From assembly GCA_903958395.1 (NCBI GenBank), contig CAJBSZ010000008.1, positions 2,394 through 66,393 of the forward strand: a DNA stretch of 64,000 bases. The letters run 5' to 3'. This stretch comes from an uncultured bacterium. GTDB taxonomy: Bacteria > Verrucomicrobiota > Kiritimatiellia > CAIKKV01 > CAITUY01. Positions 1-64,000 of this stretch are shown here, piece by piece. The notes under the pieces are model-generated. The model was not told where the DNA came from. It did not search any database and saw only the letters and a list, made by a program, of their open reading frames with translations. Positions within the stretch are counted from its first letter, which is position 1, and each line of letters starts with the position of its first letter. A program made the position numbers and the translations under genes.

Positions 1-765
1 GGGGGGTGGAGCAGATTTTGTTTTTAACGGCGGGGTGGGATGATGTCGCACAAACCACCAGAGAATCAGTCCCGTCGTCATCAGGATCAGGCTGATTCCC
101 TGGGCCACATCGAGGGCGCCCAGGCGCATGCGGTCATCGCCCCGGATGAATTCCAGCAGGAACCGGATGATCGGGTAGGTCAGCAGATAAAGGGCCAGGA
201 CAGTGCCATTTCGGGCATTTCGACGATTCAGGTAGAACCAGGTCAGGAACACATAGAGGCCCAGATTGAAAAAAGCCTCATAGAGTTGAACCGGGTAATG
301 AGCCAGGCCGCAGGTCAGTCCCGACGGGTGTGGCGCGAGCGCGCCTCCGCAGCAGCCGTTGAGAAAACAGCCGACCCTGCCAAAGGCATGTCCGAGCGGA
401 AGGGCGGTGATGGTGAAGTCGGCGAGATCAAGGGGATTGATCCGCCGCCACCGGGCCACGATGAAAAACATGATCGCGCCCCCGATGAAGCCCCCGTAAT
501 AAATCAGGCCGCCCTGGTCAATCCGGATGATTTCCCCGGGGGCGGCGCGAAAATAATCAAAATTGGAAAGGACATAGGCAATGCGGGCGCCGATGATGCC
601 TCCGATCATGAGCCAGAAGGCCAGATCGCCGGCCAGGGAAACATCACGGCCGGTTCGTCGCCCCAGCCATTGCCAATGGGAAATTCCCGCCAGAAAGGCG
701 AGCGCCATCAGCACGCCGTACCAGTAAATGGGGTGGGATCCGATGTGGAAGCAGACGGGATTCAT
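1..765 (-). CDS. lgt: Prolipoprotein diacylglyceryl transferase (Lgt), C-terminally truncated by window edge
   Basis: Reverse-complement translation gives MNPVCFHIGSHPIYWYGVLMALAFLAG...GHAFGRVGCFLNGCCGG...HPVQLYEAFFNLGLYVFL..., which matches the Lgt signature regions (HP-QLYE, GCCYG-like). There is no stop before position 1. The + ORF 40..792 is its shadow. Confidence 0.8.
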   Translation of the reverse strand, partial: MNPVCFHIGSHPIYWYGVLMALAFLAGISHWQWLGRRTGRDVSLAGDLAFWLMIGGIIGARIAYVLSNFDYFRAAPGEIIRIDQGGLIYYGGFIGGAIMFFIVARWRRINPLDLADFTITALPLGHAFGRVGCFLNGCCGGALAPHPSGLTCGLAHYPVQLYEAFFNLGLYVFLTWFYLNRRNARNGTVLALYLLTYPIIRFLLEFIRGDDRMRLGALDVAQGISLILMTTGLILWWFVRHHPTPPLKTKSAPPP

Positions 766-794
766 AACGCTAAGAGACCTCAATTTCTATAGAC

Positions 795-3218
795 ATGAAG
801 CCTCATAATAGGCAGAATCGCCGCTCGAAAACAATAGGTTTACGGATAAATATGGAGACAGGACACAGCGACATTATCATGGATCCAATCCATGAGACCA
901 CCTGCTTGAAATGCCATCACCTGATGGATGTCTCCAGTCTTGCCGCGTTTGTTGAAATCGCCTGTCCCGAGTGCGGAACGACACAGCATGTTCCGGCGAA
1001 AATGGGGGCGTTCCTCCTGATTGACCTGTTGGGCAAAGGGGGGATGGGTGCCGTCTATCGCGGGCGGGACACCGGGCTCGATCGCTGGGTGGCGGTCAAG
1101 GTCATGCAATCTTCCTTCGGGGGAAATCCCGAATTCGTGGAAACGTTCCGGCGGGAAGCCCAGGCCGCGGCCGCGTTGAATCATCCCAATATCGTCCAGA
1201 TTTACTCATTCGGTGTGTCCCACGGGCAGCCCTACATGGTGATGGAGCTTTTGGAAGGGGGGCGGATGGATCAGATGATTGCCGGGGGCGAACTTCTGAA
1301 CGAAGCCCTGGTTCTCAAGATGGCACTGGATGTGGCGGAGGGATTGAATGCCGCAGCGGCCATCGGGCTGATTCACGGGGATGTCAAGCCGGAGAACATC
1401 CTGCTGGACAACAACGGGATTGCCAAGGTGGTGGATTTTGGTTTGGCGCGGTTCAAGGAAAGCAGTGAGGGCGGAACCGCGAAGGGAATCTGGGGCACGC
1501 CCTATTATATCGCGCCCGAAAAACTCAGGGGGCATGTGTCGGATGCCCGCTCCGACATTTACAGTTTGGGCGGAACCTTGTTTCATGCCCTGACCCTGCA
1601 GCCTCCGTTTGACGGGGCAACCCCGATGGATGTGGTCAAGGCGCGGCTTAAGGGGCCCGCTCCGCGCTTGAGTTCATTGCGGCCGTTTGTCAATCCCGAG
1701 CTTGAGGCTCTGGTCGGGCGTATGCTGGAGGCCGATCCCCTGAGGCGCTATCCGAATTATGCGTCCGTCGTGGCGGATATGAGAAGGATTCTTCCCTCCT
1801 TGAAGCCGCCGCCGGCGGAATCACACGGGCAGTTGTCGAAAAAAGGCGGAAAAATTATTTTAACCAGGAAGAAAGGGGCGGCTCTTGTCAGTGCCCCCTC
1901 GGCTTCGTCAGGCGGGGTGGAGGTGGCGATCCCTTCGACTAGTTCGGTTGAGGAGGATGCGGTTAGGCCCCCGCGCTCATTCCGCAAGGCGAAAATCGCC
2001 GTGGGAGTGGTCCTGGGGCTCCTGATTTTGGCGGGGGTGATCGGCGGCTGTGTGGCCAGTCAGAAAAAACGCACGGCCGAAGAGAAGGAAAAGGCGCTGG
2101 CGGCCCAATATCGGAAAAAAGCCAGCCAGATTCTGGCCGACCTGCAAGGGGTTTCTGGGGAGGTCTCGAACTACACCGTCCGGGCCGGCGGGTGGGTTTC
2201 CAACGCCACGGCGGTGGTGACGCTAATAATGGCGGGGACCGAGATTCCTTCGGATCCGGACAGAACCAATGCGCTGGCGGATCTGGAACTGGTGCAGCGG
2301 TATGCCACCGGAACACTGGCTTCCGTAACCGCAGAACTGAAAGGGATGTCCACACTGGTGGAGTCCAACCGGACCACGATGCTGTCCCTTTCGAATTCAG
2401 TGGCTGTGCATGAGAAGTTGATGCTGTTGACGAATGTTCCGGCACGATGTTCCGAACTGGTTCAATCCATTTCAGAGGGAACTGACAGGGCCCGGAAAGC
2501 GGTGGACCGGTTCGATATCCTGAAAAAGAAGCTTGATCGTGATAGGGTCGCGAATCAGGCGGCTGCGGAGCGGGCTGCCCTTGAGAAAGCGGAGGCGGAT
2601 AAGGTCGAGGCTGAACGGCGTGCGAAGGAACAGGCGGAGGCTGAAAAAAAGGCAGGAATCCAGGCTGAGCTCGACCTGATTGACGCCACCCGGAAGGAAA
2701 GCGGATCCCTGATCCAGCAGCATCTGTTCAGGGAGGCGCAAGTCAAGATCGAACAGTGCGTGAAGGGCCTGAAGACGGATGAGGGTAAGGCCGCCGGCAA
2801 GCAGGCGGTCAAGGCGTACCAGTTTTTGGCCGAGCTCAAAACGCTGATCATTGAGAGCGTCAAGGCTGATGTGGCGAGCAATCCCGGCAGTGGGTATGCC
2901 TTTGGCTGGCTGGGCGCCAAGGATATTCTGGGAGCAGACGCCGAGAAGATCATCATCCGGGGCGGGCAGGTTTCCTGGATCACGCTGCCCCCCGCGCAGA
3001 TGATGCGTTTTGTGCAGCGGTATGTTGAGAACGGGGATCTGACCAAACGCGAAAAGGGCCAGTACTATTTTGCCGTCGCCTTGTATATTTATGAGGCGAC
3101 CGGACGAAATGAGAAGCATTATGCCCAGGCGGCCAAGTACCTGAATGAGGCGGTTCGATTCCATTCCAGTATTGAAGACCTCGCCAAGTCAGTCCTGCCG
3201 GGCCTGGAATTAAAATAA
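795..3218 (+). CDS. Membrane Ser/Thr protein kinase with N-terminal zinc ribbon, one TM helix and coiled-coil extracytoplasmic C-terminal domain
   Basis: CxxC-x17-CxxC ribbon (CLKCHH...CPECG). Kinase motifs GKGGMGAVYRG, VAVKVM, HGDVKPENILLD, DFGLAR, GTPYYIAPE. TM segment IAVGVVLGLLILAGVIGGCVA. K/E-rich coiled coil. The start may instead be METGHSD at about 852. Confidence 0.85.
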   Translation: MKPHNRQNRRSKTIGLRINMETGHSDIIMDPIHETTCLKCHHLMDVSSLAAFVEIACPECGTTQHVPAKMGAFLLIDLLGKGGMGAVYRGRDTGLDRWVAVKVMQSSFGGNPEFVETFRREAQAAAALNHPNIVQIYSFGVSHGQPYMVMELLEGGRMDQMIAGGELLNEALVLKMALDVAEGLNAAAAIGLIHGDVKPENILLDNNGIAKVVDFGLARFKESSEGGTAKGIWGTPYYIAPEKLRGHVSDARSDIYSLGGTLFHALTLQPPFDGATPMDVVKARLKGPAPRLSSLRPFVNPELEALVGRMLEADPLRRYPNYASVVADMRRILPSLKPPPAESHGQLSKKGGKIILTRKKGAALVSAPSASSGGVEVAIPSTSSVEEDAVRPPRSFRKAKIAVGVVLGLLILAGVIGGCVASQKKRTAEEKEKALAAQYRKKASQILADLQGVSGEVSNYTVRAGGWVSNATAVVTLIMAGTEIPSDPDRTNALADLELVQRYATGTLASVTAELKGMSTLVESNRTTMLSLSNSVAVHEKLMLLTNVPARCSELVQSISEGTDRARKAVDRFDILKKKLDRDRVANQAAAERAALEKAEADKVEAERRAKEQAEAEKKAGIQAELDLIDATRKESGSLIQQHLFREAQVKIEQCVKGLKTDEGKAAGKQAVKAYQFLAELKTLIIESVKADVASNPGSGYAFGWLGAKDILGADAEKIIIRGGQVSWITLPPAQMMRFVQRYVENGDLTKREKGQYYFAVALYIYEATGRNEKHYAQAAKYLNEAVRFHSSIEDLAKSVLPGLELK

Positions 3219-3232
3219 GAGGAGGCCGACGG

Positions 3233-4531
3233 ATGAACGGGGTGAAGTTGAACAGTCTGAATGTGGCGGAGCGGTTGGCGGCGGTACGGGAACTGGGCGA
3301 ATCGGTGAAGCAGGGTGTGACGCCCACGGATGAAGTCAACAACCACGTCCACACCATCTATTCCTTCAGTCCCTATACTCCCGTCATGGCAGCGGTGAAG
3401 GCGGCCCAGGCTGGCCTTCAGGCGGTGGGAATCATGGATCATGACTCGGTTTCCGGCTGCTCCGAGATGCTTGAGGCCTGCAAGGCCATCAACATCGCCT
3501 CCACCGCCGGGTTTGAAATGCGGGTGGACATGACCGGCACGGCCGTTGAGGGGCGGAAGACCAATAACCCTGACACCCTGAACAACAGCTATATGGCCGT
3601 CCATGGCATTCCCGCCACACAGTTTGGCGCGGCCAGGGAGTTTCTGCGACCGATGAACGCGGCGCGCATCGAGCGTGATCGCCTGCAGGTGGACCGTCTG
3701 AACGACATCCTCGGTGAAGTCGGGATGGCGCCATTGGAGTTTGATCGGGATGTGGCGGCCCTTTCACAGGCGGCGGCGGGCGGCTCCATTACGGAACGTC
3801 ATATTCTCTACGCGCTGTCGTTGAAGTTGATCGAGGCGCATGGCGAGGGAATGGCCCTGATCCGGTTTGTCAGGGAGAAACTGGATACCGAAGTCCCGGC
3901 TAAATTGGAGGCCCTCCTTCTGGACCCTGCCAATACCCACTACGCCTATGATCTCCTGGGCTTGTTCAAGGCCTCGCTGGTTCCCCGGATGTTCGTCCAG
4001 CCCGGCAGCCGGGAATGCATTCCAATCGGCAAGGCGGTTCAATTTGCCAATGATATTGGGGCCATTCCCGCCTACGCCTACCTGGGAGATGTCGGCGAAT
4101 CCCCGACGGGCGACAAGAAGGCGGAGAAATTTGAGGATGATTATCTGGATGTGCTGGTGCCTGAATTGAAGCGGATCGGTTTCAAGGCCATCACCTATAT
4201 GCCGCCCCGGAACACTCTGGCTCAATTGCTCCGGCTCCAGGCGCTCTGCGCGAAAAATGAACTGATGGAAATCAGCGGGGTGGATATCAACAGTTCGCGC
4301 CAGACATTCAGTTGTCCCGTCATTATGACGCCTCCGTTCCGGCACTTGACCGAATCGACCTGGGCGTTGATTGCCCATGAGAAGCTGGCGACGGTCAATC
4401 CCGACCTGTCGCTCTTCAGTTCCAGCAACCCGATGAAAGCCTTGTCCCTTGCCGGGCGGCTTACCCGGTATGCTGCCGTGGGCCGGAAGATCGATAACCG
4501 ACATCCCGAACGTGTGACAGACCAGATTTAA
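3233..4531 (+). CDS. PHP-domain metal-dependent phosphoesterase (432 aa) with C-terminal extension
   Basis: Strong RBS aagaggagg. PHP motifs NNHVHTIYS and GIMDHDSVSG (HxH...DHD). Sits 15 nt after the kinase stop. Confidence 0.7.
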   Translation: MNGVKLNSLNVAERLAAVRELGESVKQGVTPTDEVNNHVHTIYSFSPYTPVMAAVKAAQAGLQAVGIMDHDSVSGCSEMLEACKAINIASTAGFEMRVDMTGTAVEGRKTNNPDTLNNSYMAVHGIPATQFGAAREFLRPMNAARIERDRLQVDRLNDILGEVGMAPLEFDRDVAALSQAAAGGSITERHILYALSLKLIEAHGEGMALIRFVREKLDTEVPAKLEALLLDPANTHYAYDLLGLFKASLVPRMFVQPGSRECIPIGKAVQFANDIGAIPAYAYLGDVGESPTGDKKAEKFEDDYLDVLVPELKRIGFKAITYMPPRNTLAQLLRLQALCAKNELMEISGVDINSSRQTFSCPVIMTPPFRHLTESTWALIAHEKLATVNPDLSLFSSSNPMKALSLAGRLTRYAAVGRKIDNRHPERVTDQI

Positions 4532-4566
4532 TGAGAAAGAGTGGCGCAGGGCGGGCGTTTTTTGCT

Positions 4567-4594
4567 TTGACCTTAAAGCGTCTCTCTCTATACT
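4567..4594 (+). promoter_or_regulatory. Candidate sigma70-like promoter (TTGACC-N16-TATACT) for the 4651 gene
   Basis: TTGACC at about 4567-4572 and TATACT at about 4589-4594. This leaves a 5' UTR of about 50 nt with a GGAG RBS before the ATG at 4651. Confidence 0.35.
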
Positions 4595-4650
4595 GACATG
4601 ATTCTGGTGTTGGTTTGTTTGTTCCGGCTGACTTTGCATAGGAGTGTCTT

Positions 4651-5292
4651 ATGAAAACCGATTGCATGGCTTGGAAAACGTTGGTTTGTTTGGGGGTGGC
4701 TTGGGTGATGGGCGCTAACCCTGCGCTGGCTCAGGCGATTTCCAGCAGGGGAACGCCTGTCAATGCCGGCAAGTCCGCCCTGGGCGTGGGCGGGGTTATT
4801 CGGTTGAAACAGTTGACGGGCATCGGCCCCCGAAGCGTTCTGAAAAGCCCTGATTCCTCAGGCAATCAACGGGGAGATATACGGGAGTGGGTTGAGCTTG
4901 GGCTCCAATTTGATACCGAACCGGAGTGGCTTGACGAAGTTGTATTTAATTTTTTCGCTCTGTTGAGGAGTCGTGAAACGACCAAGTTCACCCTGCTTAA
5001 AGGGACCGTTACCTATATCGATGTGGCACGCGGCCGGGGTCGTAAGGGGGGCGCTTATATCCGTCCGGCAGCCTTGGCCCGGTTTGGTGATGTGATGGGT
5101 GTGGCCGTGGAGGCCGTGATCAAGGGGGAAGTCGTTGGCTCGCTTTACGAGGGGAAGCTCGGCCCCGGCAAGCCGCTACCCGTGGACTGGTGGAAAAAAC
5201 CAGAGTTGGTTCCCCGGGAAGGGTATGTTATGGACCGGTCGAAAACCCCGTTTGCCCTCATCAACTTTGATGAGTATGAGGCTTTGAAATAG
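4651..5292 (+). CDS. Secreted hypothetical protein (signal peptide MKTDCMAWKTLVCLGVAWVMGANPALAQA)
   Basis: RBS ggag. N-terminal signal peptide with AXA cleavage motif. No recognisable domain. First gene of the pilus-cluster transcription unit. Confidence 0.5.
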   Translation: MKTDCMAWKTLVCLGVAWVMGANPALAQAISSRGTPVNAGKSALGVGGVIRLKQLTGIGPRSVLKSPDSSGNQRGDIREWVELGLQFDTEPEWLDEVVFNFFALLRSRETTKFTLLKGTVTYIDVARGRGRKGGAYIRPAALARFGDVMGVAVEAVIKGEVVGSLYEGKLGPGKPLPVDWWKKPELVPREGYVMDRSKTPFALINFDEYEALK

Positions 5293-5298
5293 GACGCT

Positions 5299-7023
5299 AT
5301 GTTTGGATCAGATCGAATTTTGGCGTTGGACATCGGGAACAGCAAGATTGTACTCGCTGAATTCCGGATCATTGAGGCGACGAGCCTTGAGCTGGTGAAT
5401 TATTCCGTGTCTCCCCTGGGGTTTGACCCCGAGACGACCCTGGATCCATCTGCGTACATCGTTTCGGGGATCCGGGATGCGATGCGGAGCAGTGGTATCC
5501 GGCCGGGTGTCGTGGCCGTTTCGATGTCGGGTCAGTTGGTTTTTCCGCGATATGTCAAGTTGCCTCCGGTTACAGCCGACAAAATCTCGCAGATTGTCAA
5601 ATATGAGGCGCAGCAGAATGTGCCTTTCCCGATGGATGAGGTGGTGTGGGACTACCAGTTGGTGGGGCAGGAGACGGGGGAGCTGAGTGTTCTGCTTGTG
5701 GTGGTCAAGGGCGATCTGGTTAAAAACCTGACCGATTGCGTTGAGGCGGCCGGACTGGATCCGATCCTCGTGGATGTTTCGCCCCTGGCTCTTTACAATG
5801 CCGTGCGTTACAACTATTCCGACCTGCCGGGATGCACCATGATCCTGGATATGGGTGCCCGTTCCACGAATGTGGTGTTTGTCGAAGGCACGAAGATCTT
5901 CAGTCGCAGTATCCCGGTGGCGGGAACGATGATCACCAAGGATGTGATGAAGGAGTTTGAACTTTCCTTCGAAGAGGCCGAACAGCTCAAGGTGGCTCAC
6001 GCGTTTGTGGGGTTTGGTGGCGTGTATGAGGGGCATGAGGTGGGCGTGGCGGATCGCACTTCCAAGATTGTCCGGAATATCATGACCCGCCTGCATGCCG
6101 AGGTGATCCGCACCATCAATTTTTACCGCAGCCAGCAGGGCGGAAGCCAGCCGGGCATGGTGTTGTTGACCGGGGGATGTTCCGTGATCCCGCATGTCAA
6201 CACGTTCCTGAAGGATAAGCTGAAGACCGAGGTTGATTTCCTGAACCCGTTCCGCAATGTGGCGGTCAGTTCCTTGATTGAGTCCGACAAGGTGGCAGCG
6301 AACCTTCATCTGCTCGGCGAAGTGGTGGGGTTGGCGCTGCGGCGTACGCTGTCCTGCCCTGTGGAAATCAATCTGATGCCGCCCGAGCTGGCGGCCCGAA
6401 AGGTGTTGCAGCGTCGTCTTCCGTTCTTTGGCCTGGCGGCTGCGGGACTGGTCTTGACGGTACTCGTGTTTGGGCTGTTCCTGCACCGGATGTCCACCCT
6501 GGCTGAAAAACGGCGGGATATGGTTCAGGGAAAGCTGGCCGCTCTTGAGTCGCCCAATGTCAAACTGGGTGAATTTTCCAAGCAAAAGGAACAGTTGTAC
6601 GCCAAGGCAGCGGACTTGAGTGGGCTGATTTTTTCGCGCACCCGCTGGGTGGTTATGGTGAATGACCTGCACCAACGGCTGGCGCCGGGGATGTGGTTGA
6701 CCAGTGTCAGGCTGATGATCCCCAAGGATGTGAAATCGACGGCGATACGGCTTGAAGTCAGGGGTATGGCGTTTAGTGACAAGGTGAGTAATCAGGCTAT
6801 CACCGAGTATGTGGCGAGCCTGAAGTCCGTCGGATATTTTTCAGATGACCTTCAGATCAAGCGGATCAAGCCCGTGGAAGGGACGGATTTCGCCACGGAA
6901 TTCACGGTTGAAATCGGACTGAATGCAAAGCCGAGTGAACGGACGATCCCTCCGTCGGTCAAGGCGGTTGAGCCGTTGGTTCCCCCCGTCCAAAACGAGA
7001 AGCCCGGCAAGGGGGAGGCATAA
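5299..7023 (+). CDS. pilM: Type IV pilus assembly PilM (actin-like ATPase) fused to PilN-like TM/coiled-coil domain
   Basis: N-terminus ILALDIGNSKIVLAEF... is a PilM/FtsA-like sugar-kinase fold. After about 350 aa comes an INLMPPELAARK motif (PilN INLLP box), then a TM helix LPFFGLAAAGLVLTVLVFGLFL and a periplasmic domain. Confidence 0.75.
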   Translation: MFGSDRILALDIGNSKIVLAEFRIIEATSLELVNYSVSPLGFDPETTLDPSAYIVSGIRDAMRSSGIRPGVVAVSMSGQLVFPRYVKLPPVTADKISQIVKYEAQQNVPFPMDEVVWDYQLVGQETGELSVLLVVVKGDLVKNLTDCVEAAGLDPILVDVSPLALYNAVRYNYSDLPGCTMILDMGARSTNVVFVEGTKIFSRSIPVAGTMITKDVMKEFELSFEEAEQLKVAHAFVGFGGVYEGHEVGVADRTSKIVRNIMTRLHAEVIRTINFYRSQQGGSQPGMVLLTGGCSVIPHVNTFLKDKLKTEVDFLNPFRNVAVSSLIESDKVAANLHLLGEVVGLALRRTLSCPVEINLMPPELAARKVLQRRLPFFGLAAAGLVLTVLVFGLFLHRMSTLAEKRRDMVQGKLAALESPNVKLGEFSKQKEQLYAKAADLSGLIFSRTRWVVMVNDLHQRLAPGMWLTSVRLMIPKDVKSTAIRLEVRGMAFSDKVSNQAITEYVASLKSVGYFSDDLQIKRIKPVEGTDFATEFTVEIGLNAKPSERTIPPSVKAVEPLVPPVQNEKPGKGEA

Positions 7024-7026
7024 CCT

Positions 7027-8004
7027 ATGCAATCTCGGCGAAAAATGATTGTGATTGCGCTGGCGGTGATGTTGAGTCTTTTCTTCCTTGGAGCCGTGGC
7101 ATTGGTAGTTTTGAAATTCATTCATTTTACGGATGCTGAGACGGTATTAAAGGGGGACAAGGCTCGTCTGGAATTCCTGTATGGCCAGAATCCCTTTCCG
7201 TCGGCGGCCAACCTGCACGTGGAACGGGAGAATATCCAGACTATTAAGCAGGAGGTTTCGGATCTTCAGGCGGCGATGGGCGCGGGGCAGATTGAGCCTG
7301 TGGTGCAGAGTCCGGCTCGTTTCATCACGCAATTCTTTGATACGCAGCGTAATTTGCTAGCCAAGGCATCTGCTGCGGGCATTGCCGTTCCCAAGACGTT
7401 TGACTTCGGGTTTGGGCGCCATATGAAGGGCGATCTTCCCGCGCCCCAGGATGTGCCGCGACTGACCCAGCAACTCAAGATTGTCGAGGCGCTCTGTCAG
7501 GCCCTGTATGCCGGAAATATTGCCTCGCTGGATGCCCTTTCGAGACAGGAGTTTGAGGTGGATGCCCTGACGGGCGCCGGGGGCAAGGCCGTGCCTGCCG
7601 CACGCGCGGGGGAGATTGACTTAAAGAACAGCGTAGATGCCGGGGCGGGGCATGTGCCCGAGGGGCAGCTTTACGGCCGATGGCGTTTTTCCGTTCAGTT
7701 CAAGGTGCGTGAAAGCGGCCTGATAAAGATTCTCAACGGACTGGCTAATAGTTCGATCTTCACGGTGGTGACCCGCCTGGAGATCAAGGGTGATGAAAAA
7801 GTGTTTGAGCGCAAGGATGGCGCAGGGGCTGCAGTGAAGGAGACGGCTGTCGGCGAGGCTGAAAAGGAAGCCCCGAAAACGAGGGACTACCGGGTGGTTT
7901 GCGGGCGTGAAAACATGTTGACCATTAAAATGGATGTGGACGTGCTTCAGTTCGCAAAGCCCCAGTCCGCAGCGTCCGAGAAGCAGCCGGGAGGAGTCAA
8001 ATAA
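7027..8004 (+). CDS. PilO-position pilus-associated protein, Amuc_1100-family-like (TM anchor plus coiled coil plus C-terminal globular domain)
   Basis: N-terminal TM helix IVIALAVMLSLFFLGAVALVV. Segments RFSVQFKVRESGLIKILNGLANSSIFTVVTRLEIKGDE and MLTIKMDVDVLQFAKPQ resemble the remembered Amuc_1100 segments IAFQGDRESVLKAMNAITGMQDYLFTVNSIRIRNE and QVFVQVSLNLVHFNQPK. The position between pilMN and the secretin fits. Confidence 0.6.
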   Translation: MQSRRKMIVIALAVMLSLFFLGAVALVVLKFIHFTDAETVLKGDKARLEFLYGQNPFPSAANLHVERENIQTIKQEVSDLQAAMGAGQIEPVVQSPARFITQFFDTQRNLLAKASAAGIAVPKTFDFGFGRHMKGDLPAPQDVPRLTQQLKIVEALCQALYAGNIASLDALSRQEFEVDALTGAGGKAVPAARAGEIDLKNSVDAGAGHVPEGQLYGRWRFSVQFKVRESGLIKILNGLANSSIFTVVTRLEIKGDEKVFERKDGAGAAVKETAVGEAEKEAPKTRDYRVVCGRENMLTIKMDVDVLQFAKPQSAASEKQPGGVK

Positions 8005-9017
8005 TGGTGACCGGCATTGGAGCTTGGTTTAAAAAGAACTACGACCGGATCATCGCGGCCGCGGTTTTGCTCGTCCTTCTGGTCTCGTTAATTGTTCTTG
8101 CTGTCATGGCCCAGGGGCAGAAAACGGCTGAGAAAAATTTCGACAGGGAGTTGGAGGCGTTGAAGCCCGCCTTTGAAAAGGCGCTGCCGCCCGATCGCAC
8201 GATTTTTCGTAGTGCCCTGACGGCGCTGGGTGCACCCTTCCAAAATGAGTCCTGGCCCCTGTCGCTGTTGACCCCGGAGCTTCGTGTTAAGTGCGTGAAC
8301 TGTGACCGGCCGATCCCCTATGCCGCGACCAACTGCACATTTATTGTGTGTGGAGGGGCACAGCCGGTCGATAAAACAGAAATCGTTGACCGGAACCATA
8401 ACGGTATTCCGGATGAATGGGAGGAAAAGCATGGGGTCTTTGCCTTCGACGGGGAGGTCGTCAATACGGATCCCGACAACGATGGATTTACCACGCGTGA
8501 GGAATATGAGTGGAAGACGGATCCCAAGGATGTTGAAAACCATCCTCCCTATCTCGCCAAGATCCGGGTTGCCGAGATCAAGCCTATTCCGTTCCGGATG
8601 ATCTTCAAGGGCGTCAGCAAGGCCGGCACAAACTTGATTTTTCAGATCAACCTCCGCTCGGGTGGCCGAACCTATTGGAAAAAGCTCGGAGAGAAAGCGG
8701 AGGGGGTCACGCTCGATTCCTATGACGAGCATGCGCAGGAGGGCGCCACGCTCACCTTGGGGCACAATGGTAAAAAGATTCCGCTGATCAAGGGGCGGCT
8801 GGTCCCCCGTGATGATTATGAGATCAAGCTGATTTCCCTCATTGATGAGGCGGTTTTCGCGGTCCGCCCGGATGTCGATTTTGATTTGAAGGGCTCCAGC
8901 TACAAGGTCAAAAAAGTTGACACACAAGGGATCCGTGTACTAATACACGACCCTTCCCGTAATCTTGATGTGTGGATTGAGCGCAAAATGTCTGACCCGC
9001 AACCCGTGAAGCAATAG
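8004..9017 (+). CDS. PilP-position membrane-anchored periplasmic protein with Cys cluster and two EF-hand-like Ca-binding loops
   Basis: N-terminal TM helix. CVNCDRPIPYAATNCTFIVCGG. DRNHNGIPDEWE and DPDNDGFTTREE both fit the D-x-[DN]-x-[DN]-G-x5-E pattern. Its start overlaps the upstream gene's stop (ATAATG). Confidence 0.5.
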   Translation: MVTGIGAWFKKNYDRIIAAAVLLVLLVSLIVLAVMAQGQKTAEKNFDRELEALKPAFEKALPPDRTIFRSALTALGAPFQNESWPLSLLTPELRVKCVNCDRPIPYAATNCTFIVCGGAQPVDKTEIVDRNHNGIPDEWEEKHGVFAFDGEVVNTDPDNDGFTTREEYEWKTDPKDVENHPPYLAKIRVAEIKPIPFRMIFKGVSKAGTNLIFQINLRSGGRTYWKKLGEKAEGVTLDSYDEHAQEGATLTLGHNGKKIPLIKGRLVPRDDYEIKLISLIDEAVFAVRPDVDFDLKGSSYKVKKVDTQGIRVLIHDPSRNLDVWIERKMSDPQPVKQ

Positions 9018-9069
9018 GAGTTCAGGGCGATTCAGTCTTTTTTTGTATTGGATATAAGGAGATAACTCT

Positions 9070-12036
9070 ATGAGATTCAACGCTATACTCTGCGTCTTCA
9101 CGGCTGTCCTGGTAAGTTCCATGGTGGGGCATCAGGGTTTTTCACAAGGGCAGGATGCGGGCACTCAAGTTTTGCTTCAGGAGATGAATCAGCCTGCGGG
9201 CGATGCAGGGGCCGCAGCAGCTGTGCCGGGTGATGCCGAGAAAAAGCCGGAGGCTCCGGTTATTGAAGAACTTACGCCAGCGCCCGTTGTGGCCGCTCCG
9301 GTTGTTGAAGAACTTACGCCAGCGCCCGCGCCCGTTGTGGCCGCTCCGGCCATTGAAGAGCTTGCGCCAGCGCCAGCGCCCGTTGTGGCCGCTCCGGCCA
9401 TTGAAGAGCTTGCGCCAGCGCCAGCGCCCGTTGCGGTCGCTCCGGTTGTTGAAGAACTTACGCCAGCGCCAGCCCCCGTTGTGGTCGCTCCGGTTGTTGA
9501 AGTACCGGCGAAGCCGGTTTCGGAGCCCGTTGTCGCCGCTCCGGTGGCTGAGGTGGCGGTTTCTCCTGATGCGGGCGTGAAAAATGCGCTGGAAGCGGCC
9601 ATAAAAAACATGGGGACTGAGGAACGCGTCAAGATTGCGACCACGATGGCGGATCAGGAAGTCGTCCGGCGCAAGGCTCGCGAATTGGATGGACGTCTAG
9701 CCATGGAAAGTGCCGACAAGGCGTTAAAGAATGGGGATTACGCCGCAGCGGGTGACCAGTATAAGATCGCGCTTGCCAAATTGCCGGTGGTTCCCCAGTG
9801 CCTGGCGCTCCGGAATCGCGCTACCGCGCAGATTCCGGAATGTGAATACCAGCTTATCCGGAAAATGGTGAAGGAGGGCAAGGAGGGTGAAGCCGCCCTG
9901 CAGGGGCGTGAGTTCCTCAAGCAGCGCCCCAATAATCCCCGGCTTGCCTCCCTGCTTGACGCGATGAAGAAAAAGGATGAGGCGAGCGCGCCGGAAGCCG
10001 TTGCCGAAGTGAATCCCGGCGAAACGGATGTTGAGAGATATATGAGACTTGGCCGGGAATTCATGATGAAACGCGAGTATGCGGAATCAAGAGCCCGCTT
10101 TGAGTCCGTGCTGGGGCTCGACCCCGATAACCGCGAGGCCATGCGTTATCTGAAGGTTCTTGGCGAGCGGGAATACGGGAACAAGACGGCGGAACGTGAT
10201 GCCACCGCCCGGAAAATGACGGCGGAAGTCCGCGATGCCTGGAATTCAAAATACAAAGTCGTCAAGGGCAAGGAAGCCCCGGGTCCGACGGTGACCACCA
10301 CGCCCAACAATGTTCTTGAAGAAAAAATGAAGAAGATCGTCATTGACGAAATCGAGTTTCGTCAGGCGAATATGCATGATGTTGTGGATTTCCTGAACAA
10401 GCGGAGCCGGGACTGTGACAAGAGCACGGATGATGAGTCCAAGAAGGGGGTCAATATCATCCTCAATCTTGGTCAGGGCGCGGCCGCGGCACCGAAACCG
10501 GCCGCTGCGGCAGGCGGGGATGATATTTTCGGGGCTCCTGCCGAAAAGACGGGCTCTTCGGGGGCGTCCGAGGTGACATTTTCGGCGCGGTACATCACGC
10601 TTTATAATGCCCTTAAAATCATCACCAGTGTGGCCGGACTGAAATGGCGCATGGACGGCGAAGTCGTGATGATTGTGCCTCTGGATTGGTCGCCCGACTC
10701 CATGGAAATGCGCATGTATCCCGTTGAGCCGACCTTTATTGAGCGTGTTCAGCAGGCAGGGACCGCGATGCCGACGGTCAGTCGCATCGGGGGGCGTGAA
10801 AAGGTTTCCCTGGATGCGGGTGCCGGGATCGGGGATGCGGTACCGTCCGACCTCAAGGGGTATTTTTCGAACATGGGCGTCAATTTCCCCAAAGGGTCTT
10901 CCATCACTTATAATTCCGCCATTGGGAAAGTTATTGTGGCCAACACGGCAGATAACTTGATTGTCTTCGAGAGAATTCTTTCCGAATTGAACGTGGTGCC
11001 CAAACAGGTTGAAATTGAGGCGCGCTTTGTCGAGGTCAATGAAACCGACATGTATGAGGCCGGTCTGGAATGGTTGCTGACGGATAATTGGGAGATGATG
11101 GTCAAGAATAACGCGAATCCCTTCGCTCCGATTTCTTCCAGTCCCCGCATTCAGATGAATGCTGGTGCGACAGCCGGCGGGTTGACCCGTGGATTGCGGT
11201 TTTATGGTCCCGATGCCAATGGAAAAGATATTCCGCTTGGAGCTGGAAAGGGATCCTCGGGTGCCCTGGCGAGCATTGCCGGAGTGCTGACCAATCCGGA
11301 TATCACCATGATTCTTCACGCCTTGGAGCAGAATGGGAATGCGGATCTATTATCCGCCCCGAAGGTAACGACTCAATCCGGAAACGAGGCTACCATCAAG
11401 GTGGTGATCGAGTATATCTATCCGAGCTCCTTTCAGATTCAGGGCGGTACGATCGGTCAGAACGGCGGCGGCGGTGGAAACAATCAGGCGAACATGATTC
11501 AGGAAACAACCGTAACTCCCCAGGACTTCACGACCCGCGAGGTGGGCGTTATCCTGAATGTAATGCCGGAAGTTAGTCCGGATGGAAACATGATCAACCT
11601 GACCATGAAGCCCCAGGTGGTTACTGAGCCGATTTGGTACCAGTACGGTTCGACTGTGCGCCGTGCTGACGGTTCTGAGCAGACATTGAATATGCCGCAG
11701 CCCTTCTTTCAAGTTCGTTCGGTTGAGACAAAGATTTCGATCTATGATGGTGCCACCGTGGTCATGGGTGGCCTGATCACCGAGGCGTTGGAAAAGACGA
11801 ACGACAAGATTCCGATTCTGGGCGATATTCCCCTTCTGGGCGCGTTCTTCCGCTCCAAGTCGGAGAAAAGCGTCAAAAAGAATCTGCTGATTTTTGTGAC
11901 CGCCAAACTGGTGGATCCGAGCGGGCAGTTGATCCGGAAGCCGGATCAGGACTCCGTCAAGCCCGGCGCGAAGGATAAACCGTCCGCCCTGGGTGGGGGT
12001 ATGACTGTTCCTGCTGCGATGACGCCCGGTCAATAA
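9070..12036 (+). CDS. pilQ: Secretin (PilQ/GspD family) with N-terminal Ala/Pro-rich tandem-repeat linker
   Basis: RBS aaggag. Signal peptide. C-terminal secretin box VVMGGLI...IPILGDIPLLGAFFRSKSEKSVKKNLLIFVTAKLVD. N0/N1-like region. 988 aa. Confidence 0.85.
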   Translation: MRFNAILCVFTAVLVSSMVGHQGFSQGQDAGTQVLLQEMNQPAGDAGAAAAVPGDAEKKPEAPVIEELTPAPVVAAPVVEELTPAPAPVVAAPAIEELAPAPAPVVAAPAIEELAPAPAPVAVAPVVEELTPAPAPVVVAPVVEVPAKPVSEPVVAAPVAEVAVSPDAGVKNALEAAIKNMGTEERVKIATTMADQEVVRRKARELDGRLAMESADKALKNGDYAAAGDQYKIALAKLPVVPQCLALRNRATAQIPECEYQLIRKMVKEGKEGEAALQGREFLKQRPNNPRLASLLDAMKKKDEASAPEAVAEVNPGETDVERYMRLGREFMMKREYAESRARFESVLGLDPDNREAMRYLKVLGEREYGNKTAERDATARKMTAEVRDAWNSKYKVVKGKEAPGPTVTTTPNNVLEEKMKKIVIDEIEFRQANMHDVVDFLNKRSRDCDKSTDDESKKGVNIILNLGQGAAAAPKPAAAAGGDDIFGAPAEKTGSSGASEVTFSARYITLYNALKIITSVAGLKWRMDGEVVMIVPLDWSPDSMEMRMYPVEPTFIERVQQAGTAMPTVSRIGGREKVSLDAGAGIGDAVPSDLKGYFSNMGVNFPKGSSITYNSAIGKVIVANTADNLIVFERILSELNVVPKQVEIEARFVEVNETDMYEAGLEWLLTDNWEMMVKNNANPFAPISSSPRIQMNAGATAGGLTRGLRFYGPDANGKDIPLGAGKGSSGALASIAGVLTNPDITMILHALEQNGNADLLSAPKVTTQSGNEATIKVVIEYIYPSSFQIQGGTIGQNGGGGGNNQANMIQETTVTPQDFTTREVGVILNVMPEVSPDGNMINLTMKPQVVTEPIWYQYGSTVRRADGSEQTLNMPQPFFQVRSVETKISIYDGATVVMGGLITEALEKTNDKIPILGDIPLLGAFFRSKSEKSVKKNLLIFVTAKLVDPSGQLIRKPDQDSVKPGAKDKPSALGGGMTVPAAMTPGQ
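9256..9505 (+). repeat. About five tandem copies of a 42-48 nt coding repeat (gttgttgaagaacttacgccagcgcc[cgcgcc]cgttgtggccgctccg) inside the secretin gene
   Basis: Directly visible repeated DNA encoding (V/I)EEL(T/A)PAP(AP)VVAAP units. The shadow frames on both strands also show periodic proteins. Confidence 0.8.
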
Positions 12037-12041
12037 CGGGT

Positions 12042-12917
12042 ATGGTTATGAGCGCCCGAAGACTTCTTCTGGTTGACGGGACTCAACTCTTTTACCGGTC
12101 TTTCTTCGGCATCAGGGGGCTTTCAACTCATGAGGGACAACCCTCGAACGCCGTGTTCGGTTTCATTCGCGGGATTCATCAGCTCCTGGATGTCTGGAAT
12201 CCCTCCCATTGGGCGGTAGCCTGGGATGGCGGGTCTCCCAAAACCCGGTTGGATCTGCTTCCCGAGTACAAGGCCCAGCGGCCCCCCATGCCCGATGATC
12301 TCAGGCGGCAGGTTGAGCCGGTTCGTGAATTTCTGAAGCTGGCCGGCATTCCCCTGATTCGCCTCGAGCAGCAGGAAGCCGATGATGTTCTGGCGTCTTT
12401 GGCACATTGGGGGGAGCGGAATGTTGATGACGTCATCATTGTGACGAGCGACAAGGATCTCTACCAGCTGGTTTCTGAGAAAACCGGAATGGCGGCCTGG
12501 GGCAAGGATGATAAACGACTTGGACGGGCTGAGGTTTTTGAAAAAACAGGGGTCCATCCCGGTCAGATTATCGAGTGGCTGGCCTTAACGGGGGATGCCG
12601 TGGACAACATTTCCGGGGTCGAGGGGATGGGACCCAAGACGGCGGCCAAACTACTGGGGCAATTCGGATCCCTTGACGTCATGTGGTCCCGTCTGGATGA
12701 GATTCACTCCGCGCGGATTCGCGCTAACCTGATTACCCAGCGGGATCGTGTGGAGCGGAACCTCGCGCTGGTCAGACTTCGGATCGATCTGCCCTGTTGT
12801 CCCGAATGGGATACCCTTGCCGTGAAGCCTGAATGGCCTGCCGTTATGAGACCCTTTTATGCCCGGATGGATTTTCATTCCCTGATCAAGGCTTCCGATC
12901 AGGGTGAATTGTTTTGA
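12042..12917 (+). CDS. 5'-3' exonuclease (Pol I N-terminal / FEN-like family)
   Basis: LLLVDGTQLFYRSFF...AVFGFIRG...VAWDGGSPKTRLDLLPEYKAQR...SDKDLYQL, followed by a C-terminal helix-hairpin-helix region. Confidence 0.8.
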   Translation: MVMSARRLLLVDGTQLFYRSFFGIRGLSTHEGQPSNAVFGFIRGIHQLLDVWNPSHWAVAWDGGSPKTRLDLLPEYKAQRPPMPDDLRRQVEPVREFLKLAGIPLIRLEQQEADDVLASLAHWGERNVDDVIIVTSDKDLYQLVSEKTGMAAWGKDDKRLGRAEVFEKTGVHPGQIIEWLALTGDAVDNISGVEGMGPKTAAKLLGQFGSLDVMWSRLDEIHSARIRANLITQRDRVERNLALVRLRIDLPCCPEWDTLAVKPEWPAVMRPFYARMDFHSLIKASDQGELF

Positions 12918-12969
12918 ATGCTTCCCTAAAACCGTTGACTCCTTAACGGCATCCTATATTCTTTTCGGC

Positions 12970-14241
12970 ATGAAAGTTTTAGTGATTGGCGGAGGGGGGC
13001 GGGAACATGCCCTGGTTTGGAAGTTGGTTCACGACAGCCGCAAGCCGGAGGTCTTCTGTGCGCCTGGTAATGCCGGGACGGCGGAGTTGGCGACGAATTT
13101 GGATATCGGCGCTGAGGATATGCGGGGCATTGTGGCCTGGGCGTGCGCCAATCGACCCGATCTGACGGTAGTGGGCCCGGAGGCGCCTCTTTGCGCCGGC
13201 CTCACGGATCTTCTTGAAAAAGAGGGCCTGCGCGTGTTCGGTCCCTCCAAAGAGGCTGCCCGGATGGAGGGGAGCAAGGTTTTTGCCAAGGACGTCATGG
13301 TGGCGGCAGGCGTGTCCACCGCCCAGTCCAGTACCTTTACGGATGCCGCGAAGGCTCTGGACTTTATCCATGATATCGGGGTACCGATCGTGATCAAGGC
13401 CGAGGGGCTTGCCGCCGGGAAAGGCGTCACAGTGTGCGTCACTCTGCAGGAGGCCGAACGGGCGGTTCATGAGTCTCTGGTGGAGGGTGCCTTCGGCGAT
13501 GCCGGGCGAAGGATTCTTGTTGAGGAATTTCTCGAGGGCGAGGAAGTATCCGTGCTGGCCCTGACCGACGGCGTGCACGTGGTGTTGTTGGCCAGTGCCC
13601 AGGATCATAAGCGGGCGTTTGACAACGATCAGGGCCCCAACACCGGCGGCATGGGGGCGTATTCACCCGCTCCGATTCTCACGCCCGAACTGATGCCGGT
13701 CATCGAGCGGGAGGTGTTCGGAAGGACGCTGACGGAGTTGAAGAGCCGGGGAATTCATTACAAAGGGGTGCTCTATGCAGGCCTGATGATGACCAAGGCG
13801 GGGCCCAAGGTTCTTGAATTTAACTGTCGTTTCGGGGATCCGGAGACCCAAGTGATTTTGCCGCGGATTGAAGGCGACTTGATTCCGGCTCTGGAAGCCT
13901 GTATTGACGGCACGCTCGGTCCCGGATTGATTCGCTACAAGCCTGAGCCCTGTGTGTGTGTCGTCATGGCTGCCGGGGGGTATCCGGGCACTTATCAGAA
14001 GGGCAAGGAGATCCGGGGGCTGAAGGCGGCGGCGAAGGTGGCGGCGGCTGTTGTGTTTCATGCCGGAACCCGGCTTGAGGGCGGCAAGGTCCTGTCGGCC
14101 GGCGGACGGGTGCTGGGAGTGACCGCGCTGGGAAAGACGTTGAGGGAAGCCGTGGGCGGTGCCTATCAGGCTGTTGGAAAAATCAGTTATGATGGTGCTA
14201 TGTTCCGACGCGATATCGCGGCGAAAGCGCTCAAGAAATGA
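12970..14241 (+). CDS. purD: Phosphoribosylamine--glycine ligase
   Basis: MKVLVIGGGGREHALVWKL...CAPGNAGTA and an ATP-grasp fold. Start set at M23 of the listed ORF. Confidence 0.9.
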   Translation: MKVLVIGGGGREHALVWKLVHDSRKPEVFCAPGNAGTAELATNLDIGAEDMRGIVAWACANRPDLTVVGPEAPLCAGLTDLLEKEGLRVFGPSKEAARMEGSKVFAKDVMVAAGVSTAQSSTFTDAAKALDFIHDIGVPIVIKAEGLAAGKGVTVCVTLQEAERAVHESLVEGAFGDAGRRILVEEFLEGEEVSVLALTDGVHVVLLASAQDHKRAFDNDQGPNTGGMGAYSPAPILTPELMPVIEREVFGRTLTELKSRGIHYKGVLYAGLMMTKAGPKVLEFNCRFGDPETQVILPRIEGDLIPALEACIDGTLGPGLIRYKPEPCVCVVMAAGGYPGTYQKGKEIRGLKAAAKVAAAVVFHAGTRLEGGKVLSAGGRVLGVTALGKTLREAVGGAYQAVGKISYDGAMFRRDIAAKALKK

Positions 14242-14281
14242 TGAAGGATGAATTGTGAATGAGGAAGGCCGAGGGGTAAAA

Positions 14282-14818
14282 ATGAATAAAAAAATGGGAC
14301 GAAAGCCGGAAGTGGCCGTGGTGATGGGGAGTGATTCGGATTGGCCCCTGTTGGAGGAAACCGTTGCAACGCTGACGCATTTTGGAGTGGACTCCGAGGT
14401 GCGCGTGATGTCTGCGCACCGGACGCCGGATCTGGCGGCGGCCTTTGCGCGAAAGGCATCGGGCCAGGGCGTAAAAGTGATCATTGCCGCAGCCGGCGGA
14501 GCGGCTCATCTGGCGGGTGTGATTTGTGCACACACGTCCCTTCCGGTCATTGGCATTCCGGTGACGAGTGGATTCATGAACGGGCTGGACTCCCTTCTCT
14601 CGACCGTGCAGATGCCGGCCGGCGTGCCGGTTGCCACGGTTGCAGTGGGTAAGGCCGGTGCGGTGAATGCCGCCCTCCTTGCCGTCCAGATACTGGCCCT
14701 GAGTCAACCGGATCTGGCGCGTCAACTGGTGATCCACAAGCAGAGCTTGATTGACAAGGTGAATGCGGGGAATGACAGGATCCGGAATGAAATCGCGAAA
14801 AAATCGAAAAAAGCCTGA
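14282..14818 (+). CDS. purE: N5-carboxyaminoimidazole ribonucleotide mutase
   Basis: VAVVMGSDSDW...MSAHRTPD...AAGGAAHLAGV...IGIPV. RBS gagg before the ATG at 14282. Confidence 0.9.
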   Translation: MNKKMGRKPEVAVVMGSDSDWPLLEETVATLTHFGVDSEVRVMSAHRTPDLAAAFARKASGQGVKVIIAAAGGAAHLAGVICAHTSLPVIGIPVTSGFMNGLDSLLSTVQMPAGVPVATVAVGKAGAVNAALLAVQILALSQPDLARQLVIHKQSLIDKVNAGNDRIRNEIAKKSKKA

Positions 14819-15758
14819 GGGAACGGGCGTCTCCTTTTGTCTGGGACTCCTTTTTTTAATTTCATCAGCCTGTTCCTGTTTTGCCTCGGTCAGTCTTGAC
14901 GACATTCTGTCCTGTCTGGAAGCCCGGGGTGTCCTGGTTGACCGGTCACAGGCCGTGCGTGGTGGGATCGAGGGTATTCTTAAGTCGATTGATCCCGGTG
15001 CGTTTATCGGGGTGGATAAAACAGTCCCCGAAGCAGGCAAAGAGGTTCCGGGGAAGCCCTCAGTTGCGGCGGTTGAATTGTGGCCGGAGGATATTGCCTA
15101 CTTGAAGATCGAGGGATTGCTCAAGGGGAGCGGGCCTGAGATTTTGGATCATGTCAGGGCACTGGACAGCAAGGCCGGGATCATTTTGGATTTTCGGGGT
15201 GCGGGAGGGCAGGATCTGGATTCCGTTTCTCATCTGGCAGGCATTGGACGTCCTTCCGGGGAGCCTCTGTTTGTTGTAACGGATAATCGGGATAAGCCGA
15301 TTTCGACAAACAGGGTTGAAGCGGCGGTTTCTCTCAAAGCACCGCTGATGGTGCTTGTTGATGACCAGACCCGGCTGGCGGCGGAGGCCCTGGTTGCCCT
15401 GTGGCACGGGCGTCCCGGGATTATGGTGATTGGTTCGGCCACCTCCGGTGAGCTTCGTTTTCGGGAGGCGCTGGCTCTGCCGGACGGCCAGGTCATTACC
15501 CTGACAACCCGGAAACTCCATCTTCTTGAAGCCGTTTCGTATGAAGACTGTGGAATCCGGCCCGATGTGGAAGTGGGTCGTGGCGTGGACGCGGGGAATG
15601 CCATGCTGTCCGCAACCAATTCACCGGCCCGGCCGCTCAGCGTCAAATCGGAGCGGGATCGGGAACTGATGCAGCGGGTGGATCAGGATGCGGCCCTGCG
15701 GCGGGCTACAGACATTCTTCTGGGGCTTCGCGTCTTGAGCGGTTATGGCCAGCGCTAA
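14787..15758 (+). CDS. S41 (C-terminal processing peptidase)-like protein with substituted catalytic dyad; secreted/lipoprotein-like
   Basis: ILDFRGAGGQDL resembles the S41 ILDLRNNPGG motif, and GIRPDVEV resembles GIEPDIEV. The Ser-containing GSASASE box reads DDQTRLAAE, and the Lys box TFGKGS reads SATSGE. The start is ambiguous and overlaps the purE end. Confidence 0.55.
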   Translation: MKSRKNRKKPEGTGVSFCLGLLFLISSACSCFASVSLDDILSCLEARGVLVDRSQAVRGGIEGILKSIDPGAFIGVDKTVPEAGKEVPGKPSVAAVELWPEDIAYLKIEGLLKGSGPEILDHVRALDSKAGIILDFRGAGGQDLDSVSHLAGIGRPSGEPLFVVTDNRDKPISTNRVEAAVSLKAPLMVLVDDQTRLAAEALVALWHGRPGIMVIGSATSGELRFREALALPDGQVITLTTRKLHLLEAVSYEDCGIRPDVEVGRGVDAGNAMLSATNSPARPLSVKSERDRELMQRVDQDAALRRATDILLGLRVLSGYGQR

Positions 15759-16815
15759 ATCCAAAATTCTAGTGGTTAATCCGGTTCATCCGGAACCCGC
15801 TCTTATTTCAGAGGCGACCCGGGCGTTGCGATCCGGCGGCCTGATCATATTGCCGACCGAGACGGTCTATGGGGTTGCCGCCGATCCCGGTGTGGAAGGC
15901 GCCGCTGAACGGATTTATGCCGCCAAGGAACGGGATCGCGGCAAGCCGATTCCCCTGTTGGCGTCCGGACTGGACGCGGTGGAGCAACAAAAGGCAATTT
16001 TTCCTCTCTGGGCGAGACGGTTGGCGAAGCGGTACTGGCCGGGGCCGCTCACTCTCGTTCTAAAATGTGGCGTGCGTACGGAGGGCTTTCGAGTTCCTGA
16101 TCATACCGTGGCGTTGGCTGTTTTAAAGGCGGCTGGAGGCCTCCTGCGGGTTACCAGTGCCAATATCAGCGGAGCGCCTGCGGCACGGACGGTCACGGCC
16201 GCCCTGGAGGCACTGGGTGACAGCGTGACCCTTGCCCTGGATGCGGGGCAGGCTGGACTGGGCGTGGAAAGTACGGTCGTGGATGCCACCGGGGACGTTC
16301 CCGTAATTCTCCGGCAGGGGGCTCTTCCCCGTGAGACGGTCATGGCGCGGCCTCTGGTTCTTTTTGTCTGTACCGGCAATACCTGCCGCAGTCCCATGGC
16401 GGCGCTTCTGGCGCGGCATTGGCTGGGAAAAAAATCAGAGTGGGAGGTGGCCTCGGCGGGGGTGTCGGCCATTCCCGGCCAGCGGGCCAGTGAAGGCGCG
16501 ATCGAGGTAAGCGCCGAGAAAAACCTGGATCTAGCGGATCACCGTAGCCAGCCTCTGGCACAGGCCCGGATTGACGCTGCCGATCTGGTTGTGGTAATGA
16601 CGGAAGCTCACAAACGCGCGGTAATCCTCCGTTTCCCCGGTGTGGCGGGGAGGGTTGTGATGCTTAATGATTTCAATGCGCGTCATCAGGGGGAGGATGT
16701 TCCGGATCCCTTTGGAATGAAGGTCGATGTCTATCGGACCATTCGCGACGAGATTGAGGCGGCCATGCCGGAATTGGTGATGCATTTGCGTGGATTGTAC
16801 AGATCGGGAAACTGA
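15745..16815 (+). CDS. tsaC: Fusion protein: L-threonylcarbamoyladenylate synthase (TsaC/YrdC/Sua5 domain) plus low-molecular-weight protein phosphatase
   Basis: N-terminal half [11 protein letters not shown]...[17 protein letters not shown] is YrdC-like. C-terminal half [18 protein letters not shown] is the LMW-PTP CX5R P-loop. Confidence 0.8.
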
Positions 16816-16835
16816 ACGCAGGAAGGATTTTGATT

Positions 16836-18518
16836 ATGAGAATGGCGATTGGTGCGGATCACGGCGGATTTGAACTCAAGGAAGCCCTGAAAAAGGTCAT
16901 GAAGAAGCAGGGTATCGTTGTCGAGGATGTCGGATGCGACAGCGTAGAAGCCGTGGACTATCCCGATTACGCCCGCATGGTGGCCGAGATGGTTTCGGAG
17001 GGACTTGTGGCCCAGGGGGTGCTGATCTGCCGGACAGGGATCGGCATGAGTATGGCTGCCAATAAATATCCGCGGGTGCGCGCCGCCTTGTGTCTGACGC
17101 CGGAAATGGCGCAGGCGACCCGGCTTCATAATGATGCGAATGTGCTGGTTCTGGGGAGCGATCTGGTGAAGCCGGCTCAGGCGGAATCCATTTTCTCGGC
17201 CTGGCTCAAGCAGCCGTTCGCGAATGAGGATCGGCATCAGCGACGCGTCGACAAGATTGGCGCCATGGGCGGCGTGGCCGTGGAAGTGGCCTCAGTGTCG
17301 GCCGTGGATCCTGAGATCTACAACGCCATCAAGCATGAGGAAGAGCGCGAGCTCAGGACAATAGACCTGATCGCCTCCGAGAATTACACCAGTCGGGCCA
17401 TTCGCGAGGCGCAGGGCTCCGTGATGACCAATAAGTACGCCGAGGGCTACCCCGGGAAACGCTATTATGCCGGGTGTGAGTTTGTGGATGTGGCCGAACA
17501 GCTCGCTATCGACCGGGCCAAGGCCTTGTTCGGAGCCGAACACGCCAATGTGCAACCCCATTGCGGCAGTTCCGCCAATATGGCGGTCTATTTTTCGGCT
17601 CTGCAGGCGGGGGATACCATTCTGGCCATGAGTCTCGCCCATGGCGGCCACCTGACGCACGGCCACAAGGTCAATTTCTCCGGCCGGTTTTTCAAGATTG
17701 TACCTTACGGGGTCAATCAAAAAACAGAAATGATCGACTATGATGAGCTCGCGGCCCTTGCGGCTCAGAGCAAGCCGAAACTGGTTGTGGCCGGTGCGAG
17801 CGCCTATCCGCGTGTCCTGGACTTCAAGCGGTTGCGCGAAATCGCCGACAGCGTGGGGGCCATGCTTATGGTGGATATGGCCCACATTGCGGGCCTGATT
17901 GCCGCGGGCGTGCATCCCAGTCCGGTTCCCTACGCCGATTTTGTTACTACGACCACGCATAAAACCCTTCGTGGCCCGCGTAGCGGCATGGTGCTTTGCA
18001 AGGCCAAATACGCCCAGGAGATTGATAAGCAGGTTTTTCCCGGGCTTCAGGGCGGCCCCCTGATGCACACCATTGCCGCCAAGGCAATCTGCTTCAAGGA
18101 GGCCATGGCGCCTGAGTTCAAGGTGTACCAGAAGCAGGTGGTGAAGAATGCCCAGGTGCTGGCGGCCTATCTGGCCAAGCACGGCATGCGGATTGTGTCG
18201 GGCGGGACGGATAACCATCTTATGCTGGTGGATCTGACCCCGCTCGGGACGACTGGCAAGGATGCGTCCTGCGCCCTGGAGAAGGCCGGAATTATTGTTA
18301 ACAAGAATGCGATTCCGTTTGATACCCGCCCGCCGGCCGTGACATCCGGGGTGCGTATCGGTACACCGGCCGTCACCACCCGTGGCATGAAGGAAGCCGA
18401 GATGGAACGGCTCGGTGGCTGGATTGTGGACGCGGTCAAGGTTCAGGCCGATGAGGCGGCTCTGGCCCGGATCAAGGCGGAAGTGGTGGCAACAGCGGTA
18501 AAGTTCTCGATTCCCTGA
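16836..18518 (+). CDS. glyA: Fusion protein: ribose-5-phosphate isomerase B (RpiB/LacAB) plus serine hydroxymethyltransferase
   Basis: [15 protein letters not shown]...[15 protein letters not shown]...RHQRRVDKI is Rpi[11 protein letters not shown]...[20 protein letters not shown]...NVQPH and the PLP-lysine region [11 protein letters not shown] are GlyA. RBS ggaagg. The listed ORF begins with TTG, so the start was moved to the ATG. Confidence 0.85.
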
Positions 18519-18527
18519 CGGGGTGGC

Positions 18528-19064
18528 ATGATTCTTCGAGACCTGACTTCTGACGAGATGGCGGCCGTCGAAAAGATCGGCGCCGCGCACGTTTACGACC
18601 CGGGTCAGGTCATCCTCCATGAGGGCGAGGCGGGATGTTCGTTTTTTCTGATCCTGGATGGCCGGGTGGAAGTACGCAAGGCCATTGGGCTTAACAAGCA
18701 CAAGAAGCTGGTGGAGCTGGGCCCGCTCGATATTTTCGGGGAAGTCTGTTTCCTAGGCGTGGAGTCCCGCTCCGCGAGTGTGCTGACCCTGGAGCGAACC
18801 CATGTCATGGAGTTTTCGAGGGTTGAGTTCGAGAAGCTGATTACCGCTCGCCCCTCGATAGGATTGAAGTTATACCGCAGCATTGCCCGCGAACTGGCGC
18901 AGCGATTATCCAGGGTGGATGGGGAGCTCAAGGATGCCATTATCTGGGCACTGGGTGACCTCAAGACCTCCGTCGATCCCACCGTGGTGAATTCACGGAA
19001 GCTTTCTATTCTGCCTCAGTCAATTGCCGGAATCCAGCCATCACGAGTTGTGATCGGGGACTGA
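18528..19064 (+). CDS. Cyclic-nucleotide-binding (cNMP/Crp-type) domain protein
   Basis: VILHEGEAGCSFFLILDGRVEV...FGEVCFLG...RSASV is the cNMP-binding beta-roll. No HTH was recognised. Confidence 0.7.
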   Translation: MILRDLTSDEMAAVEKIGAAHVYDPGQVILHEGEAGCSFFLILDGRVEVRKAIGLNKHKKLVELGPLDIFGEVCFLGVESRSASVLTLERTHVMEFSRVEFEKLITARPSIGLKLYRSIARELAQRLSRVDGELKDAIIWALGDLKTSVDPTVVNSRKLSILPQSIAGIQPSRVVIGD

Positions 19065-19115
19065 GCGGGGCTCGAAATAATTTACTTAAGCGTTTAAATA
19101 AGGGATTTTTCGAGG

Positions 19116-19907
19116 TTATTGAATCAGGCGGCGGCGCATGAGGCGCAGGGCCAGAGGGACCAGAAGCATCGTTGCCGCCAGAAGGTAGCCGCCCGACACC
19201 AGAACGTTCATCCATGAAACGGTTCCCAGGCACAGGTTTCGGGCGAGCGAGACGAGGTGTGTCAGAGGGAGTGCCCAGGCCACGCTTTGTGCCCAGTTGG
19301 GCAGATTCTCCAGTGGAAAGAAGGTGCCGCTGAAGAGATACATCGGCGTGATAAGCAGGAAGATCGGCAGGTTGAACATGTCGATGCTCTTCACGAATGC
19401 AGTGAAGAGCATGCCAATGGCGCCGAACAGCAGCCCCCCAAGGAAGGCGAGGGGTAGCAGGCCGAGGCCGGTCGGATAACGCACCAGACCGAAAAGGCTC
19501 AGGACAGTGGCCATGATCGTGGCGGCCATCAGGGATTTTGTCGCCCCCCACATGATCTCGCCGGCAATGATTTCATCCACCGAGAGCGGCGTGGCCCGGA
19601 TCGCATCATAGGTCTTCTGGTAATACATCCGGACGAACGACGAGAACGAGTTCTCCATGAACGCCGTGTACATGATGTTGGTCGCGATGATGGCCGGAGC
19701 CATGAACACCACATAGGTGAGCGTATGTCCTTCGTACTGGATTTCAGGAATGAGGATTCTGAAGCCGAACCCCAGCGAGGTGATGTAGAGGATCGGCTCC
19801 AGAAGCGGAGTCATGAATCCGATAAGCCAGGATTTGCGGGTGACCAGCCAGTCGCGCCGCCAGACCCGCAAGAGCCTCCAGGACAGTTGTGGCGCTGACT
19901 GGCTCAT
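19116..19907 (-). CDS. ABC-2 type transporter permease
   Basis: Six predicted TM segments with an ABC-2 family layout. Overlaps the upstream ATPase gene by 4 nt. Confidence 0.75.
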   Translation of the reverse strand: MSQSAPQLSWRLLRVWRRDWLVTRKSWLIGFMTPLLEPILYITSLGFGFRILIPEIQYEGHTLTYVVFMAPAIIATNIMYTAFMENSFSSFVRMYYQKTYDAIRATPLSVDEIIAGEIMWGATKSLMAATIMATVLSLFGLVRYPTGLGLLPLAFLGGLLFGAIGMLFTAFVKSIDMFNLPIFLLITPMYLFSGTFFPLENLPNWAQSVAWALPLTHLVSLARNLCLGTVSWMNVLVSGGYLLAATMLLVPLALRLMRRRLIQ

Positions 19908-20818
19908 TCGCGCAACTCCCGTCCGGTCAATTTCAGGAACACGTCTTCCAGCGTTCCCATGCGGAGGATGCAGTTGTCCTGGCAGTAGGTCTTTGTGATT
20001 TCGTGGTAAATGTTCTCGTCATCCTTGCAGTAGATCAGCATACGGTGTCCGAGGTCTTCGTGCTCGAGGCCGCGCTCAGTCACGAATCGGCGGAGCCCCT
20101 CGCAGACGGGACTGCTTTCAATGATCTGCTTGCCAACAAATTGGGCGACGAGATCGCGCGGCCTGCCCTCGACCAGGATTTTGCCGTGATCCACGATAAT
20201 GAGCCGGTCGCAGAGCTGGGCCGCTTCTTCCATGTAATGGGTAGTCAGGATAATGGTGACGCCCTGATTTTTGAGGCGGGCCAACTTCTCCCAGAGTTGA
20301 TGGCGGGTTTGCGGGTCGAGGCCGGTTGTGGGCTCGTCCAGGATCAGCAGGTCGGGTTCGTTGATCAGGGCGCGCGCGATGGCGAGCCGTCGCATCATGC
20401 CGCCGGAGAGTTCCCGCACACTCGCCTTTTCCCTGTTTTCCAGGCCGAAAAATTCCAACAGCCTGTTGGCTCGGTCCCGGGCGACGGCACGGGGAATACC
20501 AAAGAAACCGGCGAAGATTTCAAGGTTGTCCCGCACCGACATTTCTTCGTCCAGACTGTCTTCCTGGTGGCAAACGCCCAGGCGGGCGCGAACATCGCGC
20601 CACCCGGTGGTGATATCGTGCCCAAACACCCGGAGGGATCCCCCGCTGAGGGGGGAGAAGCCGTAGATCATGCGGATAGTCGAGGTTTTCCCGGCACCAT
20701 TGGGGCCGAGCAGGCCGAAAAGCTCGCCCCGTTTCACATCAAAAGAGATCCCGTCCACGGCGGTGAAGGTGCCGTAGCGTTTTTGAACCTCGCGGACTTC
20801 TATGACGTTGTCGCTCAT
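19904..20818 (-). CDS. ABC transporter ATP-binding protein
   Basis: Walker A GPNGAGKTST, signature LSGGMMRRLAIARAL and Walker B LLILDEPTTGLD. Confidence 0.9.
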   Translation of the reverse strand: MSDNVIEVREVQKRYGTFTAVDGISFDVKRGELFGLLGPNGAGKTSTIRMIYGFSPLSGGSLRVFGHDITTGWRDVRARLGVCHQEDSLDEEMSVRDNLEIFAGFFGIPRAVARDRANRLLEFFGLENREKASVRELSGGMMRRLAIARALINEPDLLILDEPTTGLDPQTRHQLWEKLARLKNQGVTIILTTHYMEEAAQLCDRLIIVDHGKILVEGRPRDLVAQFVGKQIIESSPVCEGLRRFVTERGLEHEDLGHRMLIYCKDDENIYHEITKTYCQDNCILRMGTLEDVFLKLTGRELRE

Positions 20819-20893
20819 GGGGGCGTAAATCAGCCGTTATTATTGGCATTGCGGTCTTGTGGGTCAAGCGGCGTTATGAGAAGAATGGCCGAT

Positions 20894-21169
20894 ATGAGGA
20901 GTATGAAAAAACGAAAACGGCCTCCGATGTGGCGGGAGATCGATATGCACGGCTTGCGGGTGGAGGAGATGTTGCCCCGTCTGGATCAGTTTTTGAGTGA
21001 TGCCATGCTGCAGGGGGTGCCGGAAGTCCGTATTATCCACGGACACGGCACCGGCGCGTTGCGCAAGGCCATTCACCAGCGCCTTTTAGTTCTTGGCATT
21101 CGCCAGTTCCGGCTTGGCGAACCCGGCCAGACCCCGGGCGGTGACGGTGTGACGATAGTATCGTTGTAA
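20894..21169 (+). CDS. Small Smr-domain protein (91 aa)
   Basis: IDMHGLRVEEMLPRLDQFLSDAMLQGVPEVRIIHGHGTGALRKAIHQRL...GEPGQTPGGDGVTIVSL, which is the Smr domain pattern. It lies at the 3' end of a long + shadow ORF opposite the ABC genes. Confidence 0.7.
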   Translation: MRSMKKRKRPPMWREIDMHGLRVEEMLPRLDQFLSDAMLQGVPEVRIIHGHGTGALRKAIHQRLLVLGIRQFRLGEPGQTPGGDGVTIVSL

Positions 21170-21227
21170 GAGCTGTTTTGAGCCCTGAGGCTCAAGATCA
21201 TAGTTACATGACGGCACTAAGTTCAAA

Positions 21228-21302
21228 ATGGAGGCGCGGATCGGATTCGAACCGATGTACGAGGTTTTGCAGACCCCTGCCTGGCCACTTGGCTACCGCG
21301 CC
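21228..21302 (-). tRNA. tRNA-Cys (anticodon GCA)
   Basis: The reverse complement reads GGGCGCGGTAGCCAAGTGGCCAGGCAGGGGTCTGCAAAACCTCGTACATCGGTTCGAATCCGATCCGCGCCTCCA. It has a 7-bp acceptor stem, a CU-GCA-AA anticodon loop, a T-loop GGTTCGAATCC and an encoded CCA. Coordinates are +/-1. Confidence 0.85.
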
Positions 21303-21304
21303 CT

Positions 21305-21338
21305 GTAAAAAATAATAACCGCCGCACGAGGGCGGCGG
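21305..21338 (-). terminator. Rho-independent terminator-like hairpin (ccgccgc-acgagg-gcggcgg) followed on the - strand by a U-rich tract
   Basis: A 7-bp GC stem is followed immediately, in the - orientation, by TTATTATTTTTT. It lies between the small basic ORF and tRNA-Cys. Confidence 0.4.
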
Positions 21339-21358
21339 CAAACTGATTTTACGCAGTT

Positions 21359-21481
21359 TTACTTCTTCGTCTTCGCCTTGACCGCATTCTTTTTGACGAC
21401 CGCTTTGGCAGTGTCAATTTTGCGCTGAATCTGACGAGTACGACGTTTCCGTTTGGCTCTTGCTCTAAGTTGTTGTCCCAT
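21359..21481 (-). CDS. Candidate small basic protein (40 aa, MGQQLRARAKRKRRTRQIQRKIDTAKAVVKKNAVKAKTKK)
   Basis: Discrete ATG and TAA stop, with a terminator hairpin immediately downstream. A possible TTGACG-N17-ATATTT promoter sits close to the ATG, implying a very short leader. No SD and no family recognised. Confidence 0.3.
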   Translation of the reverse strand: MGQQLRARAKRKRRTRQIQRKIDTAKAVVKKNAVKAKTKK

Positions 21482-21562
21482 AATGGGGGGGGTAAATATC
21501 AAAACCAGACCCCCTTCGTCAAGGGTTGATATTCCCCTGTTTTTCCTATTAACTTCGTCCCA

Positions 21563-22396
21563 ATGGATCAGACCCCCTATAAAGTCATGCGTTCCTGCGG
21601 TGAGTGTTGCACGCGGCTGGTGGATTTTGGCGTTACGCTGCGCGGGTCCCGTGTATTGGAGCAGATCCGGTTGCACATGCATTGCGGGGAGCTGACCGCC
21701 CTGATCGGGCCCAATGGCGCGGGGAAGACGACGCTGCTTCGGGCAATGGTAGGGGAATTGCCCCACACCGGCTCCCTGCGCTTTATCCATCACGGTAATA
21801 TTGAGACCACGAAGCCCCTGCGGATCGGGTATGTGCCTCAGAAATTGGAGTTGGATCGAACTTCGCCGACCACGGTGATGGATTTGTTCGCGGGCGCCTT
21901 GACCCGGTGGCCGCTTTGGGTGGGAACCCGCAAGGCAGTGGCCTGCGAGGCACAAGCGAAACTGGAATTGGTCGGAGCGGAAGCTCTTCTGGATCGCCGT
22001 ATTTCGGAGATTTCGGTGGGACAGCTCCAGCGGGTGCTCCTGGCGCTGGCGCTCACTCCGGTGCCGGAACTGCTCCTGCTGGATGAGCCCGTCGCGGCGC
22101 TTGATCAGGGCGGCATGGAACGGTTCTATCAGACCGTATCCAAAATGCGGACGGAATATGATCTATCGATTCTCCTGGTGTCCCATGACCTAACGGCGGC
22201 GGCCCAGTTTTCAGACCGGATGATCCTGCTGAACCGGACGGTGTTGTGTGAGGGTGCTCCGAAGGAGGTTCTATTGAATCCCCTGATCCGACAGACCTTT
22301 GGATTCGGGTTTACCGAGCAGGAGATAGACGGGCGGCGTCCCCTGTTCAAGCAACTTGAGCACGAGCAGTGCGTCCTGCAGACGGGGGAGACATGA
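21563..22396 (+). CDS. ABC transporter ATP-binding protein, metal (Zn/Mn) uptake ZnuC-like
   Basis: Walker A GPNGAGKTTLLRAM, LSGGQLQRVLLALAL and LLLLDEP. ATGA overlap with the downstream ABC-3 permease gene. Confidence 0.8.
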   Translation: MDQTPYKVMRSCGECCTRLVDFGVTLRGSRVLEQIRLHMHCGELTALIGPNGAGKTTLLRAMVGELPHTGSLRFIHHGNIETTKPLRIGYVPQKLELDRTSPTTVMDLFAGALTRWPLWVGTRKAVACEAQAKLELVGAEALLDRRISEISVGQLQRVLLALALTPVPELLLLDEPVAALDQGGMERFYQTVSKMRTEYDLSILLVSHDLTAAAQFSDRMILLNRTVLCEGAPKEVLLNPLIRQTFGFGFTEQEIDGRRPLFKQLEHEQCVLQTGET

Positions 22397-23226
22397 TGAG
22401 CCTCTGGCATACCTTGCTCCTGAATCTTCCTTTTGAATGGGCGCAGTATGACTTCATGCACAATGCGCTTCTGGCGGTGCTGCTGGTCTCGCCCTTGCTG
22501 GCTCTGCTTGGCTGTCTGGTGATCAACAACCAGATGGCGTTTTTTTCCGAAGCGATGGGTCACTCCGCCTTGACCGGTCTTGCGCTGGGGGCGTTGCTCG
22601 GGATTGCCGATCCCACGGCGACCATTGTGGGCTTTGCGGTGGTGCTGGCGGTGGCGATGGTGTTGATGCGCCGCACCAGCGCCGTTCCGCCCGATACGAG
22701 CATTGCCCTGGTCATGTCGTTCGTGGTGGCGTTAGGCGTGGTGTTATTGTCGCGCGGCGGCGGGTTTGCCCGGTATTCGCGATATTTGATTGGCGACATC
22801 CTCACCATTACCCCCAGTGAGCTGGGCATCCTGGCCGTGGTCTCGGGCGGGGTGGCGGTGATGTGGGTATTTTTGTTCAATGCCCTGTTCTTTGTGAGTC
22901 TGAACCGGTCTTTGGCAGCCAGTCGCGGATTTCCGGCGGGGGTATTGGAGGCGGTGTTTTCGGTACTGGTGGCCGTTGTCGTCTCGGTGAGCATTCCGTG
23001 GGTGGGGCTCCTGGTGATCAATTCCATGCTCATTCTGCCGGCGGCCACCGCGCGGAATCTGGCGCGCAACACCCGCGGGTATGTACTCGGCGCGGTGGCG
23101 GTCAGTTTTCTTTCCGGAGTGACTGGCCTGGTCTGCTCCTACTATTGGAACACCGCGACCGGCGCAACCATTGTCCTCTGGGCCTGCGGATTCTTTGCCC
23201 TCTCCCTGGCGGTGCGGAGGCGGTAG
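22393..23226 (+). CDS. ABC-3 family metal transporter permease (ZnuB-like)
   Basis: Multi-TM layout. The FFSEAMGHSALTGLALG segment resembles the ZnuB/MntB family. No substrate-binding protein gene is nearby. Confidence 0.8.
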   Translation: MMSLWHTLLLNLPFEWAQYDFMHNALLAVLLVSPLLALLGCLVINNQMAFFSEAMGHSALTGLALGALLGIADPTATIVGFAVVLAVAMVLMRRTSAVPPDTSIALVMSFVVALGVVLLSRGGGFARYSRYLIGDILTITPSELGILAVVSGGVAVMWVFLFNALFFVSLNRSLAASRGFPAGVLEAVFSVLVAVVVSVSIPWVGLLVINSMLILPAATARNLARNTRGYVLGAVAVSFLSGVTGLVCSYYWNTATGATIVLWACGFFALSLAVRRR

Positions 23227-23277
23227 CGGAAAACTGCGGCGTTGACGCCGGGCGGTGGGATTGCCAGTATTCCGGCC

Positions 23278-24018
23278 ATGACAGAGCCCCATGAAATTCT
23301 GGACATTCAGCAGCAGTTGGTGAACAGCGAGGCTTCACCGATGCGGAAGTACCTTGCGCTGGTGATCGGGCGGGGAAGCTGGCTTTCGTTGCTCAAGTAC
23401 GAGGTCATCATTCTTCTCTGCTCAACCGTTCCGGGTGCGCTGGGATTGGCCTTGCGCAAAGTTCTCTATCCCCGGCTGCTCGGTAGGTGCGGGCGGAATG
23501 TGGTGTTCGGAGCGAATGTGGTCCTGCGCCACCCGAAAAAAATCGTCATCGGCGACAACGTGGTCATTGACGATAACTGTCTGCTCGACGCGAAGGGTGA
23601 GTCCAATGCCGGGATCACGATCGGGTCCGGGGTCTTCATCGGGCGCAATACAATTCTCCACTGCAAGAATGGCGATATCCTCATCGGTGATGATGTGAAT
23701 ATCGGGTTCAACTGCGACATCGCTTCCTCTCACAAGGTTGAGATCGGCAGGAAAACCCTGATTGCCGCCTATAGTTACATTGTCGGGGGTGGGCATGACT
23801 TCTCAAAGACCGATGCTTCGGTTATGGATCAGAAGCGGATCGCCAAGGGGATTGCCATCGGCGCCGAGGTCTGGATCGGCGCCGGGGTGATTGTCCAGGA
23901 TGGTTGCACCATCGGCGAAAGCACCATCGTGGGTGCCGGTGCTGTGGTGAATGCCGATCTGCCCGCCAAAGTCATCGCCGTCGGCCTTCCCGCCCGAGTC
24001 CTGCGAAGCCGGGAGTAG
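23278..24018 (+). CDS. Hexapeptide-repeat (LbH) acetyltransferase with N-terminal TM region
   Basis: VIGDNVVIDDNCLLDA...ITIGSGVFIGRNTIL...ILIGDDVNIGFNCDI...VWIGAGVIVQDGCTIGESTIVGAGAVV are left-handed beta-helix repeats. Start chosen at MTEPHEILD. Confidence 0.65.
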   Translation: MTEPHEILDIQQQLVNSEASPMRKYLALVIGRGSWLSLLKYEVIILLCSTVPGALGLALRKVLYPRLLGRCGRNVVFGANVVLRHPKKIVIGDNVVIDDNCLLDAKGESNAGITIGSGVFIGRNTILHCKNGDILIGDDVNIGFNCDIASSHKVEIGRKTLIAAYSYIVGGGHDFSKTDASVMDQKRIAKGIAIGAEVWIGAGVIVQDGCTIGESTIVGAGAVVNADLPAKVIAVGLPARVLRSRE

Positions 24019-24020
24019 CC

Positions 24021-25475
24021 TCAATACGTTCGTCCCAGTTTCGTGCGGATCTTATAGAGCATGATGCCCCACAGGTAGACGAAGAAGCCGATTTCGCCGC
24101 TGCTCATCTTCAGGCGGAAGATGTGGGTGTATCCCTTAAAGCCTCGATAGATCAGATTGAAAAAGATATTGCCCGGCCACTTGATCAACCGGCGTGAGAG
24201 TGGGATCAGGGAGGGGAACTCGATGCACAGCGAGAAGAATTTGTGCAGGTTCTCAAATTCGCGCTTGGTCTCGCCCTTGTTGATGGGGGATTCCACCTGG
24301 TAGGATGCATGTTGCTTGTGTGACGGGTCGAGATAGCCCTTCTCGATGCAGTAGTGGTAAAGCTCGGTGCGCGGATAGGGCTGGAAAATGGAGGCCCAGG
24401 CATAGGCTGGCTTGACCCGGGTATTGACCTGGATGGTCTCATACGCATTCTCAATCGTCTCGTCGGGCAGACCCACCATGTTCTGGGTCATGATCGCGAT
24501 GCCGTACTTGTGGAACAGATCGGCCGCCTCAATGATCTTGGCGTTGGTCATGTCGCGCTTCAGCACCAGCTTCCGGAGTTCCTCGTTTCCGCTTTCGACG
24601 CCCATGGCGATGGTGACGCAGTTGGCCTTCTTGAGCGACTGAACCACTTCCTCGTTCACCAGATTGGCGCGGACATAGCAGATCATGGGCAGGCCAACGC
24701 GCTTGCTGTACACTTCGGCAAATTGTTTGAGCCAGACCCGGTTCATGATGAAGAGGTCGTCGTTGAAATAGACAATCTTGAGGGGGTAGTGCTTGCGAAC
24801 CTCCTCCAGTTCCTGAACCACATTCTCCACGCTGCGCAGGCGGCAATACTGGGTCTCGCCAGCCTCTTCCCGGTACATCTTCTTCAGCTTTCGGTTGAAG
24901 CAGTAAGTGCAGTCGTAGGGGCAGCCGCGGCCGGCCAGGAAATGCTTCACACTGCTGTGGGCGTAGGCATAGTACTTCAGGAACGAGGCCCGGTCGGGGA
25001 AGGGTAGGCTGTCCAGGTCATGGATCAGCGGGACGATCGGGTTCTTGACGACCTGTCCGTCCTTTTTGACCCAGAGATTCGGGATGGTGGAAATATCGCC
25101 GCCGGCCTGGAGCGTGTCGAGCAGTGTGACGATAGCGTCATCGCCTTCCCCCCGGCAGATGATGTCCACTTCCGGTTCATCAATAATTTCAGGAAAGAAG
25201 GTCGGGTGCGGGCCACCGAGGATCGAGATGAAATTCGTGTGTTTTCGAAGGCGGCGGATCAGTTCCAGGTAATACGGTTCGGCGCCGCTGGTCACGGAGA
25301 AGCCGATGACATCGGGCTTGAAGTCGGTCACGGCCTTGAAAAGATTAGGCTCCAGGTTGGTCAGGAAAAGGTCCGATTCGTGCCCATGTTTCTTGACATT
25401 GGCAATCAGGCACATGATCCCCATGGGATCCGTGATGTCGAGCGAGGCCGTTTTATAGACAAACAAACACTTCAT
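24021..25475 (-). CDS. B12-binding domain radical SAM enzyme
   Basis: N-terminal B12-binding Rossmann-like region. CxxxCxxC cluster GRGCPYDCTYCFN. 484 aa. Confidence 0.8.
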   Translation of the reverse strand: MKCLFVYKTASLDITDPMGIMCLIANVKKHGHESDLFLTNLEPNLFKAVTDFKPDVIGFSVTSGAEPYYLELIRRLRKHTNFISILGGPHPTFFPEIIDEPEVDIICRGEGDDAIVTLLDTLQAGGDISTIPNLWVKKDGQVVKNPIVPLIHDLDSLPFPDRASFLKYYAYAHSSVKHFLAGRGCPYDCTYCFNRKLKKMYREEAGETQYCRLRSVENVVQELEEVRKHYPLKIVYFNDDLFIMNRVWLKQFAEVYSKRVGLPMICYVRANLVNEEVVQSLKKANCVTIAMGVESGNEELRKLVLKRDMTNAKIIEAADLFHKYGIAIMTQNMVGLPDETIENAYETIQVNTRVKPAYAWASIFQPYPRTELYHYCIEKGYLDPSHKQHASYQVESPINKGETKREFENLHKFFSLCIEFPSLIPLSRRLIKWPGNIFFNLIYRGFKGYTHIFRLKMSSGEIGFFVYLWGIMLYKIRTKLGRTY

Positions 25476-25543
25476 TGGTATAAGCCCATTTGATTTCCGT
25501 GAATGTTTGACGATAGCGATTCTGGATTACGGCAACAAGAGAA

Positions 25544-26695
25544 ATGAACACAATCACCATTCTTCATCTGTGTGAACACTTTGGCGACAAGCAGGTCTCC
25601 TTTCACGGGGTGTCGCGTCTGTTTGAGCTATGGATTCCCGCGTTTGATAAAAATCGGTTCCGGGTTCTGCTGTGCAGTCGCAAGGGGCCCAGTGAGTTGG
25701 CCGACCAGCGTTTAAAGGCGGCGGGCATCGCGCCCCTCTATCTCGGCTATGGCAAGATGGATCCCCGGAACCTGTTTAAACTCATCACCCTGATGCGGCA
25801 CGAGAAGGTGGATGTGCTCCACGCCCACGGTTACGGCGCCTGCACTTGGGGGCGCATCGCCGGAATTTTGTTAGGCACGCCGGTCATCGTCCATGAGCAT
25901 TGCAACTACGGGACGGTGCCCGCCTTCCAGCGTCCCGTGGAGTGGGTGCTGGGGCACTTTACCCGCCATGCTTATGCGGTCTCGGAATCCACGCGGAAGT
26001 TCACCATCGAGAAGCGGTATATCCCGGCGGCGCGGGTGGAGACGCTGTACAGCGGGATTCCGCTCGACCAGATCCATAAGGCTGAGCCCGGTTGGGTTGA
26101 ATCATTCCGTCAGGAGCAAGGGCGTCAGCCGGCGGATAAAATTCTCGGCGTGGTCGGGCGGTTGGAAAGCCACAAGGGGCACCTCGACGCCTTCAAGGCG
26201 CTTCAGTTGATCCTGAAAGAGCGGTCTGATGTTTATCTCTGGGTTCTGGGCAATGGCCGGTACGAGGAGACGCTGCGACAGTGGGTCGCGGACAACGCCC
26301 TGACCGACCGGATCACCTTTCTCGGGTATCGTTCCGACGTGGTCAAGGTGATCCAGTGCTTGGACGTTCAACTATTCCCAAGCCATCAGGAAGGTACACC
26401 CAGCACTCTTTTCGAGGGCATGGCGGTGGGGAATGTCTGTGTCGCGTCCACGGCTGACGGGCAGGGAGAAATTTTGCGAGACGGAGAGGATGCCCTGTTG
26501 TTTGAGCCCGGTGATGTTGCGGCGCTGGCCCGCCTGACACTCAAGGTTCTGGCTGATCCCTATCAGGCCCGCCGCCTGCGACTGGGCGCCCTTTCCCGGA
26601 TCAAGAATTTCGACATGAAACGGTGTCTTGAAGTCATGGAGCGGAAGTACGAGGGCTTGACCTCCACGCCGCCTTCTAGCACGGTGGTACCATGA
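25544..26695 (+). CDS. Glycosyltransferase family 4 (GT-B, RfaG-like)
   Basis: C-terminal EX7E-type motif region SHQEGTPSTLFEGMAVGNVCVAS and GT1/GT4 architecture. Confidence 0.8.
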   Translation: MNTITILHLCEHFGDKQVSFHGVSRLFELWIPAFDKNRFRVLLCSRKGPSELADQRLKAAGIAPLYLGYGKMDPRNLFKLITLMRHEKVDVLHAHGYGACTWGRIAGILLGTPVIVHEHCNYGTVPAFQRPVEWVLGHFTRHAYAVSESTRKFTIEKRYIPAARVETLYSGIPLDQIHKAEPGWVESFRQEQGRQPADKILGVVGRLESHKGHLDAFKALQLILKERSDVYLWVLGNGRYEETLRQWVADNALTDRITFLGYRSDVVKVIQCLDVQLFPSHQEGTPSTLFEGMAVGNVCVASTADGQGEILRDGEDALLFEPGDVAALARLTLKVLADPYQARRLRLGALSRIKNFDMKRCLEVMERKYEGLTSTPPSSTVVP

Positions 26696-28473
26696 ACAGC
26701 CTTCTTCATGATGAGGCGCAAGAAACACAACCCGGCACTGTTCATGTCACCTCGTATGCGCTCCTTCTAATTTTTGTTCTTCTGGCGGCGGGCATCATCA
26801 CGCTGAGCTATCTCTACTATCAGTCTTTCAAGGCGAATTATCGCAGGGAATACGAGAAACAGCTTTCGGCGATTGCCGAGCTTAAGGTCAGTGAATTGAC
26901 GCAGTGGCGCACCGAACGTTGGGGAGACGCCGCCATCCTCTTGAATAACGCGGCCTTCTCGTCCTTGGTGCGGCGTTACTTTGAAAATCCGGAAGCGCCG
27001 GAAGCTTCGGAACAACTCAGGGAGTGGCTCGGAAAATACCAGACCGTGTTTCAGTACGACCAGATTGTCCTTTTGGATGCGCGCGGGATCCTGCGGATGA
27101 CAATTCCCGCGAACCTGACGAACCTGACGTCTGTTATTTCACAGCGCCTTCCTGAGGTTCTTCAGTCGGATCAGGTGACGTTTCAGGACTTCTATCGGGA
27201 CGAAACCGATCACGGCGTCTATCTGGCTATTCTTATTCCCATTTTGCAGGGACTAGGCTCCAATCGACTGCTGGGTGCGCTGGTTTTCCGGATTAATCCG
27301 GAAACCTACCTGTATCCCTTCATTAAGCGGTGGCCGACCCCCAGTTTGACGGCCGAGACCCTGCTGGTTCGTAGGGATGGCAACGAGGCTGTTTTCCTGA
27401 ACGAACTCCGGTTTGCGACGAATACCGCATTGAATCTGCGCATGCCTTTGGATCGTGTCACATTACCCGGAGCTCAGGCCGCTCTGGGTCGAGAGGGAAT
27501 CATGGAGGGCGTTGATTACCGGGGCGTTCCGGTGGTGGCGGCCCTGCGCACCATTCCGGATTCGCCGTGGTCGCTGGTCGCCCGAGTCAACACTGCGGAA
27601 GTGTATGTGGCGGTTCAAGAGCGGCGCTGGCTCGTGATCGGCATGATGACGGTTTTATTGTTCAGCGCGGGGGCCTGTGTGGGCTTGATCTGGCGGCAGC
27701 AGCGGGTTCGGTTCTACCGGGAGCGGGCGAAGTTGTCGACGGAGCTTGCGCAAAGTGCGAAGGAGCTTCAGGAGAAGAATGCCGAACTGGAACGATTCCT
27801 CTATACGGCCTCCCACGACCTGAAGAGTCCTGTTGTGACTGTCAGAACCTTTCTGGGCTATCTGGGGAAAGACATTGCCTCGGGTGATACCGGGCGGATC
27901 GAGAAAGACATACAATTCATCCGCTCTGCCACGGACACCATGGCCCGGCTTCTGGATGATCTGCTGGATATTTCACGCGTCGGCCGCGTTGTCCTTTTGC
28001 CGGTGCGCGTCACCTTGCAGGGGTTGGTGGATGATGCCCTTGGCGCCGTGGCGGGCCGTCTTGCCTCACAAGGGGTGGCCCTGACAGTGAACGATCCGGG
28101 AGTGATGGTGTTTGGGGATCGGATCCGGCTGGCGGAGCTCTTTCAGAATCTGATCGATAATGCCGTCAAGTTCATGGGCGACCAGAAAGAGCCGCGCATT
28201 GAGGTTGGCGTTGAGGGACGGGGTGAGGAAACCGTGTTTTTTGTGCGCGATAACGGCAGCGGCATTGATCCGCGTTATCATGAGAAGGTGTTTGGTCTGT
28301 TTGAGAAACTCGATCCCCGGGCCGGTGGAACCGGTATGGGTTTGGCCCTCGTCAAGCGGATCGTGGAGTTGTATGGTGGCCGAATTTGGGTGGAATCGAA
28401 GGGAACGGGGCAGGGCGCGTGTTTCTATTTCACATTGCCCGCAGCGGTTGAAAGTGTAAGAAAGGGAGCATGA
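26692..28473 (+). CDS. Sensor histidine kinase with large periplasmic sensor domain between two TM helices
   Basis: TM1 at about aa 22-42, a periplasmic domain of about 260 aa, then TM2. HisKA box LERFLYTASHDLKSPVVTV. HATPase with the G-boxes GTGMGLALV. Confidence 0.8.
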   Translation: MNSLLHDEAQETQPGTVHVTSYALLLIFVLLAAGIITLSYLYYQSFKANYRREYEKQLSAIAELKVSELTQWRTERWGDAAILLNNAAFSSLVRRYFENPEAPEASEQLREWLGKYQTVFQYDQIVLLDARGILRMTIPANLTNLTSVISQRLPEVLQSDQVTFQDFYRDETDHGVYLAILIPILQGLGSNRLLGALVFRINPETYLYPFIKRWPTPSLTAETLLVRRDGNEAVFLNELRFATNTALNLRMPLDRVTLPGAQAALGREGIMEGVDYRGVPVVAALRTIPDSPWSLVARVNTAEVYVAVQERRWLVIGMMTVLLFSAGACVGLIWRQQRVRFYRERAKLSTELAQSAKELQEKNAELERFLYTASHDLKSPVVTVRTFLGYLGKDIASGDTGRIEKDIQFIRSATDTMARLLDDLLDISRVGRVVLLPVRVTLQGLVDDALGAVAGRLASQGVALTVNDPGVMVFGDRIRLAELFQNLIDNAVKFMGDQKEPRIEVGVEGRGEETVFFVRDNGSGIDPRYHEKVFGLFEKLDPRAGGTGMGLALVKRIVELYGGRIWVESKGTGQGACFYFTLPAAVESVRKGA

Positions 28474-28475
28474 TT

Positions 28476-28916
28476 ATGAAAGGTGAACCGATCGTCATTC
28501 TGCTGGTGGAAGATGATGAGGCCCATGCGGAAATCGCCCGGCGGAATTTTTCGGCCAGTCATCTCGCCAATCGCCTGATCCATGTCGCCGACGGCCAGGC
28601 GGCCCTGGATTATCTGTATCATCGAAATGAATTCAGCAATCCCGAAACCTCGCCGCGCCCTGGCATTGTCCTGCTCGACTTGCGCCTGCCGAAGGTGGAC
28701 GGGATGGACGTGCTGAAACTCATCAAGGCTGACCCCGCGCTGGGCAGTATTCCGGTGGTGATTCTGACCACGTCCAAGGCTGAGGCGGACATGGTCAAGG
28801 CCTACGACAACCATGCCAACAGTTACCTGGTCAAGCCGGTGGACTTCGCTCAGTTCACCGAACTCATGGAAACCTTCGGGTATTACTGGCTCGCCTGGAA
28901 TCAATATCCGCATTAA
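28476..28916 (+). CDS. Stand-alone response-regulator receiver protein
   Basis: ILLVEDDEAHAEI...VLLDLRLPKVDGMDVLKLIKAD...VVILTTS...SYLVKP. RBS aagggag 7 nt before the ATG at 28476. Confidence 0.8.
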   Translation: MKGEPIVILLVEDDEAHAEIARRNFSASHLANRLIHVADGQAALDYLYHRNEFSNPETSPRPGIVLLDLRLPKVDGMDVLKLIKADPALGSIPVVILTTSKAEADMVKAYDNHANSYLVKPVDFAQFTELMETFGYYWLAWNQYPH

Positions 28917-28926
28917 CCGGACGACT

Positions 28927-30480
28927 ATGACCCAACACGGCTTACACCTTCTGGTTGTGGATGATGAGGAGGCCCATATTGAGGCCATTCGTCGTGCTTT
29001 TGAGGCGGCCAGCGGCGGGGTTGATATTCGGGCGGTTTCAACATTGCGCGAATACCGCAGAACGATTGAGGCTTCCGCGCCGGACATCGTGCTGATGGAT
29101 TTGAATCTGCCCGACGGCCGTGCCGTGGAGGTTCTGACGCATCCGGTGGAAGAAGCGGCGTTTCCTGTTTTGGTCATGACCGCGTTTGGGAACCAGCAGA
29201 TTGTAGTCGAGGTGATGAAGGCAGGCGCGCTGGATTATGTGGTCAAGTCGCCTGAGGCTTTTTCCATGCTGCCCCGGATCGTGGACAGCGCGCTCCGGGA
29301 GTGGGCCCTGTTGCGGGATCGCAAACAGCTTGAGCAGAAATTACTTCAGGCTCAGAAGATGGAGGCCGTCGGCCGGCTGGCCGGGGGCGTGGCCCACGAT
29401 TTCAATAATATCCTGTCCATCGTTGTGATGAATGTCGCCGAGTTGAGCCAGTGTAAGAATCTTACCCCGGCGCAGGCGGATGAGGTGAATGATATTGCCC
29501 TTGCGGCAGAGCGCGGGAGCAGTCTCACGAGCCAGTTGCTGGCCTTCAGTCGCACGCAGGTCATACAGATGGGCGCTCTGGATCTTAACGAGATGCTGGC
29601 CGGTATCACCAAGATGCTCCGGCGGCTTATTGGCGAGGATATTGTGTTGAACTCGCGTCCGTTTCCCGGACATGCCGTTGTGTGGGCGGATCGGGGCATG
29701 ATCGAGCAGATTCTGCTGAATTTGGTGATCAATTCCCGCGATGCCATGCCCGAAGGCGGTCGCCTTGATTTGGAGTTGGACTGTGTCATTGTTGACAAGG
29801 CCACGGCTACAGCCCACACCGTCAAGGCAGGCGATTTTGTTTGCCTGACCGTGCGGGACACGGGGTGCGGAATTGCGCCGGAACACCTGCCGCATCTTTT
29901 TGAGCCGTTCTACACCACCAAGGACGTGGGGAAGGGAACCGGTCTGGGGCTTGCCACCGTGTATGGCATCGTGGAGCAGCACCATGGCTGGGTTGAGATC
30001 GAAAGTCAGCCCGGGCAGGGAACGGTCTGTCATGTTTATCTGCCGAAATTGACTGAGGCGAATGAGGCCAAAGCCGCCGTACCAGTCCCTGTGGAATTGT
30101 GCGGGGGGAGCGAAACCATTCTCGTGGTGGAGGACGACTCCTCCCTGCGTACTCTGGCGGTTCGGCTTCTGGAGCAATACGGGTACCGTGTATTCGAAGC
30201 GCCCAATGGGGTGGCGGCTGCCGAGGTATGGCGCCTTCAGGGCAGCGCGATTGACATGCTGTTGACGGATGTGATCATGCCCGGAGGAGTCTCAGGCGGA
30301 AAATTGGCTGAAGAATTACGGGTCGAAAAACCCGGGCTGAAGGTTGTCTTTATGAGCGGCTATCCCGGCGCCGTCGCCAGTCGTGGCATGACCTTTACTC
30401 AAGATATGAGCTTTCTGCAAAAGCCCTTTTCTCCCACCAAACTCATCCAAATTGTCCGGGACTGCCTGGACAAGGCGTAA
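28927..30480 (+). CDS. Hybrid sensor kinase: REC-HisKA-HATPase-REC
   Basis: LLVVDDEEAHIEAIRRAF is REC1. VAHDFNNIL is the H-box. DTGCGIAPEHL...GTGLGLATVYGIV is HATPase. ILVVEDDSSLR...DMLLTDVIMPG is REC2. Confidence 0.8.
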   Translation: MTQHGLHLLVVDDEEAHIEAIRRAFEAASGGVDIRAVSTLREYRRTIEASAPDIVLMDLNLPDGRAVEVLTHPVEEAAFPVLVMTAFGNQQIVVEVMKAGALDYVVKSPEAFSMLPRIVDSALREWALLRDRKQLEQKLLQAQKMEAVGRLAGGVAHDFNNILSIVVMNVAELSQCKNLTPAQADEVNDIALAAERGSSLTSQLLAFSRTQVIQMGALDLNEMLAGITKMLRRLIGEDIVLNSRPFPGHAVVWADRGMIEQILLNLVINSRDAMPEGGRLDLELDCVIVDKATATAHTVKAGDFVCLTVRDTGCGIAPEHLPHLFEPFYTTKDVGKGTGLGLATVYGIVEQHHGWVEIESQPGQGTVCHVYLPKLTEANEAKAAVPVPVELCGGSETILVVEDDSSLRTLAVRLLEQYGYRVFEAPNGVAAAEVWRLQGSAIDMLLTDVIMPGGVSGGKLAEELRVEKPGLKVVFMSGYPGAVASRGMTFTQDMSFLQKPFSPTKLIQIVRDCLDKA

Positions 30481-31509
30481 TCAGTACGCCTGCTTGTTGT
30501 CCAGCACATCCTGATTCGTGACCGGCGCCCGGAAGACCCGATAGACCCAGATTTTATAGGCGATGATGATGGGCAGGAAAATGATGGCCACACCGGTCAT
30601 CACCTTCAGGGTGTACGGACTGGAGGACGAGTTGAATGCGGTGAGGCTGTAGTGGGGGTCCAGGCTGGAGGGGATCAGGTTCGGGAACAACCCGATCACG
30701 CCGGTTGCAACGACCAGCAGGATGGTCAGGGATGACGCCGTGAAGGCGGGAAGCAGTTTCCCTTTAACCAGAAACACCTTGATTCCCAGGAGCGAAAGCA
30801 CGGCAAGCAGCGGAACCGCCAGAAGCCCGGGATGCGCCAGGAAATTGTCGAACAGGTGTGTGGCCGGATACGTGTAGGCGAGGAACACCACGGCCACAAC
30901 CAGCAGGGGAATCCAGACCGCTGAGGCTGCCGACACGCTGCGGTCCTTGACGGCTCCGGTGGTTTTGACGGACAGATATAAGCCGCCATGCACCACAAAT
31001 AGCAGTACGAACAGGAGCCCGGTCACCAGGCCGTAGGGATTCAATACGGACATGAGTGAGCCGTGGTAGCCTGCCGCATCCATGGGAAGTCCCTTGAATA
31101 TATTCCCGAAGGTGACGCCGAACAGGAGCGCGGGCAGAAAACTGCTGACCAGTAGGGCCCGGTCCCAGATAGCTTTCCAGCGCGGATCATCCACCTTGCC
31201 CCGGAATTCGAAAGCCACCCCCCGCACAATCAGCGAGAAAAGCAGGAGAAGCAGAGGGGTGTAGAGATAACTGAACATCAGGGCGTAGGTGGTGGGGAAG
31301 GCGGCAAACGTGACGCCCCCCGCCGTGATCAGCCACACCTCATTGCCATCCCAGACCGGACCCAGGGTGTTGATCACCACCCGCCGTTCGATATCGGACC
31401 GGGCCACGAAGTTCTGAAGCATGCCACTGCCGAGGACGAATCCGTCCAGCGCGAAATACACCGCCCACAAGACGCTCCAGAGTACAAACCAGATGACTTG
31501 CAGTTCCAT
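30481..31509 (-). CDS. cydB: Cytochrome bd ubiquinol oxidase subunit II
   Basis: MELQVIWFVLWSVLWAVYFALDGFVLGSGML...LGPVWDGNEVWLITAGG. Confidence 0.9.
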   Translation of the reverse strand: MELQVIWFVLWSVLWAVYFALDGFVLGSGMLQNFVARSDIERRVVINTLGPVWDGNEVWLITAGGVTFAAFPTTYALMFSYLYTPLLLLLFSLIVRGVAFEFRGKVDDPRWKAIWDRALLVSSFLPALLFGVTFGNIFKGLPMDAAGYHGSLMSVLNPYGLVTGLLFVLLFVVHGGLYLSVKTTGAVKDRSVSAASAVWIPLLVVAVVFLAYTYPATHLFDNFLAHPGLLAVPLLAVLSLLGIKVFLVKGKLLPAFTASSLTILLVVATGVIGLFPNLIPSSLDPHYSLTAFNSSSSPYTLKVMTGVAIIFLPIIIAYKIWVYRVFRAPVTNQDVLDNKQAY

Positions 31510-31510
31510 A

Positions 31511-32860
31511 TTACACCCTCCGTTTCATGGGGTTAATCAGACTGGACACGTCGCTGTCCGGCCCCTTGCGGGCAAATTTCATCAGAAGATAGATATCGAT
31601 GGCGCCCAATAGGCCGTAGAGCAGGACGAACCCCACCAGCGAGCCGATGACCTGTCCGACGGTGATGGACTTTGAAACGCCGTCTGCGGTTTTCATGATA
31701 CCGTAGACGATCCATGGCTGGCGTCCCATTTCCGCCACGATCCAGCCGAACTGGTTGGCCAGGTAGGGCAGGGGGATGGTGAACACCAGTAATTTAAGAA
31801 ACAACGGATACTGCTCCAGGAGGTCGAATCGTGACAGCAGCACGGCCAGAAAGGCCAGTAGTGAGAAAAGCATGCCGAGGCCGATCATGAGCCTGAAGCT
31901 TAGGAAAACCGGCATTACGGGTGGGCGCTCGTCCTTGGGGAAGTCTTTTAAGCCCTTGATTTCGCCATCCAGGGAGTGGGTGGCCAGAAGACTCAGGAGG
32001 CTGGGTAATTTGATGAGCTCAATATAATTCCGCTCGTTGTCCGTATCCGGGAGCTGCAGGAGGCTGATCCCGACATTCTTCTGGGTGTCCCAAAGCGCTT
32101 CCATGGCGGCCAGTTTAGCCGGCTGAGTTTTCCCAACTTCCACGGCAGAGATATCACCGGTAAGGCCGCACAGGATCACGGCAACCAGGCCGAAAAGGGC
32201 AGCCATCTTGAAGGAGGCTTTGAAGAAGGTGGTTTCATTCTTGCGGAGCAGGTGCCAGGCGGAGATGCCGAGGACAAAGAAGGCGGCCACGACATAGGCC
32301 GAACTGATCTGGTGTGCAAACTTGAGCCAGCCATTCGGGTTAAAGGTCACAGCCAGAAAGTCCACCATTTCAGCGCGTCCGTTCCGGAGCACATAGCCGA
32401 CGGGATGCTGCATCCAGCCATTGGCAAGCAGGATCCAGAGTCCTGACAGATTGGTCGCAAAGGCCACCAAACAGATGGACACCGCATGGGCTTTCCGGGA
32501 GATCTTGTTCCAGCCGAAAACCCAGACGCCGATGAAAACCGATTCCAGGAAGAAGGATGACGTGGCTTCAATGGCCAGCGGAGCCCCGAAGATATCGCCG
32601 ACATAGCGGGAATATTCGGCCCAGTTCATGCCAAACTGGAATTCCATCGTGATGCCGGTGACAACGCCCAGGGCGAAATTGATGAGAAACAGCTTGCCCC
32701 AGAACTTGGTCATCCTGAGGTAGAGTTCATTGCCCGTGCGGGCATACTTGACTTCCATGGTCGCTACCAGGACCGATAATCCCAGTGTCAGCGGAACGAA
32801 AATAAAATGAAAGGCACAGGTCAAGGCGAACTGCAACCGGCTCAAAATGACAACATCCAT
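31511..32860 (-). CDS. cydA: Cytochrome bd ubiquinol oxidase subunit I
   Basis: LSRLQFALTCAFHFIFVPLTLGL...FWGKLFLINFALGVVTGITMEFQFGMNW, and a Q-loop region. Confidence 0.9.
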   Translation of the reverse strand: MDVVILSRLQFALTCAFHFIFVPLTLGLSVLVATMEVKYARTGNELYLRMTKFWGKLFLINFALGVVTGITMEFQFGMNWAEYSRYVGDIFGAPLAIEATSSFFLESVFIGVWVFGWNKISRKAHAVSICLVAFATNLSGLWILLANGWMQHPVGYVLRNGRAEMVDFLAVTFNPNGWLKFAHQISSAYVVAAFFVLGISAWHLLRKNETTFFKASFKMAALFGLVAVILCGLTGDISAVEVGKTQPAKLAAMEALWDTQKNVGISLLQLPDTDNERNYIELIKLPSLLSLLATHSLDGEIKGLKDFPKDERPPVMPVFLSFRLMIGLGMLFSLLAFLAVLLSRFDLLEQYPLFLKLLVFTIPLPYLANQFGWIVAEMGRQPWIVYGIMKTADGVSKSITVGQVIGSLVGFVLLYGLLGAIDIYLLMKFARKGPDSDVSSLINPMKRRV

Positions 32861-32870
32861 GGCTATCTCC

Positions 32871-34007
32871 TTATGTTTCCACCACCAACACTTCGCCCTC
32901 CCTGAGGATGACTTGGGACAGGGTAATTCCGAGTTCGGTTTCGTAGCGTTTCACCAGGCGCAGTTCCGCTTCTGTCATCAGGGAAATGGCGTGACCCCGG
33001 GCGCCGGCGCGGGCGGTGCGGCCCACGCGGTGGAGGTAGGCTTTACTCTCGGTGGGGACATCCACATTGAAGATGTGGGTGACGTCCGCGATGTCCAGGC
33101 CCCGGGCGGCGATATCCGAGGCAATCAGGATCCGGGTGTCGCCCTTTCGGAAATCGTCCATGGCCTTTTTCCGCTCACTCTTGTCATAGGCGCCGTGGAG
33201 GTCGGAGGCAGGCAGTTTATGAAAGGCCAGTTTGCCTGCAATCAGTTCGGCTTTTTCGTTCCGGTGGACAAAGACGATGGCCCGCTCCGGATTCAGCGCG
33301 TGAATCAGCTTGCGCAGCAACTCCGGTTTGTCCCGCTCCTCGCACACGAGGTAGTGGTGTTCGATATTGGGGTTCACGGGCGCGGCTCCGGCGCGGATCA
33401 TAATGAGATCCTCGGTCAGGGTGTTGGCGGCCGCCGTCGCTGTGGTGTGCTCGGTGGCGGAAACAAAAATAACCTGGCGGGTCCGGGGCGTGGAATAGAG
33501 GATGTTTCGGACGGAGACCAGCGAGTCATCGGACAGCAGCCGGTCGGCCTCGTCGACCACCACGCTCCGCACGGCCTGGGGCTTGAGTTTTTTCATGATG
33601 ATCAGGTCGCGCACTCGGCCGGGTGAGCCGATGACCAGGTGCGGTTTCTTTTTCAACTTCTCCAGTTGACGGGGAATGGCGGTGCCGCCGATGAGGAGGA
33701 CGGTGCGGATGGGGAGGCCCGAATTCTGAACGAGGGTTCCGGCGACGCGCTGGATCTGGATGGCGAGTTCATGGGTGGGTGCAAGGATCATGGCCTGGAG
33801 TTCGGAAACGGCGGGGTCGATCCGGCAGAAGAGGGGAAGCAGGTAGGCCAGCGTTTTTCCGGTTCCGGTCTCGGAATTCAGATAGGCGTTTTTGCCGGCA
33901 AGCAAGTCCGGCAATGCCGCACTCTGGATGGGCATAGGCTCAGTAATGTTCTCTTTGGCCAAGGCGTCCACCAGCACCGGCAGAATTCCCAATTCGGTAA
34001 AAGTCAT
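32871..34007 (-). CDS. DEAD-box ATP-dependent RNA helicase
   Basis: Q-motif region, Walker A ETGTGKTLAY, VVDEADRLL, SAT and HRVGRTARAG. Confidence 0.85.
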   Translation of the reverse strand: MTFTELGILPVLVDALAKENITEPMPIQSAALPDLLAGKNAYLNSETGTGKTLAYLLPLFCRIDPAVSELQAMILAPTHELAIQIQRVAGTLVQNSGLPIRTVLLIGGTAIPRQLEKLKKKPHLVIGSPGRVRDLIIMKKLKPQAVRSVVVDEADRLLSDDSLVSVRNILYSTPRTRQVIFVSATEHTTATAAANTLTEDLIMIRAGAAPVNPNIEHHYLVCEERDKPELLRKLIHALNPERAIVFVHRNEKAELIAGKLAFHKLPASDLHGAYDKSERKKAMDDFRKGDTRILIASDIAARGLDIADVTHIFNVDVPTESKAYLHRVGRTARAGARGHAISLMTEAELRLVKRYETELGITLSQVILREGEVLVVET

Positions 34008-34076
34008 AATCGATTCCTTTTGAATGGGGGGACTATAGCAGAAGAAGGGATTTTTCCACAGTATTCCCGTAATCGT

Positions 34077-35210
34077 CTATCTGAGCTTCCCGAGTTGGCG
34101 GCGGGCGAAGAGGATATCGACGCGGGCGAGAATGAAATGGGAGACGCGCTCCATGAATTTCTCCCAGAGGGGTCGGGTTCGGGGCCAGGTGGAGCGGTTG
34201 ATGGATTGGCAATGGGCCAGGTGGTCATTGAAAATCTGGTGCGCCTCATCAGCCAGTCGCCGGTCATCAATCCGGACAAGACACTCGTAATTGATGTTCA
34301 GGCTGCGGGTGTCGAGGTTGGCGGAGCCGACATAGACCACATGGTCGGCGATGATCAGCTTGGTGTGCAGGATCTGTGCGTCATACTCGGCAATCCGTAT
34401 TCCCGCCCGGAGCAGCCGGTGATACAGGGCGCGACCGGCGAAGCGTGCCAGTTTGACATCCGTTTTTCCGGCGGTGATGAGGGTGACATCCCGGCCCCGG
34501 CGGGCGGCCCGGATCAGGGCGCGACGGATCGGGCGTGGCGGAAGGAAGTAGGCGGAGATGATCCGGATAGTGCGGGCCTGTTGAAGGTCGTGAAGCAGGG
34601 TGGCCTTGATGGCGCTTCCGTTCTGGCCGGGGCCACTGGTGAGGAGGGAGGGGCAGAGATGTCCCGGCGGGCAGCGCCGGAACGGGGGCCGCCAGGGAAT
34701 CCGGTGGAGACGGCGGTGCTTGAAGTCCGCCATTCTGAACATCCGGTCAAACGATTCGGCCAGGTCGCCGGCCAGGGGACTGGTCAGCTTCAGTCCGAGA
34801 TCGCGCCATCCGCCGGTGATACCATCCCCGAGCTCGTGGCGGGAGATGTTGAATCCGCTGATGATGGCGGAGGTTCCGTCACAAACCAGCAGTTTCCGGT
34901 GATCCCGGAAGGCGATGCGGCCCAGTGTGAGCGGATTGAAGAACCGTACGATTCCCCCTGCGGCGGCGACGGAGTGCCAGTAGTCAGACGGCAATTCCAG
35001 GGAGCCGAAGGCGTCGAGCAGGATCCTGACGGTGACGCCGCGCCGGGCGGCGGCGCACAGGGCGTTCCGGATGGCGTCGCCGGGCTGGCCCGCCGTGTAG
35101 ATGTACATTTCCAGGCGGATGGAGTCCTTGGCCCGACCGATGTCCGCCTCTACGGTGGCGAAGAAATCGTCTCCGGTTGTAAGCCACTGATAGGGTGTTT
35201 TATTACTCAT
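34077..35210 (-). CDS. Phospholipase D-family protein, cardiolipin synthase ClsB-like (two HKD motifs)
   Basis: FRDHRKLLVCDG and ILHTKLIIADHVVYVGSANLDTRS. Confidence 0.75.
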   Translation of the reverse strand: MSNKTPYQWLTTGDDFFATVEADIGRAKDSIRLEMYIYTAGQPGDAIRNALCAAARRGVTVRILLDAFGSLELPSDYWHSVAAAGGIVRFFNPLTLGRIAFRDHRKLLVCDGTSAIISGFNISRHELGDGITGGWRDLGLKLTSPLAGDLAESFDRMFRMADFKHRRLHRIPWRPPFRRCPPGHLCPSLLTSGPGQNGSAIKATLLHDLQQARTIRIISAYFLPPRPIRRALIRAARRGRDVTLITAGKTDVKLARFAGRALYHRLLRAGIRIAEYDAQILHTKLIIADHVVYVGSANLDTRSLNINYECLVRIDDRRLADEAHQIFNDHLAHCQSINRSTWPRTRPLWEKFMERVSHFILARVDILFARRQLGKLR

Positions 35211-35281
35211 GAATGGGGGAGTCTTTTACCATACCGGGGCCTGAGCGCGAAAGAAAAGTTGAAGCGGCGTAAAAAAGGGGT

Positions 35282-35310
35282 TTGAGAATCACGGGCATCT
35301 CCTTTATACT
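35282..35310 (+). promoter_or_regulatory. Candidate sigma70-like promoter TTGAGA-N17-TATACT implying a leaderless or near-leaderless mRNA for the 35319 gene
   Basis: -35 TTGAGA at about 35282-35287. -10 TATACT at about 35305-35310. The ATG at 35319 is only 8 nt downstream of the -10, and there is no SD. Confidence 0.3.
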
Positions 35311-35318
35311 GCCCGGTT

Positions 35319-36734
35319 ATGACTGAATCGCCCCCTGAAACTAAAGAAGCGCTTGTGATTGATTTGAATTTTGTCCCCGTCTGGGCAAGGAAACCGCCGG
35401 AGCACCGGACCTTTGGGGGAGGCGAATCCCGTGCCCCGGACGATGACCGGGGGAGTGATTCCCGGCGGCGGGAACGCCCTCAATATCAGGATCGAAGGGT
35501 TGGGGGTGGCGGTGGGCGGCGGCAGAATATCCGCGACAAACCGCGGGGTGACGCCGGGCAGGCGCCCTTCGTTCGCGAGGTGGTCGAGCCGGTGGACGAA
35601 CGATTGGCGGCGTTGGAAATGTCGTTTCTTCCGGAGCGTCGGGGTCTGGCGCCGCTGGCGAACCGGCTTGCCAAATCGGGCCGGGCGTATTCGCTGTTTG
35701 AGGTGGCGACGCTGTTTCTGAGCAAACCGGACTACTACCTGATCAAAATTGAAGCGCCGGCCGGGCTTGAGAATTTCTCCTTTTTCCAATGCTCCGACTG
35801 CAAGACTGTATTCCTTGACCGGGACGCGGCGGTGAGTCACGCTTTTGCGAAGCATTTTGAAAAGTTCTGCGTGAAGGTTGAGCAGGAGACCGAGCCGCCC
35901 AAGGGCAGTTTTGTGTGTGTGGCCAAGTGCGGGCTTTCAGGCCAGCTGTTGGGGCCGCTGAACTATCACGGGTACAACGACAAGGTGGCGGAAATTCACC
36001 GGACCCGCTATGCGGATATGCCGCTGGAGGCGTACCGGAAGCGGATCGAGACGATTCATGACCCGGCGCTGATTGAGCAGTGGAAAGAGGAGATGCGTAA
36101 GCAGGTGAGTTACCGGTTTGGAACCGGGGACGCCGCGGTTGTCTTCACCCGGTTTTCCGAAGCCGAGGTGTATTTCCGGGAGCATTGCCTGAAGGACGCG
36201 ATTAAAGAGACGCGATCGGTGGTCATGCCGGGAGCGGTTGCCCAAGCCCTTGAGCCGGGGCCGTTGCGCCGGGTGGTCGAGGACGCCTGGGATCGTGAAT
36301 CCCGATTCCCTTTGAGGTTGTCCGTGATTCTGCGGCTTGCCTTCCGGCATTTGGGATTGCATACCTTCAAGGCGGCGGGCGGGCACACGTTTGTGACCTC
36401 CGTGGTTCCCAATGCCATGGATCCCGGGCATGCCGTGGAGGGGATCCGGGAAGTGCTTGACATCATTTCCAGCAAGCCGGGCTGTACGCGTGCGGAACTG
36501 CTCGCCCAGCTTGTTTCTGTTGCCCCGCCGACCGGCGAGGCCGGAATCGAGCCAGCCCCGGAGGCCGGGGCGAAGAAGGAAAGTGAATTGAAGCGGCAGT
36601 TGCAATGGCTGGTTGAAAAGGGGCATGTCATTGAATTTTCAGACGGTCGTATGGCCATTCCGGCCACGGCGATCGCCCGGGTTCAGATGGCACGCACTCC
36701 GGCACACGCTCCGGCGCGAAGCCGGCGAGGATAA
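35319..36734 (+). CDS. Hypothetical protein with RG/RGG-rich N-terminal region and C2H2-like zinc-finger motif
   Basis: The N-terminal 80 aa are rich in R/G/D (RRRERPQYQDRRVGGGGGRRQNIRDKPRGD). FQCSDCKTVFLDRDAAVSHAFAKHF fits C-x2-C-x12-H-x4-H. A second CVAKC...H...H stretch follows. No family recognised. Confidence 0.5.
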   Translation: MTESPPETKEALVIDLNFVPVWARKPPEHRTFGGGESRAPDDDRGSDSRRRERPQYQDRRVGGGGGRRQNIRDKPRGDAGQAPFVREVVEPVDERLAALEMSFLPERRGLAPLANRLAKSGRAYSLFEVATLFLSKPDYYLIKIEAPAGLENFSFFQCSDCKTVFLDRDAAVSHAFAKHFEKFCVKVEQETEPPKGSFVCVAKCGLSGQLLGPLNYHGYNDKVAEIHRTRYADMPLEAYRKRIETIHDPALIEQWKEEMRKQVSYRFGTGDAAVVFTRFSEAEVYFREHCLKDAIKETRSVVMPGAVAQALEPGPLRRVVEDAWDRESRFPLRLSVILRLAFRHLGLHTFKAAGGHTFVTSVVPNAMDPGHAVEGIREVLDIISSKPGCTRAELLAQLVSVAPPTGEAGIEPAPEAGAKKESELKRQLQWLVEKGHVIEFSDGRMAIPATAIARVQMARTPAHAPARSRRG

Positions 36735-36756
36735 GCAAGCGAGGAAGGAAAGCGTC

Positions 36757-37242
36757 ATGAAGACAATGATTCTGGCAGGGTTGGGAATTCTGGTTTCGGT
36801 GGGATCTTCATTTTCGGCTCCCGTTGGGAGTGGAAGCGTTTCGCCGGAATTTCAGGCGCTCTATCAAAAGGCGTTGCTGACGGGCGGAACGAATGAGGTG
36901 ATCCGGAAACAGCTGGACGCCGCCATTGGGCGGGGAACCAGCGAGATGATCGGCCCCCTTTATTTGATGCGGGGAAATCTGGCGTTGAAAGCGGGGGATG
37001 AGGAGGCGGCCCTCTCGGATTTTCTGAAAGTGACGACCTTATTTCAAAAGAACAAGGCGATTCAGCCGGAAGCGTTGTATCAAGCGGCAGCGCTTTTGGA
37101 TGCCGCGCGGGATCCGCGTGGAGCAGACCTGCGAAAGAGCCTGATTCGGGATTACCCGGGAAATGAATTTGCCTTGAAAGCGGCAGCGGCCCCTAAATTG
37201 AGCGGTACGCCAGCCAGTTCTGTGCCTGCGAAAAAGCCCTGA
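36757..37242 (+). CDS. Secreted TPR-like protein
   Basis: RBS aggaagg. Signal peptide MKTMILAGLGILVSVGSSFSAP. Helical repeat content (LYLMRGNLALKAGDEEAALSDF). Confidence 0.5.
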   Translation: MKTMILAGLGILVSVGSSFSAPVGSGSVSPEFQALYQKALLTGGTNEVIRKQLDAAIGRGTSEMIGPLYLMRGNLALKAGDEEAALSDFLKVTTLFQKNKAIQPEALYQAAALLDAARDPRGADLRKSLIRDYPGNEFALKAAAAPKLSGTPASSVPAKKP

Positions 37243-37246
37243 AGTC

Positions 37247-37870
37247 TTACCGTTTGTCCTGGGCCAGCCGTTTCATGAGGGCCTTGTAGTCGGGCGGGGG
37301 CGAAACCACATCATCCGCGGTTCCCGCTTGTCCGTCCGGACCCATGGAGGAAAGCTGAACGGTGTCCTCAAGGGCGGAATAGAGAAAGGGATGTCCCCAG
37401 AGGTCGGGAGGCAGGCTTTCCAGATAGTTACCCTTCCAGCCTTTTACGCCTGGATTCCGAACCAGGGCTTTTAAGCTTTCCTCCGTGGTAGGGTACCGGT
37501 TGCAATGAGTTCGGAACCATTCCAGGGCGGTGCGAATCACCACCAGTTCCCGCTGGGTTTGGGCGCTCCGGGTCGGGGGCCGGTAGGGAACGACCGTTTC
37601 AATCCTGGTGCATAACAGAAAGGTCACCACGAGAACACAGCCACCCAGAACCCAGATCAGGAAACGGGGCCGACTCAGGAATACCATCCAGATTGGCCGC
37701 CTGAATTCCTGTGTTCCGGGGTGTCGTTTGAGAAACGCCTCGCGCCGGGTCTTTTCCGATTTGAGGAGTTTCCATTTTTCCGGATGCCGCAGGCCTTTCC
37801 CGCATGAGGGACAGTGGGGCCCCTCGAATTTTTCGAACAGGATGCTACAGTGTGGGCAACGGTATTTCAT
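37247..37870 (-). CDS. Zinc-ribbon / single-TM / GspG-like pseudopilin-domain membrane protein lacking a prepilin signal
   Basis: N-terminus CPHCSILFEKFEGPHCPSCG. TM helix IWMVFLSRPRFLIWVLGGCVLVVTFLL. C-terminal YPTTEESLKALVRNP...NYLESLPPDLWGHPFLY...MGPDGQAGTADDV resembles the GspG core YPTTEQGLQALV...LPKDPWGNDY...LGADGKEGGEG. Confidence 0.6.
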   Translation of the reverse strand: MKYRCPHCSILFEKFEGPHCPSCGKGLRHPEKWKLLKSEKTRREAFLKRHPGTQEFRRPIWMVFLSRPRFLIWVLGGCVLVVTFLLCTRIETVVPYRPPTRSAQTQRELVVIRTALEWFRTHCNRYPTTEESLKALVRNPGVKGWKGNYLESLPPDLWGHPFLYSALEDTVQLSSMGPDGQAGTADDVVSPPPDYKALMKRLAQDKR

Positions 37871-38034
37871 AGAATCGGCCTGTGTCAGGTCGTGCGGGAC
37901 TCTAGTTCAGGGCTGGGTCAGACTCAATCAAAAAACAACAGTTGAAGAGGATTTTGAAAAGTGTATTCTCATCGGCTGTTGAATCGGGCTGTCTTCTTGA
38001 CGGGTCAAAGTTTGTTTGATACCAAGGTGAAAAC

Positions 38035-40875
38035 ATGCTGACGAAAAAAAACGGTATATCGGGACTTTCGGCGGGGATAGTCTTGCTATTGGGCGTGATG
38101 TCGGGGGCGGGGCTTCCTCTTTCCGTTCTGGCGGATGAGCAGGCCGATATCCAGGCGGAATTGCAGTTTGCTTCCGAACTGATCAAGTGGCGCTTTCCGG
38201 ATTATGCCCAGAAAGCCATGGATCGGCTGTTGATCCGGTATCCCGCTGCGAAGGCTGAGGCGGCCAAGGTTCGCGTGGAAGTGCTCACCTCGCGCGGAAA
38301 ATTCGACGAAGCCGAGGCTCTGTTGAAGACCATGCCGGCGGGCACCCCGGAGACGATGGTCGTCCAACTTGCCATCGCCGACCAGTATTATGCCTGGCAG
38401 AAGATGAAAGATGCCGAGCGCGTCTACCAGGATTTCTTCAAGCAGTTTCCCAAAGGCCCCCCGGAGAACGTGGCACGGTTTTACGGGGAGTCGGCCTACA
38501 AATTCTCCCAGATGTTGCTTCTGAGCGGCGATTTGAAGGGGGGGTTGGAGGCGTATCGCCGGGTGCTGACCTGTCCCCTGAACTCTCCTGAAATTGAACG
38601 CCGCGTGAAAACCGAAATGGCCGAGCTCTGCCTGCGCGTAGCGCAGCTCCCCGCCACGACGGCGCCCGAGAAGAAGACGATCCTGGCGGAGGCTGAAAAG
38701 TTGTGCCAGGAGGTCCAGTGGAAGGGAACGGATTTGTGGTTTGCCAAGACGGTGGTGATTCTGGCACATGTCCGCATGCTTAACGGGGACAGGGCGGGGG
38801 CCCGTCGGGCGATCACGGATTATCTGCCCATGCTCATGGATGTGGATAAAATGCTGCGTGATGCCAAGGAGAACATGAAGCTCAGTCCGATGGCGGAATG
38901 CAAGTTCCTGCTGGGGACCCTTTATGAAGATGAGGGGCGTGAGGTGGTCAAGGTCAAGGCCCAGGAGGCGGATGGCATCAAGATGCTGGCGCAGGCGATG
39001 TCACAATTGTATTCGGTGGCCAAGAATTATCCCGGGAGCAGCTGGGCGCCCGAGGCGCGCCGCCGGGCCGACGCCATTGTGGATATGCTGGTGAAGGACA
39101 TGGGCAAGAAGGTGGTCAAGCCCGAGTTTGACAACACCCAGATGGTGACAGAACAGTTGAAGGAGGCTCATCTTCTTTTCCAACAGCAGGATTTCAAGAA
39201 CGCGGCTGAAAAATATGTGGATATCCTCAACATTACGGATGCCTTCAAGGGGGCGCCCGGGGCGGTGAGTGAGCTGGCCCGAAGCTATGTGGAGCTCCAG
39301 GACGAACCCTATGCCCGGGCGATGACCGAATTCCTGGCGGAACGGTTTAGCCAGACCACCAACCAGTATGAGGAGGCGGGAAATGCCTTGCTGGCGGTGG
39401 CGTCGGCCTATGATGACCGCCGCGCCTGGTTGAAGTCTGATTCGGTCTATCAGCTCTATTACCAGCGTTATCCGAATCATACTAAAGTCCCGTCCATTCT
39501 TTTCCGGCAGGGTGAGACGGCGCTGCGGGCGACCAACACCGTGGAGGCCTTGCAAAATTTCCAGAGAATTGTGGAAGACTATCCGAGAGCGCGGGTTTAT
39601 CCCGATGCGCTGAGCCGGCAGGCTTACTGTTTATCCATGCAGGGTGACCACACCAACGCCGTGCCGGTTCTGACCAATTATATTGCCCAGTTGTCTGCGG
39701 GAGTGGAGGTGCTGTCCGCGCGCCTGAGGCTTGCGGATGAATACCGGTCCGCCGGCATGACGGTTTCGGCTCTGAATGAGTATGCCCGCCTGCTGAAGCA
39801 GATCACCCAGGAGGGGGTGTCCTTGGGGGGAACTCCCGAGGATGCCACCCGGGTGAAAAAGATTGCGGAACTGGCTCTCTATTCCAAGGCCCAGTGTTAT
39901 ACCCGGCTTCGGGAACCGGCCAATCAGGTTCCCCTGTATCAGGCCAAGGCCATTGAGGGGTATGAGTTGTTCCTGAAGGAGTATCCCAAATCCGAGTTTG
40001 CGCCGTCGATTTTGGGCGCGATGGGAACCCTGTATTACCTGTTGAACAAGCCGGATGAGGCGGGGAAGACGTTTGACCGCCTGGCCAAGAACTATCCGGA
40101 GAGCCAGCAGGCGTTGAACATGGTTTTTGTGCGCGCGGATTCGCTCATGAATATGGGGGAGAAGGCCAAGGCCGTGACGGTGTATGCGGAGATGGCCAAG
40201 ACCCCGCAACTGTTCAATGCCTCCCAGTTCCTGCGGGCGGGGCGGGTGCTGTTGGATGCCCAGGAGTTTGAAACGGCCATACTTTTGCTCTCAGAAGCCC
40301 GAAAATCCAAGGATGTGCCGATCTGGCAGGGGGCGACAGTGGCGCTTGGGTGGGCATTGGCCGGTGCCGGGAAGTATGAGGAGTCCGTCAAGGTTTTTGA
40401 AGATTTTCTTGGAAAATACCAGAAATCTGGCTACGTGATCGATGTCAACCTGGCCCTCAGCCGGTGTTATGCGGAACTCGCCAAGAAGGCCTCGGATCCC
40501 CAGCAATCGAAGGATTTGTTCAGCAAGGCGTTTTCCGCCATGGGCAAGGTGCGCCAGTATTCGCGCGAGCCGGATATGATGGTCAAGGCGGATATTGAAA
40601 TGGCGGGCATTCAGGTATTGATGGGCGACAAGATGGGTGCCTTGGCCTCCTACCAGAGAATCCTGTTATTCGTGGATCCCTCCAATGTCAAAGTACGTCC
40701 CCATGTTGAAACGGCCTTTGATCGGAGTCTCCCGCTGTTCCGTGAAACCGGAAAGATCGATGGCCTGCAGGAAGCCTGCGAAACCTACATAAAGCAGTTC
40801 CCGCAGGGGCAGTTTATTGCGAAGGCGCGTCAGGGCCGCGACGAGGCGAAGGCCAAGCTAGCGTCGGGCCGGTAA
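38035..40875 (+). CDS. Large secreted tetratricopeptide-repeat protein (946 aa)
   Basis: Signal peptide GLSAGIVLLLGVMSGAGLPLSVLA, then many TPR-like helical pairs over the whole length. Confidence 0.7.
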   Translation: MLTKKNGISGLSAGIVLLLGVMSGAGLPLSVLADEQADIQAELQFASELIKWRFPDYAQKAMDRLLIRYPAAKAEAAKVRVEVLTSRGKFDEAEALLKTMPAGTPETMVVQLAIADQYYAWQKMKDAERVYQDFFKQFPKGPPENVARFYGESAYKFSQMLLLSGDLKGGLEAYRRVLTCPLNSPEIERRVKTEMAELCLRVAQLPATTAPEKKTILAEAEKLCQEVQWKGTDLWFAKTVVILAHVRMLNGDRAGARRAITDYLPMLMDVDKMLRDAKENMKLSPMAECKFLLGTLYEDEGREVVKVKAQEADGIKMLAQAMSQLYSVAKNYPGSSWAPEARRRADAIVDMLVKDMGKKVVKPEFDNTQMVTEQLKEAHLLFQQQDFKNAAEKYVDILNITDAFKGAPGAVSELARSYVELQDEPYARAMTEFLAERFSQTTNQYEEAGNALLAVASAYDDRRAWLKSDSVYQLYYQRYPNHTKVPSILFRQGETALRATNTVEALQNFQRIVEDYPRARVYPDALSRQAYCLSMQGDHTNAVPVLTNYIAQLSAGVEVLSARLRLADEYRSAGMTVSALNEYARLLKQITQEGVSLGGTPEDATRVKKIAELALYSKAQCYTRLREPANQVPLYQAKAIEGYELFLKEYPKSEFAPSILGAMGTLYYLLNKPDEAGKTFDRLAKNYPESQQALNMVFVRADSLMNMGEKAKAVTVYAEMAKTPQLFNASQFLRAGRVLLDAQEFETAILLLSEARKSKDVPIWQGATVALGWALAGAGKYEESVKVFEDFLGKYQKSGYVIDVNLALSRCYAELAKKASDPQQSKDLFSKAFSAMGKVRQYSREPDMMVKADIEMAGIQVLMGDKMGALASYQRILLFVDPSNVKVRPHVETAFDRSLPLFRETGKIDGLQEACETYIKQFPQGQFIAKARQGRDEAKAKLASGR

Positions 40876-40891
40876 TAAGGATGAACGAAAC

Positions 40892-41680
40892 ATGAACCGC
40901 AAGATCGTGATTGCTCTGGCTCTGGTGATGGGGGCCCTGGTGATATCCGCCCGGGTCGCCCCGGCCGAAATTTTGAGGAAAACGGATGGCAAGGAGCTGG
41001 CCGGAGTCCGGATCAAGTGGTTTGAGGTCCGGCGCGAATATCAGGTTGAAGGCGCTGATGGCTCCATGATCCCGGTTTCGGTCGACGAGGTGGATTCACT
41101 CGAGATTACCAAGCCGGCCGAATTTGACAAGGCTGCCCAAGCCATTGCCGCGCGCCAGTATGATGCGGCCATTCCGATCCTCGAGGATCTGACGATCCGG
41201 TATAAGCGGTTGCAGTGGGATGCCCGGGCGGGTGAACTACTGGCCAATGCCTATTTTGCGAAGACGGATTTCAAGAAGGCGGCTCAGGTCATGGGAGATC
41301 TCATGGAGAGTACCCCCAGGGGCCAGATCACGGATGAGCAGTACGGTTTGTATTGGACCGCCCTGATGGGGGCGCAAATGACGGCGGTGCTGAAGAAGCA
41401 GTTGAACGAGGCCATCGCGGGGGATTCCAAGACCCTGGCCGCGCTGGCGATTGTCAGGCGCGGTGACTTGAACAAGGCGGACGGGAAACGTGAAGATGCG
41501 ATTTTGGATTACCTTCGGGCTGTTTTGCTGTATGAGGAAGCGCGCGGAGTTCATCCTGAGGCGCTTTTCAAAGCCGTGCAGGTGCTGGATGAAATGCGGG
41601 ATCCGCGTGCCGATGAGCTGAAGAAGAAACTGTTGTCGCTGTATCCGGACAGCCCTTATGCAAGGAAGCTGGGCGGATGA
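40892..41680 (+). CDS. Secreted TPR-like periplasmic protein
   Basis: Signal peptide MNRKIVIALALVMGALVISARVAPA. C-terminal TPR-like helices. 16-nt gap from the upstream TPR gene. Confidence 0.55.
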   Translation: MNRKIVIALALVMGALVISARVAPAEILRKTDGKELAGVRIKWFEVRREYQVEGADGSMIPVSVDEVDSLEITKPAEFDKAAQAIAARQYDAAIPILEDLTIRYKRLQWDARAGELLANAYFAKTDFKKAAQVMGDLMESTPRGQITDEQYGLYWTALMGAQMTAVLKKQLNEAIAGDSKTLAALAIVRRGDLNKADGKREDAILDYLRAVLLYEEARGVHPEALFKAVQVLDEMRDPRADELKKKLLSLYPDSPYARKLGG

Positions 41681-41727
41681 GGGATTGTGGGATTGATTAT
41701 TAAAGATAACGAAGCAAGGAGAAACGG

Positions 41728-42594
41728 GTGATGAAAAAAGCGTTCTGGATGGGATTGGTTGTGGTGGTTTTCAGCATGATCGTGTCGGCCCAGTGGGCCA
41801 AGGCGGCGGATCCGGCTCCTGCGGCGGCGGCTGGCGGAGCGGCGGCGGTGGCAAGCGCGCCTGCGCCTGCGCCTGCGCCTGCGGCGGCGGCGGGCGGCTT
41901 GGAATTGGATAAGGCCGAGGCCGAGGGCGCCAAAAAGGGCGGCCATGGGGGCGGCGGCTTTCTGGCAATCGTTCTGAATGCCGGCTGGTTCGGTATGGTC
42001 ATCTGGCTGATGCTAATTGCCTGTTCAGTCGTCAGTGTCGCATTGATTGTGGACTCCTTCATCAACATCAAGGATGCCAAGATCATGCCTCCGGATCTGA
42101 TCAGCAATGTCCGGACCGCCATGGAGCAGGGAGACCTGATGAAGGCGATTCAGCATTGCGACAGTACGCCGGGCCAGTTGGCGAACATTCTTAAAGCCGG
42201 GTTTGCGCAGGTTGAGGAAGGGTATGAGGTGGTTCAGGATGCCGTGAGCGTGGCGGCCGACTTGGAGACCGAAAAGTTGCTCAGTCGCGTCACCTATCTG
42301 AGCGTTATCGCGAACACAACGCCGATGCTGGGACTGATCGGAACGGTGCAGGGAATGATCTTCGCCTTCCTGACCCTGGGTACGATGGAGGCGGGCGCCG
42401 CGCAGTCGGCCATGCTGGCCGTCAACATTTCGCACGGGTTGTGGGCCACGGCCATCGGTCTGGGAACCGCCGTGCCGGCGACGATCTTCTTCTATTATTT
42501 CAAGAATCGGTCCATGAGCAGCATTCTGCGGATGGAAGCCCTGACGCTCGACATGATCAAGTCGCTGCGTAATGTCGAAGTCGTCGCGGAATAA
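41728..42594 (+). CDS. exbB: MotA/TolQ/ExbB-family proton channel with signal peptide and Ala/Pro-rich N-terminal extension
   Basis: RBS aaggag. Signal peptide, then an AP-rich low-complexity region. TM core with LSVIANTTPMLGLIGTVQGMIFAF, as in TolQ/ExbB. Confidence 0.8.
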   Translation: MMKKAFWMGLVVVVFSMIVSAQWAKAADPAPAAAAGGAAAVASAPAPAPAPAAAAGGLELDKAEAEGAKKGGHGGGGFLAIVLNAGWFGMVIWLMLIACSVVSVALIVDSFINIKDAKIMPPDLISNVRTAMEQGDLMKAIQHCDSTPGQLANILKAGFAQVEEGYEVVQDAVSVAADLETEKLLSRVTYLSVIANTTPMLGLIGTVQGMIFAFLTLGTMEAGAAQSAMLAVNISHGLWATAIGLGTAVPATIFFYYFKNRSMSSILRMEALTLDMIKSLRNVEVVAE

Positions 42595-42614
42595 TCATCC
42601 GGAGAGTTCCTCGT

Positions 42615-43034
42615 ATGAAGGAAAAAAGAGAAGAAGAAGCGCTGAACGGCAATCTGACCGCCATGATCGACGTGGTGTTCCAGTTGATCATTTTCTTTGT
42701 CTGTACCGTCAATATGCAGGAAAAGGCGATTGACGACCGGATCAAGCTCGCCATGGCCCCGAACGGTAAGGTGAGTAACACCAAAAATCCGTACGAGGTC
42801 AAGGTGGATGTCAGCGATAATGGACTCGTGTCCATTGCGCGAACGGCGATGCCGGTTCAGATGCTGACTACCATCCTGAGGAAAGCGAGACTGGATGCGC
42901 GGGGAAATGAAGTCCCTGTTCTGATTCGGGCCGATGCCCGGGTGAAGCATGAGACCGTTCGGAAGGTCATGGATGCCTGTACGGCGGCCGGACTCTACAA
43001 AATTAAGTTTACGGCGCTGAAGGAAAGAGCCTAG
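42615..43034 (+). CDS. exbD: ExbD/TolR-family protein (copy 1)
   Basis: NLTAMIDVVFQLIIFFVCT TM anchor and a periplasmic domain. Confidence 0.8.
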   Translation: MKEKREEEALNGNLTAMIDVVFQLIIFFVCTVNMQEKAIDDRIKLAMAPNGKVSNTKNPYEVKVDVSDNGLVSIARTAMPVQMLTTILRKARLDARGNEVPVLIRADARVKHETVRKVMDACTAAGLYKIKFTALKERA

Positions 43035-43047
43035 GCCGGAGGATAAC

Positions 43048-43461
43048 ATGGCTAGAAAAAGACGGCGAAGTACGTTTACCGCGGGGGAACTGAACCTGAC
43101 GGCCATGATCGACGTGGCGTTTCAGCTGCTTAGTTTCTTCCTGGTCTCGGCCCATCCGGTGGATGTGTTGACCAATCTGGATGTTTTCCGGCCCCAGGCG
43201 GAAAAGCCATCCCAGCAGGAGTCACAGGCGAAAATCATCCGGGTTACAGTTTTTCCGGACGGTTTTACTATCAATGACCGCGGGGTAGACAGTCGACAGT
43301 TGACGAGCCTGCTCGGAAAGCTGGCGGATCTTGATAAGACGCAAACCGTTCTGATTCAATGTACAAACGAGTCGCCGCATGGAAAGCTGATCGAGCTTTT
43401 GGATATTTGCTCCAAACTCGGATTAGTCAACCTGTCCGTGGTTAGTTCCGGCGGCGCCTAG
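43048..43461 (+). CDS. exbD: ExbD/TolR-family protein (copy 2)
   Basis: LNLTAMIDVAFQLLSFFLVSA TM anchor. Confidence 0.8.
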   Translation: MARKRRRSTFTAGELNLTAMIDVAFQLLSFFLVSAHPVDVLTNLDVFRPQAEKPSQQESQAKIIRVTVFPDGFTINDRGVDSRQLTSLLGKLADLDKTQTVLIQCTNESPHGKLIELLDICSKLGLVNLSVVSSGGA

Positions 43462-43536
43462 AGTATTTTGTAATATCTCGGGATTGTGCGGTAATACGAA
43501 GTGTTGTTCTGAGAATCCGATTTCAGGGACTCTGAC

Positions 43537-45048
43537 ATGAATATTGATTACGATAAATTGATGTTTACGTTGAAAAAGCATGCATGGGGGCCTGTTGGCT
43601 CTGTGTTTTTTCATGTTTTGGGACTGGTTCTCCTGATTCAATTCTCAGTCGGTGTCTCGACTGAAAAGGCGCCCGAGGTTGAAGTGACGATGATGGAGAC
43701 CAAGGCGGAAGTCCTGGAGAAGGTGGAAGAGGTCGTGAAGCAGGAGTTGGAGAAGCCGCCGGAGCAGGAGGTGGTTTCCGACCGTCCGACGGATGCGACA
43801 GTCAGCACCATGGAAGTTCCCTCGGATGCACCGGGAAGCGGGCTTGGCAATTCGGATGGTGCGGGAATTGGTAGCGGCGATCCGTCGCTGGCGGCTGGAT
43901 TTGAAATTGCCATGGCGAAAAGTCCCCTCGTGATGAGGGGGCTGTACGCCCAGCGGACGGCCGGCGGGCGCAAGGGTGCCTTGAGCGCGTTCGGAGGCTC
44001 CGGTCGAGGGGAAGATGCCGTGATGCGGGCGTTGCGGTGGCTGAAGGAGAAGCAGGATGCCGATGGGTCATGGGTGAAAGCGGATGGTAATCCGGGACCG
44101 GCCATGGCAGGACTGGCGCTTCTGTGTTTCCTGGCTCACGGTGAAACTCCCGCCTCGCCCGAGTTCGGTGCCACTGTTGAAAAGGCCATGAAGTATATTG
44201 TGAGCAAGCAAAATGCTAAAGGAAGCTTTTCCGGGAATCCCTATGAGCATGGGATTTGTACCTATGCTATTGCGGAAGGCTTCGGGCTGACCAAGATCAT
44301 GGCGCTGAAAGAGGCCATGGAAAAGGGGATTCAGGTGGTCATTGACGGGCAGCAGACGGGCGGGGGATATAATTATAATTACGAAAAAAAGGAACGGTGG
44401 GACTTGTCCGTAGCCGGGTGGCAGTTTCAGGCGATGAAGGCGGCGAAAATGGCGGGAAGTTCCAACCCCAGGCTGGAGGATGCGATTGCCAGCGGCATTA
44501 AATTTTTAAGGAATACAGCCCATCAGCCTACGAAGGGGTTTGGATATGCCAGCCCGAGTTCATCGCCCTCCATGACTGGTGCCGGAACCTTGTGTCTCCA
44601 GTTGCTCGGTAAACCGGACTGTCCTGAGGTGCGGAGCGGGCTGAAGTGGATGGAGGAGACAAAGAGTCCGGTATTTGATGTGACTTGGGCGAAAGAGGAT
44701 GCGACGCCAGCGCCTGCCGCGGACAAGGGCAAAGCAGCTCCAAAAGCCGGGGCGAAAAATCCGGTTTATGCTTGGTACTATATTACTCAGGCGAAGTTCC
44801 AAAAGGGCGAATCGGACTGGAAGGAATGGAATCCGAAATTTACAACCGCGCTGATCCGAAACCAGATTGTCGAGGGTAAACTGGGGCATTGGGAGGGCGG
44901 GGATCACGGAGCGAAGGTTTATACCACCGCGCTTTGCACCTTGATGCTGGAAGTTTATTACCGTTACCTGCCGACCTTCAAGCATGTTGAGGTGGCCGCT
45001 CCCGCCGCCGCCGTCAAATCCGATGACGTTGTTGTGGATGTGAAGTAG
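43537..45048 (+). CDS. TonB-position protein: N-terminal TM anchor plus Glu/Pro/Val-rich spacer plus squalene-cyclase/prenyltransferase-like (QW-motif) alpha/alpha-toroid domain
   Basis: TM helix VGSVFFHVLGLVLLIQF. Charged spacer EKAPEVEVTMMETKAEVLEKVEEVVKQELEKPPEQEV. QW-like repeats LRWLKEKQDADGSW, KYIVSKQNAKGSF and IQVVIDGQQTGGGY. No TonB C-terminal domain. Confidence 0.6.
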   Translation: MNIDYDKLMFTLKKHAWGPVGSVFFHVLGLVLLIQFSVGVSTEKAPEVEVTMMETKAEVLEKVEEVVKQELEKPPEQEVVSDRPTDATVSTMEVPSDAPGSGLGNSDGAGIGSGDPSLAAGFEIAMAKSPLVMRGLYAQRTAGGRKGALSAFGGSGRGEDAVMRALRWLKEKQDADGSWVKADGNPGPAMAGLALLCFLAHGETPASPEFGATVEKAMKYIVSKQNAKGSFSGNPYEHGICTYAIAEGFGLTKIMALKEAMEKGIQVVIDGQQTGGGYNYNYEKKERWDLSVAGWQFQAMKAAKMAGSSNPRLEDAIASGIKFLRNTAHQPTKGFGYASPSSSPSMTGAGTLCLQLLGKPDCPEVRSGLKWMEETKSPVFDVTWAKEDATPAPAADKGKAAPKAGAKNPVYAWYYITQAKFQKGESDWKEWNPKFTTALIRNQIVEGKLGHWEGGDHGAKVYTTALCTLMLEVYYRYLPTFKHVEVAAPAAAVKSDDVVVDVK

Positions 45049-45054
45049 CGCCGG

Positions 45055-46842
45055 ATGAGCGAGGGCGGTCACATTCGACTTCTTCCCGCCGATGTGGCGA
45101 ACAAAATCGCGGCGGGGGAAGTGGTCGAGAGACCCGCCTCAGTGCTCAAGGAAATCCTCGAAAACGCCATTGATGCCGGTGCCTCCCAGATTGATGTGGA
45201 GGCCGTCGCGGGAGGAACCCGGCTGGTGTCGGTGTCGGACAATGGCTCAGGGATGAATCGTGACGATGCGTTGCTGTCCATTGAGCGGCATGCCACCAGC
45301 AAGATTCACACGGCCGCCGACATCGAACACATTCATACGCTGGGCTTCCGGGGGGAGGCGTTGGCGGCCATTTCATCTGTCTCACGCTTCCGTATCCGAA
45401 CGCGGTGTCATGATGAATTGGCCGGCACGGAACTGGTGGTCAGCGGCGGCAAGTTGTTGGATGTGAAGGATGCCGGGTGTCCACCGGGAACGATCCTTGA
45501 AATCCGCGATCTATTCTTCAATCTTCCCGCCCGCCGCAAGTTTTTAAGGTCACCCCAGACCGAAACCACCCATATCCGGCAGATGTTCCTGTTGCAGGCC
45601 TTGGCCTGGCCTGCTGTGGGAATGAGCCTGACTCTGGATGGCCGGAAGTCGTGGGCTCTGGCACCCGGTGCCACGCCCCTGGAGCGGATCCGGGAGCTTT
45701 TCGGGCAGGCTCTGATTGACGGGCTCCGGCCCTTGGAACAGGGGCGAGGTGATATTAAACTGTCGGGATATGTAAGCCTGCCCGCACTGACCCGGGGGGA
45801 TCGTACGGAACAGTATGTGTTTGTCAATGGACGGCCTGCGTCGGCCCCGGTGATCGGGTATGCGATCAACGAGGCGTTTCATTCGCTGATTCCGGCCGGT
45901 CGGCATCCCTATATTTTCATGTATCTTGACCTCGAGCCCGGCCTGGTGGATGTGAATGTCCACCCGACGAAGAAGGAGGTTCGATTCAGGCGTTCCTCGG
46001 ATGTGCGCGATGCGATCATTGGCGCGATCCGGAACGCCCTGGCGAAGTCCGGAGCCGCCTTTGTGGCGGGTCAGACTCCGATCCCGGAACCGGTGCCCCC
46101 GATGCCGGCGGCGGTTACCCCGCTTCTAAAAATCGATGATCTCCCGGCATCGCGTGTGTTTTCCTATCCCCGGCTGCCCCCGATTGAGCCCCGTCCGGTA
46201 ACGGTCGAGTCACGCGCCGCCCAAAAGCCGGGGGACGTCGTGAAGGCGGCCCCGAAGGCGCCCTGGACGTGGTGCCGGGTGGTGGGGCAGATCAATGGCC
46301 TGTATGTGTTGCTGGAGACGGAGGATGGTTTTGTGGTGATGGATCCCCACGCGGCGCATGAACGGGTGCTGTTCGAGAAACTGCTGAATGCGGTTGAGCA
46401 CGGCCAGGTCGAGAGTCAGGGCCTGTTGGTTCCCGAGACAGTTGAACTTCAGCCGCGGGATGCCTTGTATGTCCGGAAGAATATCGAATTGATCAAGACG
46501 CTCGGGGTTGGGGTTTCTGAGTTCGGGGGCGACACGTTTGTGGTGGACGCCCTGCCCCGGGGCATGGACGGCCTCGGTATCAAGGACATGCTGATTGATG
46601 TCGCCCGTCATCTGGAGACCTTGGGGGAGCGGGGCAGCCACAGCCGGTGGCGCGAGGAGGCGATAGCCCAGGCGGCCTGTAAGGCGGCGGTGAAGGCGCG
46701 CGACCGGCTGAGCCTGTCCGAGGTGGAGCAGCTGGTCATAGCCCTGGCTTCTGCAGAAATGCCCTACACCTGCCCGCATGGCCGGCCGACGTTGATTTAC
46801 ACTTCATTCAGGGAACTGGATCGTAAGTTCGGTCGCGAATAA
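45055..46842 (+). CDS. mutL: DNA mismatch repair protein MutL
   Basis: IRLLPADVANKIAAGEVVERPASVLKEILENAIDAGA...HTLGFRGEALAAI, and a C-terminal dimerisation domain. Confidence 0.9.
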   Translation: MSEGGHIRLLPADVANKIAAGEVVERPASVLKEILENAIDAGASQIDVEAVAGGTRLVSVSDNGSGMNRDDALLSIERHATSKIHTAADIEHIHTLGFRGEALAAISSVSRFRIRTRCHDELAGTELVVSGGKLLDVKDAGCPPGTILEIRDLFFNLPARRKFLRSPQTETTHIRQMFLLQALAWPAVGMSLTLDGRKSWALAPGATPLERIRELFGQALIDGLRPLEQGRGDIKLSGYVSLPALTRGDRTEQYVFVNGRPASAPVIGYAINEAFHSLIPAGRHPYIFMYLDLEPGLVDVNVHPTKKEVRFRRSSDVRDAIIGAIRNALAKSGAAFVAGQTPIPEPVPPMPAAVTPLLKIDDLPASRVFSYPRLPPIEPRPVTVESRAAQKPGDVVKAAPKAPWTWCRVVGQINGLYVLLETEDGFVVMDPHAAHERVLFEKLLNAVEHGQVESQGLLVPETVELQPRDALYVRKNIELIKTLGVGVSEFGGDTFVVDALPRGMDGLGIKDMLIDVARHLETLGERGSHSRWREEAIAQAACKAAVKARDRLSLSEVEQLVIALASAEMPYTCPHGRPTLIYTSFRELDRKFGRE

Positions 46843-46902
46843 ACTGGACTTTGGATCGTCAAGGCGTAATCAATATCCGCTTGTTTTCAAGGGAGAGTTC
46901 GG

Positions 46903-47532
46903 ATGAATAATGTCACGATAACCGATATGATCATGCAGGGTTGGCCGGTGCTGTCGATCCTGTTGCTGATGTCTATTTTTTCCATCACCATTATTGTGGA
47001 TCGCGTGCGGTTGATCCGCCGGTATCAGGTAAACGCACGGTCGTTCATGGCGCGACTGCTCCGGATTCTGGCGGAGCAGGGAAAGCCCCAGGCGGTGGAG
47101 TTCTGCAGGAAATATGAATTTCCAATCGCCGCAGTATCCCTCGAAATTCTGACACAGCAGGGGGGGCGGGCGGCCAAGGAGCGGGCGATGGAGCATGCGA
47201 TGCAGGCTCAGGTCCGGAAGCTGGAGGCCATGGTTCCGGTTTTGGGAACCGTCGCGGGAACGGCGCCTTTTGTAGGGCTGTTCGGGACGGTGGTCGGTAT
47301 CATCAAGGCGTTCGCCAGTATTGCAGCCAACGCAGGCGGAGGGCCGGAAGTGGTGTCCGCCGGCATTGCCGAGGCGTTGATCACCACAGCCTGCGGCCTG
47401 GTGGTCGCGATTCCCGCCCTGATTGGCTACAACTATTGCATCCATATGTCCGAGGTGCTCATGACGGATGTCGAGCTTTCGGTCTATGATCTGGTGGAGA
47501 CGGTCTGCAAGGACGAGGGACCCGCGGCATGA
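46903..47532 (+). CDS. MotA/TolQ/ExbB-family proton channel (second motor)
   Basis: GWPVLSILLLMSIFSITIIV...VPVLGTVAGTAPFVGLFGTVVGIIKAF. Confidence 0.75.
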   Translation: MNNVTITDMIMQGWPVLSILLLMSIFSITIIVDRVRLIRRYQVNARSFMARLLRILAEQGKPQAVEFCRKYEFPIAAVSLEILTQQGGRAAKERAMEHAMQAQVRKLEAMVPVLGTVAGTAPFVGLFGTVVGIIKAFASIAANAGGGPEVVSAGIAEALITTACGLVVAIPALIGYNYCIHMSEVLMTDVELSVYDLVETVCKDEGPAA

Positions 47533-47954
47533 AGGCCCCCGCCAAGGTGCTTGGAAAACACCGCATCATGGCCGAGATCAACATGATCCCGTTCATTGAT
47601 GTGGCGCTGGTGTTGTTGCTGATCTTTATGATCATGACGCCCCTGCTGGTGCAGTCACAACTCAAGATCAATCTTCCCGGCATCAAAAAAGTCGAGTCTG
47701 ATCAGCCACGCAAACAGACCCTCACCGTCCAGGTGGACCGTGCGGGAACAGCCTATCTCAGCGGTATGCCCGTGGCGCCTGATTTGCTGGAAGGCCGGCT
47801 TCGTCAGTTGTTGACCGATCCCGAACATCAGCCCGTTATCGTGGAGGCCGATAAGGATGTCCCGTTCCAGCATGTGGTGACCGTGATGGATACTGCCAAG
47901 CGGATCGGGGCAACAAAGCTGGCCGTCTCCGTCAAGAAGCAAGGGTCGAAATAG
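47529..47954 (+). CDS. ExbD/TolR-family protein (second motor)
   Basis: INMIPFIDVALVLLLIFMIMTP. ATGA overlap with the upstream gene. Confidence 0.75.
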   Translation: MKAPAKVLGKHRIMAEINMIPFIDVALVLLLIFMIMTPLLVQSQLKINLPGIKKVESDQPRKQTLTVQVDRAGTAYLSGMPVAPDLLEGRLRQLLTDPEHQPVIVEADKDVPFQHVVTVMDTAKRIGATKLAVSVKKQGSK

Positions 47955-47962
47955 GAAGTTGT

Positions 47963-48027
47963 TAAGTTGATCGGTTGTTGAGTTGTTGGTATTCCTCAAC
48001 AACTTAACAATTCAGCAACTGGATAAC
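47963..48027. terminator. Extended hairpin in convergent intergenic region (gttgttgag-N12-ctcaacaac plus outer ttgttaag/cttaacaa arms)
   Basis: A perfect 9-bp inverted repeat plus a second 8-bp arm separated by a small bulge. Lies between the stop codons of the convergent genes at 47954 (+) and 48034 (-). Confidence 0.3.
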
Positions 48028-48033
48028 GGGTTG

Positions 48034-49353
48034 TTATTCCGCGAAGACATACAGGATCATCTTCTGTCTGAGCGCGGGGGCGACGAAGTCCCGGAGGGTT
48101 CCGTAGCGCAGTTTTGCGGGCGCAAAAATCAACAGGACGGAGGGAGCCTCTTTCCGTGTCTTTAAGGCGGGCTCCAGGGCGGCTGGCGCAGGGATCGGGA
48201 TGCGGGTTTCATGAAACACCGGGGCGGAGTCGTCGCCTTTCCATTCGGATTCCACCAGGATCAGTTCCCCGGTCGTGACGCCTTCCCTTGTGCCCAGATG
48301 AAGTTCGGCAACCTTGTCGAAACGATCTTCCCGCTTCCTGAATTTTTCATTGGGCAGGAACGCCCTGAAATAGGGATGTCCGGGAGGAGGCGGCTCGACA
48401 CGAATGCCGCGCTCATTGTCGAGGGAATCCAGGAGGTGGGCGAGGGGCTGAACGTCATGGAGGGGGAGAGCCTCGTCGGGGGTCAGCGTTACGAAAGCAT
48501 CCCGATCAGTGGTTGAATAACGGGATAGGGCCGCCAGCATACCGTTCCGTGATCGATTGGTGTTGAGGGCGTGTTCCTGGCTGTCCAGCAGGGTGTAGGC
48601 CAGGTTGGTGCCATCGGGTGCGACCAGCAGGGAGAGATCGAAGCGGTGGGGAAGGGTGTCCCGGTAGAATGGCTCAAGGGTAATTTCGACAAGGTGGTTG
48701 GTGGGAAGCACATGATCCGGGTTGGGGATCTGGAAGGTATAGACCTCTTGCTTCGGAGCGGTGCGGGGGACATCCAGGACGGAGTAGCCCTCGTTGTAAA
48801 TCGAAGCAATGCTGCCGGGGCCGTAGGCGTCTGCGGCATAGACCCTGCCGGTGGGCGGGTCGCCTGCGGAAACCCACTCTGATCCGGTGAAGACCAGGCC
48901 GGTTTCCGGCAGGGTTTTTCCGGATCGGGTGTCTTGAATCAGGTGTTCGAAGGGAAGGTGAAAGATCGAGCCGGTCGGGGACTGGGTGTCTGCACTATGA
49001 AAAACCATTTTAACACGGTCCCCTTTGGGCCAGAACCGGAGTTGGGACGGATCGACGCCCCGGCCGGGCTCCAGGCCGATGAATCGGAGCGATTCATGGA
49101 TATCGAGCGCGGAGGCTTGTGAAACGGCGAGCGCCTCATAATCCTTTCCGCTTTCCCGGGTGACCAGGGGGAACTCCACAGGGTCAGTGGCTTTCAGGGC
49201 TGTGGTTGTTGCGGCGATGCGGACGATCTGTCCTGTCCGATCAGCTATTAATCCGGGACGGACGAAGAAGTTGGACTGGGCTTCGCAGAGGGAGAATCCC
49301 ATGAACAGGGTAAGGCCTGTCACTCCGGCAGTGATGTGGGTAATAAGTTTCAT
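48034..49353 (-). CDS. Secreted hypothetical protein (about 440 aa)
   Basis: Signal peptide MKLITHITAGVTGLTLFMGFSLCEAQS at M48 of the listed ORF. No recognised domain. Confidence 0.5.
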   Translation of the reverse strand: MKLITHITAGVTGLTLFMGFSLCEAQSNFFVRPGLIADRTGQIVRIAATTTALKATDPVEFPLVTRESGKDYEALAVSQASALDIHESLRFIGLEPGRGVDPSQLRFWPKGDRVKMVFHSADTQSPTGSIFHLPFEHLIQDTRSGKTLPETGLVFTGSEWVSAGDPPTGRVYAADAYGPGSIASIYNEGYSVLDVPRTAPKQEVYTFQIPNPDHVLPTNHLVEITLEPFYRDTLPHRFDLSLLVAPDGTNLAYTLLDSQEHALNTNRSRNGMLAALSRYSTTDRDAFVTLTPDEALPLHDVQPLAHLLDSLDNERGIRVEPPPPGHPYFRAFLPNEKFRKREDRFDKVAELHLGTREGVTTGELILVESEWKGDDSAPVFHETRIPIPAPAALEPALKTRKEAPSVLLIFAPAKLRYGTLRDFVAPALRQKMILYVFAE

Positions 49354-49450
49354 AAGACAGTGAATCCTATCACGGGAACCTGTTTGGGAACAGGATTGAC
49401 TTCTTTTCTTCCAATAAAGTAATATTTCACCTCTTAAAAGGAGTAAAACC

Positions 49451-50113
49451 ATGGCGTTTAGACCAGAAATTATGCCGTTTCTCATGATTGCCATAGCCTT
49501 GGGGGCTATTCTCGTTGGGGCGTTACGGCTGGGGCGTGTTTCCTGGCGTAAGACCTGGGCCTTCAGTGGAATTCTGACGGTGATTCTGATTGGCTACCTG
49601 TTGGTCTTTTTCCGGGATCCTGTCAGGGTGCCCTCTCCGGATCCGGCAGATATCATGGCGGGCGCCGAGGGGAAGATTATGTCGGTTGTGGAGGTGGACG
49701 AGCCTGAGTTTTTGAAGACCAAGGCCGTTAAGATCAGTATTTTCCTCAGCCTGATTGATGTGCATGTGAACCGGGCTCCGATTTCCGGAAAAGTGGAGCA
49801 TGCCCAGTATTATCCCGGGGCGCGGTATTTCACGTTTGAGGAAAAGTCCTCCGAATTGAACCAGCACAGTTCGATTGTGATCCGGGGTGAGAAGACCACC
49901 TGCCTGGTCAAACAGATTGTTGGCCCTGTGGCGCGCCGGGTGGTGTACTGGGTGGAGCCTGGCCAGGAAATCAAGAAGGGGGATTCCATTGGCATGATGA
50001 AGTTCGGGTCCCGCCTTGACATGATTTTTCCAAGGGCTGACGTGGAGGTTCTCGTGAAAAAGGGCGACAAGGTTCGCGCCGGGGAAACCGTCGTGGCCCG
50101 CCTGAGGAATTAA
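49451..50113 (+). CDS. psd: Phosphatidylserine decarboxylase (short archaeal-type proenzyme)
   Basis: FFRDPVRVPSPDP...ISIFLSLIDVHVNRAPISGKV...GSRLDMIFP, with the GS self-cleavage region. 220 aa. Confidence 0.8.
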   Translation: MAFRPEIMPFLMIAIALGAILVGALRLGRVSWRKTWAFSGILTVILIGYLLVFFRDPVRVPSPDPADIMAGAEGKIMSVVEVDEPEFLKTKAVKISIFLSLIDVHVNRAPISGKVEHAQYYPGARYFTFEEKSSELNQHSSIVIRGEKTTCLVKQIVGPVARRVVYWVEPGQEIKKGDSIGMMKFGSRLDMIFPRADVEVLVKKGDKVRAGETVVARLRN

Positions 50114-50117
50114 TATA

Positions 50118-50906
50118 ATGATGAAGTCTGAACTGACCTGGCGACAACTGGTGCCCCTCTCCATCACGCTTACGGCGATGCTGTGCGGCTTTTTCAGCAT
50201 TCTGGTGACGGTGGAGAGCATGAATGAAACGCTGGCCCGGGCAGGGGAGATGCATCGTTGGGCGGCCCTGTTGATCATGCTGGCGATGATTTTGGACGGG
50301 ATTGACGGGAATGTCGCCCGGAAGCTCAAGGGGTGCACCGAGATGGGCGCCGAGTTGGATACTTATGTGGACATGACCGCCTTCGGCATCGCTCCGGCGG
50401 TGTTGATCTACACGGTCATGCTGACGGGATCGGTTCCCCAGGACAATGCCCGGATATTCTGGCGGGTGGCGATGACGGCGGTGGTGGTGCTTTCCGGCGT
50501 GGTCAGACTCGCCCGTTTCAAGGCGAAGGATCCGTCGCGCGGGCAGGGTGGCTATACCGGCCTTCCGATCACCGCTTGTGCGGGCTGGGTGGCCATGCTG
50601 GTGTTCATCAGCCAGAGCGAGCCGTTCGAAAATTACTCCCTGAACAGCGGCTGGGTGGCGGCGATTTTCATTGCCGGGGTTCTGGCCTTCATCAGTCTCC
50701 AAGTCTCCAATGTGCGGTATCCGAAACCCACCAAACACCCCGCCCTGTTCATTCCAATGGTCATCATGGTGGCCGTGCTCTTTGGTCCCCAGAAAATCGC
50801 CCTGCCTGCGGCAGTTTTCATGATTCTTATGGTTCTGGGCTACATCGGCCTCGGCCCCCTTTACATGAAGCATGTCGAGCGTCGGGCAACCCTGGAAGAA
50901 GGCTGA
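50118..50906 (+). CDS. pssA: CDP-alcohol phosphatidyltransferase (phosphatidylserine synthase-like)
   Basis: DGIDGNVARKLKGCTEMGAELDTYVDMTAFGIAP is the D-G-x2-A-R...G-x3-D-x3-D motif. Multi-TM. Confidence 0.8.
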   Translation: MMKSELTWRQLVPLSITLTAMLCGFFSILVTVESMNETLARAGEMHRWAALLIMLAMILDGIDGNVARKLKGCTEMGAELDTYVDMTAFGIAPAVLIYTVMLTGSVPQDNARIFWRVAMTAVVVLSGVVRLARFKAKDPSRGQGGYTGLPITACAGWVAMLVFISQSEPFENYSLNSGWVAAIFIAGVLAFISLQVSNVRYPKPTKHPALFIPMVIMVAVLFGPQKIALPAAVFMILMVLGYIGLGPLYMKHVERRATLEEG

Positions 50907-50912
50907 GTCGCC

Positions 50913-51638
50913 GTGTGTCCTGAGCCCCGACAGGAATTTTCCGAACTTCTGGGCCAGACGGCTGAGTATCTGGCATGGTTAAAGGCGGACGGGGTTTCCC
51001 GGATTGAAGTGGGGCGAGCCCTGTCAAACAGGAAACCGATCCTGTCGAAAGGCGATACCGTGGAGACTGAACTTGCTAAACTGGCCAAGGTGATTTCGGG
51101 CTGTAAAAAGTGTGTCCTGCACAAGGCGAGAACCAACACGGTGCCGGGACAGGGAAACGGAACGCGGCCTGAAATCATGTTCATCGGGGAGGCGCCGGGC
51201 GCCGACGAGGATGAGCAGGGCCTGGCGTTTGTCGGCCGGTCTGGACAACTCCTTGCCAAGATGATCGAAGCCATGGGCTACACGCGTGAAGCGGTGTTCA
51301 TCGCCAATATTGCCAAATGCCGGCCGCCGGATAATCGCCAGCCGACTCCTGAGGAAATGGCAACCTGCATTCCTTATCTGAAGCAGCAAATCGCCCTGAT
51401 TCAGCCCAAAGTGATTGTGGCCCTGGGCGCCACTGCCGTGCTGGGACTCATCAACCAGACGGGGATTTCAAAGTTGCGCGGGACATGGTTTGAGTATGAG
51501 GGAATTCCCCTGATGCCCACTTTTCATCCCGCCTTTATGCTGCGAAATCCGCCGTGTAAAAAAGAAGTCTGGTCTGACCTTCAGGCCGTGTTGAAGCATC
51601 TGGGTCGCACGCCTCCGCCGGTCAAGAAGGCGGACTAA
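50913..51638 (+). CDS. Uracil-DNA glycosylase, family 4
   Basis: GCKKCVLHKARTNTVPGQGNGTRPEIMFIGEAPGADED...FVGRSGQLL...HPAFMLRNP. Confidence 0.85.
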   Translation: MCPEPRQEFSELLGQTAEYLAWLKADGVSRIEVGRALSNRKPILSKGDTVETELAKLAKVISGCKKCVLHKARTNTVPGQGNGTRPEIMFIGEAPGADEDEQGLAFVGRSGQLLAKMIEAMGYTREAVFIANIAKCRPPDNRQPTPEEMATCIPYLKQQIALIQPKVIVALGATAVLGLINQTGISKLRGTWFEYEGIPLMPTFHPAFMLRNPPCKKEVWSDLQAVLKHLGRTPPPVKKAD

Positions 51639-51658
51639 TAGGCGTCCGGGTTTCCGTC

Positions 51659-52615
51659 ATGAATACGCTGGCACGAATCACGAGTTTAGACGGCCTACAG
51701 GCCTGGCGCCGCGAGGTGGCGGGCGACAACCCGGTGGCGGTGATCAGGGGGGTATTTGATTTTTTTCATCCGGGCAATCTTTACGCGATCCGGAAGGCCC
51801 GTGAACTTTCCCTGCCCCTGATGGTGTTGGTTGATCCGGATGAGGAGGCGGTTCGGCGCGGTCAACCGGGATATCCCCAGAATCATCTTGAAACCAGGGT
51901 GGAGATGGTTTCCCACCTGCGAGGCGTGTCGGCGGTAGCCGCCCTGACGCGGGATGAGGTGGAGGAGGGTCTGACCGGCTTGGCGCCGTTCGTCTGGATT
52001 ACAGTTCAGGGTCATTCGCAAGAGAACTCCATTGGCGGAATGCTGGCGGCAAAGGCTTCCCGGGTTGAGGAATTCGTACCGTTGGCGGGGTGTTTCAGCG
52101 GGGATATCATCCGGGCGATGGACGCCAATCGGACGCCCCTTGTTCTGCCCCCGGGGTGGGATGCGGCGTCGGTGTATGGAAAAGCTAAGCCCTTCAAGCA
52201 GGGGATGAAACGTGTCACTGTGAACGGGTGTTTCGATGTGCTTCATGTCGGGCATCTTCGATTTCTGGCCGAGGCCAGGAGCCTGGGCGACTTCCTGACT
52301 GTCCTGATTAATAATGACGACTCGGTTGCCCGTTACAAGGGTGCCACGCGGCCTGTTTTTCCGGGGCGGTTCAGGGCGGTAGCGCTTCAGGCGCTGGTTT
52401 CAGTGGATGAGGTTCTGGCATTTCCCGGGGACAATCCCCTGGACGAAATCCGGCAGTTGCGCCCGGCCCTCCATGTCAAGGGTGGCTCCTATGAACCCGA
52501 ACGGGTCCGGCAGGAGCGTGAGTTGGTTGAAAGCTGGGGCGGGCAGTTGGTGTGTACTCCCATGGTGGATGGTTTCAGCACAACGAATTTCATTCAAAAG
52601 GTACTCAACCGGTAA
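51659..52615 (+). CDS. Tandem cytidylyltransferase-fold protein: degenerate N-terminal copy plus RfaE-domain-II-like (heptose-1-phosphate adenylyltransferase-like) C-terminal copy
   Basis: C-terminal half VTVNGCFDVLHVGHLRFLAEARSLGDFLTVLINNDDSVARYKGATRPV...VKGGSY matches HldE domain II. N-terminal half GVFDFFHPGNLYAIRKAREL has the same fold signature but HxGH is degenerate (HPGN). Confidence 0.7.
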   Translation: MNTLARITSLDGLQAWRREVAGDNPVAVIRGVFDFFHPGNLYAIRKARELSLPLMVLVDPDEEAVRRGQPGYPQNHLETRVEMVSHLRGVSAVAALTRDEVEEGLTGLAPFVWITVQGHSQENSIGGMLAAKASRVEEFVPLAGCFSGDIIRAMDANRTPLVLPPGWDAASVYGKAKPFKQGMKRVTVNGCFDVLHVGHLRFLAEARSLGDFLTVLINNDDSVARYKGATRPVFPGRFRAVALQALVSVDEVLAFPGDNPLDEIRQLRPALHVKGGSYEPERVRQERELVESWGGQLVCTPMVDGFSTTNFIQKVLNR

Positions 52616-52636
52616 AAATATGTTAGAATTCAAGCC

Positions 52637-53041
52637 ATGAAGGAAGAGAACAAAGAGATAGCCCCGGCCGACCTTGTTGAGATGGATTTTCTTGAGAAGG
52701 TGATGGTTCGTCTTCCCCGGGATGTGGATGTCCTGGAGGCGCTGGGCGATCTCTACACCCGTGTGGGTCGCTATGAGGATGGTTTGAAAGTGGATCAAAA
52801 ACTGACCACGCTTGAACCCGATGACATGACGATCTGGTATAATCTGGCGTGCAGTCTGGCGGTGTTGAACCGGCGTGAGCCGGCTCTTCAGGCGCTTCGG
52901 CACGCGATTAAACTCGGGTATTCCGATTACGAGTGGATGAGCCGGGATCGGGATTTGGATTCCCTTCGGAACGACCGTGAATTCAAGACGCTGCTCAAAA
53001 GGATTGCCAATCCCGTGACGAAGAGCGCTCCGGATTTTTAA
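52637..53041 (+). CDS. Small TPR-repeat protein
   Basis: ALGDLYTRVGRYEDGLKVDQKLTTLEPDDMTIWYNLACSLAVLNRREPALQAL is a TPR pair pattern. Confidence 0.55.
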   Translation: MKEENKEIAPADLVEMDFLEKVMVRLPRDVDVLEALGDLYTRVGRYEDGLKVDQKLTTLEPDDMTIWYNLACSLAVLNRREPALQALRHAIKLGYSDYEWMSRDRDLDSLRNDREFKTLLKRIANPVTKSAPDF

Positions 53042-53056
53042 ACGGAGAATGGATCT

Positions 53057-55671
<2,615 letters not shown>

Positions 55672-55675
<4 letters not shown>

Positions 55676-55899
55676 AACTTATTCGAGTTCCGGCTGAAGC
55701 CTGCGAACACAAGGGCAAAAAATCCAACAAACAGCAGGATGGCACCCATATGAGCCGCGATCATCAGTAGCGGATGAGCCGTCTGGAAGGCCGAGAGGAC
55801 TCCCGATTTTTCACCAAAGGACTGAGCGGCCTCTGCTGCGTGAAAAGTGCTCACGCTAAAACCGGTTAGTAGAAGTCCTCTGGCATTCCTTGTTTTCAT
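55672..55899 (-). CDS. Possible small membrane protein (75 aa) in the clpB-downstream gap
   Basis: [75 protein letters not shown] has one hydrophobic helix. Weak RBS. It is the only ORF in an otherwise non-coding region of about 360 bp. Confidence 0.25.
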
Positions 55900-56065
55900 G
55901 GTGGAAAGAATGCCTGATTGTGGATAGGGAAACAATCGGGGAAACCCTGATTGTGAGTCGGGGTTTTTCTGATCCTCAAAACGGGTGACTTCGCGATTGC
56001 TCAGTGAAAAACCCCTTGCGGCAAAGGGGTGAAGTGTGAAATGGTTACTTTTTGATGGGGGTAAA

Positions 56066-58618
56066 ATGACAGCCGATACAAGGGAAACAATCAGTCTGGC
56101 CGGGATCCGGGTTCTCGTAGTCGATGATGATGAGGCCATTCGCCTTCTGGCCCAGCGCGTCCTGGGCTCCTATGGTGGCGCGGTGGAGGTTGCGGAAAAT
56201 GGACGCGTGGCTCTGCAGATCCTCCTGCGGCAGGACTTTGACGTGGTTCTGGTTGACCTGCGAATGCACGAGATGGACGGAATCACCTTTATCCAGGAGG
56301 CCCGGAACATCTGGCCCTGGCTCGGGTTTATCATTCTGACCGGTTTCCTGGATGATGTTTCGGCGGAGCTTTCCACTCGACTGAACATTCATCATATTCT
56401 CGAGAAGCCGATTCGTCCCCGCCCTCTGGCGCAGGGTGTACTTGAGGAATATCGTGAACGGCGCGCCGGAATGGGCGCGGCGGGACCCGGCCTGGAGCAG
56501 CATCAACGCCAATTGCGGATGCTGGGCCAACTGGGCGAGACGGCCCTGGCGTCGGGAACCTTTGTTGAGGCTCTTCAGGAATTGAGCGAGGGCTTGGGCG
56601 AATTGACGTCCTGTGATGTGGCCGGGTTGTTCGGGTTTTCTGAGGGCGAGACAATCGTTGTCTTGAGTGCCCAGAGTTGCGTGTCCGACGCTTTCTTCAA
56701 AACCGCGACCGAGGAAATTGTGGTGCGGTATGAGGCCTTGAGCGGCAAGACCATTGATCGTGGCAATATAAGACTTCAGACTGAGGGAGTGCCCCCGGGG
56801 CCTGACGGGCCTTCGGCTCCGGGGCGGTTGTTGACCATCCCGCTTCTTATTAACAGTGAGGTTCAGGGGGTTCTGCTGTTGGCTGCCGCGAAGGCGGAGA
56901 GCATGGCGGCGGTGGATGTGGCGTTTGTTTATCACATCGCCAATGTGCTCTCCTCAATTCTTTCCGCCGTCACCCGCATCCGCCAGATGGCGGCTCATGA
57001 TTCCCTGACGAAGCTTTACAATCGCGCCTACTTCGAGGAACAGACGGAACAGGCCTGGCAACTGGCGCGCCGGTACAACCACAGCATGGCGGTGGCCATA
57101 ACCGATCTCGATCATTTCAAGGCCGTCAACGATACCCACGGACATTTGGTGGGGGATAAGATTCTTCAGGAGTTTGCCGGGATTCTAACGCAGGTGGCCC
57201 GGACGTCTGATGTGGTCGCCCGATATGGCGGGGATGAGTTTGTCGTTCTGCTTCCCCAGACGGATCTTCCCTCAGGACTCACCCTGGGAAATCGTATCCG
57301 CAAGGCGGTGGATGAGCATTTATTCTGTGCCGATACACTTTGTCTGAAATTGACGGCGTCGGTTGGACTGGCGACCAGTCGTGATATTACGCCCTCCGAT
57401 CATGCTTCCGAAATGCTGCGTCTTGCCGATGTCGCGCTCTATACGGCGAAACGGGAAGGGCGGAACCGGTGTTGCCTGTGGACTCCGGCTGAGGCCAGGG
57501 AAGAGAGAGGGGCGGCCAGCGAGAGCAAGATCAGGGACGACCTGAAGGAGGGGGCTCCTCATACGCCTTGTCTCCTGGTGATCGACGACGATGAGATGAT
57601 TCTCAAGGTACTGAAAAGAGTCCTGGAAAGCGCCGGATACCGTGTTGATACGGCCGGAGGTTCCCAGGAGGCGATTGACAAAGTCCGGCTGAACCCCGGG
57701 CGCTATGATGTTGCCATTACGGATTTAACCATGCCCGGAGTCAGCGGCCTGCACTTGCTGGCGGCGCTCCGCCAGATGGATAGTTTTGTGATGACGGTGG
57801 TAATGACGGGATATGCCACCAAGGAAAACGCGGTGGCGTGTCTCCGGGAGGGGGCTTTTGATTTCATTGAAAAACCGGTGACACCCTCACAACTATTGGC
57901 GGTTATGGAGAAGGTTCTCGAGCACCGCCGGTTGCGCATTGAGAACGAGCGGTACCGGCTGCATCTGGAGGACATGATCCGCCAGAAGAGCGCGGTGCTA
58001 CTGGAGACGATGGAGGCGTTGAAGAGTTCGTACGACTTCACCCTGCAGGCCTTTGTCGGGTTGTTGGACGTGCGGGAGCACAACACGGGACAGCACAGCA
58101 ACCGGGTTCGGGCCCTGTCCCACGCACTGGGCAAGTTGATGAGTCTCTCCCGGAAAGACCTGGATATTCTGGCGCGGGGCGCGCAGTTGCATGATATCGG
58201 AAAGATTTCCGTTCCAGACCGCATCCTGCTCAAGGAGGGTCCCCTGACCGAGGATGAATGGAAGGTGATGAAAACCCATCCTGAAGTCGGGTATACCATT
58301 CTCTCCTCAAGCCCCACCCTCAAGGACGTGGCGGAGGTGGTTCGATCCCATCAGGAGCGGTATGACGGAAGAGGCTATCCCCGCGGCCTGAAAGGCGACG
58401 AGATCTGTCTGGGTGCCCGGATATTCGCCGTGATCGACGCCTATGATGCCATGCGGTCGGACCGGCCTTATCGGCGGTCGATGTCGCCCGACAAGGCGGC
58501 GGCGGAACTCCGGTTCGGACAGGGTACGCATTTTGATCCTGCCGTGGTGGACGCTTTTCTCAGGCATCAGGATCAAATGGAAGTGGTGGGTGGCTGGTCA
58601 CGATGTGGCGCTGAGTGA
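56066..58618 (+). CDS. c-di-GMP signalling protein REC-(sensor)-GGDEF-REC-HD-GYP
   Basis: VLVVDDDEAIRL is REC1. RYGGDEFVVLL is an intact GGDEF. LLVIDDDEMILKVL is REC2. HDIGK...YDGRGYPRGL...YDAMRSDRPY is HD-GYP. The start was moved to M11 because it has a GGGGGT RBS. Confidence 0.8.
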   Translation: MTADTRETISLAGIRVLVVDDDEAIRLLAQRVLGSYGGAVEVAENGRVALQILLRQDFDVVLVDLRMHEMDGITFIQEARNIWPWLGFIILTGFLDDVSAELSTRLNIHHILEKPIRPRPLAQGVLEEYRERRAGMGAAGPGLEQHQRQLRMLGQLGETALASGTFVEALQELSEGLGELTSCDVAGLFGFSEGETIVVLSAQSCVSDAFFKTATEEIVVRYEALSGKTIDRGNIRLQTEGVPPGPDGPSAPGRLLTIPLLINSEVQGVLLLAAAKAESMAAVDVAFVYHIANVLSSILSAVTRIRQMAAHDSLTKLYNRAYFEEQTEQAWQLARRYNHSMAVAITDLDHFKAVNDTHGHLVGDKILQEFAGILTQVARTSDVVARYGGDEFVVLLPQTDLPSGLTLGNRIRKAVDEHLFCADTLCLKLTASVGLATSRDITPSDHASEMLRLADVALYTAKREGRNRCCLWTPAEAREERGAASESKIRDDLKEGAPHTPCLLVIDDDEMILKVLKRVLESAGYRVDTAGGSQEAIDKVRLNPGRYDVAITDLTMPGVSGLHLLAALRQMDSFVMTVVMTGYATKENAVACLREGAFDFIEKPVTPSQLLAVMEKVLEHRRLRIENERYRLHLEDMIRQKSAVLLETMEALKSSYDFTLQAFVGLLDVREHNTGQHSNRVRALSHALGKLMSLSRKDLDILARGAQLHDIGKISVPDRILLKEGPLTEDEWKVMKTHPEVGYTILSSSPTLKDVAEVVRSHQERYDGRGYPRGLKGDEICLGARIFAVIDAYDAMRSDRPYRRSMSPDKAAAELRFGQGTHFDPAVVDAFLRHQDQMEVVGGWSRCGAE

Positions 58619-59962
58619 CAGTTTGGCCATCTTGTAGCCCAGGATTCGCCGGGTGGTTCCCAGTGCGCGGGCAGCCCGGGTTTGGTTTCCTTTGGATTCC
58701 CGGAGTGCATTCAGGATCAGCTCCCGCTCACAGGCCGATATGGCGCTTTCCAAATCAATTCCCTCCCGTCTGGCGGGTGAGGCACTGACCGGTCTTCCCT
58801 GGATGAATTCGGGAAGATGACCGGGGACGATCAACTCCTGTTTGCCGTGCAACACGAGGGTGCGTTCAACGATGTTGCGAAGTTCCCGGATATTGCCCGG
58901 CCAGGAATAAGCGGCCAGTTTTTCCACGGCTTCAGCTGAAAAATCACGGGCGCTGTGATTCATGCTCTGCCGGAATAACCGGAGGAAATGCCGGGCGAGC
59001 AGGGGGATGTCCTGCATTCTTTTCCGGAGCGGCGGGAGTGTGATGGGAATGACGTTCAGCCGGTAATACAGGTCATCCCGGAACCGGTGCAGGCGTATCT
59101 CGTCTTCCAGGATCCGGGAAGTGGCGGTGATAATGCGGGCATGGGTCTTGATCACCTGGGTTCCCCCCAACCGCATATATTCGCGTTCCTGAAGCACCCG
59201 TAACAGTTTAACCTGCATGGCCAGCGACATCTCGCCCACTTCATCGAAAAAAAGTGTTCCGGATCCAGCCAGATCGAACCGGCCCATTTTTCGGGTGTCA
59301 GCACCCGTGAAAGCGCCCTTTTCATGACCGAATAATTCGCTCTCCATCAGGGTTTCCGGCAAGGCCGAGCAATGGATGGGGATAAACGGTTCATCGGCCC
59401 GCGGACTGAGCCGGTGCAGACGCCGGGCAATCAGTTCTTTTCCAGTGCCGCTTTCCCCCTGGATCAGGACGGTCGCGTTGCTGGTTGAAGCCTGTTGGAC
59501 GGCCGTGAGGGTTTCAAGGAAGGCTGGTGCCTGGCCGACGAGCTCATCGGTGGGGTGTTCCCGTGACACTTCGTCCTGAAGAATGACGACCCGGCGGCGC
59601 AGGGCGCTGGTTTCAATAACCCGGGCCACGATGCGCCGGATTTCCTCCACATCGAAGGGCTTGATGACGAAGTCGCCCGCCCCCGCCTTCATGGCCTCCA
59701 CCACCGGCCGTACCGCCGGTGAGGCGCTGACCATGACACACGGAAGGCCCGGATGGAGCTCATTCAATTCCTTTAATAAAGTAACCCCGTCCTTTTCCGG
59801 CATCATCACGTCCAGCATGACGATATCCACGGGATGGTCGTTCAATTCCCTGAGGGCGGCGGCGGCATTCTCGGCGAGCCGGGTATGGTAAAGGCGTGAA
59901 AAAGTTTGGCGAAGGGATTCGCGACTGCCCCGGTCATCGTCAACAATGAGCATGGTTTTCAT
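58598..59962 (-). CDS. Sigma-54-dependent response regulator (NtrC/Fis family)
   Basis: REC domain [17 protein letters not shown]+ domain [21 protein letters not shown] motif. C-terminal HTH. Confidence 0.85.
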
Positions 59963-61968
59963 GAGGGGCTCCCCGTTTTAGGGAGGAGAAGAGGTAGCCG
60001 GATGGTGATCAGGACTCCAAATTCATTCGAGTGAACGGTGATGGTTCCACTGTGGTCAAGAATGGTTCGGCGGACGATGGGGAGCCCCAGGCCGAGCCCC
60101 CGGGCCTTGGTGGTGGAGAAAGGCGAAAACAATTTATCAAGCATATCCGGCGCGATACCGGGTCCGTTATCCTTGAAAACGAGGGTTATGGCCGGGGTCT
60201 GCCCGGGATCCTCGACGAGGCGCAGGGTAAGGGTGATTTCCGCGTTGGGTGTGGCGGCCAGAGCCTCTTTGGAGTTTGTCAGGATATGGGTGAACGCTTC
60301 AATGAGGGCACGGTCATCACCTTGGATGGCAGGGAGGGTGTCCGGGGCGGAAACAGTAACGCGGATCTTGGAAGGCGGCTCAGTCGGGAAGACGCGGGCA
60401 CAGGCTGAGGCAATACAGGCCTGGGGTTGAATGGCTTTGAAAGAGAGAGCCGGGGGATGGGCGAAGGCATGGATCTGATCCACGATGCTATTCAACCGTT
60501 CGACTTCGGATGAAACGAGATCCTTGAATTCATGCTGGAATTCCGTGTCCTGATAGCGTTCCGGAAGGAGTTGGGCAAAGGTTTTGATCGCCACGAGGGG
60601 ATTGCGAACCTCGTGTGACATGCTGGCCGCCAGTTCGGCCCAGAAGGTGGCACGATCCAGGCGATCCTCCTTTTCCTTCATATTCTTCTGGTCGGTGATG
60701 TCCTGAACCACGACCACGGCGCCGAGGCAACGGGCTGGAGAGGACAGTCTGCGGGTGCGGGCCGTGAAGGAGCGTTGCGTGGAGGACTCCATCCATTCGG
60801 CTGATTGGGGTGAGCCGCTTTCCCCGAGGGTGCGACGGAGCAGGTCAGCCAGGCGGCCTCCCAGTCCCTCAATCGGGCGGCCAACGGCAACGGCGGACTG
60901 GATGCCGAGGAGGCTCTGGGCGGTATCGTTATACCACCGGACAATGCCGTCATCATCCACGGCGATGATCCCGTTGGGAATGGAATGCAGGAGGGTTTCC
61001 GCCAGGGTTTTTTGAATGGTGATTTCCTCATAGAGCAGGGCGTTTTCCAGTGTCGTGGAAACGCACTCGGTCAGGGTGATGAGTTTGTGAAGGTGCCGGT
61101 CGTCAAACGGCAGGCCTGTGGCCAGATGCCCCACAAAGAGCCACCCCATGATCCGGTCCCGGGATTGGAGTGGAATCAGTATTTCAGCCCCCATCTGATC
61201 CAGAAGATCCTGTAGCATCAGCCGGGTGGTAGGGTTTCGTACATGGGTAAGATTGGTGCGGGTGACAGCGTGGGAGTGGTTTGCCAGCCACAGGACTTGC
61301 GGATGGGTTTCCGAGTATTCCAGACTGGAAGTGGACTCGAGGCAGCGCAGGCCCGCCCGGAGCCGATAGGACGCCACATCCCGGGTGCGGCAAAAAATCC
61401 CCACACGGGAAACCCGAAGGGATCCGGCCACTTCGTCAACCAGTCGGTGCAGGAGGGTTTCCACATGGGTGAAATGGCGCAAGGCGGCCGAAAAATCCCT
61501 GATATCCAGGGAGGAATCCGTATCTGGCTGAGGAAGGCGGTGGGCGACCTCGGTTATGGCGTTGAGCCTGAGGGTTTCCTGCCTGAGGAGCCGATTTTCG
61601 GCCGCCAGTTCAAGATGGGCCAGCGCCTGCTGAACAAGATGGGTCAAGCGATGGCAACTCACTTCGCTTGCTTCCAGGGCATAAACGCCCTGCCGGGCGG
61701 CCTCGAGCATGGGATCGGATGTGGCGGTTCCAAAGACGATGACCAGGGTGTTGGGATAGCGATGGCTGAGGGTGCTCAACAGATCCAGGGCGCCCGTTGT
61801 TTGAAGATCGAGCAATACAAGACTGGCGGGGTGTTGTTCCAGAAAGCCCTGGAGTAAAGGCGGAGTTCCGAAGGGATGAAGCAACATCAGAGGCGACAGG
61901 AAAGCGCCGATGCGGGTTGCCCAGGGAGTGTCGGATGTGTAGAGCAGACAGGATGCGTGTGCGGTCAT
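59959..61968 (-). CDS. Cytoplasmic sensor histidine kinase with receiver-like N-domain, GAF and PAS domains
   Basis: H-box MSHEVRNPLVAIKTFAQLL. HATPase DNGPGIAPDM...GLGLGLPIV. 4-nt overlap with the downstream regulator gene. Confidence 0.8.
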   Translation of the reverse strand: MTAHASCLLYTSDTPWATRIGAFLSPLMLLHPFGTPPLLQGFLEQHPASLVLLDLQTTGALDLLSTLSHRYPNTLVIVFGTATSDPMLEAARQGVYALEASEVSCHRLTHLVQQALAHLELAAENRLLRQETLRLNAITEVAHRLPQPDTDSSLDIRDFSAALRHFTHVETLLHRLVDEVAGSLRVSRVGIFCRTRDVASYRLRAGLRCLESTSSLEYSETHPQVLWLANHSHAVTRTNLTHVRNPTTRLMLQDLLDQMGAEILIPLQSRDRIMGWLFVGHLATGLPFDDRHLHKLITLTECVSTTLENALLYEEITIQKTLAETLLHSIPNGIIAVDDDGIVRWYNDTAQSLLGIQSAVAVGRPIEGLGGRLADLLRRTLGESGSPQSAEWMESSTQRSFTARTRRLSSPARCLGAVVVVQDITDQKNMKEKEDRLDRATFWAELAASMSHEVRNPLVAIKTFAQLLPERYQDTEFQHEFKDLVSSEVERLNSIVDQIHAFAHPPALSFKAIQPQACIASACARVFPTEPPSKIRVTVSAPDTLPAIQGDDRALIEAFTHILTNSKEALAATPNAEITLTLRLVEDPGQTPAITLVFKDNGPGIAPDMLDKLFSPFSTTKARGLGLGLPIVRRTILDHSGTITVHSNEFGVLITIRLPLLLPKTGSPS

Positions 61969-63998
61969 AACGGCTTTGCCTCCGTAATGAGGGGGAATGT
62001 CAGGATGAATGTGGTGCCCTGTCCGACCTGGCTCTGGATATCAATACTCCCGTTATGTTCATGAATGATGCCATGGGCCACCGAAAGGCCCAAGCCGGTT
62101 CCCTGGCTCTTGGTGGTAAAGAACGGATCGAAAACGTGGGAGAGATTTTCAGGGGCAATTCCGGAACCGGTGTCCTGGATGGAGACCCGGATAGCGGGGG
62201 TGTGGCGGGGTCCATTTTCCCCGTTGTGGGCGGGGTGCAGGGTGGTGACCGTCAGGGTTCCGCCGTCCGGCATTGACTCGATGGCGTTCAAAAGGAAGTT
62301 GACAAAAGCCTGGCCGAGTTGGTCTCCATCGGCGTTGATCCGGTCTGAGTCCAGGGTAAATGACGCAACGAGCTGAATGTTATTGGTGCGCAATTGTTGC
62401 TGGAGGAGTTTGAGGGTGTTGCTCAGGATTTCATGGAGTGAGGAGGGGGCCAGGACCGGCGTGGAGGGACGTGAAAACCGGAGGAGCTGGTTGACGATGG
62501 AGTCAATGCGTTTAACTTCGCCGCCCACCAGCGAGGAAAATGTGTCCCGGAAATCGGCGTCGTCGTAACGCTCGGGCAGGAGCTGGGTGAATGTTTTAAT
62601 GGAGACAAGCGGATTCTTGATTTCGTGGGCCATTCCGGCGGCCAGGGTTCCGAGGCTGGCCAGGCGATCGGTCCGGCGAACCTGGAGTTCCAATTGCCGG
62701 ACCGCGGACAAGTCGGTGATGACCAGAAAGGCTCCGAGCATCGTTCCGGAATGGCCATAAAAGACAGAACTGCTGACGCGGATGGGAATGGGATCACCGG
62801 TGGGGAGAGAAAGGGAGACTTCCCGATCACGGATTCCTTCGCTGTGGGCAATGGTGTCGGTGAGGAGCGTTGCCAGGGCGGGGGGAAGGGTAAACAGGGA
62901 GTGGTTCACGGTCTTATCCAGGGGCAGTTGAGTGATGCGTTGAGCCTCGCGGTTGAAGACGGTGATTTTACCGTCCTGATTGGCGGCGATGACCCCGCTG
63001 ACCAGGTTATCGACCAGGATATCGTTGTAGATTTTTCCATCCTGAAGTTGCGTGTAGAGCCGGGCGTTATTGAGTGCCACGGCGAGGTGGTTGCAGAGAA
63101 GCTGGACGGCCTGTTGTTCGGGAGTTCCGTAGATGGTGCCCGAAAGCCGTGGGCCAAGGAGGACGAGTCCCTCCAGTCCCTCCTGGGATCGAAGGCCGAC
63201 CGCCGCTGCGAATCCCTTTTCCTCCAGAAGAAGACACGCCTTTATAATGTGAGCCTCAGGTTTCACCCGGTACTGGAGTTCCGGAACGAGGGGGCCTTCA
63301 GTCTGGAAGAGGGCTTCAGGAAGGGTGCTATCCGCAGGGAAGGAGAGGCCTGGCGGATGCTCGATGATGGGGAACCGTTGCTCATGAGTTCCGGAGACAT
63401 TAATCAGAATGCAGACGCGATCCGTTCCCACAGTGGCCATCATCAGGGTTGAGAATTTTTCGAGCAGAGCGTCAAGTGTATTGATAGAGCGCAGAAGGGT
63501 ATTGGCAGAATGTGCGAGTTGATTCATGTCGAGGGGGGCAAGGTGTACAAACAGGCGGCTGGCCAATCGCTGCATCAATCCACTGGCGGGTGCCAGGGAA
63601 ATCGCCACCACCAGGGAGGCGACGAAATAAGGGAGGGACGAGAATGGCACCCAAATCGCTTCGAGTATCCGGTTCAGGAGCGCCCAGACGCCGGCGTACA
63701 AGGCCGCCAGATAAACGAGCAGTAGTGCATAGGCGGTCAACCTGCGCATGATGTAGGCCACATCCATGATGCGGCGGGTGGCAATTCCATAGGCGATGAC
63801 CACGTACAGGCAGATCACCGATAGGGGGGTGAATTGGACGGATTGGGAGTTTTCGGTAATGACCGGAATGACCAGTGCGGTGAAAATGCCAATGAAGACA
63901 CTGGAGCCGCTGCCCAGAAGAATGAATTGCAGTTCAGTTTTCTGGATGCCGCGTGTCTTCCTGAGGTCGCCGACAAACCGGTGGATCAGTAAGCCCAT
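61965..63998 (-). CDS. Membrane sensor histidine kinase (multi-TM N-terminal domain, GAF/PAS, HisKA, HATPase); N-terminus possibly beyond window
   Basis: At least 5 TM helices at the N-terminus. H-box MAHEIKNPLVSIKTFTQLL. DTGSGIAPENL...GTGLGLSVAHGII. The ATG at 63996-63998 is 2 nt from the window edge. Confidence 0.75.
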   Translation of the reverse strand: MGLLIHRFVGDLRKTRGIQKTELQFILLGSGSSVFIGIFTALVIPVITENSQSVQFTPLSVICLYVVIAYGIATRRIMDVAYIMRRLTAYALLLVYLAALYAGVWALLNRILEAIWVPFSSLPYFVASLVVAISLAPASGLMQRLASRLFVHLAPLDMNQLAHSANTLLRSINTLDALLEKFSTLMMATVGTDRVCILINVSGTHEQRFPIIEHPPGLSFPADSTLPEALFQTEGPLVPELQYRVKPEAHIIKACLLLEEKGFAAAVGLRSQEGLEGLVLLGPRLSGTIYGTPEQQAVQLLCNHLAVALNNARLYTQLQDGKIYNDILVDNLVSGVIAANQDGKITVFNREAQRITQLPLDKTVNHSLFTLPPALATLLTDTIAHSEGIRDREVSLSLPTGDPIPIRVSSSVFYGHSGTMLGAFLVITDLSAVRQLELQVRRTDRLASLGTLAAGMAHEIKNPLVSIKTFTQLLPERYDDADFRDTFSSLVGGEVKRIDSIVNQLLRFSRPSTPVLAPSSLHEILSNTLKLLQQQLRTNNIQLVASFTLDSDRINADGDQLGQAFVNFLLNAIESMPDGGTLTVTTLHPAHNGENGPRHTPAIRVSIQDTGSGIAPENLSHVFDPFFTTKSQGTGLGLSVAHGIIHEHNGSIDIQSQVGQGTTFILTFPLITEAKPL

Positions 63999-64000
63999 GT

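Follow-up and report, generated by a model that had tools for sequence, protein, structure and literature searches.

The five genes at positions 4651-12036 of the 64-kb stretch of DNA that was analysed (hereafter the window) form one predicted operon. We read it, at a probability of roughly 0.8, as orthologous to Amuc_1102-1098 of Akkermansia and as specifying half of a type IV pilus-like machine of the PVC type, the half without ATPase and pilin. In an ORF check of the window, all five ORFs were intact on the plus strand at exactly the coordinates of the preliminary description, which had reported five co-directional genes with short or overlapping junctions; these junctions measure 6 nt, 3 nt, -1 nt (an overlap, TAATG) and 52 nt. 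The features of the locus are as follows.

4543-4594, +: upstream intergenic control region, from consensus matches only
4543-4559, +: terminator-like hairpin and T-run, directly 3' of the upstream PHP gene
4567-4594, +: sigma-70-like promoter, TTGACC-16-TATACT, 57 nt 5' of the first start codon
4651-5292, +: Amuc_1102-family (MUL2A-like) protein, 213 aa (NCBIfam, PDB 7dsz, Pfam PF28178)
5299-7023, +: PilM-PilN fusion, 574 aa, a single ORF
5299-6345, +: PilM domain, residues 1-349 of the fusion, cytoplasmic actin/FtsA-like fold (Pfam, TIGR01175, PDB)
6364-7023, +: PilN module of the fusion, with box, membrane segment, helical stretch, periplasmic core and non-conserved tail (profile, hydropathy)
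7027-8004, +: Amuc_1100-family, putative PilO-equivalent protein, 325 aa, with N-terminal membrane anchor, long helices and alpha-beta-beta core
8004-9017, +: Amuc_1099-family, PilP/GspC-HR-like protein, 337 aa, with N-terminal membrane anchor and C-terminal beta-rich region
9070-12036, +: secretin of the Amuc_1098 family, 988 aa, with hydrophobic leader and Pro/Ala/Val repeat region (Pfam, NCBIfam)
9253-9502, +: 48-bp tandem repeat, 5.3 copies, in the secretin N-terminus, 16-aa unit (V/I)EEL(T/A)PAPAPVV(A/V)AP
11320-11916, +: secretin domain, residues 751-949 (Pfam Secretin)

Every product matched a named family and the gene order recurs in related loci, so the array is more than a chance assembly. 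A chance or pseudogene origin was ruled out, the five ORFs being intact, conserved and syntenic. Promoter- and terminator-type sites were no more frequent across the whole region than in shuffled sequence, and only the position of those in the upstream control region is suggestive. Long minus-strand ORFs over the cassette (e.g. 5308-6675, 455 aa) were taken as shadow ORFs of a GC-rich coding strand. The cassette is flanked by housekeeping genes that differ among relatives; a 5'-3' exonuclease gene lies directly 3' of the secretin gene.

The arrangement had been said to mirror Amuc_1098-1102, and it does: all five NCBIfam Amuc families were matched on one strand in the Akkermansia order 1102, 1101, 1100, 1099, 1098. 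The Akkermansia muciniphila cluster, which is MUL2 (Amuc_1099-1102) plus the secretin Amuc_1098, agrees with the cassette in its five genes, their order and their orientation. For the cassette proteins, precomputed matches to two newer Pfam families, PF28178 and PF28028, are also on record. Four of the five products fell short of the curated NCBIfam cut-off of their family, and the cassette proteins are family members in the broad sense rather than strict equivalogs. These scores, together with the 12-16% identity of the 325-aa product to Amuc_1100 itself, point to distant orthology and possibly a different function. As far as contigs reach, the five-gene order was kept in 80 related genome loci, with the first gene not detected in four; these loci come from MAGs labelled Verrucomicrobiota, Kiritimatiellia, Lentisphaerae and Victivallales. 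In the species-representative genome collection, a relative of the PilM-PilN fusion is encoded by at least 587 stretches. In contrast to the Akkermansia cluster, the nearest genomes here are uncultured, mostly freshwater MAGs (Verrucomicrobiota or Kiritimatiellia) and not Akkermansiaceae; the closest MAG, which includes contig JBAXMJ010000003.1, has 97% PilMN identity. The literature treats the Akkermansia cluster as one for a type IV pilus (PMC5332112, PMC10688800), MUL2 synteny is reported to be conserved in Akkermansiaceae and Verrucomicrobiales, and Amuc_1099 and Amuc_1100 have been called uncharacterized (PMC13174399).

The PilM domain matched Pfam PilM_2 (E 4.3e-43, 148 bits, cut-off 27), exceeded the cut-off of 133 for TIGR01175 pilM with 148.5 bits, and found Myxococcus xanthus PilM (3jc8_Ma) at E 1e-38 with the single sequence and 1e-56 with the family profile; the Thermus 'competence protein PilM' 2ych followed at E 2.8e-25. 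The remainder of the fusion had been read as PilN, and this reading was upheld by a 37-member fusion profile, which gave M. xanthus PilN (3jc8_Na) an E-value of 2.7e-7 and aligned its own positions 355-490 to PilN residues 3-132. With the single sequence, the Pfam PilN match (residues 453-539, E 0.012, 16.1 bits) stayed below the cut-off of 22.8; a PF05137 match is on record, precomputed, for several fusion homologues. The module also has the expected layout of an INLLP-type motif, here an INLMP box at residues 357-361 (EINLMPPE, 356-363), one hydrophobic segment C-terminal to the box (residues ~375-397, by hydropathy), helices and a core. Against the NCBIfam Amuc_1101 family the fusion scored 480.7 bits, below the cut-off of 650. 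This 608-position model shares with the fusion PilM plus a membrane-spanning extension, and its alignment takes in the INLMP box, membrane segment and helical region, ending at model position 481. The preliminary description had called a fused PilMN uncommon. This does not hold for the family: the best 120 homologue clusters were all 416-601 aa long, mostly 540-600 aa, and nearly all covered at least 94% of the query. The fusion is the rule here, not a rarity. A literature search for natural PilM-PilN fusions returned only work on the PilMNOP complex.

The 325-aa product had been described as an Amuc_1100-like protein at the PilO position, and family and fold both agree with Amuc_1100. It has a single N-terminal hydrophobic segment by hydropathy and scored 95.6 bits against the NCBIfam Amuc_1100 family (below the cut-off of 180). 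Like the solved Amuc_1100 core, its model has long helices followed by two alpha-beta-beta motifs. The Amuc_1100 link was made by the NCBIfam model and the fold comparison only; searching PDB sequences with the protein, singly or as a 46-member profile, gave no match, Amuc_1100 included. Aligning its profile to that of the fusion with hhalign gave no PilN/PilO-type paralogy signal (E 0.39). In all, 2019 representative clusters matched the Amuc_1100-like profile. The component assignment would imply an inner-membrane, PilO-like role for the Amuc_1100 family. The Akkermansia papers locate Amuc_1100 at the cell surface (PMC5332112), which does not fit such a role.

The protein at the PilP position probably belongs there by its predicted fold, which is that of GspC-HR/PilP, with the GspC HR domain as the top structural match. 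It was the sole cassette member to pass the cut-off of its Amuc equivalog model (Amuc_1099_fam, 86 bits, cut-off 50), and it too has a single N-terminal hydrophobic segment by hydropathy. Four cysteines (C97/C100/C111/C116) and three aspartates in a TSP3-like DxDxD motif (D156/D158/D160) are invariant. A PDB search with the family profile gave only insignificant matches, to calcium-binding proteins and one zinc finger, and the Pfam scan found no PDZ domain of the kind typical of GspC.

That the 988-aa product is a secretin, as first described, is clear from Pfam Secretin (PF00263, E 5.3e-36, 124 bits, cut-off 27.5). NCBIfam Amuc_1098_fam matched it at E 3.7e-134 with 448.7 bits, below the cut-off of 750; among canonical secretin models, GspD (3.6e-47), MshL (4.6e-38) and PilQ (1.9e-37) all stayed below their cut-offs, and HofQ matches were weak. 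Compared with Amuc_1098, the protein has an extra N-terminal segment of ~185 aa that holds the variable 16-aa repeat, and the model match starts at residue 186. Repeat copy number varies between samples: the window carries exactly one unit more than the L001 locus (988 versus 972 aa), with only 11 mismatches over ~17.6 kb of flanking sequence.

The first-gene product matched NCBIfam Amuc_1102_rel (E 8e-11, 41.9 bits, below the cut-off of 55), and the match to the Amuc_1102 structure, PDB 7dsz, improved from E 0.0012 with the single sequence to 1.9e-18 with a 42-orthologue profile; the precomputed Pfam match on record is PF28178. Its hydrophobic N-terminal leader ends in ALAQA and is not a prepilin leader, and the leaders of most orthologues are similarly hydrophobic and end in AQ. 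This homology to 7DSZ and the non-prepilin leader place the protein in the Amuc_1102 family, and the leader makes Sec-dependent export probable.

The cassette's partner genes lie partly beyond the window edge. As stated in the preliminary description, the window holds no pilin, PilB/PilT ATPase or PilC gene: Pfam scans of ~49 window ORFs gave no T2SSE, T2SSF or PilT match, a search for the canonical prepilin leader motif in the window and the L001 locus was negative, and no pilin, prepilin peptidase or retraction ATPase was found in the 64 kb. One GspG-domain protein with an atypical N-terminus is encoded at 37247-37870 on the minus strand. The further claim of a machine split across loci overstates the separation: in the ~74 kb of this genome that could be read, genes for a PilB-like ATPase, which carries an MshEN domain, and a PilC-like platform are located ~6 kb upstream of the cassette and only 1.4 kb past the window edge. 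In a relative whose PilMN is 95% identical, the pair and the cassette are not linked, and the pair is thus a candidate partner only. In 9 of 82 loci, canonical prepilin genes were found no more than 10 kb from the cassette.

We built a working model on three observations, namely the identity of the components from profiles or predicted folds, the hydropathy-based membrane segments and the conserved gene order, and on analogy with the PilMNOPQ subcomplex of type IVa pili. The PilM domain would lie in the cytoplasm, covalently joined to its usual partner PilN, an arrangement known from GspL of type II secretion. PilN in turn would pair, through its membrane segment and periplasmic core, with the PilO-like Amuc_1100 homologue, and the membrane-anchored Amuc_1099 homologue would reach the periplasmic N-terminal part of the secretin through its PilP/GspC-HR beta domain. 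The secretin would form the outer-membrane pore, and the upstream PilB-like ATPase and PilC-like platform would drive the polymerisation of pilins encoded elsewhere. The Amuc_1102-family protein may be an accessory or a cargo, periplasmic or at the surface. We infer the protein contacts, the Sec route, the formation of a pilus or pseudopilus and a possible role in attachment or glycan acquisition.

The order of functions along the operon is that of PilM-PilN-PilO-PilP and PilQ in M. xanthus and Pseudomonas aeruginosa (PDB 3jc8), with PilM and PilN detectable by sequence, PilO- and PilP-like proteins by predicted fold, and a secretin domain present. Unlike in the type IVa system, PilM and PilN are one polypeptide here, and sequence comparison detects no similarity between the putative PilO and PilP equivalents and their canonical counterparts. 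A membrane helix, not a lipid, anchors the putative PilP equivalent, which also adds the four-Cys and DxDxD motifs. There is also an extra conserved first gene, that of the Amuc_1102 family, and the Pfam scan of the secretin gave no AMIN domain match; weak TPR matches, below cut-offs, take its place at residues 322-361.

In GspL, a cytoplasmic domain resembling PilM is joined to membrane and periplasmic portions resembling PilN. The fusion has this architecture, and the GspC HR domain is the nearest structure to the fourth product. The cassette could be cast as part of a type II secretion-like system rather than a pilus, namely its assembly platform and pore. GspL, GspM, GspC and GspD would then correspond to the fused PilM-PilN, the Amuc_1100-like protein, the Amuc_1099-like protein and the secretin, and the system would export folded periplasmic proteins, possibly including the Amuc_1102-family protein. 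The GspL-like architecture, the better score of the secretin with GspD (3.6e-47) than with PilQ (1.9e-37), the near-equal scores of the upstream ATPase on PilB (631 bits) and GspE (610 bits), the GspG-domain protein in the window and the presence of EpsM, XcpY and PulM among the structural neighbours of the Amuc_1100-like model are all in keeping with this. However, the sequence signal of the fusion is that of PilM and PilN: it passed the curated PilM model, its C-terminal module matched PilN by profile, and no GspL family was returned among its Pfam and NCBIfam matches. No GspC-type PDZ domain was found, no gspGHIJK pseudopilin operon lies near the cassette, and the GspD, GspE and GspF scores were all below the equivalog cut-offs. 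We therefore consider a type II-like exporter unlikely.

PilMNOPQ homologues serve DNA uptake in Thermus and other naturally transformable bacteria. For the cassette, a competence pilus or pseudopilus would accord with the Thermus 2ych match of the PilM domain (E 2.8e-25), the weak HofQ matches of the secretin and the exonuclease gene that follows it. Yet the competence-type matches were weaker than the type IV pilus and type II ones and far under their cut-offs, no ComEA, ComEC or DprA gene was found in the window, and the flanking housekeeping genes change from relative to relative. The Akkermansia locus, moreover, is tied to growth on mucin and not to transformation (PMC13174399, PMC12418764). 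A DNA-uptake function thus appears very improbable. A bolder reading would make the PVC-wide cassette a distinct class of type IV filament machine and more than a divergent type IVa pilus, with the Amuc_1102-family protein as the true substrate or fibre subunit, bypassing prepilin peptidase and serving glycan capture or uptake rather than motility. Its defining traits would be the GspL-like fusion, the membrane-helix PilP/GspC-HR protein with putative metal-binding motifs, and the invariably linked Amuc_1102-family subunit lacking a prepilin leader. We regard this class, so defined, as a long shot.

On the favoured pilus-machine reading, the cassette, here in an uncultured freshwater relative, is a clear example of a system already described in Akkermansia and not a new kind of system; the assignment component by component (PilMN, PilO-like, PilP/GspC-HR-like, secretin) spells out the parts more fully than the cited Akkermansia papers do. 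Interest in the Amuc_1098-1102 cluster stems from Amuc_1100, a host-active Akkermansia protein. The occurrence of the same cassette, with the same PilM-PilN fusion, in uncultured PVC lineages makes it look like an old, general envelope machine of the PVC bacteria, not a gut adaptation.

The five plus-strand ORFs were recovered at exactly the coordinates claimed in the preliminary description, and NCBIfam assigned one Amuc family to each gene, in the locus order of Akkermansia muciniphila Amuc_1098-1102, so the proposed mirroring of that arrangement holds:

4651-5292, +, Amuc_1102-like gene, 213 aa; Amuc_1102_rel, E 8e-11, 41.9 bits (cut-off 55)
5299-7023, +, PilM-PilN fusion gene, 574 aa; Amuc_1101_fam, E 8.4e-144, 480.7 bits (cut-off 650)
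7027-8004, +, Amuc_1100-like gene, 325 aa; Amuc_1100_fam, E 3.6e-27, 95.6 bits (cut-off 180)
8004-9017, +, Amuc_1099-like gene, 337 aa; Amuc_1099_fam, E 3.3e-24, 86 bits (cut-off 50)
9070-12036, +, secretin gene, 988 aa; Amuc_1098_fam, E 3.7e-134, 448.7 bits (cut-off 750)

Because only one of the five proteins (Amuc_1099-like; 86 bits vs 50) reached its curated equivalog cut-off, the cassette proteins are, as judged from these scores, distant relatives of the Amuc families rather than strict equivalogs. The first three genes are spaced by 6 nt and 3 nt, the third and fourth overlap by 1 nt, and 52 nt precede the secretin gene. Between the upstream PHP-domain gene and the cassette lies a gap of 119 nt. 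This gap holds two sites that are consensus matches only, in a region not enriched for such sites over shuffled sequence:

4543-4559, terminator-like hairpin
4567-4594, promoter-like site TTGACC-16-TATACT

Residues 10-349 of the 574-aa protein correspond to PilM (Pfam PilM_2, E 4.3e-43; TIGR01175 above cut-off), followed by its single hydrophobic segment by hydropathy (residues 375-397). The C-terminus alone gave a sub-threshold match to Pfam PilN (E 0.012). When profile A1, built from 37 members of the family, was compared with the M. xanthus pilus machine model, it matched the PilM chain 3jc8_Ma over positions 1-349 (E 1e-56) and, with positions 355-490, residues 3-132 of the PilN chain 3jc8_Na (E 2.7e-7), which bears out the C-terminal PilN module proposed earlier. 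Since the PilN alignment sets in with the conserved PilM-binding motif of the PilN N-terminus, EINLMPPE in this protein (residues 356-363), it indicates that a complete PilM and a complete PilN are fused through a linker of about six residues. The best 120 homologue clusters were 416-601 aa long, mostly 540-600 aa, and nearly all covered at least 94% of the query; on this comparison the fusion is the norm within the family, to which its description as uncommon does not apply.

Relatives of the fusion protein are encoded in at least 587 stretches of a species-representative genome collection, and the Amuc_1100-like profile matched 2019 representative clusters (E ≤ 0.001). The identical Amuc_1100-like protein was also found on metagenome contigs, which reach 92.8 kb in length. 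By the fusion protein, the closest genome record was the uncultured MAG ELA450 (97% identity), and the next-closest MAGs were labelled Verrucomicrobiota, Kiritimatiellia, PVC group, Victivallales and Lentisphaerae. When ORFs were called in 82 fetched loci and searched with profiles from the window's proteins, the order 1102-like, PilM-PilN, 1100-like, 1099-like, secretin was kept wherever the contig reached; the first gene went undetected by profile search in four loci.

The Amuc_1102-like profile (42 orthologues) matched the crystal structure of Amuc_1102 (7DSZ, E 1.9e-18). Most of the ~75 orthologue N-termini examined carry a hydrophobic leader with an AQ end and without a G-FTLxE prepilin motif; the leader suggests export by the Sec pathway. 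The Amuc_1100-like and Amuc_1099-like proteins each have a single N-terminal hydrophobic segment by hydropathy, and sequence searches of the PDB with the former gave no match. In the Amuc_1099-like protein, alignment of 47 homologues showed invariant C97, C100, C111 and C116 (residues 97-116, window 8292-8351) and invariant D156, D158 and D160 with weak TSP3 similarity (residues 156-167, window 8469-8504). These motifs suggest a zinc ribbon and a TSP3-type calcium site, respectively, in a periplasmic PilP-like protein. Such cysteine or DxDxD sites are not known from canonical PilP and GspC.

The secretin has a hydrophobic N-terminal leader by hydropathy, weak sub-threshold TPR matches at residues 322-361 and a C-terminal secretin domain (E 5.3e-36); its match to the Amuc_1098 model begins at residue 186, leaving the N-terminal ~185 aa outside. 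Its N-terminus is encoded in part by a 48-bp tandem repeat (5.3 copies, window 9253-9502) specifying a 16-aa Pro/Ala/Val-rich unit. The window secretin is exactly one unit longer than that of two metagenome contigs, L001 and L002 (988 vs 972 aa), although only 11 positions differ over the flanking 17.6 kb. The extra unit reflects either populations with different copy numbers or assembly collapse.

As described earlier, the window contains no PilB/PilT ATPase or PilC platform gene (no T2SSE, T2SSF or PilT was found in it). The conclusion that the machine is split across loci goes too far, as PilB-like and PilC-like genes lie just outside the window in this organism:

L003 (fetched contig) 358-3300, 1.4-4.3 kb left of window position 1, and also L001 1-1580: 581-aa PilB/GspE-like ATPase with an MshEN domain, and 394-aa PilC/GspF-like platform protein

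MshEN is a c-di-GMP-binding type of N-terminal domain. The pair lies ~6 kb upstream of the cassette, ends 1.4 kb before the window's first base and is separated from the cassette by five unrelated genes (gcvH, pseudouridine synthase, lgt, Ser/Thr kinase, PHP protein). The linkage is missing from L004, a relative with 95% identity in the fusion protein, and from almost all other loci among the 82. It may be incidental. The Ser/Thr protein kinase (795-3218, +), two genes upstream of the cassette and followed by the PHP-domain protein, has a weak N-terminal zinc-ribbon match (sub-threshold in Pfam).

No canonical prepilin leader was found in the window. In 9 of the 82 loci, canonical prepilin genes with GFTLxE leaders lie no more than 10 kb upstream of the cassette, as would fit a cassette that acts together with ordinary type IV pilins or pseudopilins; examples are:

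L058 4300-8900, -, five prepilin-leader genes
L016 6900-7400, -, prepilin-leader gene
L017 7900-8300, -, prepilin-leader gene

Elsewhere in the window, a 207-aa protein (37247-37870, -) has a GspG/T2SSG globular domain (Pfam E 2e-19) preceded by a CxxC...CxxC zinc-ribbon-like segment and a membrane helix in place of a prepilin leader, which gives it the appearance of a pseudopilin-like domain held by a non-cleavable anchor. Just upstream of its gene, on the opposite strand, three consecutive ORFs (259, 548 and 471 aa; 32847-36734, +) had no match in Pfam or NCBIfam. A Tol/Ton-like cluster (38035-43461, +) comprises a large TPR protein, a YfiO-like protein, ExbB and two ExbD genes, and a second ExbB-ExbD pair lies beyond mutL (46903-47954, +). 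Two apparent fusions of housekeeping genes join RpiB (LacAB_rpiB) to serine hydroxymethyltransferase (16830-18518, +, 562 aa) and Sua5/YciO to a low-molecular-weight phosphotyrosine phosphatase (15745-16815, +, 356 aa).

On the best-supported reading, the products of the operon form the pore and the alignment subcomplex of a type IV pilus-like machine, for which component identities, membrane segments and synteny were computed in this analysis. By analogy with PilMNOPQ and GspLMCD, the PilN module would contact the PilO-like protein, the HR-domain (Amuc_1099-like) protein would contact the secretin, and the machine would couple to PilB/PilC and form a filament. The chief alternative is that the cassette functions in a type II secretion-like way. 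GspL shares the architecture of the PilM-PilN fusion, but the fusion's sequence signal is that of PilM plus PilN. The top structural match of the fourth product was the GspC HR domain, and the best canonical model for the secretin was GspD; against this, PilO ranks above GspM, and there is neither a PDZ domain nor a pseudopilin operon.

For the pilus-like machine, a PilO-like protein that is anchored in the membrane by its N-terminus would be expected in the inner membrane, which is in tension with the cell-surface location of Amuc_1100 in Akkermansia work (PMC5332112). Amuc_1098-1102 has been described as a pili-like or type IV pilus gene cluster since 2017 (PMC5332112, PMC10688800), and according to a 2026 review Amuc_1100 structurally resembles proteins of type IV pili and of type II secretion (PMC13119276). 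Amuc_1099-1102 has also been named MUL2, with Amuc_1099 and Amuc_1100 'uncharacterized' and Amuc_1101 'a PilM protein' (PMC13174399). Because the Akkermansia cluster is published and NCBI names on MAG proteins already include Amuc_1099 or Amuc_1100 family, the kind of system is known and our additions are incremental. They are that the middle genes are assigned explicitly as PilN, PilO-like and PilP/GspC-HR, that the PilM-PilN fusion is universal in the family, and that lineages labelled Kiritimatiellia, Lentisphaerae and Victivallales also carry the cassette.

Follow-up and report, generated by a model that had tools for sequence, protein, structure and literature searches.

A large family of pseudopilin-like membrane proteins with a Cys4 ribbon where GspG has its leader

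We describe a large, conserved and unnamed family of bacterial proteins, here called ZnR-GspG, that keeps the entire mature pseudopilin, has lost both of its defining residues and has gained a predicted cytoplasmic zinc ribbon. What defines type IV pilins and pseudopilins is that they carry a cleavable class III signal and polymerise via their N-terminal helix. Two residues, Gly-1 and Glu5, are required for prepilin processing and assembly, with Glu5 serving pilin-pilin registration. The member studied here is a 207-aa protein encoded at 37247..37870 on the minus strand of the window, i.e. the whole 64,000-nucleotide stretch of DNA that was analysed. The ORF, the family alignment and a Pfam T2SSG match together define the gene. 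The domain architecture is secure: a ribbon is followed by a single transmembrane (TM) helix and a GspG-like head.

An earlier note on this DNA had presented the protein as a singular oddity. In fact it belongs to a family of at least 149 clusters at 50% identity that score E<=1e-30, and its members come from Kiritimatiellia/Verrucomicrobia/Lentisphaerae-type bacteria. The pattern CxxC..CxxC is found inside the first 90 aa in 110 of 148 new family representatives. In the databases the members are labelled "GspG", and certain gene calls are shortened to 146 aa; this labelling and truncation inflate the T2SS inventories of PVC genomes. Nothing relevant came out of literature searches on pseudopilins with a zinc ribbon and on links between pilins and ExbB in Kiritimatiellota. 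Elsewhere in the window there is no second copy of the gene.

The start codon is the first one downstream of an in-frame stop, so that a prepilin leader added from an upstream in-frame start, a possibility raised in the earlier note, is impossible. When orthologues are compared, the substitutions in codons 1-61 are distributed over codon positions 1/2/3 as 12/6/30 against the related locus L015 and 9/7/31 against L004. From this excess at third positions it follows that the zinc-ribbon part is translated. Judged from the codon pattern, purifying selection acts on codons 1-61 in this frame, and the public 145-146-aa gene calls that begin at Met62 are, on the same sequence evidence, truncated versions. 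A start at Met62 was considered and is ruled out by the codon-position pattern in codons 1-61.

The C-terminal part of the protein is a GspG-type globular head (residues 101-190; 37301..37570, minus strand) with an invariant GPDG..T.DD loop. Pfam PF08334 (T2SSG) matches residues 101-187 with E=2e-19 and 70.1 bits against a gathering cutoff of 21, while a sequence comparison with the PDB finds solved GspG, PulG, XcpT and EpsG chains at E=6e-11 to 7e-9. The best Foldseek matches of the AF2 model (pLDDT 71) are GspG structures. The T2SS major pseudopilin core that had been read from the letters is therefore confirmed, as profile and Foldseek searches both return a GspG-type domain and not an unrelated fold. 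The score against the GspG equivalog TIGR01710 is 60.8 bits, below the cutoff of 88.85. Within the family D156, W158 and G177 are invariant, and D179 and D187 are retained in 152 of 153 members.

Two further elements flank the head. Beyond the reach of the Pfam and PDB alignments there is a family-specific C-terminal helix (residues 191-207 plus stop, PPPDYKALMKRLA; 37247..37300, minus strand), which is helical over residues 195-205 in the AF2 model and conserved in the family alignment. Before the head runs a proline-containing tether (residues 89-100, with VVPYRPP; 37571..37606, minus strand), non-helical in the AF2 model and placed between helix 68-87 and helix 101-123. Its VVP at 93-95 aligns with VVP 20-22 of GspG, and P95 takes the position of pilin P22; it is retained in 83 of 153 family members.

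Residues 70-88 (37607..37663, minus strand) form the only hydrophobic segment, with a Kyte-Doolittle mean of 2.52, which bears out the single helix predicted behind the ribbon. The resemblance to pseudopilins had been placed in the C-terminal 110 aa, and this proved too narrow: the alignment of the family profile with full-length PulG (5wda) spans residues 3-127 (E=2.9e-18). Because the alignment begins at PulG residue 3, the TM helix corresponds to the pilin's own alpha1N. The profile alignment pairs F70 with pilin F1, V74 with Glu5 and R69 with Gly-1. Among the 153 members the column aligned with Gly-1 holds R 82, S 17, P 13, L 9, V 7 and A 5 times, with Gly outside the top six, and at the Glu5 column the six commonest residues are V, A, I, G, M and L, with Glu likewise outside.

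The prepilin signal is thus absent, as the earlier note had maintained: Gly-1 is replaced by Arg69 and Glu5 by Val74, and a regular-expression search finds the prepilin motif in 0 of 148 new family representatives. ZnR-GspG also gives no match to the N_methyl family of Pfam. The short basic leader ending in Gly-1 is missing; R69 stands there, preceded by 68 residues. A hidden cleavage site at G76-G77/C78 was considered and rejected, as the GG is missing in distant members and no Glu follows five residues on.

At the N-terminus we find a Cys4 ribbon (residues 1-30; 37781..37870, minus strand) formed by C5, C8, C20 and C23, which is predicted to be cytoplasmic and to bind zinc. Both the conservation of the cysteines and the codon pattern point to it: C5-x2-C8 and C20-x2-C23 are unchanged in 21 aligned homologues. 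The ribbon had been described as CxxC-x12-CxxC; the four cysteines stand, while the spacer has 11 residues and not 12. Zinc-ribbon models of Pfam reach sub-threshold scores only (Zn_ribbon_4 E=2.2, Zn_ribbon_8 E=0.042), and the ribbon alone finds nothing with E<0.07 among PDB sequences, only chance-level matches to sirtuin and RING zinc sites. In the AF2 model it matches the ZitP zinc finger 2nb9 weakly (Foldseek E=0.84, probability 0.33), and by Pfam, Foldseek and PDB sequence search it has no significant similarity to the ribbons of ZitP or GltJ.

Between ribbon and membrane lies a basic linker of low model confidence (residues 31-69; 37664..37780, minus strand), predicted to be cytoplasmic, with pLDDT <50 over residues 33-58. 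It ends in R67-P68-R69, of which R69 is invariant and R67 and P68 are nearly so in the family alignment. Residues 1-69 contain 17 K/R and 6 D/E, a net charge of +11. We infer an N-in/C-out topology because of this charge, because the ribbon comes without a signal peptide and because the GspG-type domain is periplasmic in all known relatives. The protein is probably a permanent resident of the inner membrane.

The gene is divergent from a TPR/ExbBD cluster, as first noted, and the ORF map gives the spacer to the TPR gene as 164 bp (37871..38034); a consensus scan of this spacer found no sigma-70-like site. The cluster runs on the plus strand. It opens with a 946-aa TPR protein with YbgF/CpoB-like and BamD-like repeats (38035..40875), whose gene is syntenic in L001-L019, L036, L042, L045 and L046, and continues with a 262-aa CpoB/BamD-like TPR protein of weak N-terminal Mul1B-family similarity (40892..41680), a TolQ/ExbB-like gene (41728-42594), two ExbD/TolR-like genes (42615-43034 and 43048-43461) and a 503-aa protein that combines a TonB-type N-terminal anchor with an alpha/alpha-toroid periplasmic domain (43537..45048). 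A secreted YdjY-domain protein is encoded at 48034..49353 (minus strand); its homologue elsewhere is the product of a gene overlapping ZnR-GspG. On the other side a small secreted TPR protein (36757..37242, plus strand), a paralogue of the 262-aa protein with a probable start at Met49 of the listed ORF, is convergent with ZnR-GspG, and the two stop codons are 4 nt apart.

The 503-aa protein has the anchor residues S22, H26, L33 and S37, and is likely the energy transducer of the cluster. The idea of ZnR-GspG as a TonB analogue arose from its N-terminal anchoring and its proline tether. As a TonB/TolA-like transducer it was rejected: its TM helix FLIWVLGGCVLVVTFLLCT contains no His and no TonB-type S-x3-H-x6-L-x3-S motif, while the neighbouring 503-aa protein has such an anchor. 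Since the S-x3-H motif is missing, the helix has no sequence sign of ExbB docking. Neither Pfam nor NCBIfam finds a TonB_C or TolA C-terminal domain in the protein, and its C-terminus is T2SSG.

In related loci the same genes recur as a super-locus of TPR, CpoB-like, TolQ-like, two ExbD, TonB-anchor-toroid, MutL and YdjY-domain proteins. Across Kiritimatiellia/Verrucomicrobiota-type lineages ZnR-GspG takes four positions in the super-locus, in five arrangements, and its orthologues there share 33-97% identity. The gene lies divergently upstream of the TPR gene (the window, L001-L015) or co-directionally upstream of it (L036, L037); it is found between the CpoB-like gene and ExbB, either antisense (L016-18, L043) or sense (L019); and in three lineages (L039, L042, L045) its start is overlapped by the end of the YdjY-domain gene over 4 nt. 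The closely related L001-L015 could share their arrangement by common descent only.

A second context is seen in 8 distinct Lentisphaerae/Victivallales-type loci, where hisI precedes ZnR-GspG and no Exb genes are nearby; these comprise seven full-length matches (L020-L024, L040/41, L044) and L026, a head-only match. The context of L025 differs from both. When super-loci were reached from the other side, two of them (the P0299 context and L046) had no T2SSG gene within 10 kb, and the association is thus not obligatory. T2SS/T4P genes (GspC-M, PilB/C/D, secretin) adjoin ZnR-GspG neither in the window nor in any related locus examined. The survey of homologues that had been proposed thus finds super-locus or, in the Lentisphaerae-type loci, hisI neighbours and no prepilin motif, and the suggestion of an anchor, anti-pilin or sensor of a T2SS finds no support in gene context.

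How could such a protein be used? We tentatively favour, at a confidence that falls somewhat short of one half, that ZnR-GspG is a non-polymerising, membrane-anchored pseudopilin derivative that works as an adaptor or accessory of a PVC-type Tol/Ton-like envelope system. A major pseudopilin ancestor would have become a bitopic inner-membrane protein by three changes: the cleavable short leader was replaced by a 69-residue cytoplasmic segment with a Cys4 zinc ribbon, the residues for processing and assembly were lost (Gly-1 to Arg, Glu5 to Val), and the pilin helix was interrupted by a proline-containing tether. Because of these changes the pilin alpha1N would anchor the protein permanently, N-in/C-out, and the GspG-type head and its GPDG..T.DD loop would be held near the membrane on the periplasmic side; extraction into a filament would presumably be impossible.

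The system in question would consist of the TPR, CpoB-like, TolQ-like, two ExbD and TonB-anchor-toroid proteins together with the secreted YdjY-domain protein, which has a TolR-like fold. As to partners, the head may bind a periplasmic protein, the best candidate being the YdjY-domain protein, and the zinc ribbon may bind a cytoplasmic one, by analogy with GltJ (MglB) and ZitP (PopZ). This assignment of function and partners, like the lack of polymerisation, is what we infer from homology and gene context. The repeated relocation of the gene inside one Tol/Ton-like super-locus opens a testable route into an envelope system of which little is understood.

A different role would be as a part of a type IV filament machine, i.e. 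a non-extractable pseudopilin docked in the assembly platform via its alpha1N-derived helix and acting as anchor, primer or brake of the filament, with the ribbon touching the cytoplasmic ATPase or the PilM side. Candidates for this machine would be the pilus locus at 4651-12036 of the window, which is Amuc_1098-1102-like and includes a PilM-like gene and a secretin, and a T2SS encoded at some other place in the genome. The homology does include the platform-docking pilin helix and the conserved head loop, the family persists in Lentisphaerae-type loci without an adjacent Exb cluster, and in ZitP there is a precedent for a bitopic zinc-finger protein that controls pilus biogenesis (PMC5182063). 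However, the pilus-like cluster is 25 kb from ZnR-GspG, a Pfam scan of 40 window ORFs has no match to the GspE, GspF or PilD families, no related locus examined has a filament-machine neighbour, and hydrophobic residues stand in place of Glu5. We regard this explanation as unlikely, although it is a serious one.

It is also conceivable that the gene order is only inherited, and that ZnR-GspG serves the envelope in some general way, with ties neither to the Tol/Ton-like cluster nor to filament machines. The existence of two distinct conserved contexts and of super-loci without the gene would agree with this, as would the behaviour of mutL, which has no obvious link to the system and is equally faithfully embedded in the super-locus. 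On the other hand, the gene has not left the super-locus in at least four independent moves, among them an insertion into the cluster and one that gave the 4-nt overlap, and drift alone does not readily give repeated relocation inside one super-locus. This makes mere inheritance rather improbable in our judgement.

Anti-sigma-factor-type proteins are typically built of a zinc-binding N-terminus, one TM helix and a domain in the periplasm. ZnR-GspG shares this layout and might be a one-component signalling protein, whose head senses an envelope or glycan cue and whose ribbon sequesters or releases a cytoplasmic regulator. In two loci (L024 and L040) lexA lies two genes upstream, and in L025 an ORF identified by eye as sigma-70-like lies 2 kb upstream. 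Such neighbours are not consistent, however, for any regulator gene, and in the window no sigma gene is adjacent. The ribbon is CxxC-x11-CxxC and not the HxxxCxxC of zinc-binding anti-sigma factors (ZAS), and Pfam and NCBIfam give no anti-sigma match. We hold a signalling role of this kind to be quite improbable.

Finally, that ZnR-GspG is an ordinary GspG with a mis-called start, the true protein beginning at Met62 as in the 146-aa public calls, is barely credible even though several databases list 145-146-aa versions and sources call the family "general secretion pathway protein G", for this reading is at odds with the purifying selection on codons 1-61 and with the TIGR01710 score, the four Cys and the RPR motif are (near-)invariant across aligned homologues, and the G/FTLIE motif is missing from the short version too.

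Among known systems, the adaptor role that we favour can be compared with GltJ (AgmX) of the Agl-Glt gliding machinery of Myxococcus xanthus, whose Cys4 ribbon (C5, C8, C28, C31) is a protein-binding switch module and which works with the Agl TolQR-type motor (PMC11135422). In both proteins an N-terminal Cys4 ribbon, predicted to be cytoplasmic in ZnR-GspG, begins with C5 and C8 and is followed by one TM helix and a domain on the periplasmic side. The cytoplasmic region of GltJ, however, has 377 residues and a GYF domain, compared with the 69 residues of ZnR-GspG, and its periplasmic domain is TonB-C where ZnR-GspG has a pseudopilin head.

ZitP of Caulobacter crescentus is a bitopic zinc-finger protein that governs a type IV (Tad) pilus via a partner protein (PMC5182063). 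In its bitopic, zinc-finger layout ZnR-GspG resembles ZitP, and 2nb9 is among the Foldseek matches, if weakly. The periplasmic domain of ZitP is DUF3426, and neither PopZ nor CpaM turned up around ZnR-GspG in the loci examined.

The degradation of polysaccharides and mucin is a speciality of the bacteria concerned, and periplasmic uptake in Akkermansia depends on related loci. In Akkermansia muciniphila the MUL2 genes are Amuc_1098-1102 (PMC13174399), and these have clear homologues in the window. The likeness to MUL1, the Amuc_0543-0550 locus of the Mul1A/Mul1B transporter, is fainter: the 262-aa TPR protein and its L045/L046 orthologues score 17.3-18.4 bits, short of the NCBIfam Mul1B cutoff of 75. 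It would be a long shot, in our view, that the pseudopilin has turned into a fixed inner-membrane subunit of a pmf-driven PVC Tol/Ton-like machine, a possible counterpart of the glycan-uptake system MUL1, and physically links the motor to the type IV-filament-like MUL2 apparatus encoded in the window; if true, no earlier case would be known of a type IV pilin fold that functions apart from a filament machine.

The closest relatives are GspG, PulG and XcpT, and the alignment with them takes in alpha1N, the proline at the P22 position, alpha1C, the beta-sheet head and the GxDG..T.DD loop. Where GspG has a short basic leader, however, ZnR-GspG has its 69-residue zinc-ribbon segment; it has Arg for Gly-1 and Val for Glu5 and no N-methylation motif, and its alpha1C is set apart from the TM helix by a proline-rich break. 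In addition it has a conserved C-terminal helix that is absent from GspG, scores under the equivalog cutoff and lies in no gsp operon among the loci examined. Seen against GspG, ZnR-GspG would be a natural reuse of the pilin fold as a permanent bitopic membrane protein.

The ORF at 37247-37870 (minus strand) encodes a 207-aa protein, here called ZnR-GspG. The earlier note likened its C-terminus to the major pseudopilin GspG, and this holds at the level of both profile and fold. Pfam PF08334, whose gathering score is 21, matches residues 101-187 with 70.1 bits and E=2e-19, and solved chains of GspG, PulG, XcpT and EpsG match with E-values from 6e-11 to 7e-9. The top Foldseek matches of an AlphaFold2 model (21 homologues as input, mean pLDDT 71) are EHEC GspG, XcpT and PulG, not an unrelated fold. 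TIGR01710 scores 60.8 bits, under its cutoff of 88.85.

The likeness extends beyond the head, since the family profile aligns with residues 3 to 127 of full-length PulG (5wda; E=2.9e-18), and by its sequence the membrane helix is homologous to pilin alpha1N. In the PulG register F70 corresponds to F1, the invariant R69 to Gly-1, V74 to Glu5 and P95 to pilin P22. Gly-1 is the residue required by prepilin peptidase. Among 153 aligned members, arginine is the commonest residue in this column (82/153) and glycine is outside the top six; at Glu5 the top six are V/A/I/G/M/L, without glutamate. As the earlier note had it, the prepilin site is missing, and ZnR-GspG fails every class III signal test.

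The head is well conserved in the same 153 members: none departs from D156, W158 or G177, and 152 retain D179 and D187. Its GxDG..T.DD stretch is presumably the calcium-binding loop of GspG. In the model a non-helical, proline-containing tether (VVPYRPP) separates the TM helix (68-87) from alpha1C (101-123), and a conserved helix at the C-terminus (PPPDYKALMKRLA) has no counterpart in GspG. ZnR-GspG is thus a pseudopilin derivative. The structural reading of the note is supported and sharpened: the entire mature pseudopilin is kept, helix included.

A first homologue search gave 50 relatives of about 207 aa each, and all 20 that were aligned with the window protein share its architecture. A wider search of 1.84 billion representative proteins (clusters at 50% identity, E<=1e-30) found at least 149 clusters, nearly all aligning from profile position 1. 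CxxC..CxxC occurs inside the first 90 residues in 110 of the 148 new representatives, the ribbonless ones looking mostly like N-terminally truncated metagenomic fragments, and the prepilin motif is absent from all 148. When one genome per species was scanned, matches over nearly the whole protein were found at 25 loci, all in MAGs (labelled Kiritimatiellia, Verrucomicrobiota, PVC group, Victivallales, Lentisphaerae or "bacterium"). The source name of the relatives is "general secretion pathway protein G", and a literature search found no description of the family. It is common across PVC bacteria, has no name and is wrongly annotated. Tandem-head variants also exist, as relatives such as P0051 (465 aa) and P0087 (484 aa) have three to five GspG-like head stretches per polypeptide.

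The gene was described as divergent from a TPR/ExbBD cluster. Both gene and cluster are as described, but the cluster belongs to a more extensive conserved Tol/Ton-like super-locus. Its members are a TPR protein (~950 aa) with YbgF/CpoB-like repeats, a CpoB/BamD-like protein (~265 aa), a TolQ-like ExbB with two ExbD/TolR, a TonB-anchor-toroid protein of ~510 aa (503 aa at 43537-45048, +), MutL (45055-46842, +) and often a second TolQ/TolR pair (46903-47954, +). A convergent, secreted YdjY-domain protein completes the set; its homologue in the window lies at 48034-49353, 10 kb from the ZnR-GspG gene. The 503-aa protein has a TonB-type anchor (S22-x3-H26-x6-L33-x3-S37), spaced like E. coli TonB S16/H20/L27/S31, and an alpha/alpha-toroid (squalene-cyclase-like) periplasmic domain replaces the TonB C-terminal domain. 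The S-x3-H core is present in 72 of 115 full-length homologues, from a family of >2000 hits. This protein, not ZnR-GspG, is likely the energy transducer.

In every lineage seen, mutL is flanked by the TonB-anchor-toroid gene on one side and, on the other, by either the second TolQ/TolR pair or the YdjY-domain gene; its placement matches the window in L001, L007, L008, L012-L015, L036, L042 and L045-L047, with MutL identity down to 57%. The second TolQ/TolR pair (125 and 94 bits) is nearer to canonical TolQ/TolR than its counterpart in the TPR cluster, and keeps its position in L016, L045 and L047. A 471-aa protein at 35319-36734 (+) has no Pfam or NCBIfam match and no TM segment, and its CSDC...H....H motif is reminiscent of a C2H2 finger; in L042 a homologue (53% identity) immediately precedes the TPR gene, so the protein may belong to the super-locus as a cytoplasmic component. 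Distant lineages share a B12-binding radical SAM gene no more than a few kb from the super-locus (24021-25475, minus strand, in the window; 1106-2674 in L042; 12179-13720 in L045). Elsewhere, one ORF (16830-18518, +) encodes an RpiB/LacAB-type sugar-phosphate isomerase domain (residues 6-143) followed, in the same polypeptide, by a complete serine hydroxymethyltransferase (157-532).

Within the super-locus the ZnR-GspG gene takes four positions in five arrangements. It is divergent and upstream of the TPR gene in the window and L001-L015, co-directional upstream of it in L036 and L037 (49% identity), antisense between the CpoB-like gene and ExbB in L016-18 and L043, sense there in L019, and overlaps the end of the YdjY-domain gene by 4 nt in L039, L042 and L045 (33-38% identity). 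Such repeated moves inside one locus argue, subject to the exceptions given below, for a functional tie, and the gene context points away from the proposed roles as anchor, anti-pilin or sensor.

The reading we favour, tentatively, is that ZnR-GspG is an N-in/C-out, pseudopilin-derived protein which, in this organism, serves the Tol/Ton-like system as an adaptor or accessory component. We infer its topology, zinc binding, non-polymerisation and partners. It would be a permanent inner-membrane protein, its pilin helix turned into an anchor and its head kept near the membrane by the tether; the zinc ribbon would be a cytoplasmic protein-binding module, and the best candidate for a periplasmic partner is the YdjY-domain protein.

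That ZnR-GspG is instead a pseudopilin that cannot be extracted and works with a type IV filament machine is less likely. In its favour, the pilin helix and head are conserved, and the family persists away from Exb genes. In Lentisphaerae/Victivallales-type loci the gene is not near Exb genes; in eight distinct loci of this type it lies immediately downstream of hisI (PRA-CH), with seven full-length matches (L020-L024, L040/41, L044) and one of the head only (L026). Some of these have lexA upstream. No functional reason for the placement after hisI is apparent, and L025 has yet another context. Against a filament role, filament genes are wholly missing from the gene's surroundings: no T2SS/T4P core gene lies beside the ZnR-GspG gene in any locus examined, and a Pfam scan of 40 window ORFs gave no GspE, GspF or prepilin peptidase match.

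That the gene order is merely inherited and the function unrelated seems improbable given the repeated moves; however, L001-L015 have a single arrangement that common descent could account for, and two super-loci reached from the other side (the P0299 context and L046) show no T2SSG gene closer than 10 kb. An anti-sigma-like signalling protein is a slightly poorer prospect still.

The window also holds, 25 kb from the ZnR-GspG gene, a five-gene cluster (4651-12036, +) of clear homologues of Akkermansia Amuc_1102, Amuc_1101, Amuc_1100, Amuc_1099 and Amuc_1098. The Amuc_1101 homologue is PilM-like (E=8e-144) and that of Amuc_1098 a secretin (E=4e-134); scores are under the equivalog cutoffs except for Amuc_1099 (86 bits against 50). 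The cluster is the "MUL2" pilus-like locus, here in a non-Akkermansia PVC genome. Akkermansia is reported to require MUL genes in order to accumulate mucin (PMC12418764; PMC13174399). The CpoB/BamD-like TPR protein (262 aa in the window) matches NCBIfam Mul1B weakly (17-18 bits; the cutoff is 75), as do its orthologues in two other lineages. A relation of the super-locus to MUL1 is a lead only. Should ZnR-GspG prove to link a Ton/Tol-like motor with an apparatus for glycan uptake that resembles a pilus, it would be of greater interest.

An ordinary GspG with a wrong start can practically be dismissed, being ruled out by codon-position evidence: substitutions in codons 1-61 number 12/6/30 by codon position against the L015 orthologue and 9/7/31 against that of L004, mostly at third positions, so the zinc ribbon is translated. 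The ATG is the earliest start codon downstream of an in-frame stop, which makes a prepilin leader from an upstream start, as the earlier note considered, impossible. Public calls of 145-146 aa starting at Met62 (37247-37687 in the window; P0038, P0040, P0041, P0322-P0324) drop the ribbon and are truncations; together with the name "GspG" they conceal the true family architecture in databases.

The ribbon consists of C5-P-H-C8 and C20-P-S-C23; the two pairs are as first described, but the spacer counts 11 residues, not 12. A basic segment follows (17 K/R against 6 D/E in residues 1-69), and then the single hydrophobic stretch expected, residues 70-88 (Kyte-Doolittle mean 2.52). Neither Pfam nor NCBIfam has a model that covers the N-terminal part. 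Pfam zinc-ribbon models match under cutoff and PDB sequences at chance level, and the Foldseek match of the model to ZitP is weak (E=0.84). In layout, the closest precedents are GltJ of Myxococcus, whose zinc ribbon (C5, C8, C28, C31) is followed by one TM helix and, in the periplasm, by a TonB-C domain (PMC11135422), and ZitP of Caulobacter, a bitopic zinc-finger protein controlling pilus biogenesis (PMC5182063).

Follow-up and report, generated by a model that had tools for sequence, protein, structure and literature searches.

An ExbB-ExbD-ExbD operon with a candidate toroid-headed force transducer in place of TonB or TolA

Fibrobacter succinogenes has a canonical TonB motor operon (FSU_2396-2403), which reads TPR-TPR-ExbB-ExbD-ExbD-TonB (FSU_2397-2403) and is induced on cellulose. 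Force transducers that carry the SHLS motif (defined in PMC12905483) and a vWA head have been proposed in Tichowtungia aerotolerans and other PVC bacteria, together with the concept of the motor box (Williams-Jones et al., 2025, Mol Biol Evol; PMC12204202). The Tichowtungia locus (L079) encodes a TPR protein of 938 aa, a 262-aa protein, ExbB, ExbD, ExbD and one or more transducers. Here we describe an operon of the same grammar in a 64,000-nt stretch of DNA from an uncultured bacterium (the window), in which the last gene, X503, occupies the slot usual for TonB or TolA. X503 is probably a PMF-powered periplasmic force transducer analogous to TonB/TolA with a different (toroid) head, its mechanical coupling and function being what we infer from the features described below. 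The operon looks like an undescribed route for energy to the cell envelope in PVC-group bacteria.

Gene order, conservation and surroundings

The six ORFs lie on the + strand at 38035-45048, with gaps of 13-75 nt between neighbours (Table 1). This fully confirms the first-pass annotation, which had read the locus as two TPR genes, ExbB, two ExbD genes and a terminal 503-aa gene.

Table 1. Features of the operon and of its last gene product (positions in the window)
Feature	Position	Strand	Description
TPR946	38035..40875	+	secreted, 946 aa; four TPR units resembling CpoB/YbgF; opens the conserved sextet
TPR262	40892..41680	+	secreted, 262 aa; small N-terminal domain and TPR/YfiO-like C-terminal part
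ExbB288	41728..42594	+	ExbB/TolQ-type proton-channel subunit; signal peptide and Ala/Pro-rich N-terminal extension
ExbD139	42615..43034	+	first ExbD/TolR paralog; Pfam ExbD 6e-21
ExbD137	43048..43461	+	second, heterologous ExbD/TolR paralog; Pfam ExbD 2e-18
X503	43537..45048	+	503 aa; proposed force transducer: N-in TM anchor, disordered linker, (alpha/alpha)6 toroid
SHLS motif S22-x3-H26-x6-L33-x3-S37	43600..43647	+	within the TM helix, which spans aa 19-38 and nt 43591-43650
Acidic disordered linker, aa 39-134	43651..43938	+	pLDDT <50 except aa 46 and 74
P46-E54, PEVEVTMME	43672..43698	+	conserved beta-strand-like linker segment, candidate motor box
(alpha/alpha)6 toroid head, aa 142-476	43960..44964	+	two strict QW motifs, no DxDD or CGEQ
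C-terminal tail	44965..45045	+	conserved terminal motif, acidic and with alternating hydrophobic residues (...SDDVVVDVK)

Of 52 related loci whose upstream DNA was long enough to assess (MAGs of Kiritimatiellia and Lentisphaeria), 43 carry the complete sextet in the same order, which indicates that the arrangement is not due to chance. Synteny with exbB-exbD-exbD in related genomes had been set in advance as a test of the interpretation and did not refute it: in 52 of 74 assessable copies (MAGs of the same two classes), X503 directly follows the ExbD pair. Two loci (L059 and L074) have a permuted gene order, with X503 still within 3 kb. Conserved adjacency alone is no proof of a functional link, because mutL, 6 nt downstream of the X503 gene, is equally syntenic (27 of 44 loci). 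Housekeeping genes (a cls-like PLD gene, mutL, psd, pssA and clpB) surround the locus, and this context is kept across classes. A second, more TolQ/TolR-like pair (46903-47954) and a PilM-secretin cluster also lie in the window. In none of the 78 loci was a TonB or vWA-transducer homolog detected within +/-10 kb, and phmmer searches with the Tichowtungia transducer gave no match in the window or in these loci. Among the main predicted genes, Pfam scans revealed no outer-membrane partner in the operon or window and no TonB_dep_Rec or Plug match, and neither tolB nor pal was found in the window or beside any X503 copy examined. PADLOC models for anti-phage defence (e.g. Zorya-type motor systems) matched none of the six proteins.

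Signal-peptide-like N-termini can be recognized in TPR946, TPR262 and ExbB288. TPR946 matches Pfam TPR_6 (1e-20) as well as YfiO, and exceeds the cut-off of the NCBIfam tol_pal_ybgF model TIGR02795 over four stretches (118.8 bits, cut-off 90.1). TPR262, for which 14 orthologs were aligned (alignment A4), matches Pfam YfiO (5e-7), and its second position is conserved. It also weakly matches NF052542, the NCBIfam 'Mul1B family putative transporter subunit' (E 0.002, 17.3 bits against a cut-off of 75), a match that would favour reading the locus as a polymer import machine homologous to the Akkermansia MUL1 mucin-uptake locus, in which mul1B-mul1A lies beside a biopolymer transport gene. The mucin transport gene mul1A is amuc_0544, and since Amuc_0546 is given as a biopolymer transporter, MUL1 appears to adjoin ExbD-type genes. 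The PilM-secretin cluster would fit as well; Davey et al. 2023 reportedly found that MUL function also needs pili. We give this homology little credence, however, as the NF052542 match falls on the signal peptide region and does not recur in 10 orthologs, and neither TPR946 nor X503 matches a Mul family.

The motor and its Tol-like features

The genes upstream of X503 encode a 5:2-type proton motor (ExbB and two ExbD paralogs) with intact proton-path residues, whose hallmarks are the TM Asp of ExbD and, in TM2/TM3 of ExbB, a pair of Thr residues and a Pro. Thr206, Thr241, Pro250 and Trp93 of ExbB288 (Pfam MotA_ExbB, 6e-23) are 100% conserved across 53 orthologs, while the TM Asp is kept in 98% of 58 orthologs of ExbD139 (Asp19) and in 100% of 56 orthologs of ExbD137 (Asp22). 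At the ExbB288 site equivalent to E. coli E176, a manual alignment places His/Gln, not Glu. The signal peptide and the Ala/Pro-rich N-terminal extension previously ascribed to ExbB are seen in the sequence.

Compared with NCBIfam models, the motor subunits resemble TolQ and TolR best, the match of ExbB288 to TolQ remaining below the cut-off. Together with the CpoB/YbgF score of TPR946, this resemblance is consistent with a Tol-Pal surrogate, i.e. a TolQ-TolR-TolA-CpoB equivalent in which X503 stands for TolA and outer-membrane stabilization and constriction proceed via TolB/Pal encoded elsewhere. Such a role would agree with the housekeeping surroundings conserved across classes and with the existence of giant proteins that combine the toroid domain with propeller repeats of the PD40 (TolB-type) kind in one chain. 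It would also agree with the gene content of related bacteria, as Kiritimatiella has tolB-pal and no recognisable TolA, Tichowtungia is without TolA and TonB, and a Lentisphaerae MAG has tolQ-tolR and no TolA (PMC12204202). We nevertheless regard a Tol-Pal surrogate as possible but rather unlikely. Both tolB and pal are missing from the window and from the vicinity of the X503 copies examined, a more TolQ/TolR-like pair is present nearby, and the X503 linker is disordered, not helical. In addition, orphan and tandem X503 paralogs share no common neighbourhood, which is TonB-like paralogy, and the presence of several such copies per genome characterizes TonB more than TolA.

Anchor, linker and toroid head of X503

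In the AF2 model of X503 (mean pLDDT 78), a single TM helix and a disordered linker precede an (alpha/alpha)6 toroid that is modelled with confidence up to residue 476 and is followed by a tail of 27 residues. New here is the exact SHLS motif in the TM helix. When the 212 ORFs of 100 aa or more in the window were screened with a regular expression for the motif, X503 alone matched, and G, P, S and H are invariant across 30 diverse X503-family N-termini. Two loci have Asn in place of the SHLS His, a substitution that is said to be tolerated in E. coli TonB. Nine linked loci possess a second N-terminal type with neither His nor Asn, and no ExbB or ExbD columns co-varying with the N-terminal type of X503 were found. 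Because a profile of the X503 N-terminus retrieved no TonB or TolA chain from the PDB, the similarity of the anchors is one of motif rather than statistically shown homology.

The TM anchor is followed, as the first-pass annotation had proposed, by a charged E/P/V-rich spacer: the 96-residue linker contains 14 E, 12 V and 8 P, has a net charge of -11 and is long enough to cross the periplasm. Its consensus PEVEVxMME..LE recurs across homologs, and this conserved beta-like segment after the TM helix fits the description of the motor box (PMC12204202). The AF2 model does not build the putative motor box as a strand, although the conserved segment is in the expected place. X503 might instead be a static anchor or regulator whose toroid binds peptidoglycan or another fixed polymer and positions or gates ExbBD, with a TPR or other protein carrying the force. 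Glycan binding is common among alpha/alpha barrels, and the two large periplasmic TPR proteins of the operon could be effectors. A static role is very improbable, however, given that characterized 5:2 motors contact the cell wall via ExbD/TolR/MotB and that SHLS helices mark the force-transmitting partner (PMC12905483 and established knowledge); orphan X503 paralogs without their own motor also fit stator anchors poorly.

The C-terminal half was correctly recognized at the outset as a prenyltransferase/squalene-cyclase-type domain with QW-like motifs. SQHop_cyclase_C is the only Pfam family above its cut-off (9e-7, 28.6 bits, cut-off 26.1), further weak matches being Prenyltrans and SQHop_cyclase_N, and two strict QW matches, RALRWLKEKQDADGSW and KAMKYIVSKQNAKGSF, start at aa 164 and 216. 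NCBIfam cyclase models give 18-26 bits against cut-offs of 323-851, and the fold neighbours are alpha/alpha barrels without exception. A cryptic TonB_C domain (PF03544), which would have refuted the interpretation, was sought in X503 with Pfam and NCBIfam and gave no match (E<=0.1 / 0.01); AF2 predicts the toroid instead.

By sequence and fold, the head falls into the terpenoid-cyclase/six-hairpin superfamily, whose members are mostly enzymes, and many polar residues are invariant in the X503 family. Both observations would suit an inner-membrane-anchored periplasmic enzyme of isoprenoid lipids or glycans, co-transcribed with the motor and mechanically uncoupled from it. We consider an enzyme improbable. 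DxDD (D.DD), the thioester CGEQ and the simple Cys/His patterns D.C, C.G and CHG (proxies for prenyltransferase or LanC Zn sites) are all absent from X503, and its single toroid domain shares 10-18% identity with solved enzymes. An enzymatic role would also leave the conserved SHLS anchor and the roughly 100-residue disordered tether unexplained, and the place after exbD-exbD is strictly conserved. X503 has more than 2,000 homologs, and the family is very large (6,277 clusters at 50% identity, E<=1e-30). Tail endings of the same type (DDVVIEIL, DDDLGLDL, DDLIID and similar) occur in most linked and orphan homologs.

Proposed mechanism and relation to known systems

These features support the original proposal of a PMF-driven ExbBD motor with a different effector domain, which is strengthened by the SHLS motif and the proton-path residues. 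In the force-transducer model, ExbD139 and ExbD137 probably form a heterodimer, and the SHLS helix of X503 would dock at the rim of the pentamer formed by ExbB, in the manner of TonB and TolA. The EVEVTMME strand after the helix would act as the motor box and engage the periplasmic domains of ExbD, so that proton flow would pull on the toroid head, which would hold an envelope partner or ligand. By analogy with CpoB and TolA, the two secreted TPR proteins would be adaptors in the periplasm, and the C-terminal tail of X503, acidic and conserved, may be a site to which they bind. X503 paralogs that lie as orphans elsewhere in these genomes would depend on this one motor, as TonB paralogs do. As to the output, we slightly favour a role at the outer membrane in handling or taking up glycans or other polymers, ahead of Tol-like outer-membrane maintenance.

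With TonB-ExbB-ExbD systems the locus has in common the ExbB and two ExbD genes after two secreted TPR proteins (Fibrobacter), the conserved proton-path residues, a last gene whose N-in TM product bears SHLS and an extended linker, and orphan paralogs. X503 differs from TonB in having no TonB_C, an acidic linker with 8 Pro rather than a Pro-rich rod and no TonB-dependent receptor nearby, and ExbB288 differs by His/Gln at the E176-equivalent site. The likeness to TolQ-TolR-TolA-(TolB-Pal)-CpoB lies in the best motor matches, the CpoB/YbgF match of TPR946, the SHLS anchor and the housekeeping context, whereas X503 has neither the domain II helix nor TolA_III of TolA, tolB/pal are not adjacent, and CpoB has about 260 aa compared with the 946 aa and four YbgF-like units of TPR946. 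Class II terpene cyclases (squalene-hopene cyclase-like) share the QW repeat motifs with X503. Compared with these cyclases and with A2M/complement TED toroids, X503 shows 12-17% identity, lacks DxDD and the CGEQ thioester, and is a single-domain (no beta-gamma didomain) periplasmic toroid that an SHLS helix anchors in the inner membrane.

The initial claim that the locus corresponds to nothing described should be moderated. We found no description of a toroid-headed transducer in the literature, and toroid, prenyl and squalene are not mentioned in PMC12204202 and its supplements. However, the concept is not wholly new, since SHLS-anchored, vWA-headed transducers behind the same grammar were proposed in 2025 (PMC12204202). 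The Tichowtungia and window motors are distant paralogs (29% identity for ExbB, 25-31% for ExbD), their TPR proteins have no BLAST match to each other, and the TPR262 profile does not significantly match the 262-aa Tichowtungia protein. Both transducer types occur in Kiritimatiellota and combine a TM helix bearing the SHLS motif and its conserved His, a disordered linker of ~100 residues for which a motor box is proposed, and a globular head other than that of TonB, which has a vWA fold in Tichowtungia and is an (alpha/alpha)6 toroid in X503.

The operon and its conservation

The six ORFs that the first-pass annotation placed at 38035-45048 are present exactly as described, all on the plus strand (see table), and the intergenic gaps of 13-75 nt are consistent with a single transcription unit; a simple promoter and terminator scan gave counts at shuffle expectation and is thus uninformative. 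Among NCBIfam models, TPR946 exceeds the CpoB/YbgF cut-off (118.8 versus 90.1 bits, four stretches), and ExbB288, ExbD139 and ExbD137 are nearest to the TolQ and TolR models, under their cut-offs. A defence system was considered and rejected, as PADLOC returned no matches for the operon proteins.

Features of the operon and its surroundings in the window (positions in nt)
Feature	Position	Strand	Annotation
Ser/Thr kinase	795-3218		upstream of PilM-secretin cluster
Type IV pilus or T2SS-like cluster	5299-12036	+	
PilM	5299-7023	+	pilus/T2SS-like cluster
Two ORFs	between PilM and secretin	+	pilus/T2SS-like cluster; no Pfam matches
Secretin, 988 aa	9070-12036	+	pilus/T2SS-like cluster
471-aa protein	35319-36734	+	Arg/Gly-rich N-terminus; no Pfam match
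Small secreted TPR protein	36613-37242	+	likely true start ~36757; paralog of TPR262 C-terminal half
Pseudopilin-domain protein, 207 aa	37247-37870	-	N-terminal zinc-ribbon-like CxxC…CxxC, TM helix, GspG-type pseudopilin domain (T2SSG 2e-19)
TPR946	38035-40875	+	TPR/YfiO families (Pfam)
TPR262	40892-41680	+	TPR/YfiO families (Pfam)
ExbB288	41728-42594	+	MotA_ExbB 6e-23 (Pfam)
ExbD139	42615-43034	+	ExbD 6e-21 (Pfam)
ExbD137	43048-43461	+	ExbD 2e-18 (Pfam)
X503	43537-45048	+	marginal SQHop_cyclase_C (Pfam)
X503 tail	44965-45045		DDVVVDVK at extreme C-terminus
mutL	45055-46842	+	begins 6 nt past X503 stop codon
Second ExbB/ExbD pair	46903-47954	+	209 + 141 aa; just past mutL
486-aa protein	48034-49494	-	secreted; no Pfam match

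A search with one genome per species found 570 relatives; the best 78 loci were used, from MAGs whose labels are Kiritimatiellia, Lentisphaeria, Victivallales, Verrucomicrobiota or PVC group. With synteny called by phmmer using the window proteins, the expected association of X503, the product of the last gene, with exbBD in related genomes was borne out: 52 copies lie directly 3' of an ExbD pair, with 15 unlinked, 7 in tandem and 10 at contig edges, and the full order TPR946-TPR262-ExbB-ExbD-ExbD-X503 is found in 43 of the 52 loci that have 6.5 kb or more of upstream sequence. The linkage of X503 to motor genes is strongly conserved. X503 lies ahead of the TPR genes at one locus (L059) and ~3 kb upstream of them at another (L074). 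Orphan X503 paralogs have unrelated housekeeping surroundings, much like orphan tonB paralogs, and no common neighbourhood was found for them, including a tolB-pal link via an FGGY kinase. The family is very large, with more than 2,000 matches at 90% clustering; the number of 50%-identity clusters is 6,277 (E<=1e-30). In giant proteins of 1563-1799 aa (P0172, P0185, P0195) the toroid is fused to PD40 (TolB-type) beta-propeller repeats; elsewhere (P0121, P0142, P0165) an X503-type toroid is combined with a DUF6288, DUF2135 or A2M TED-like region. At L020 (4486-13279) the ExbB-ExbD-ExbD-X503(-MutL) block occurs twice with identical scores, reflecting either an artefact of the assembly or a tandem duplication of recent date.

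Conservation of the motor subunits was counted over 53-58 orthologs. Each ExbD paralog has its TM Asp conserved in 98-100% of them, and Thr206, Thr241, Pro250 and Trp93 of ExbB288 are kept in 100%. The position equivalent to E. coli ExbB E176 (manual alignment) is His/Gln in the ExbB288 family, a clade feature. The operon always keeps two distinct ExbD genes, suggesting an ExbD heterodimer. At the level of sequence, the ExbB/ExbD/ExbD' motor is complete with intact proton-path residues, and it looks functional. The second ExbB/ExbD pair in the window is nearer TolQ/TolR than the operon motor (125 and 94 bits) and retains the canonical TM3 Glu, and no TonB, TolA or other transducer gene adjoins it; it is kept near the X503 operon in L001, L002, L014 and L015 and is inverted in L005, L006 and L020. 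In L010, L023 and L063 the sextet is followed by either a third ExbD-like ORF or a further ExbD-X503 module; subunit number seems variable across the family.

Anchor, tether and head of X503

X503 is an SHLS-anchored, N-in, long-tethered periplasmic toroid protein in the TonB/TolA slot. The AF2 model (83 homologs as input; mean pLDDT 78) comprises a short N-terminal helix, a single TM helix (aa 19-38), a stretch with pLDDT <50 almost throughout (aa 39-134), a high-confidence (alpha/alpha)6 toroid (aa 142-476) and a 27-residue tail. The absence of a TonB C-terminal domain, as proposed in the first-pass annotation, was confirmed, since Pfam finds no TonB_C in X503 and the toroid and short tail leave no room for a hidden one. 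The only Pfam match of X503 above threshold is a marginal one to SQHop_cyclase_C (28.6 bits versus a cut-off of 26.1), with Prenyltrans and SQHop_cyclase_N sub-threshold; the X503 sequence has two strict QW motifs and holds neither DxDD nor a CGEQ thioester. None of the simple Cys/His patterns scanned as proxies for a Zn site is present. With 14 E and a net charge of -11, the linker is acidic, and it contains 8 Pro.

The TM helix, GS22VFFH26VLGLVLL33IQFS37, carries Ser-x3-His-x6-Leu-x3-Ser, the SHLS motif that docks TonB on ExbB and TolA on TolQ (PMC12905483). Among 212 six-frame window ORFs of at least 100 aa, the SHLS regex is unique to X503. The Gly-Pro preceding the helix, the Ser and the His are invariant in 30 diverse X503 homologs, and Asn replaces the His at two loci; in E. 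coli TonB, the same His-to-Asn exchange is tolerated. A second N-terminal type, with neither His nor Asn, was found at nine linked loci, and comparison of the His and no-His types with ExbB/ExbD columns gave no discriminating column. Past the helix lies a beta-like conserved segment (homolog consensus PEVEVxMME..LE), just where Williams-Jones et al. (PMC12204202) placed the motor box engaging ExbD/TolR. This candidate motor box is not folded in the AF2 model. At the motor-box position, the E. coli TonB sequence is PISVTMVTPADLE. To look for statistical homology with TonB or TolA, a 30-sequence profile of the N-terminus was run against PDB sequences; it retrieved no TonB or TolA chain. By its motif, the X503 anchor is TonB/TolA-like.

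The extreme C-terminus of X503 consists of an acidic pair and alternating hydrophobic residues. Comparable motifs (DDVVIEIL, DDDLGLDL, DDLIID) end most linked and orphan homologs among L001-L078, and the conserved motif looks like a putative docking or beta-augmentation peptide.

Genes around the operon

The window context of the operon is housekeeping (cls-like PLD, psd, pssA, clpB). mutL lies directly 3' of X503 in 27 of 44 loci, across classes, a tight and unexplained linkage that sets a DNA-repair gene beside an envelope operon. The 207-aa pseudopilin-domain gene, of an architecture unusual for a pseudopilin, is divergent from the TPR operon; many of the closest loci (L001-L010, L014, L016, L033) have its homolog beside the operon, and a few more distant ones have it at another place in the locus. 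At the position of the small secreted TPR gene, L005, L006, L008, L010 and L033 encode a full-length TPR262-like protein of ~290 aa, so that the copy in the window and in its nearest relatives appears to be shortened at the N-terminus. Ahead of the operon, the 471-aa protein shows strong conservation, in at least 15 loci and with E as low as 0. The 486-aa protein recurs near X503 copies in L001, L002, L014, L015, L019, L020, L040, L042 and L060.

Proposed mechanism and relation to known transducers

Within the reach of sequence analysis, the evidence supports the central proposal for this locus, namely that an ExbBD motor would energise a non-TonB periplasmic effector. We infer that the X503 helix would dock on the ExbB pentamer and that proton flow would exert force along the tether onto the toroid, which may hold a ligand or partner in the envelope; the secreted TPR proteins would be adaptors, and the acidic tail (…DDVVVDVK and variants) a candidate docking peptide. 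Polymer or glycan handling is one suggested output, because alpha/alpha barrels habitually bind glycans, the paralogs are expanded and an analogy exists in Fibrobacter. A Tol-like role is also suggested by the TolQ/TolR/CpoB affinities, the housekeeping context, the PD40 fusions and reports that TolA is missing from these phyla.

To our knowledge, textbooks confine energy transfer to the outer membrane to TonB, TolA and the gliding and T9SS motors. vWA heads riding the same motors were the first suggestion of alternative heads, in 2025 (PMC12204202). A tentative and on balance unlikely extension is that SHLS-anchored (alpha/alpha)6-toroids constitute a third major force-transducer class in the periplasm beside TonB_C/TolA_III and vWA, ancient and very abundant in the Kiritimatiellia/Lentisphaeria branch of the PVC group, in which one dedicated heteromeric ExbB-ExbD-ExbD' motor with TPR adaptors serves several paralogous heads, and these grip glycans or OM partners for TonB-receptor-independent polymer uptake or as a TolA stand-in. 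Conservation of a toroid-headed transducer together with its own motor and TPR partners over thousands of sequence clusters would show the SHLS anchor and tether to be a modular chassis for varied periplasmic effectors; such a transducer would be a concrete candidate to account for the so far unexplained lack of TolA or TonB in some PVC bacteria, and could explain envelope energising in these polysaccharide specialists.

The canonical TonB version of this gene order is known from Fibrobacter succinogenes (FSU_2396-2403: OmpA, TPR, TPR, ExbB, ExbD, ExbD, TonB), where cellulose induces expression of the cluster, whose TPR proteins belong to the surface cellulose-binding complex. Pontiella (Kiritimatiellota) encodes TBDT and TonB_C genes, and X503 is therefore no universal TonB replacement. 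A link to Akkermansia MUL1 (mul1A = amuc_0544; Amuc_0546 a 'biopolymer transporter') is unlikely: TPR262 weakly matches the NCBIfam 'Mul1B family putative transporter subunit' of that mucin utilisation locus, far under the cut-off, and the match is absent in 10 orthologs.

The closest parallel is the vWA class, discovered in Tichowtungia aerotolerans (Kiritimatiellota), which has no recognisable TolA or TonB; in these transducers an SHLS helix is followed by a disordered linker with motor box and then by the vWA head (Williams-Jones et al., PMC12204202). The Tichowtungia locus (TPR 938 aa, 262-aa protein, ExbB 247, ExbD 143, ExbD 146, vWA 476, vWA 474) closely resembles the window operon in layout, protein sizes included, whereas the motors are just 25-31% identical and no similarity is detectable between the accessory proteins (BLAST none; hhalign not significant). 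Neither the window nor any of the 78 loci contains a vWA transducer or a TonB homolog, and on these grounds the toroid system is distinct and distantly paralogous, built to the same plan. None of the papers searched mentions a squalene-cyclase-like repeat protein together with ExbB or TolQ. The claim of a motor system unlike those described needs narrowing to the head: PMC12204202 and its supplements mention no toroid, prenyltransferase or squalene-cyclase-like head, but the plan is known with vWA heads. By sequence and model, X503 is best described as a putative toroid-headed case of the recently proposed non-TonB/TolA SHLS force transducers on ExbBD/TolQR-like motors.
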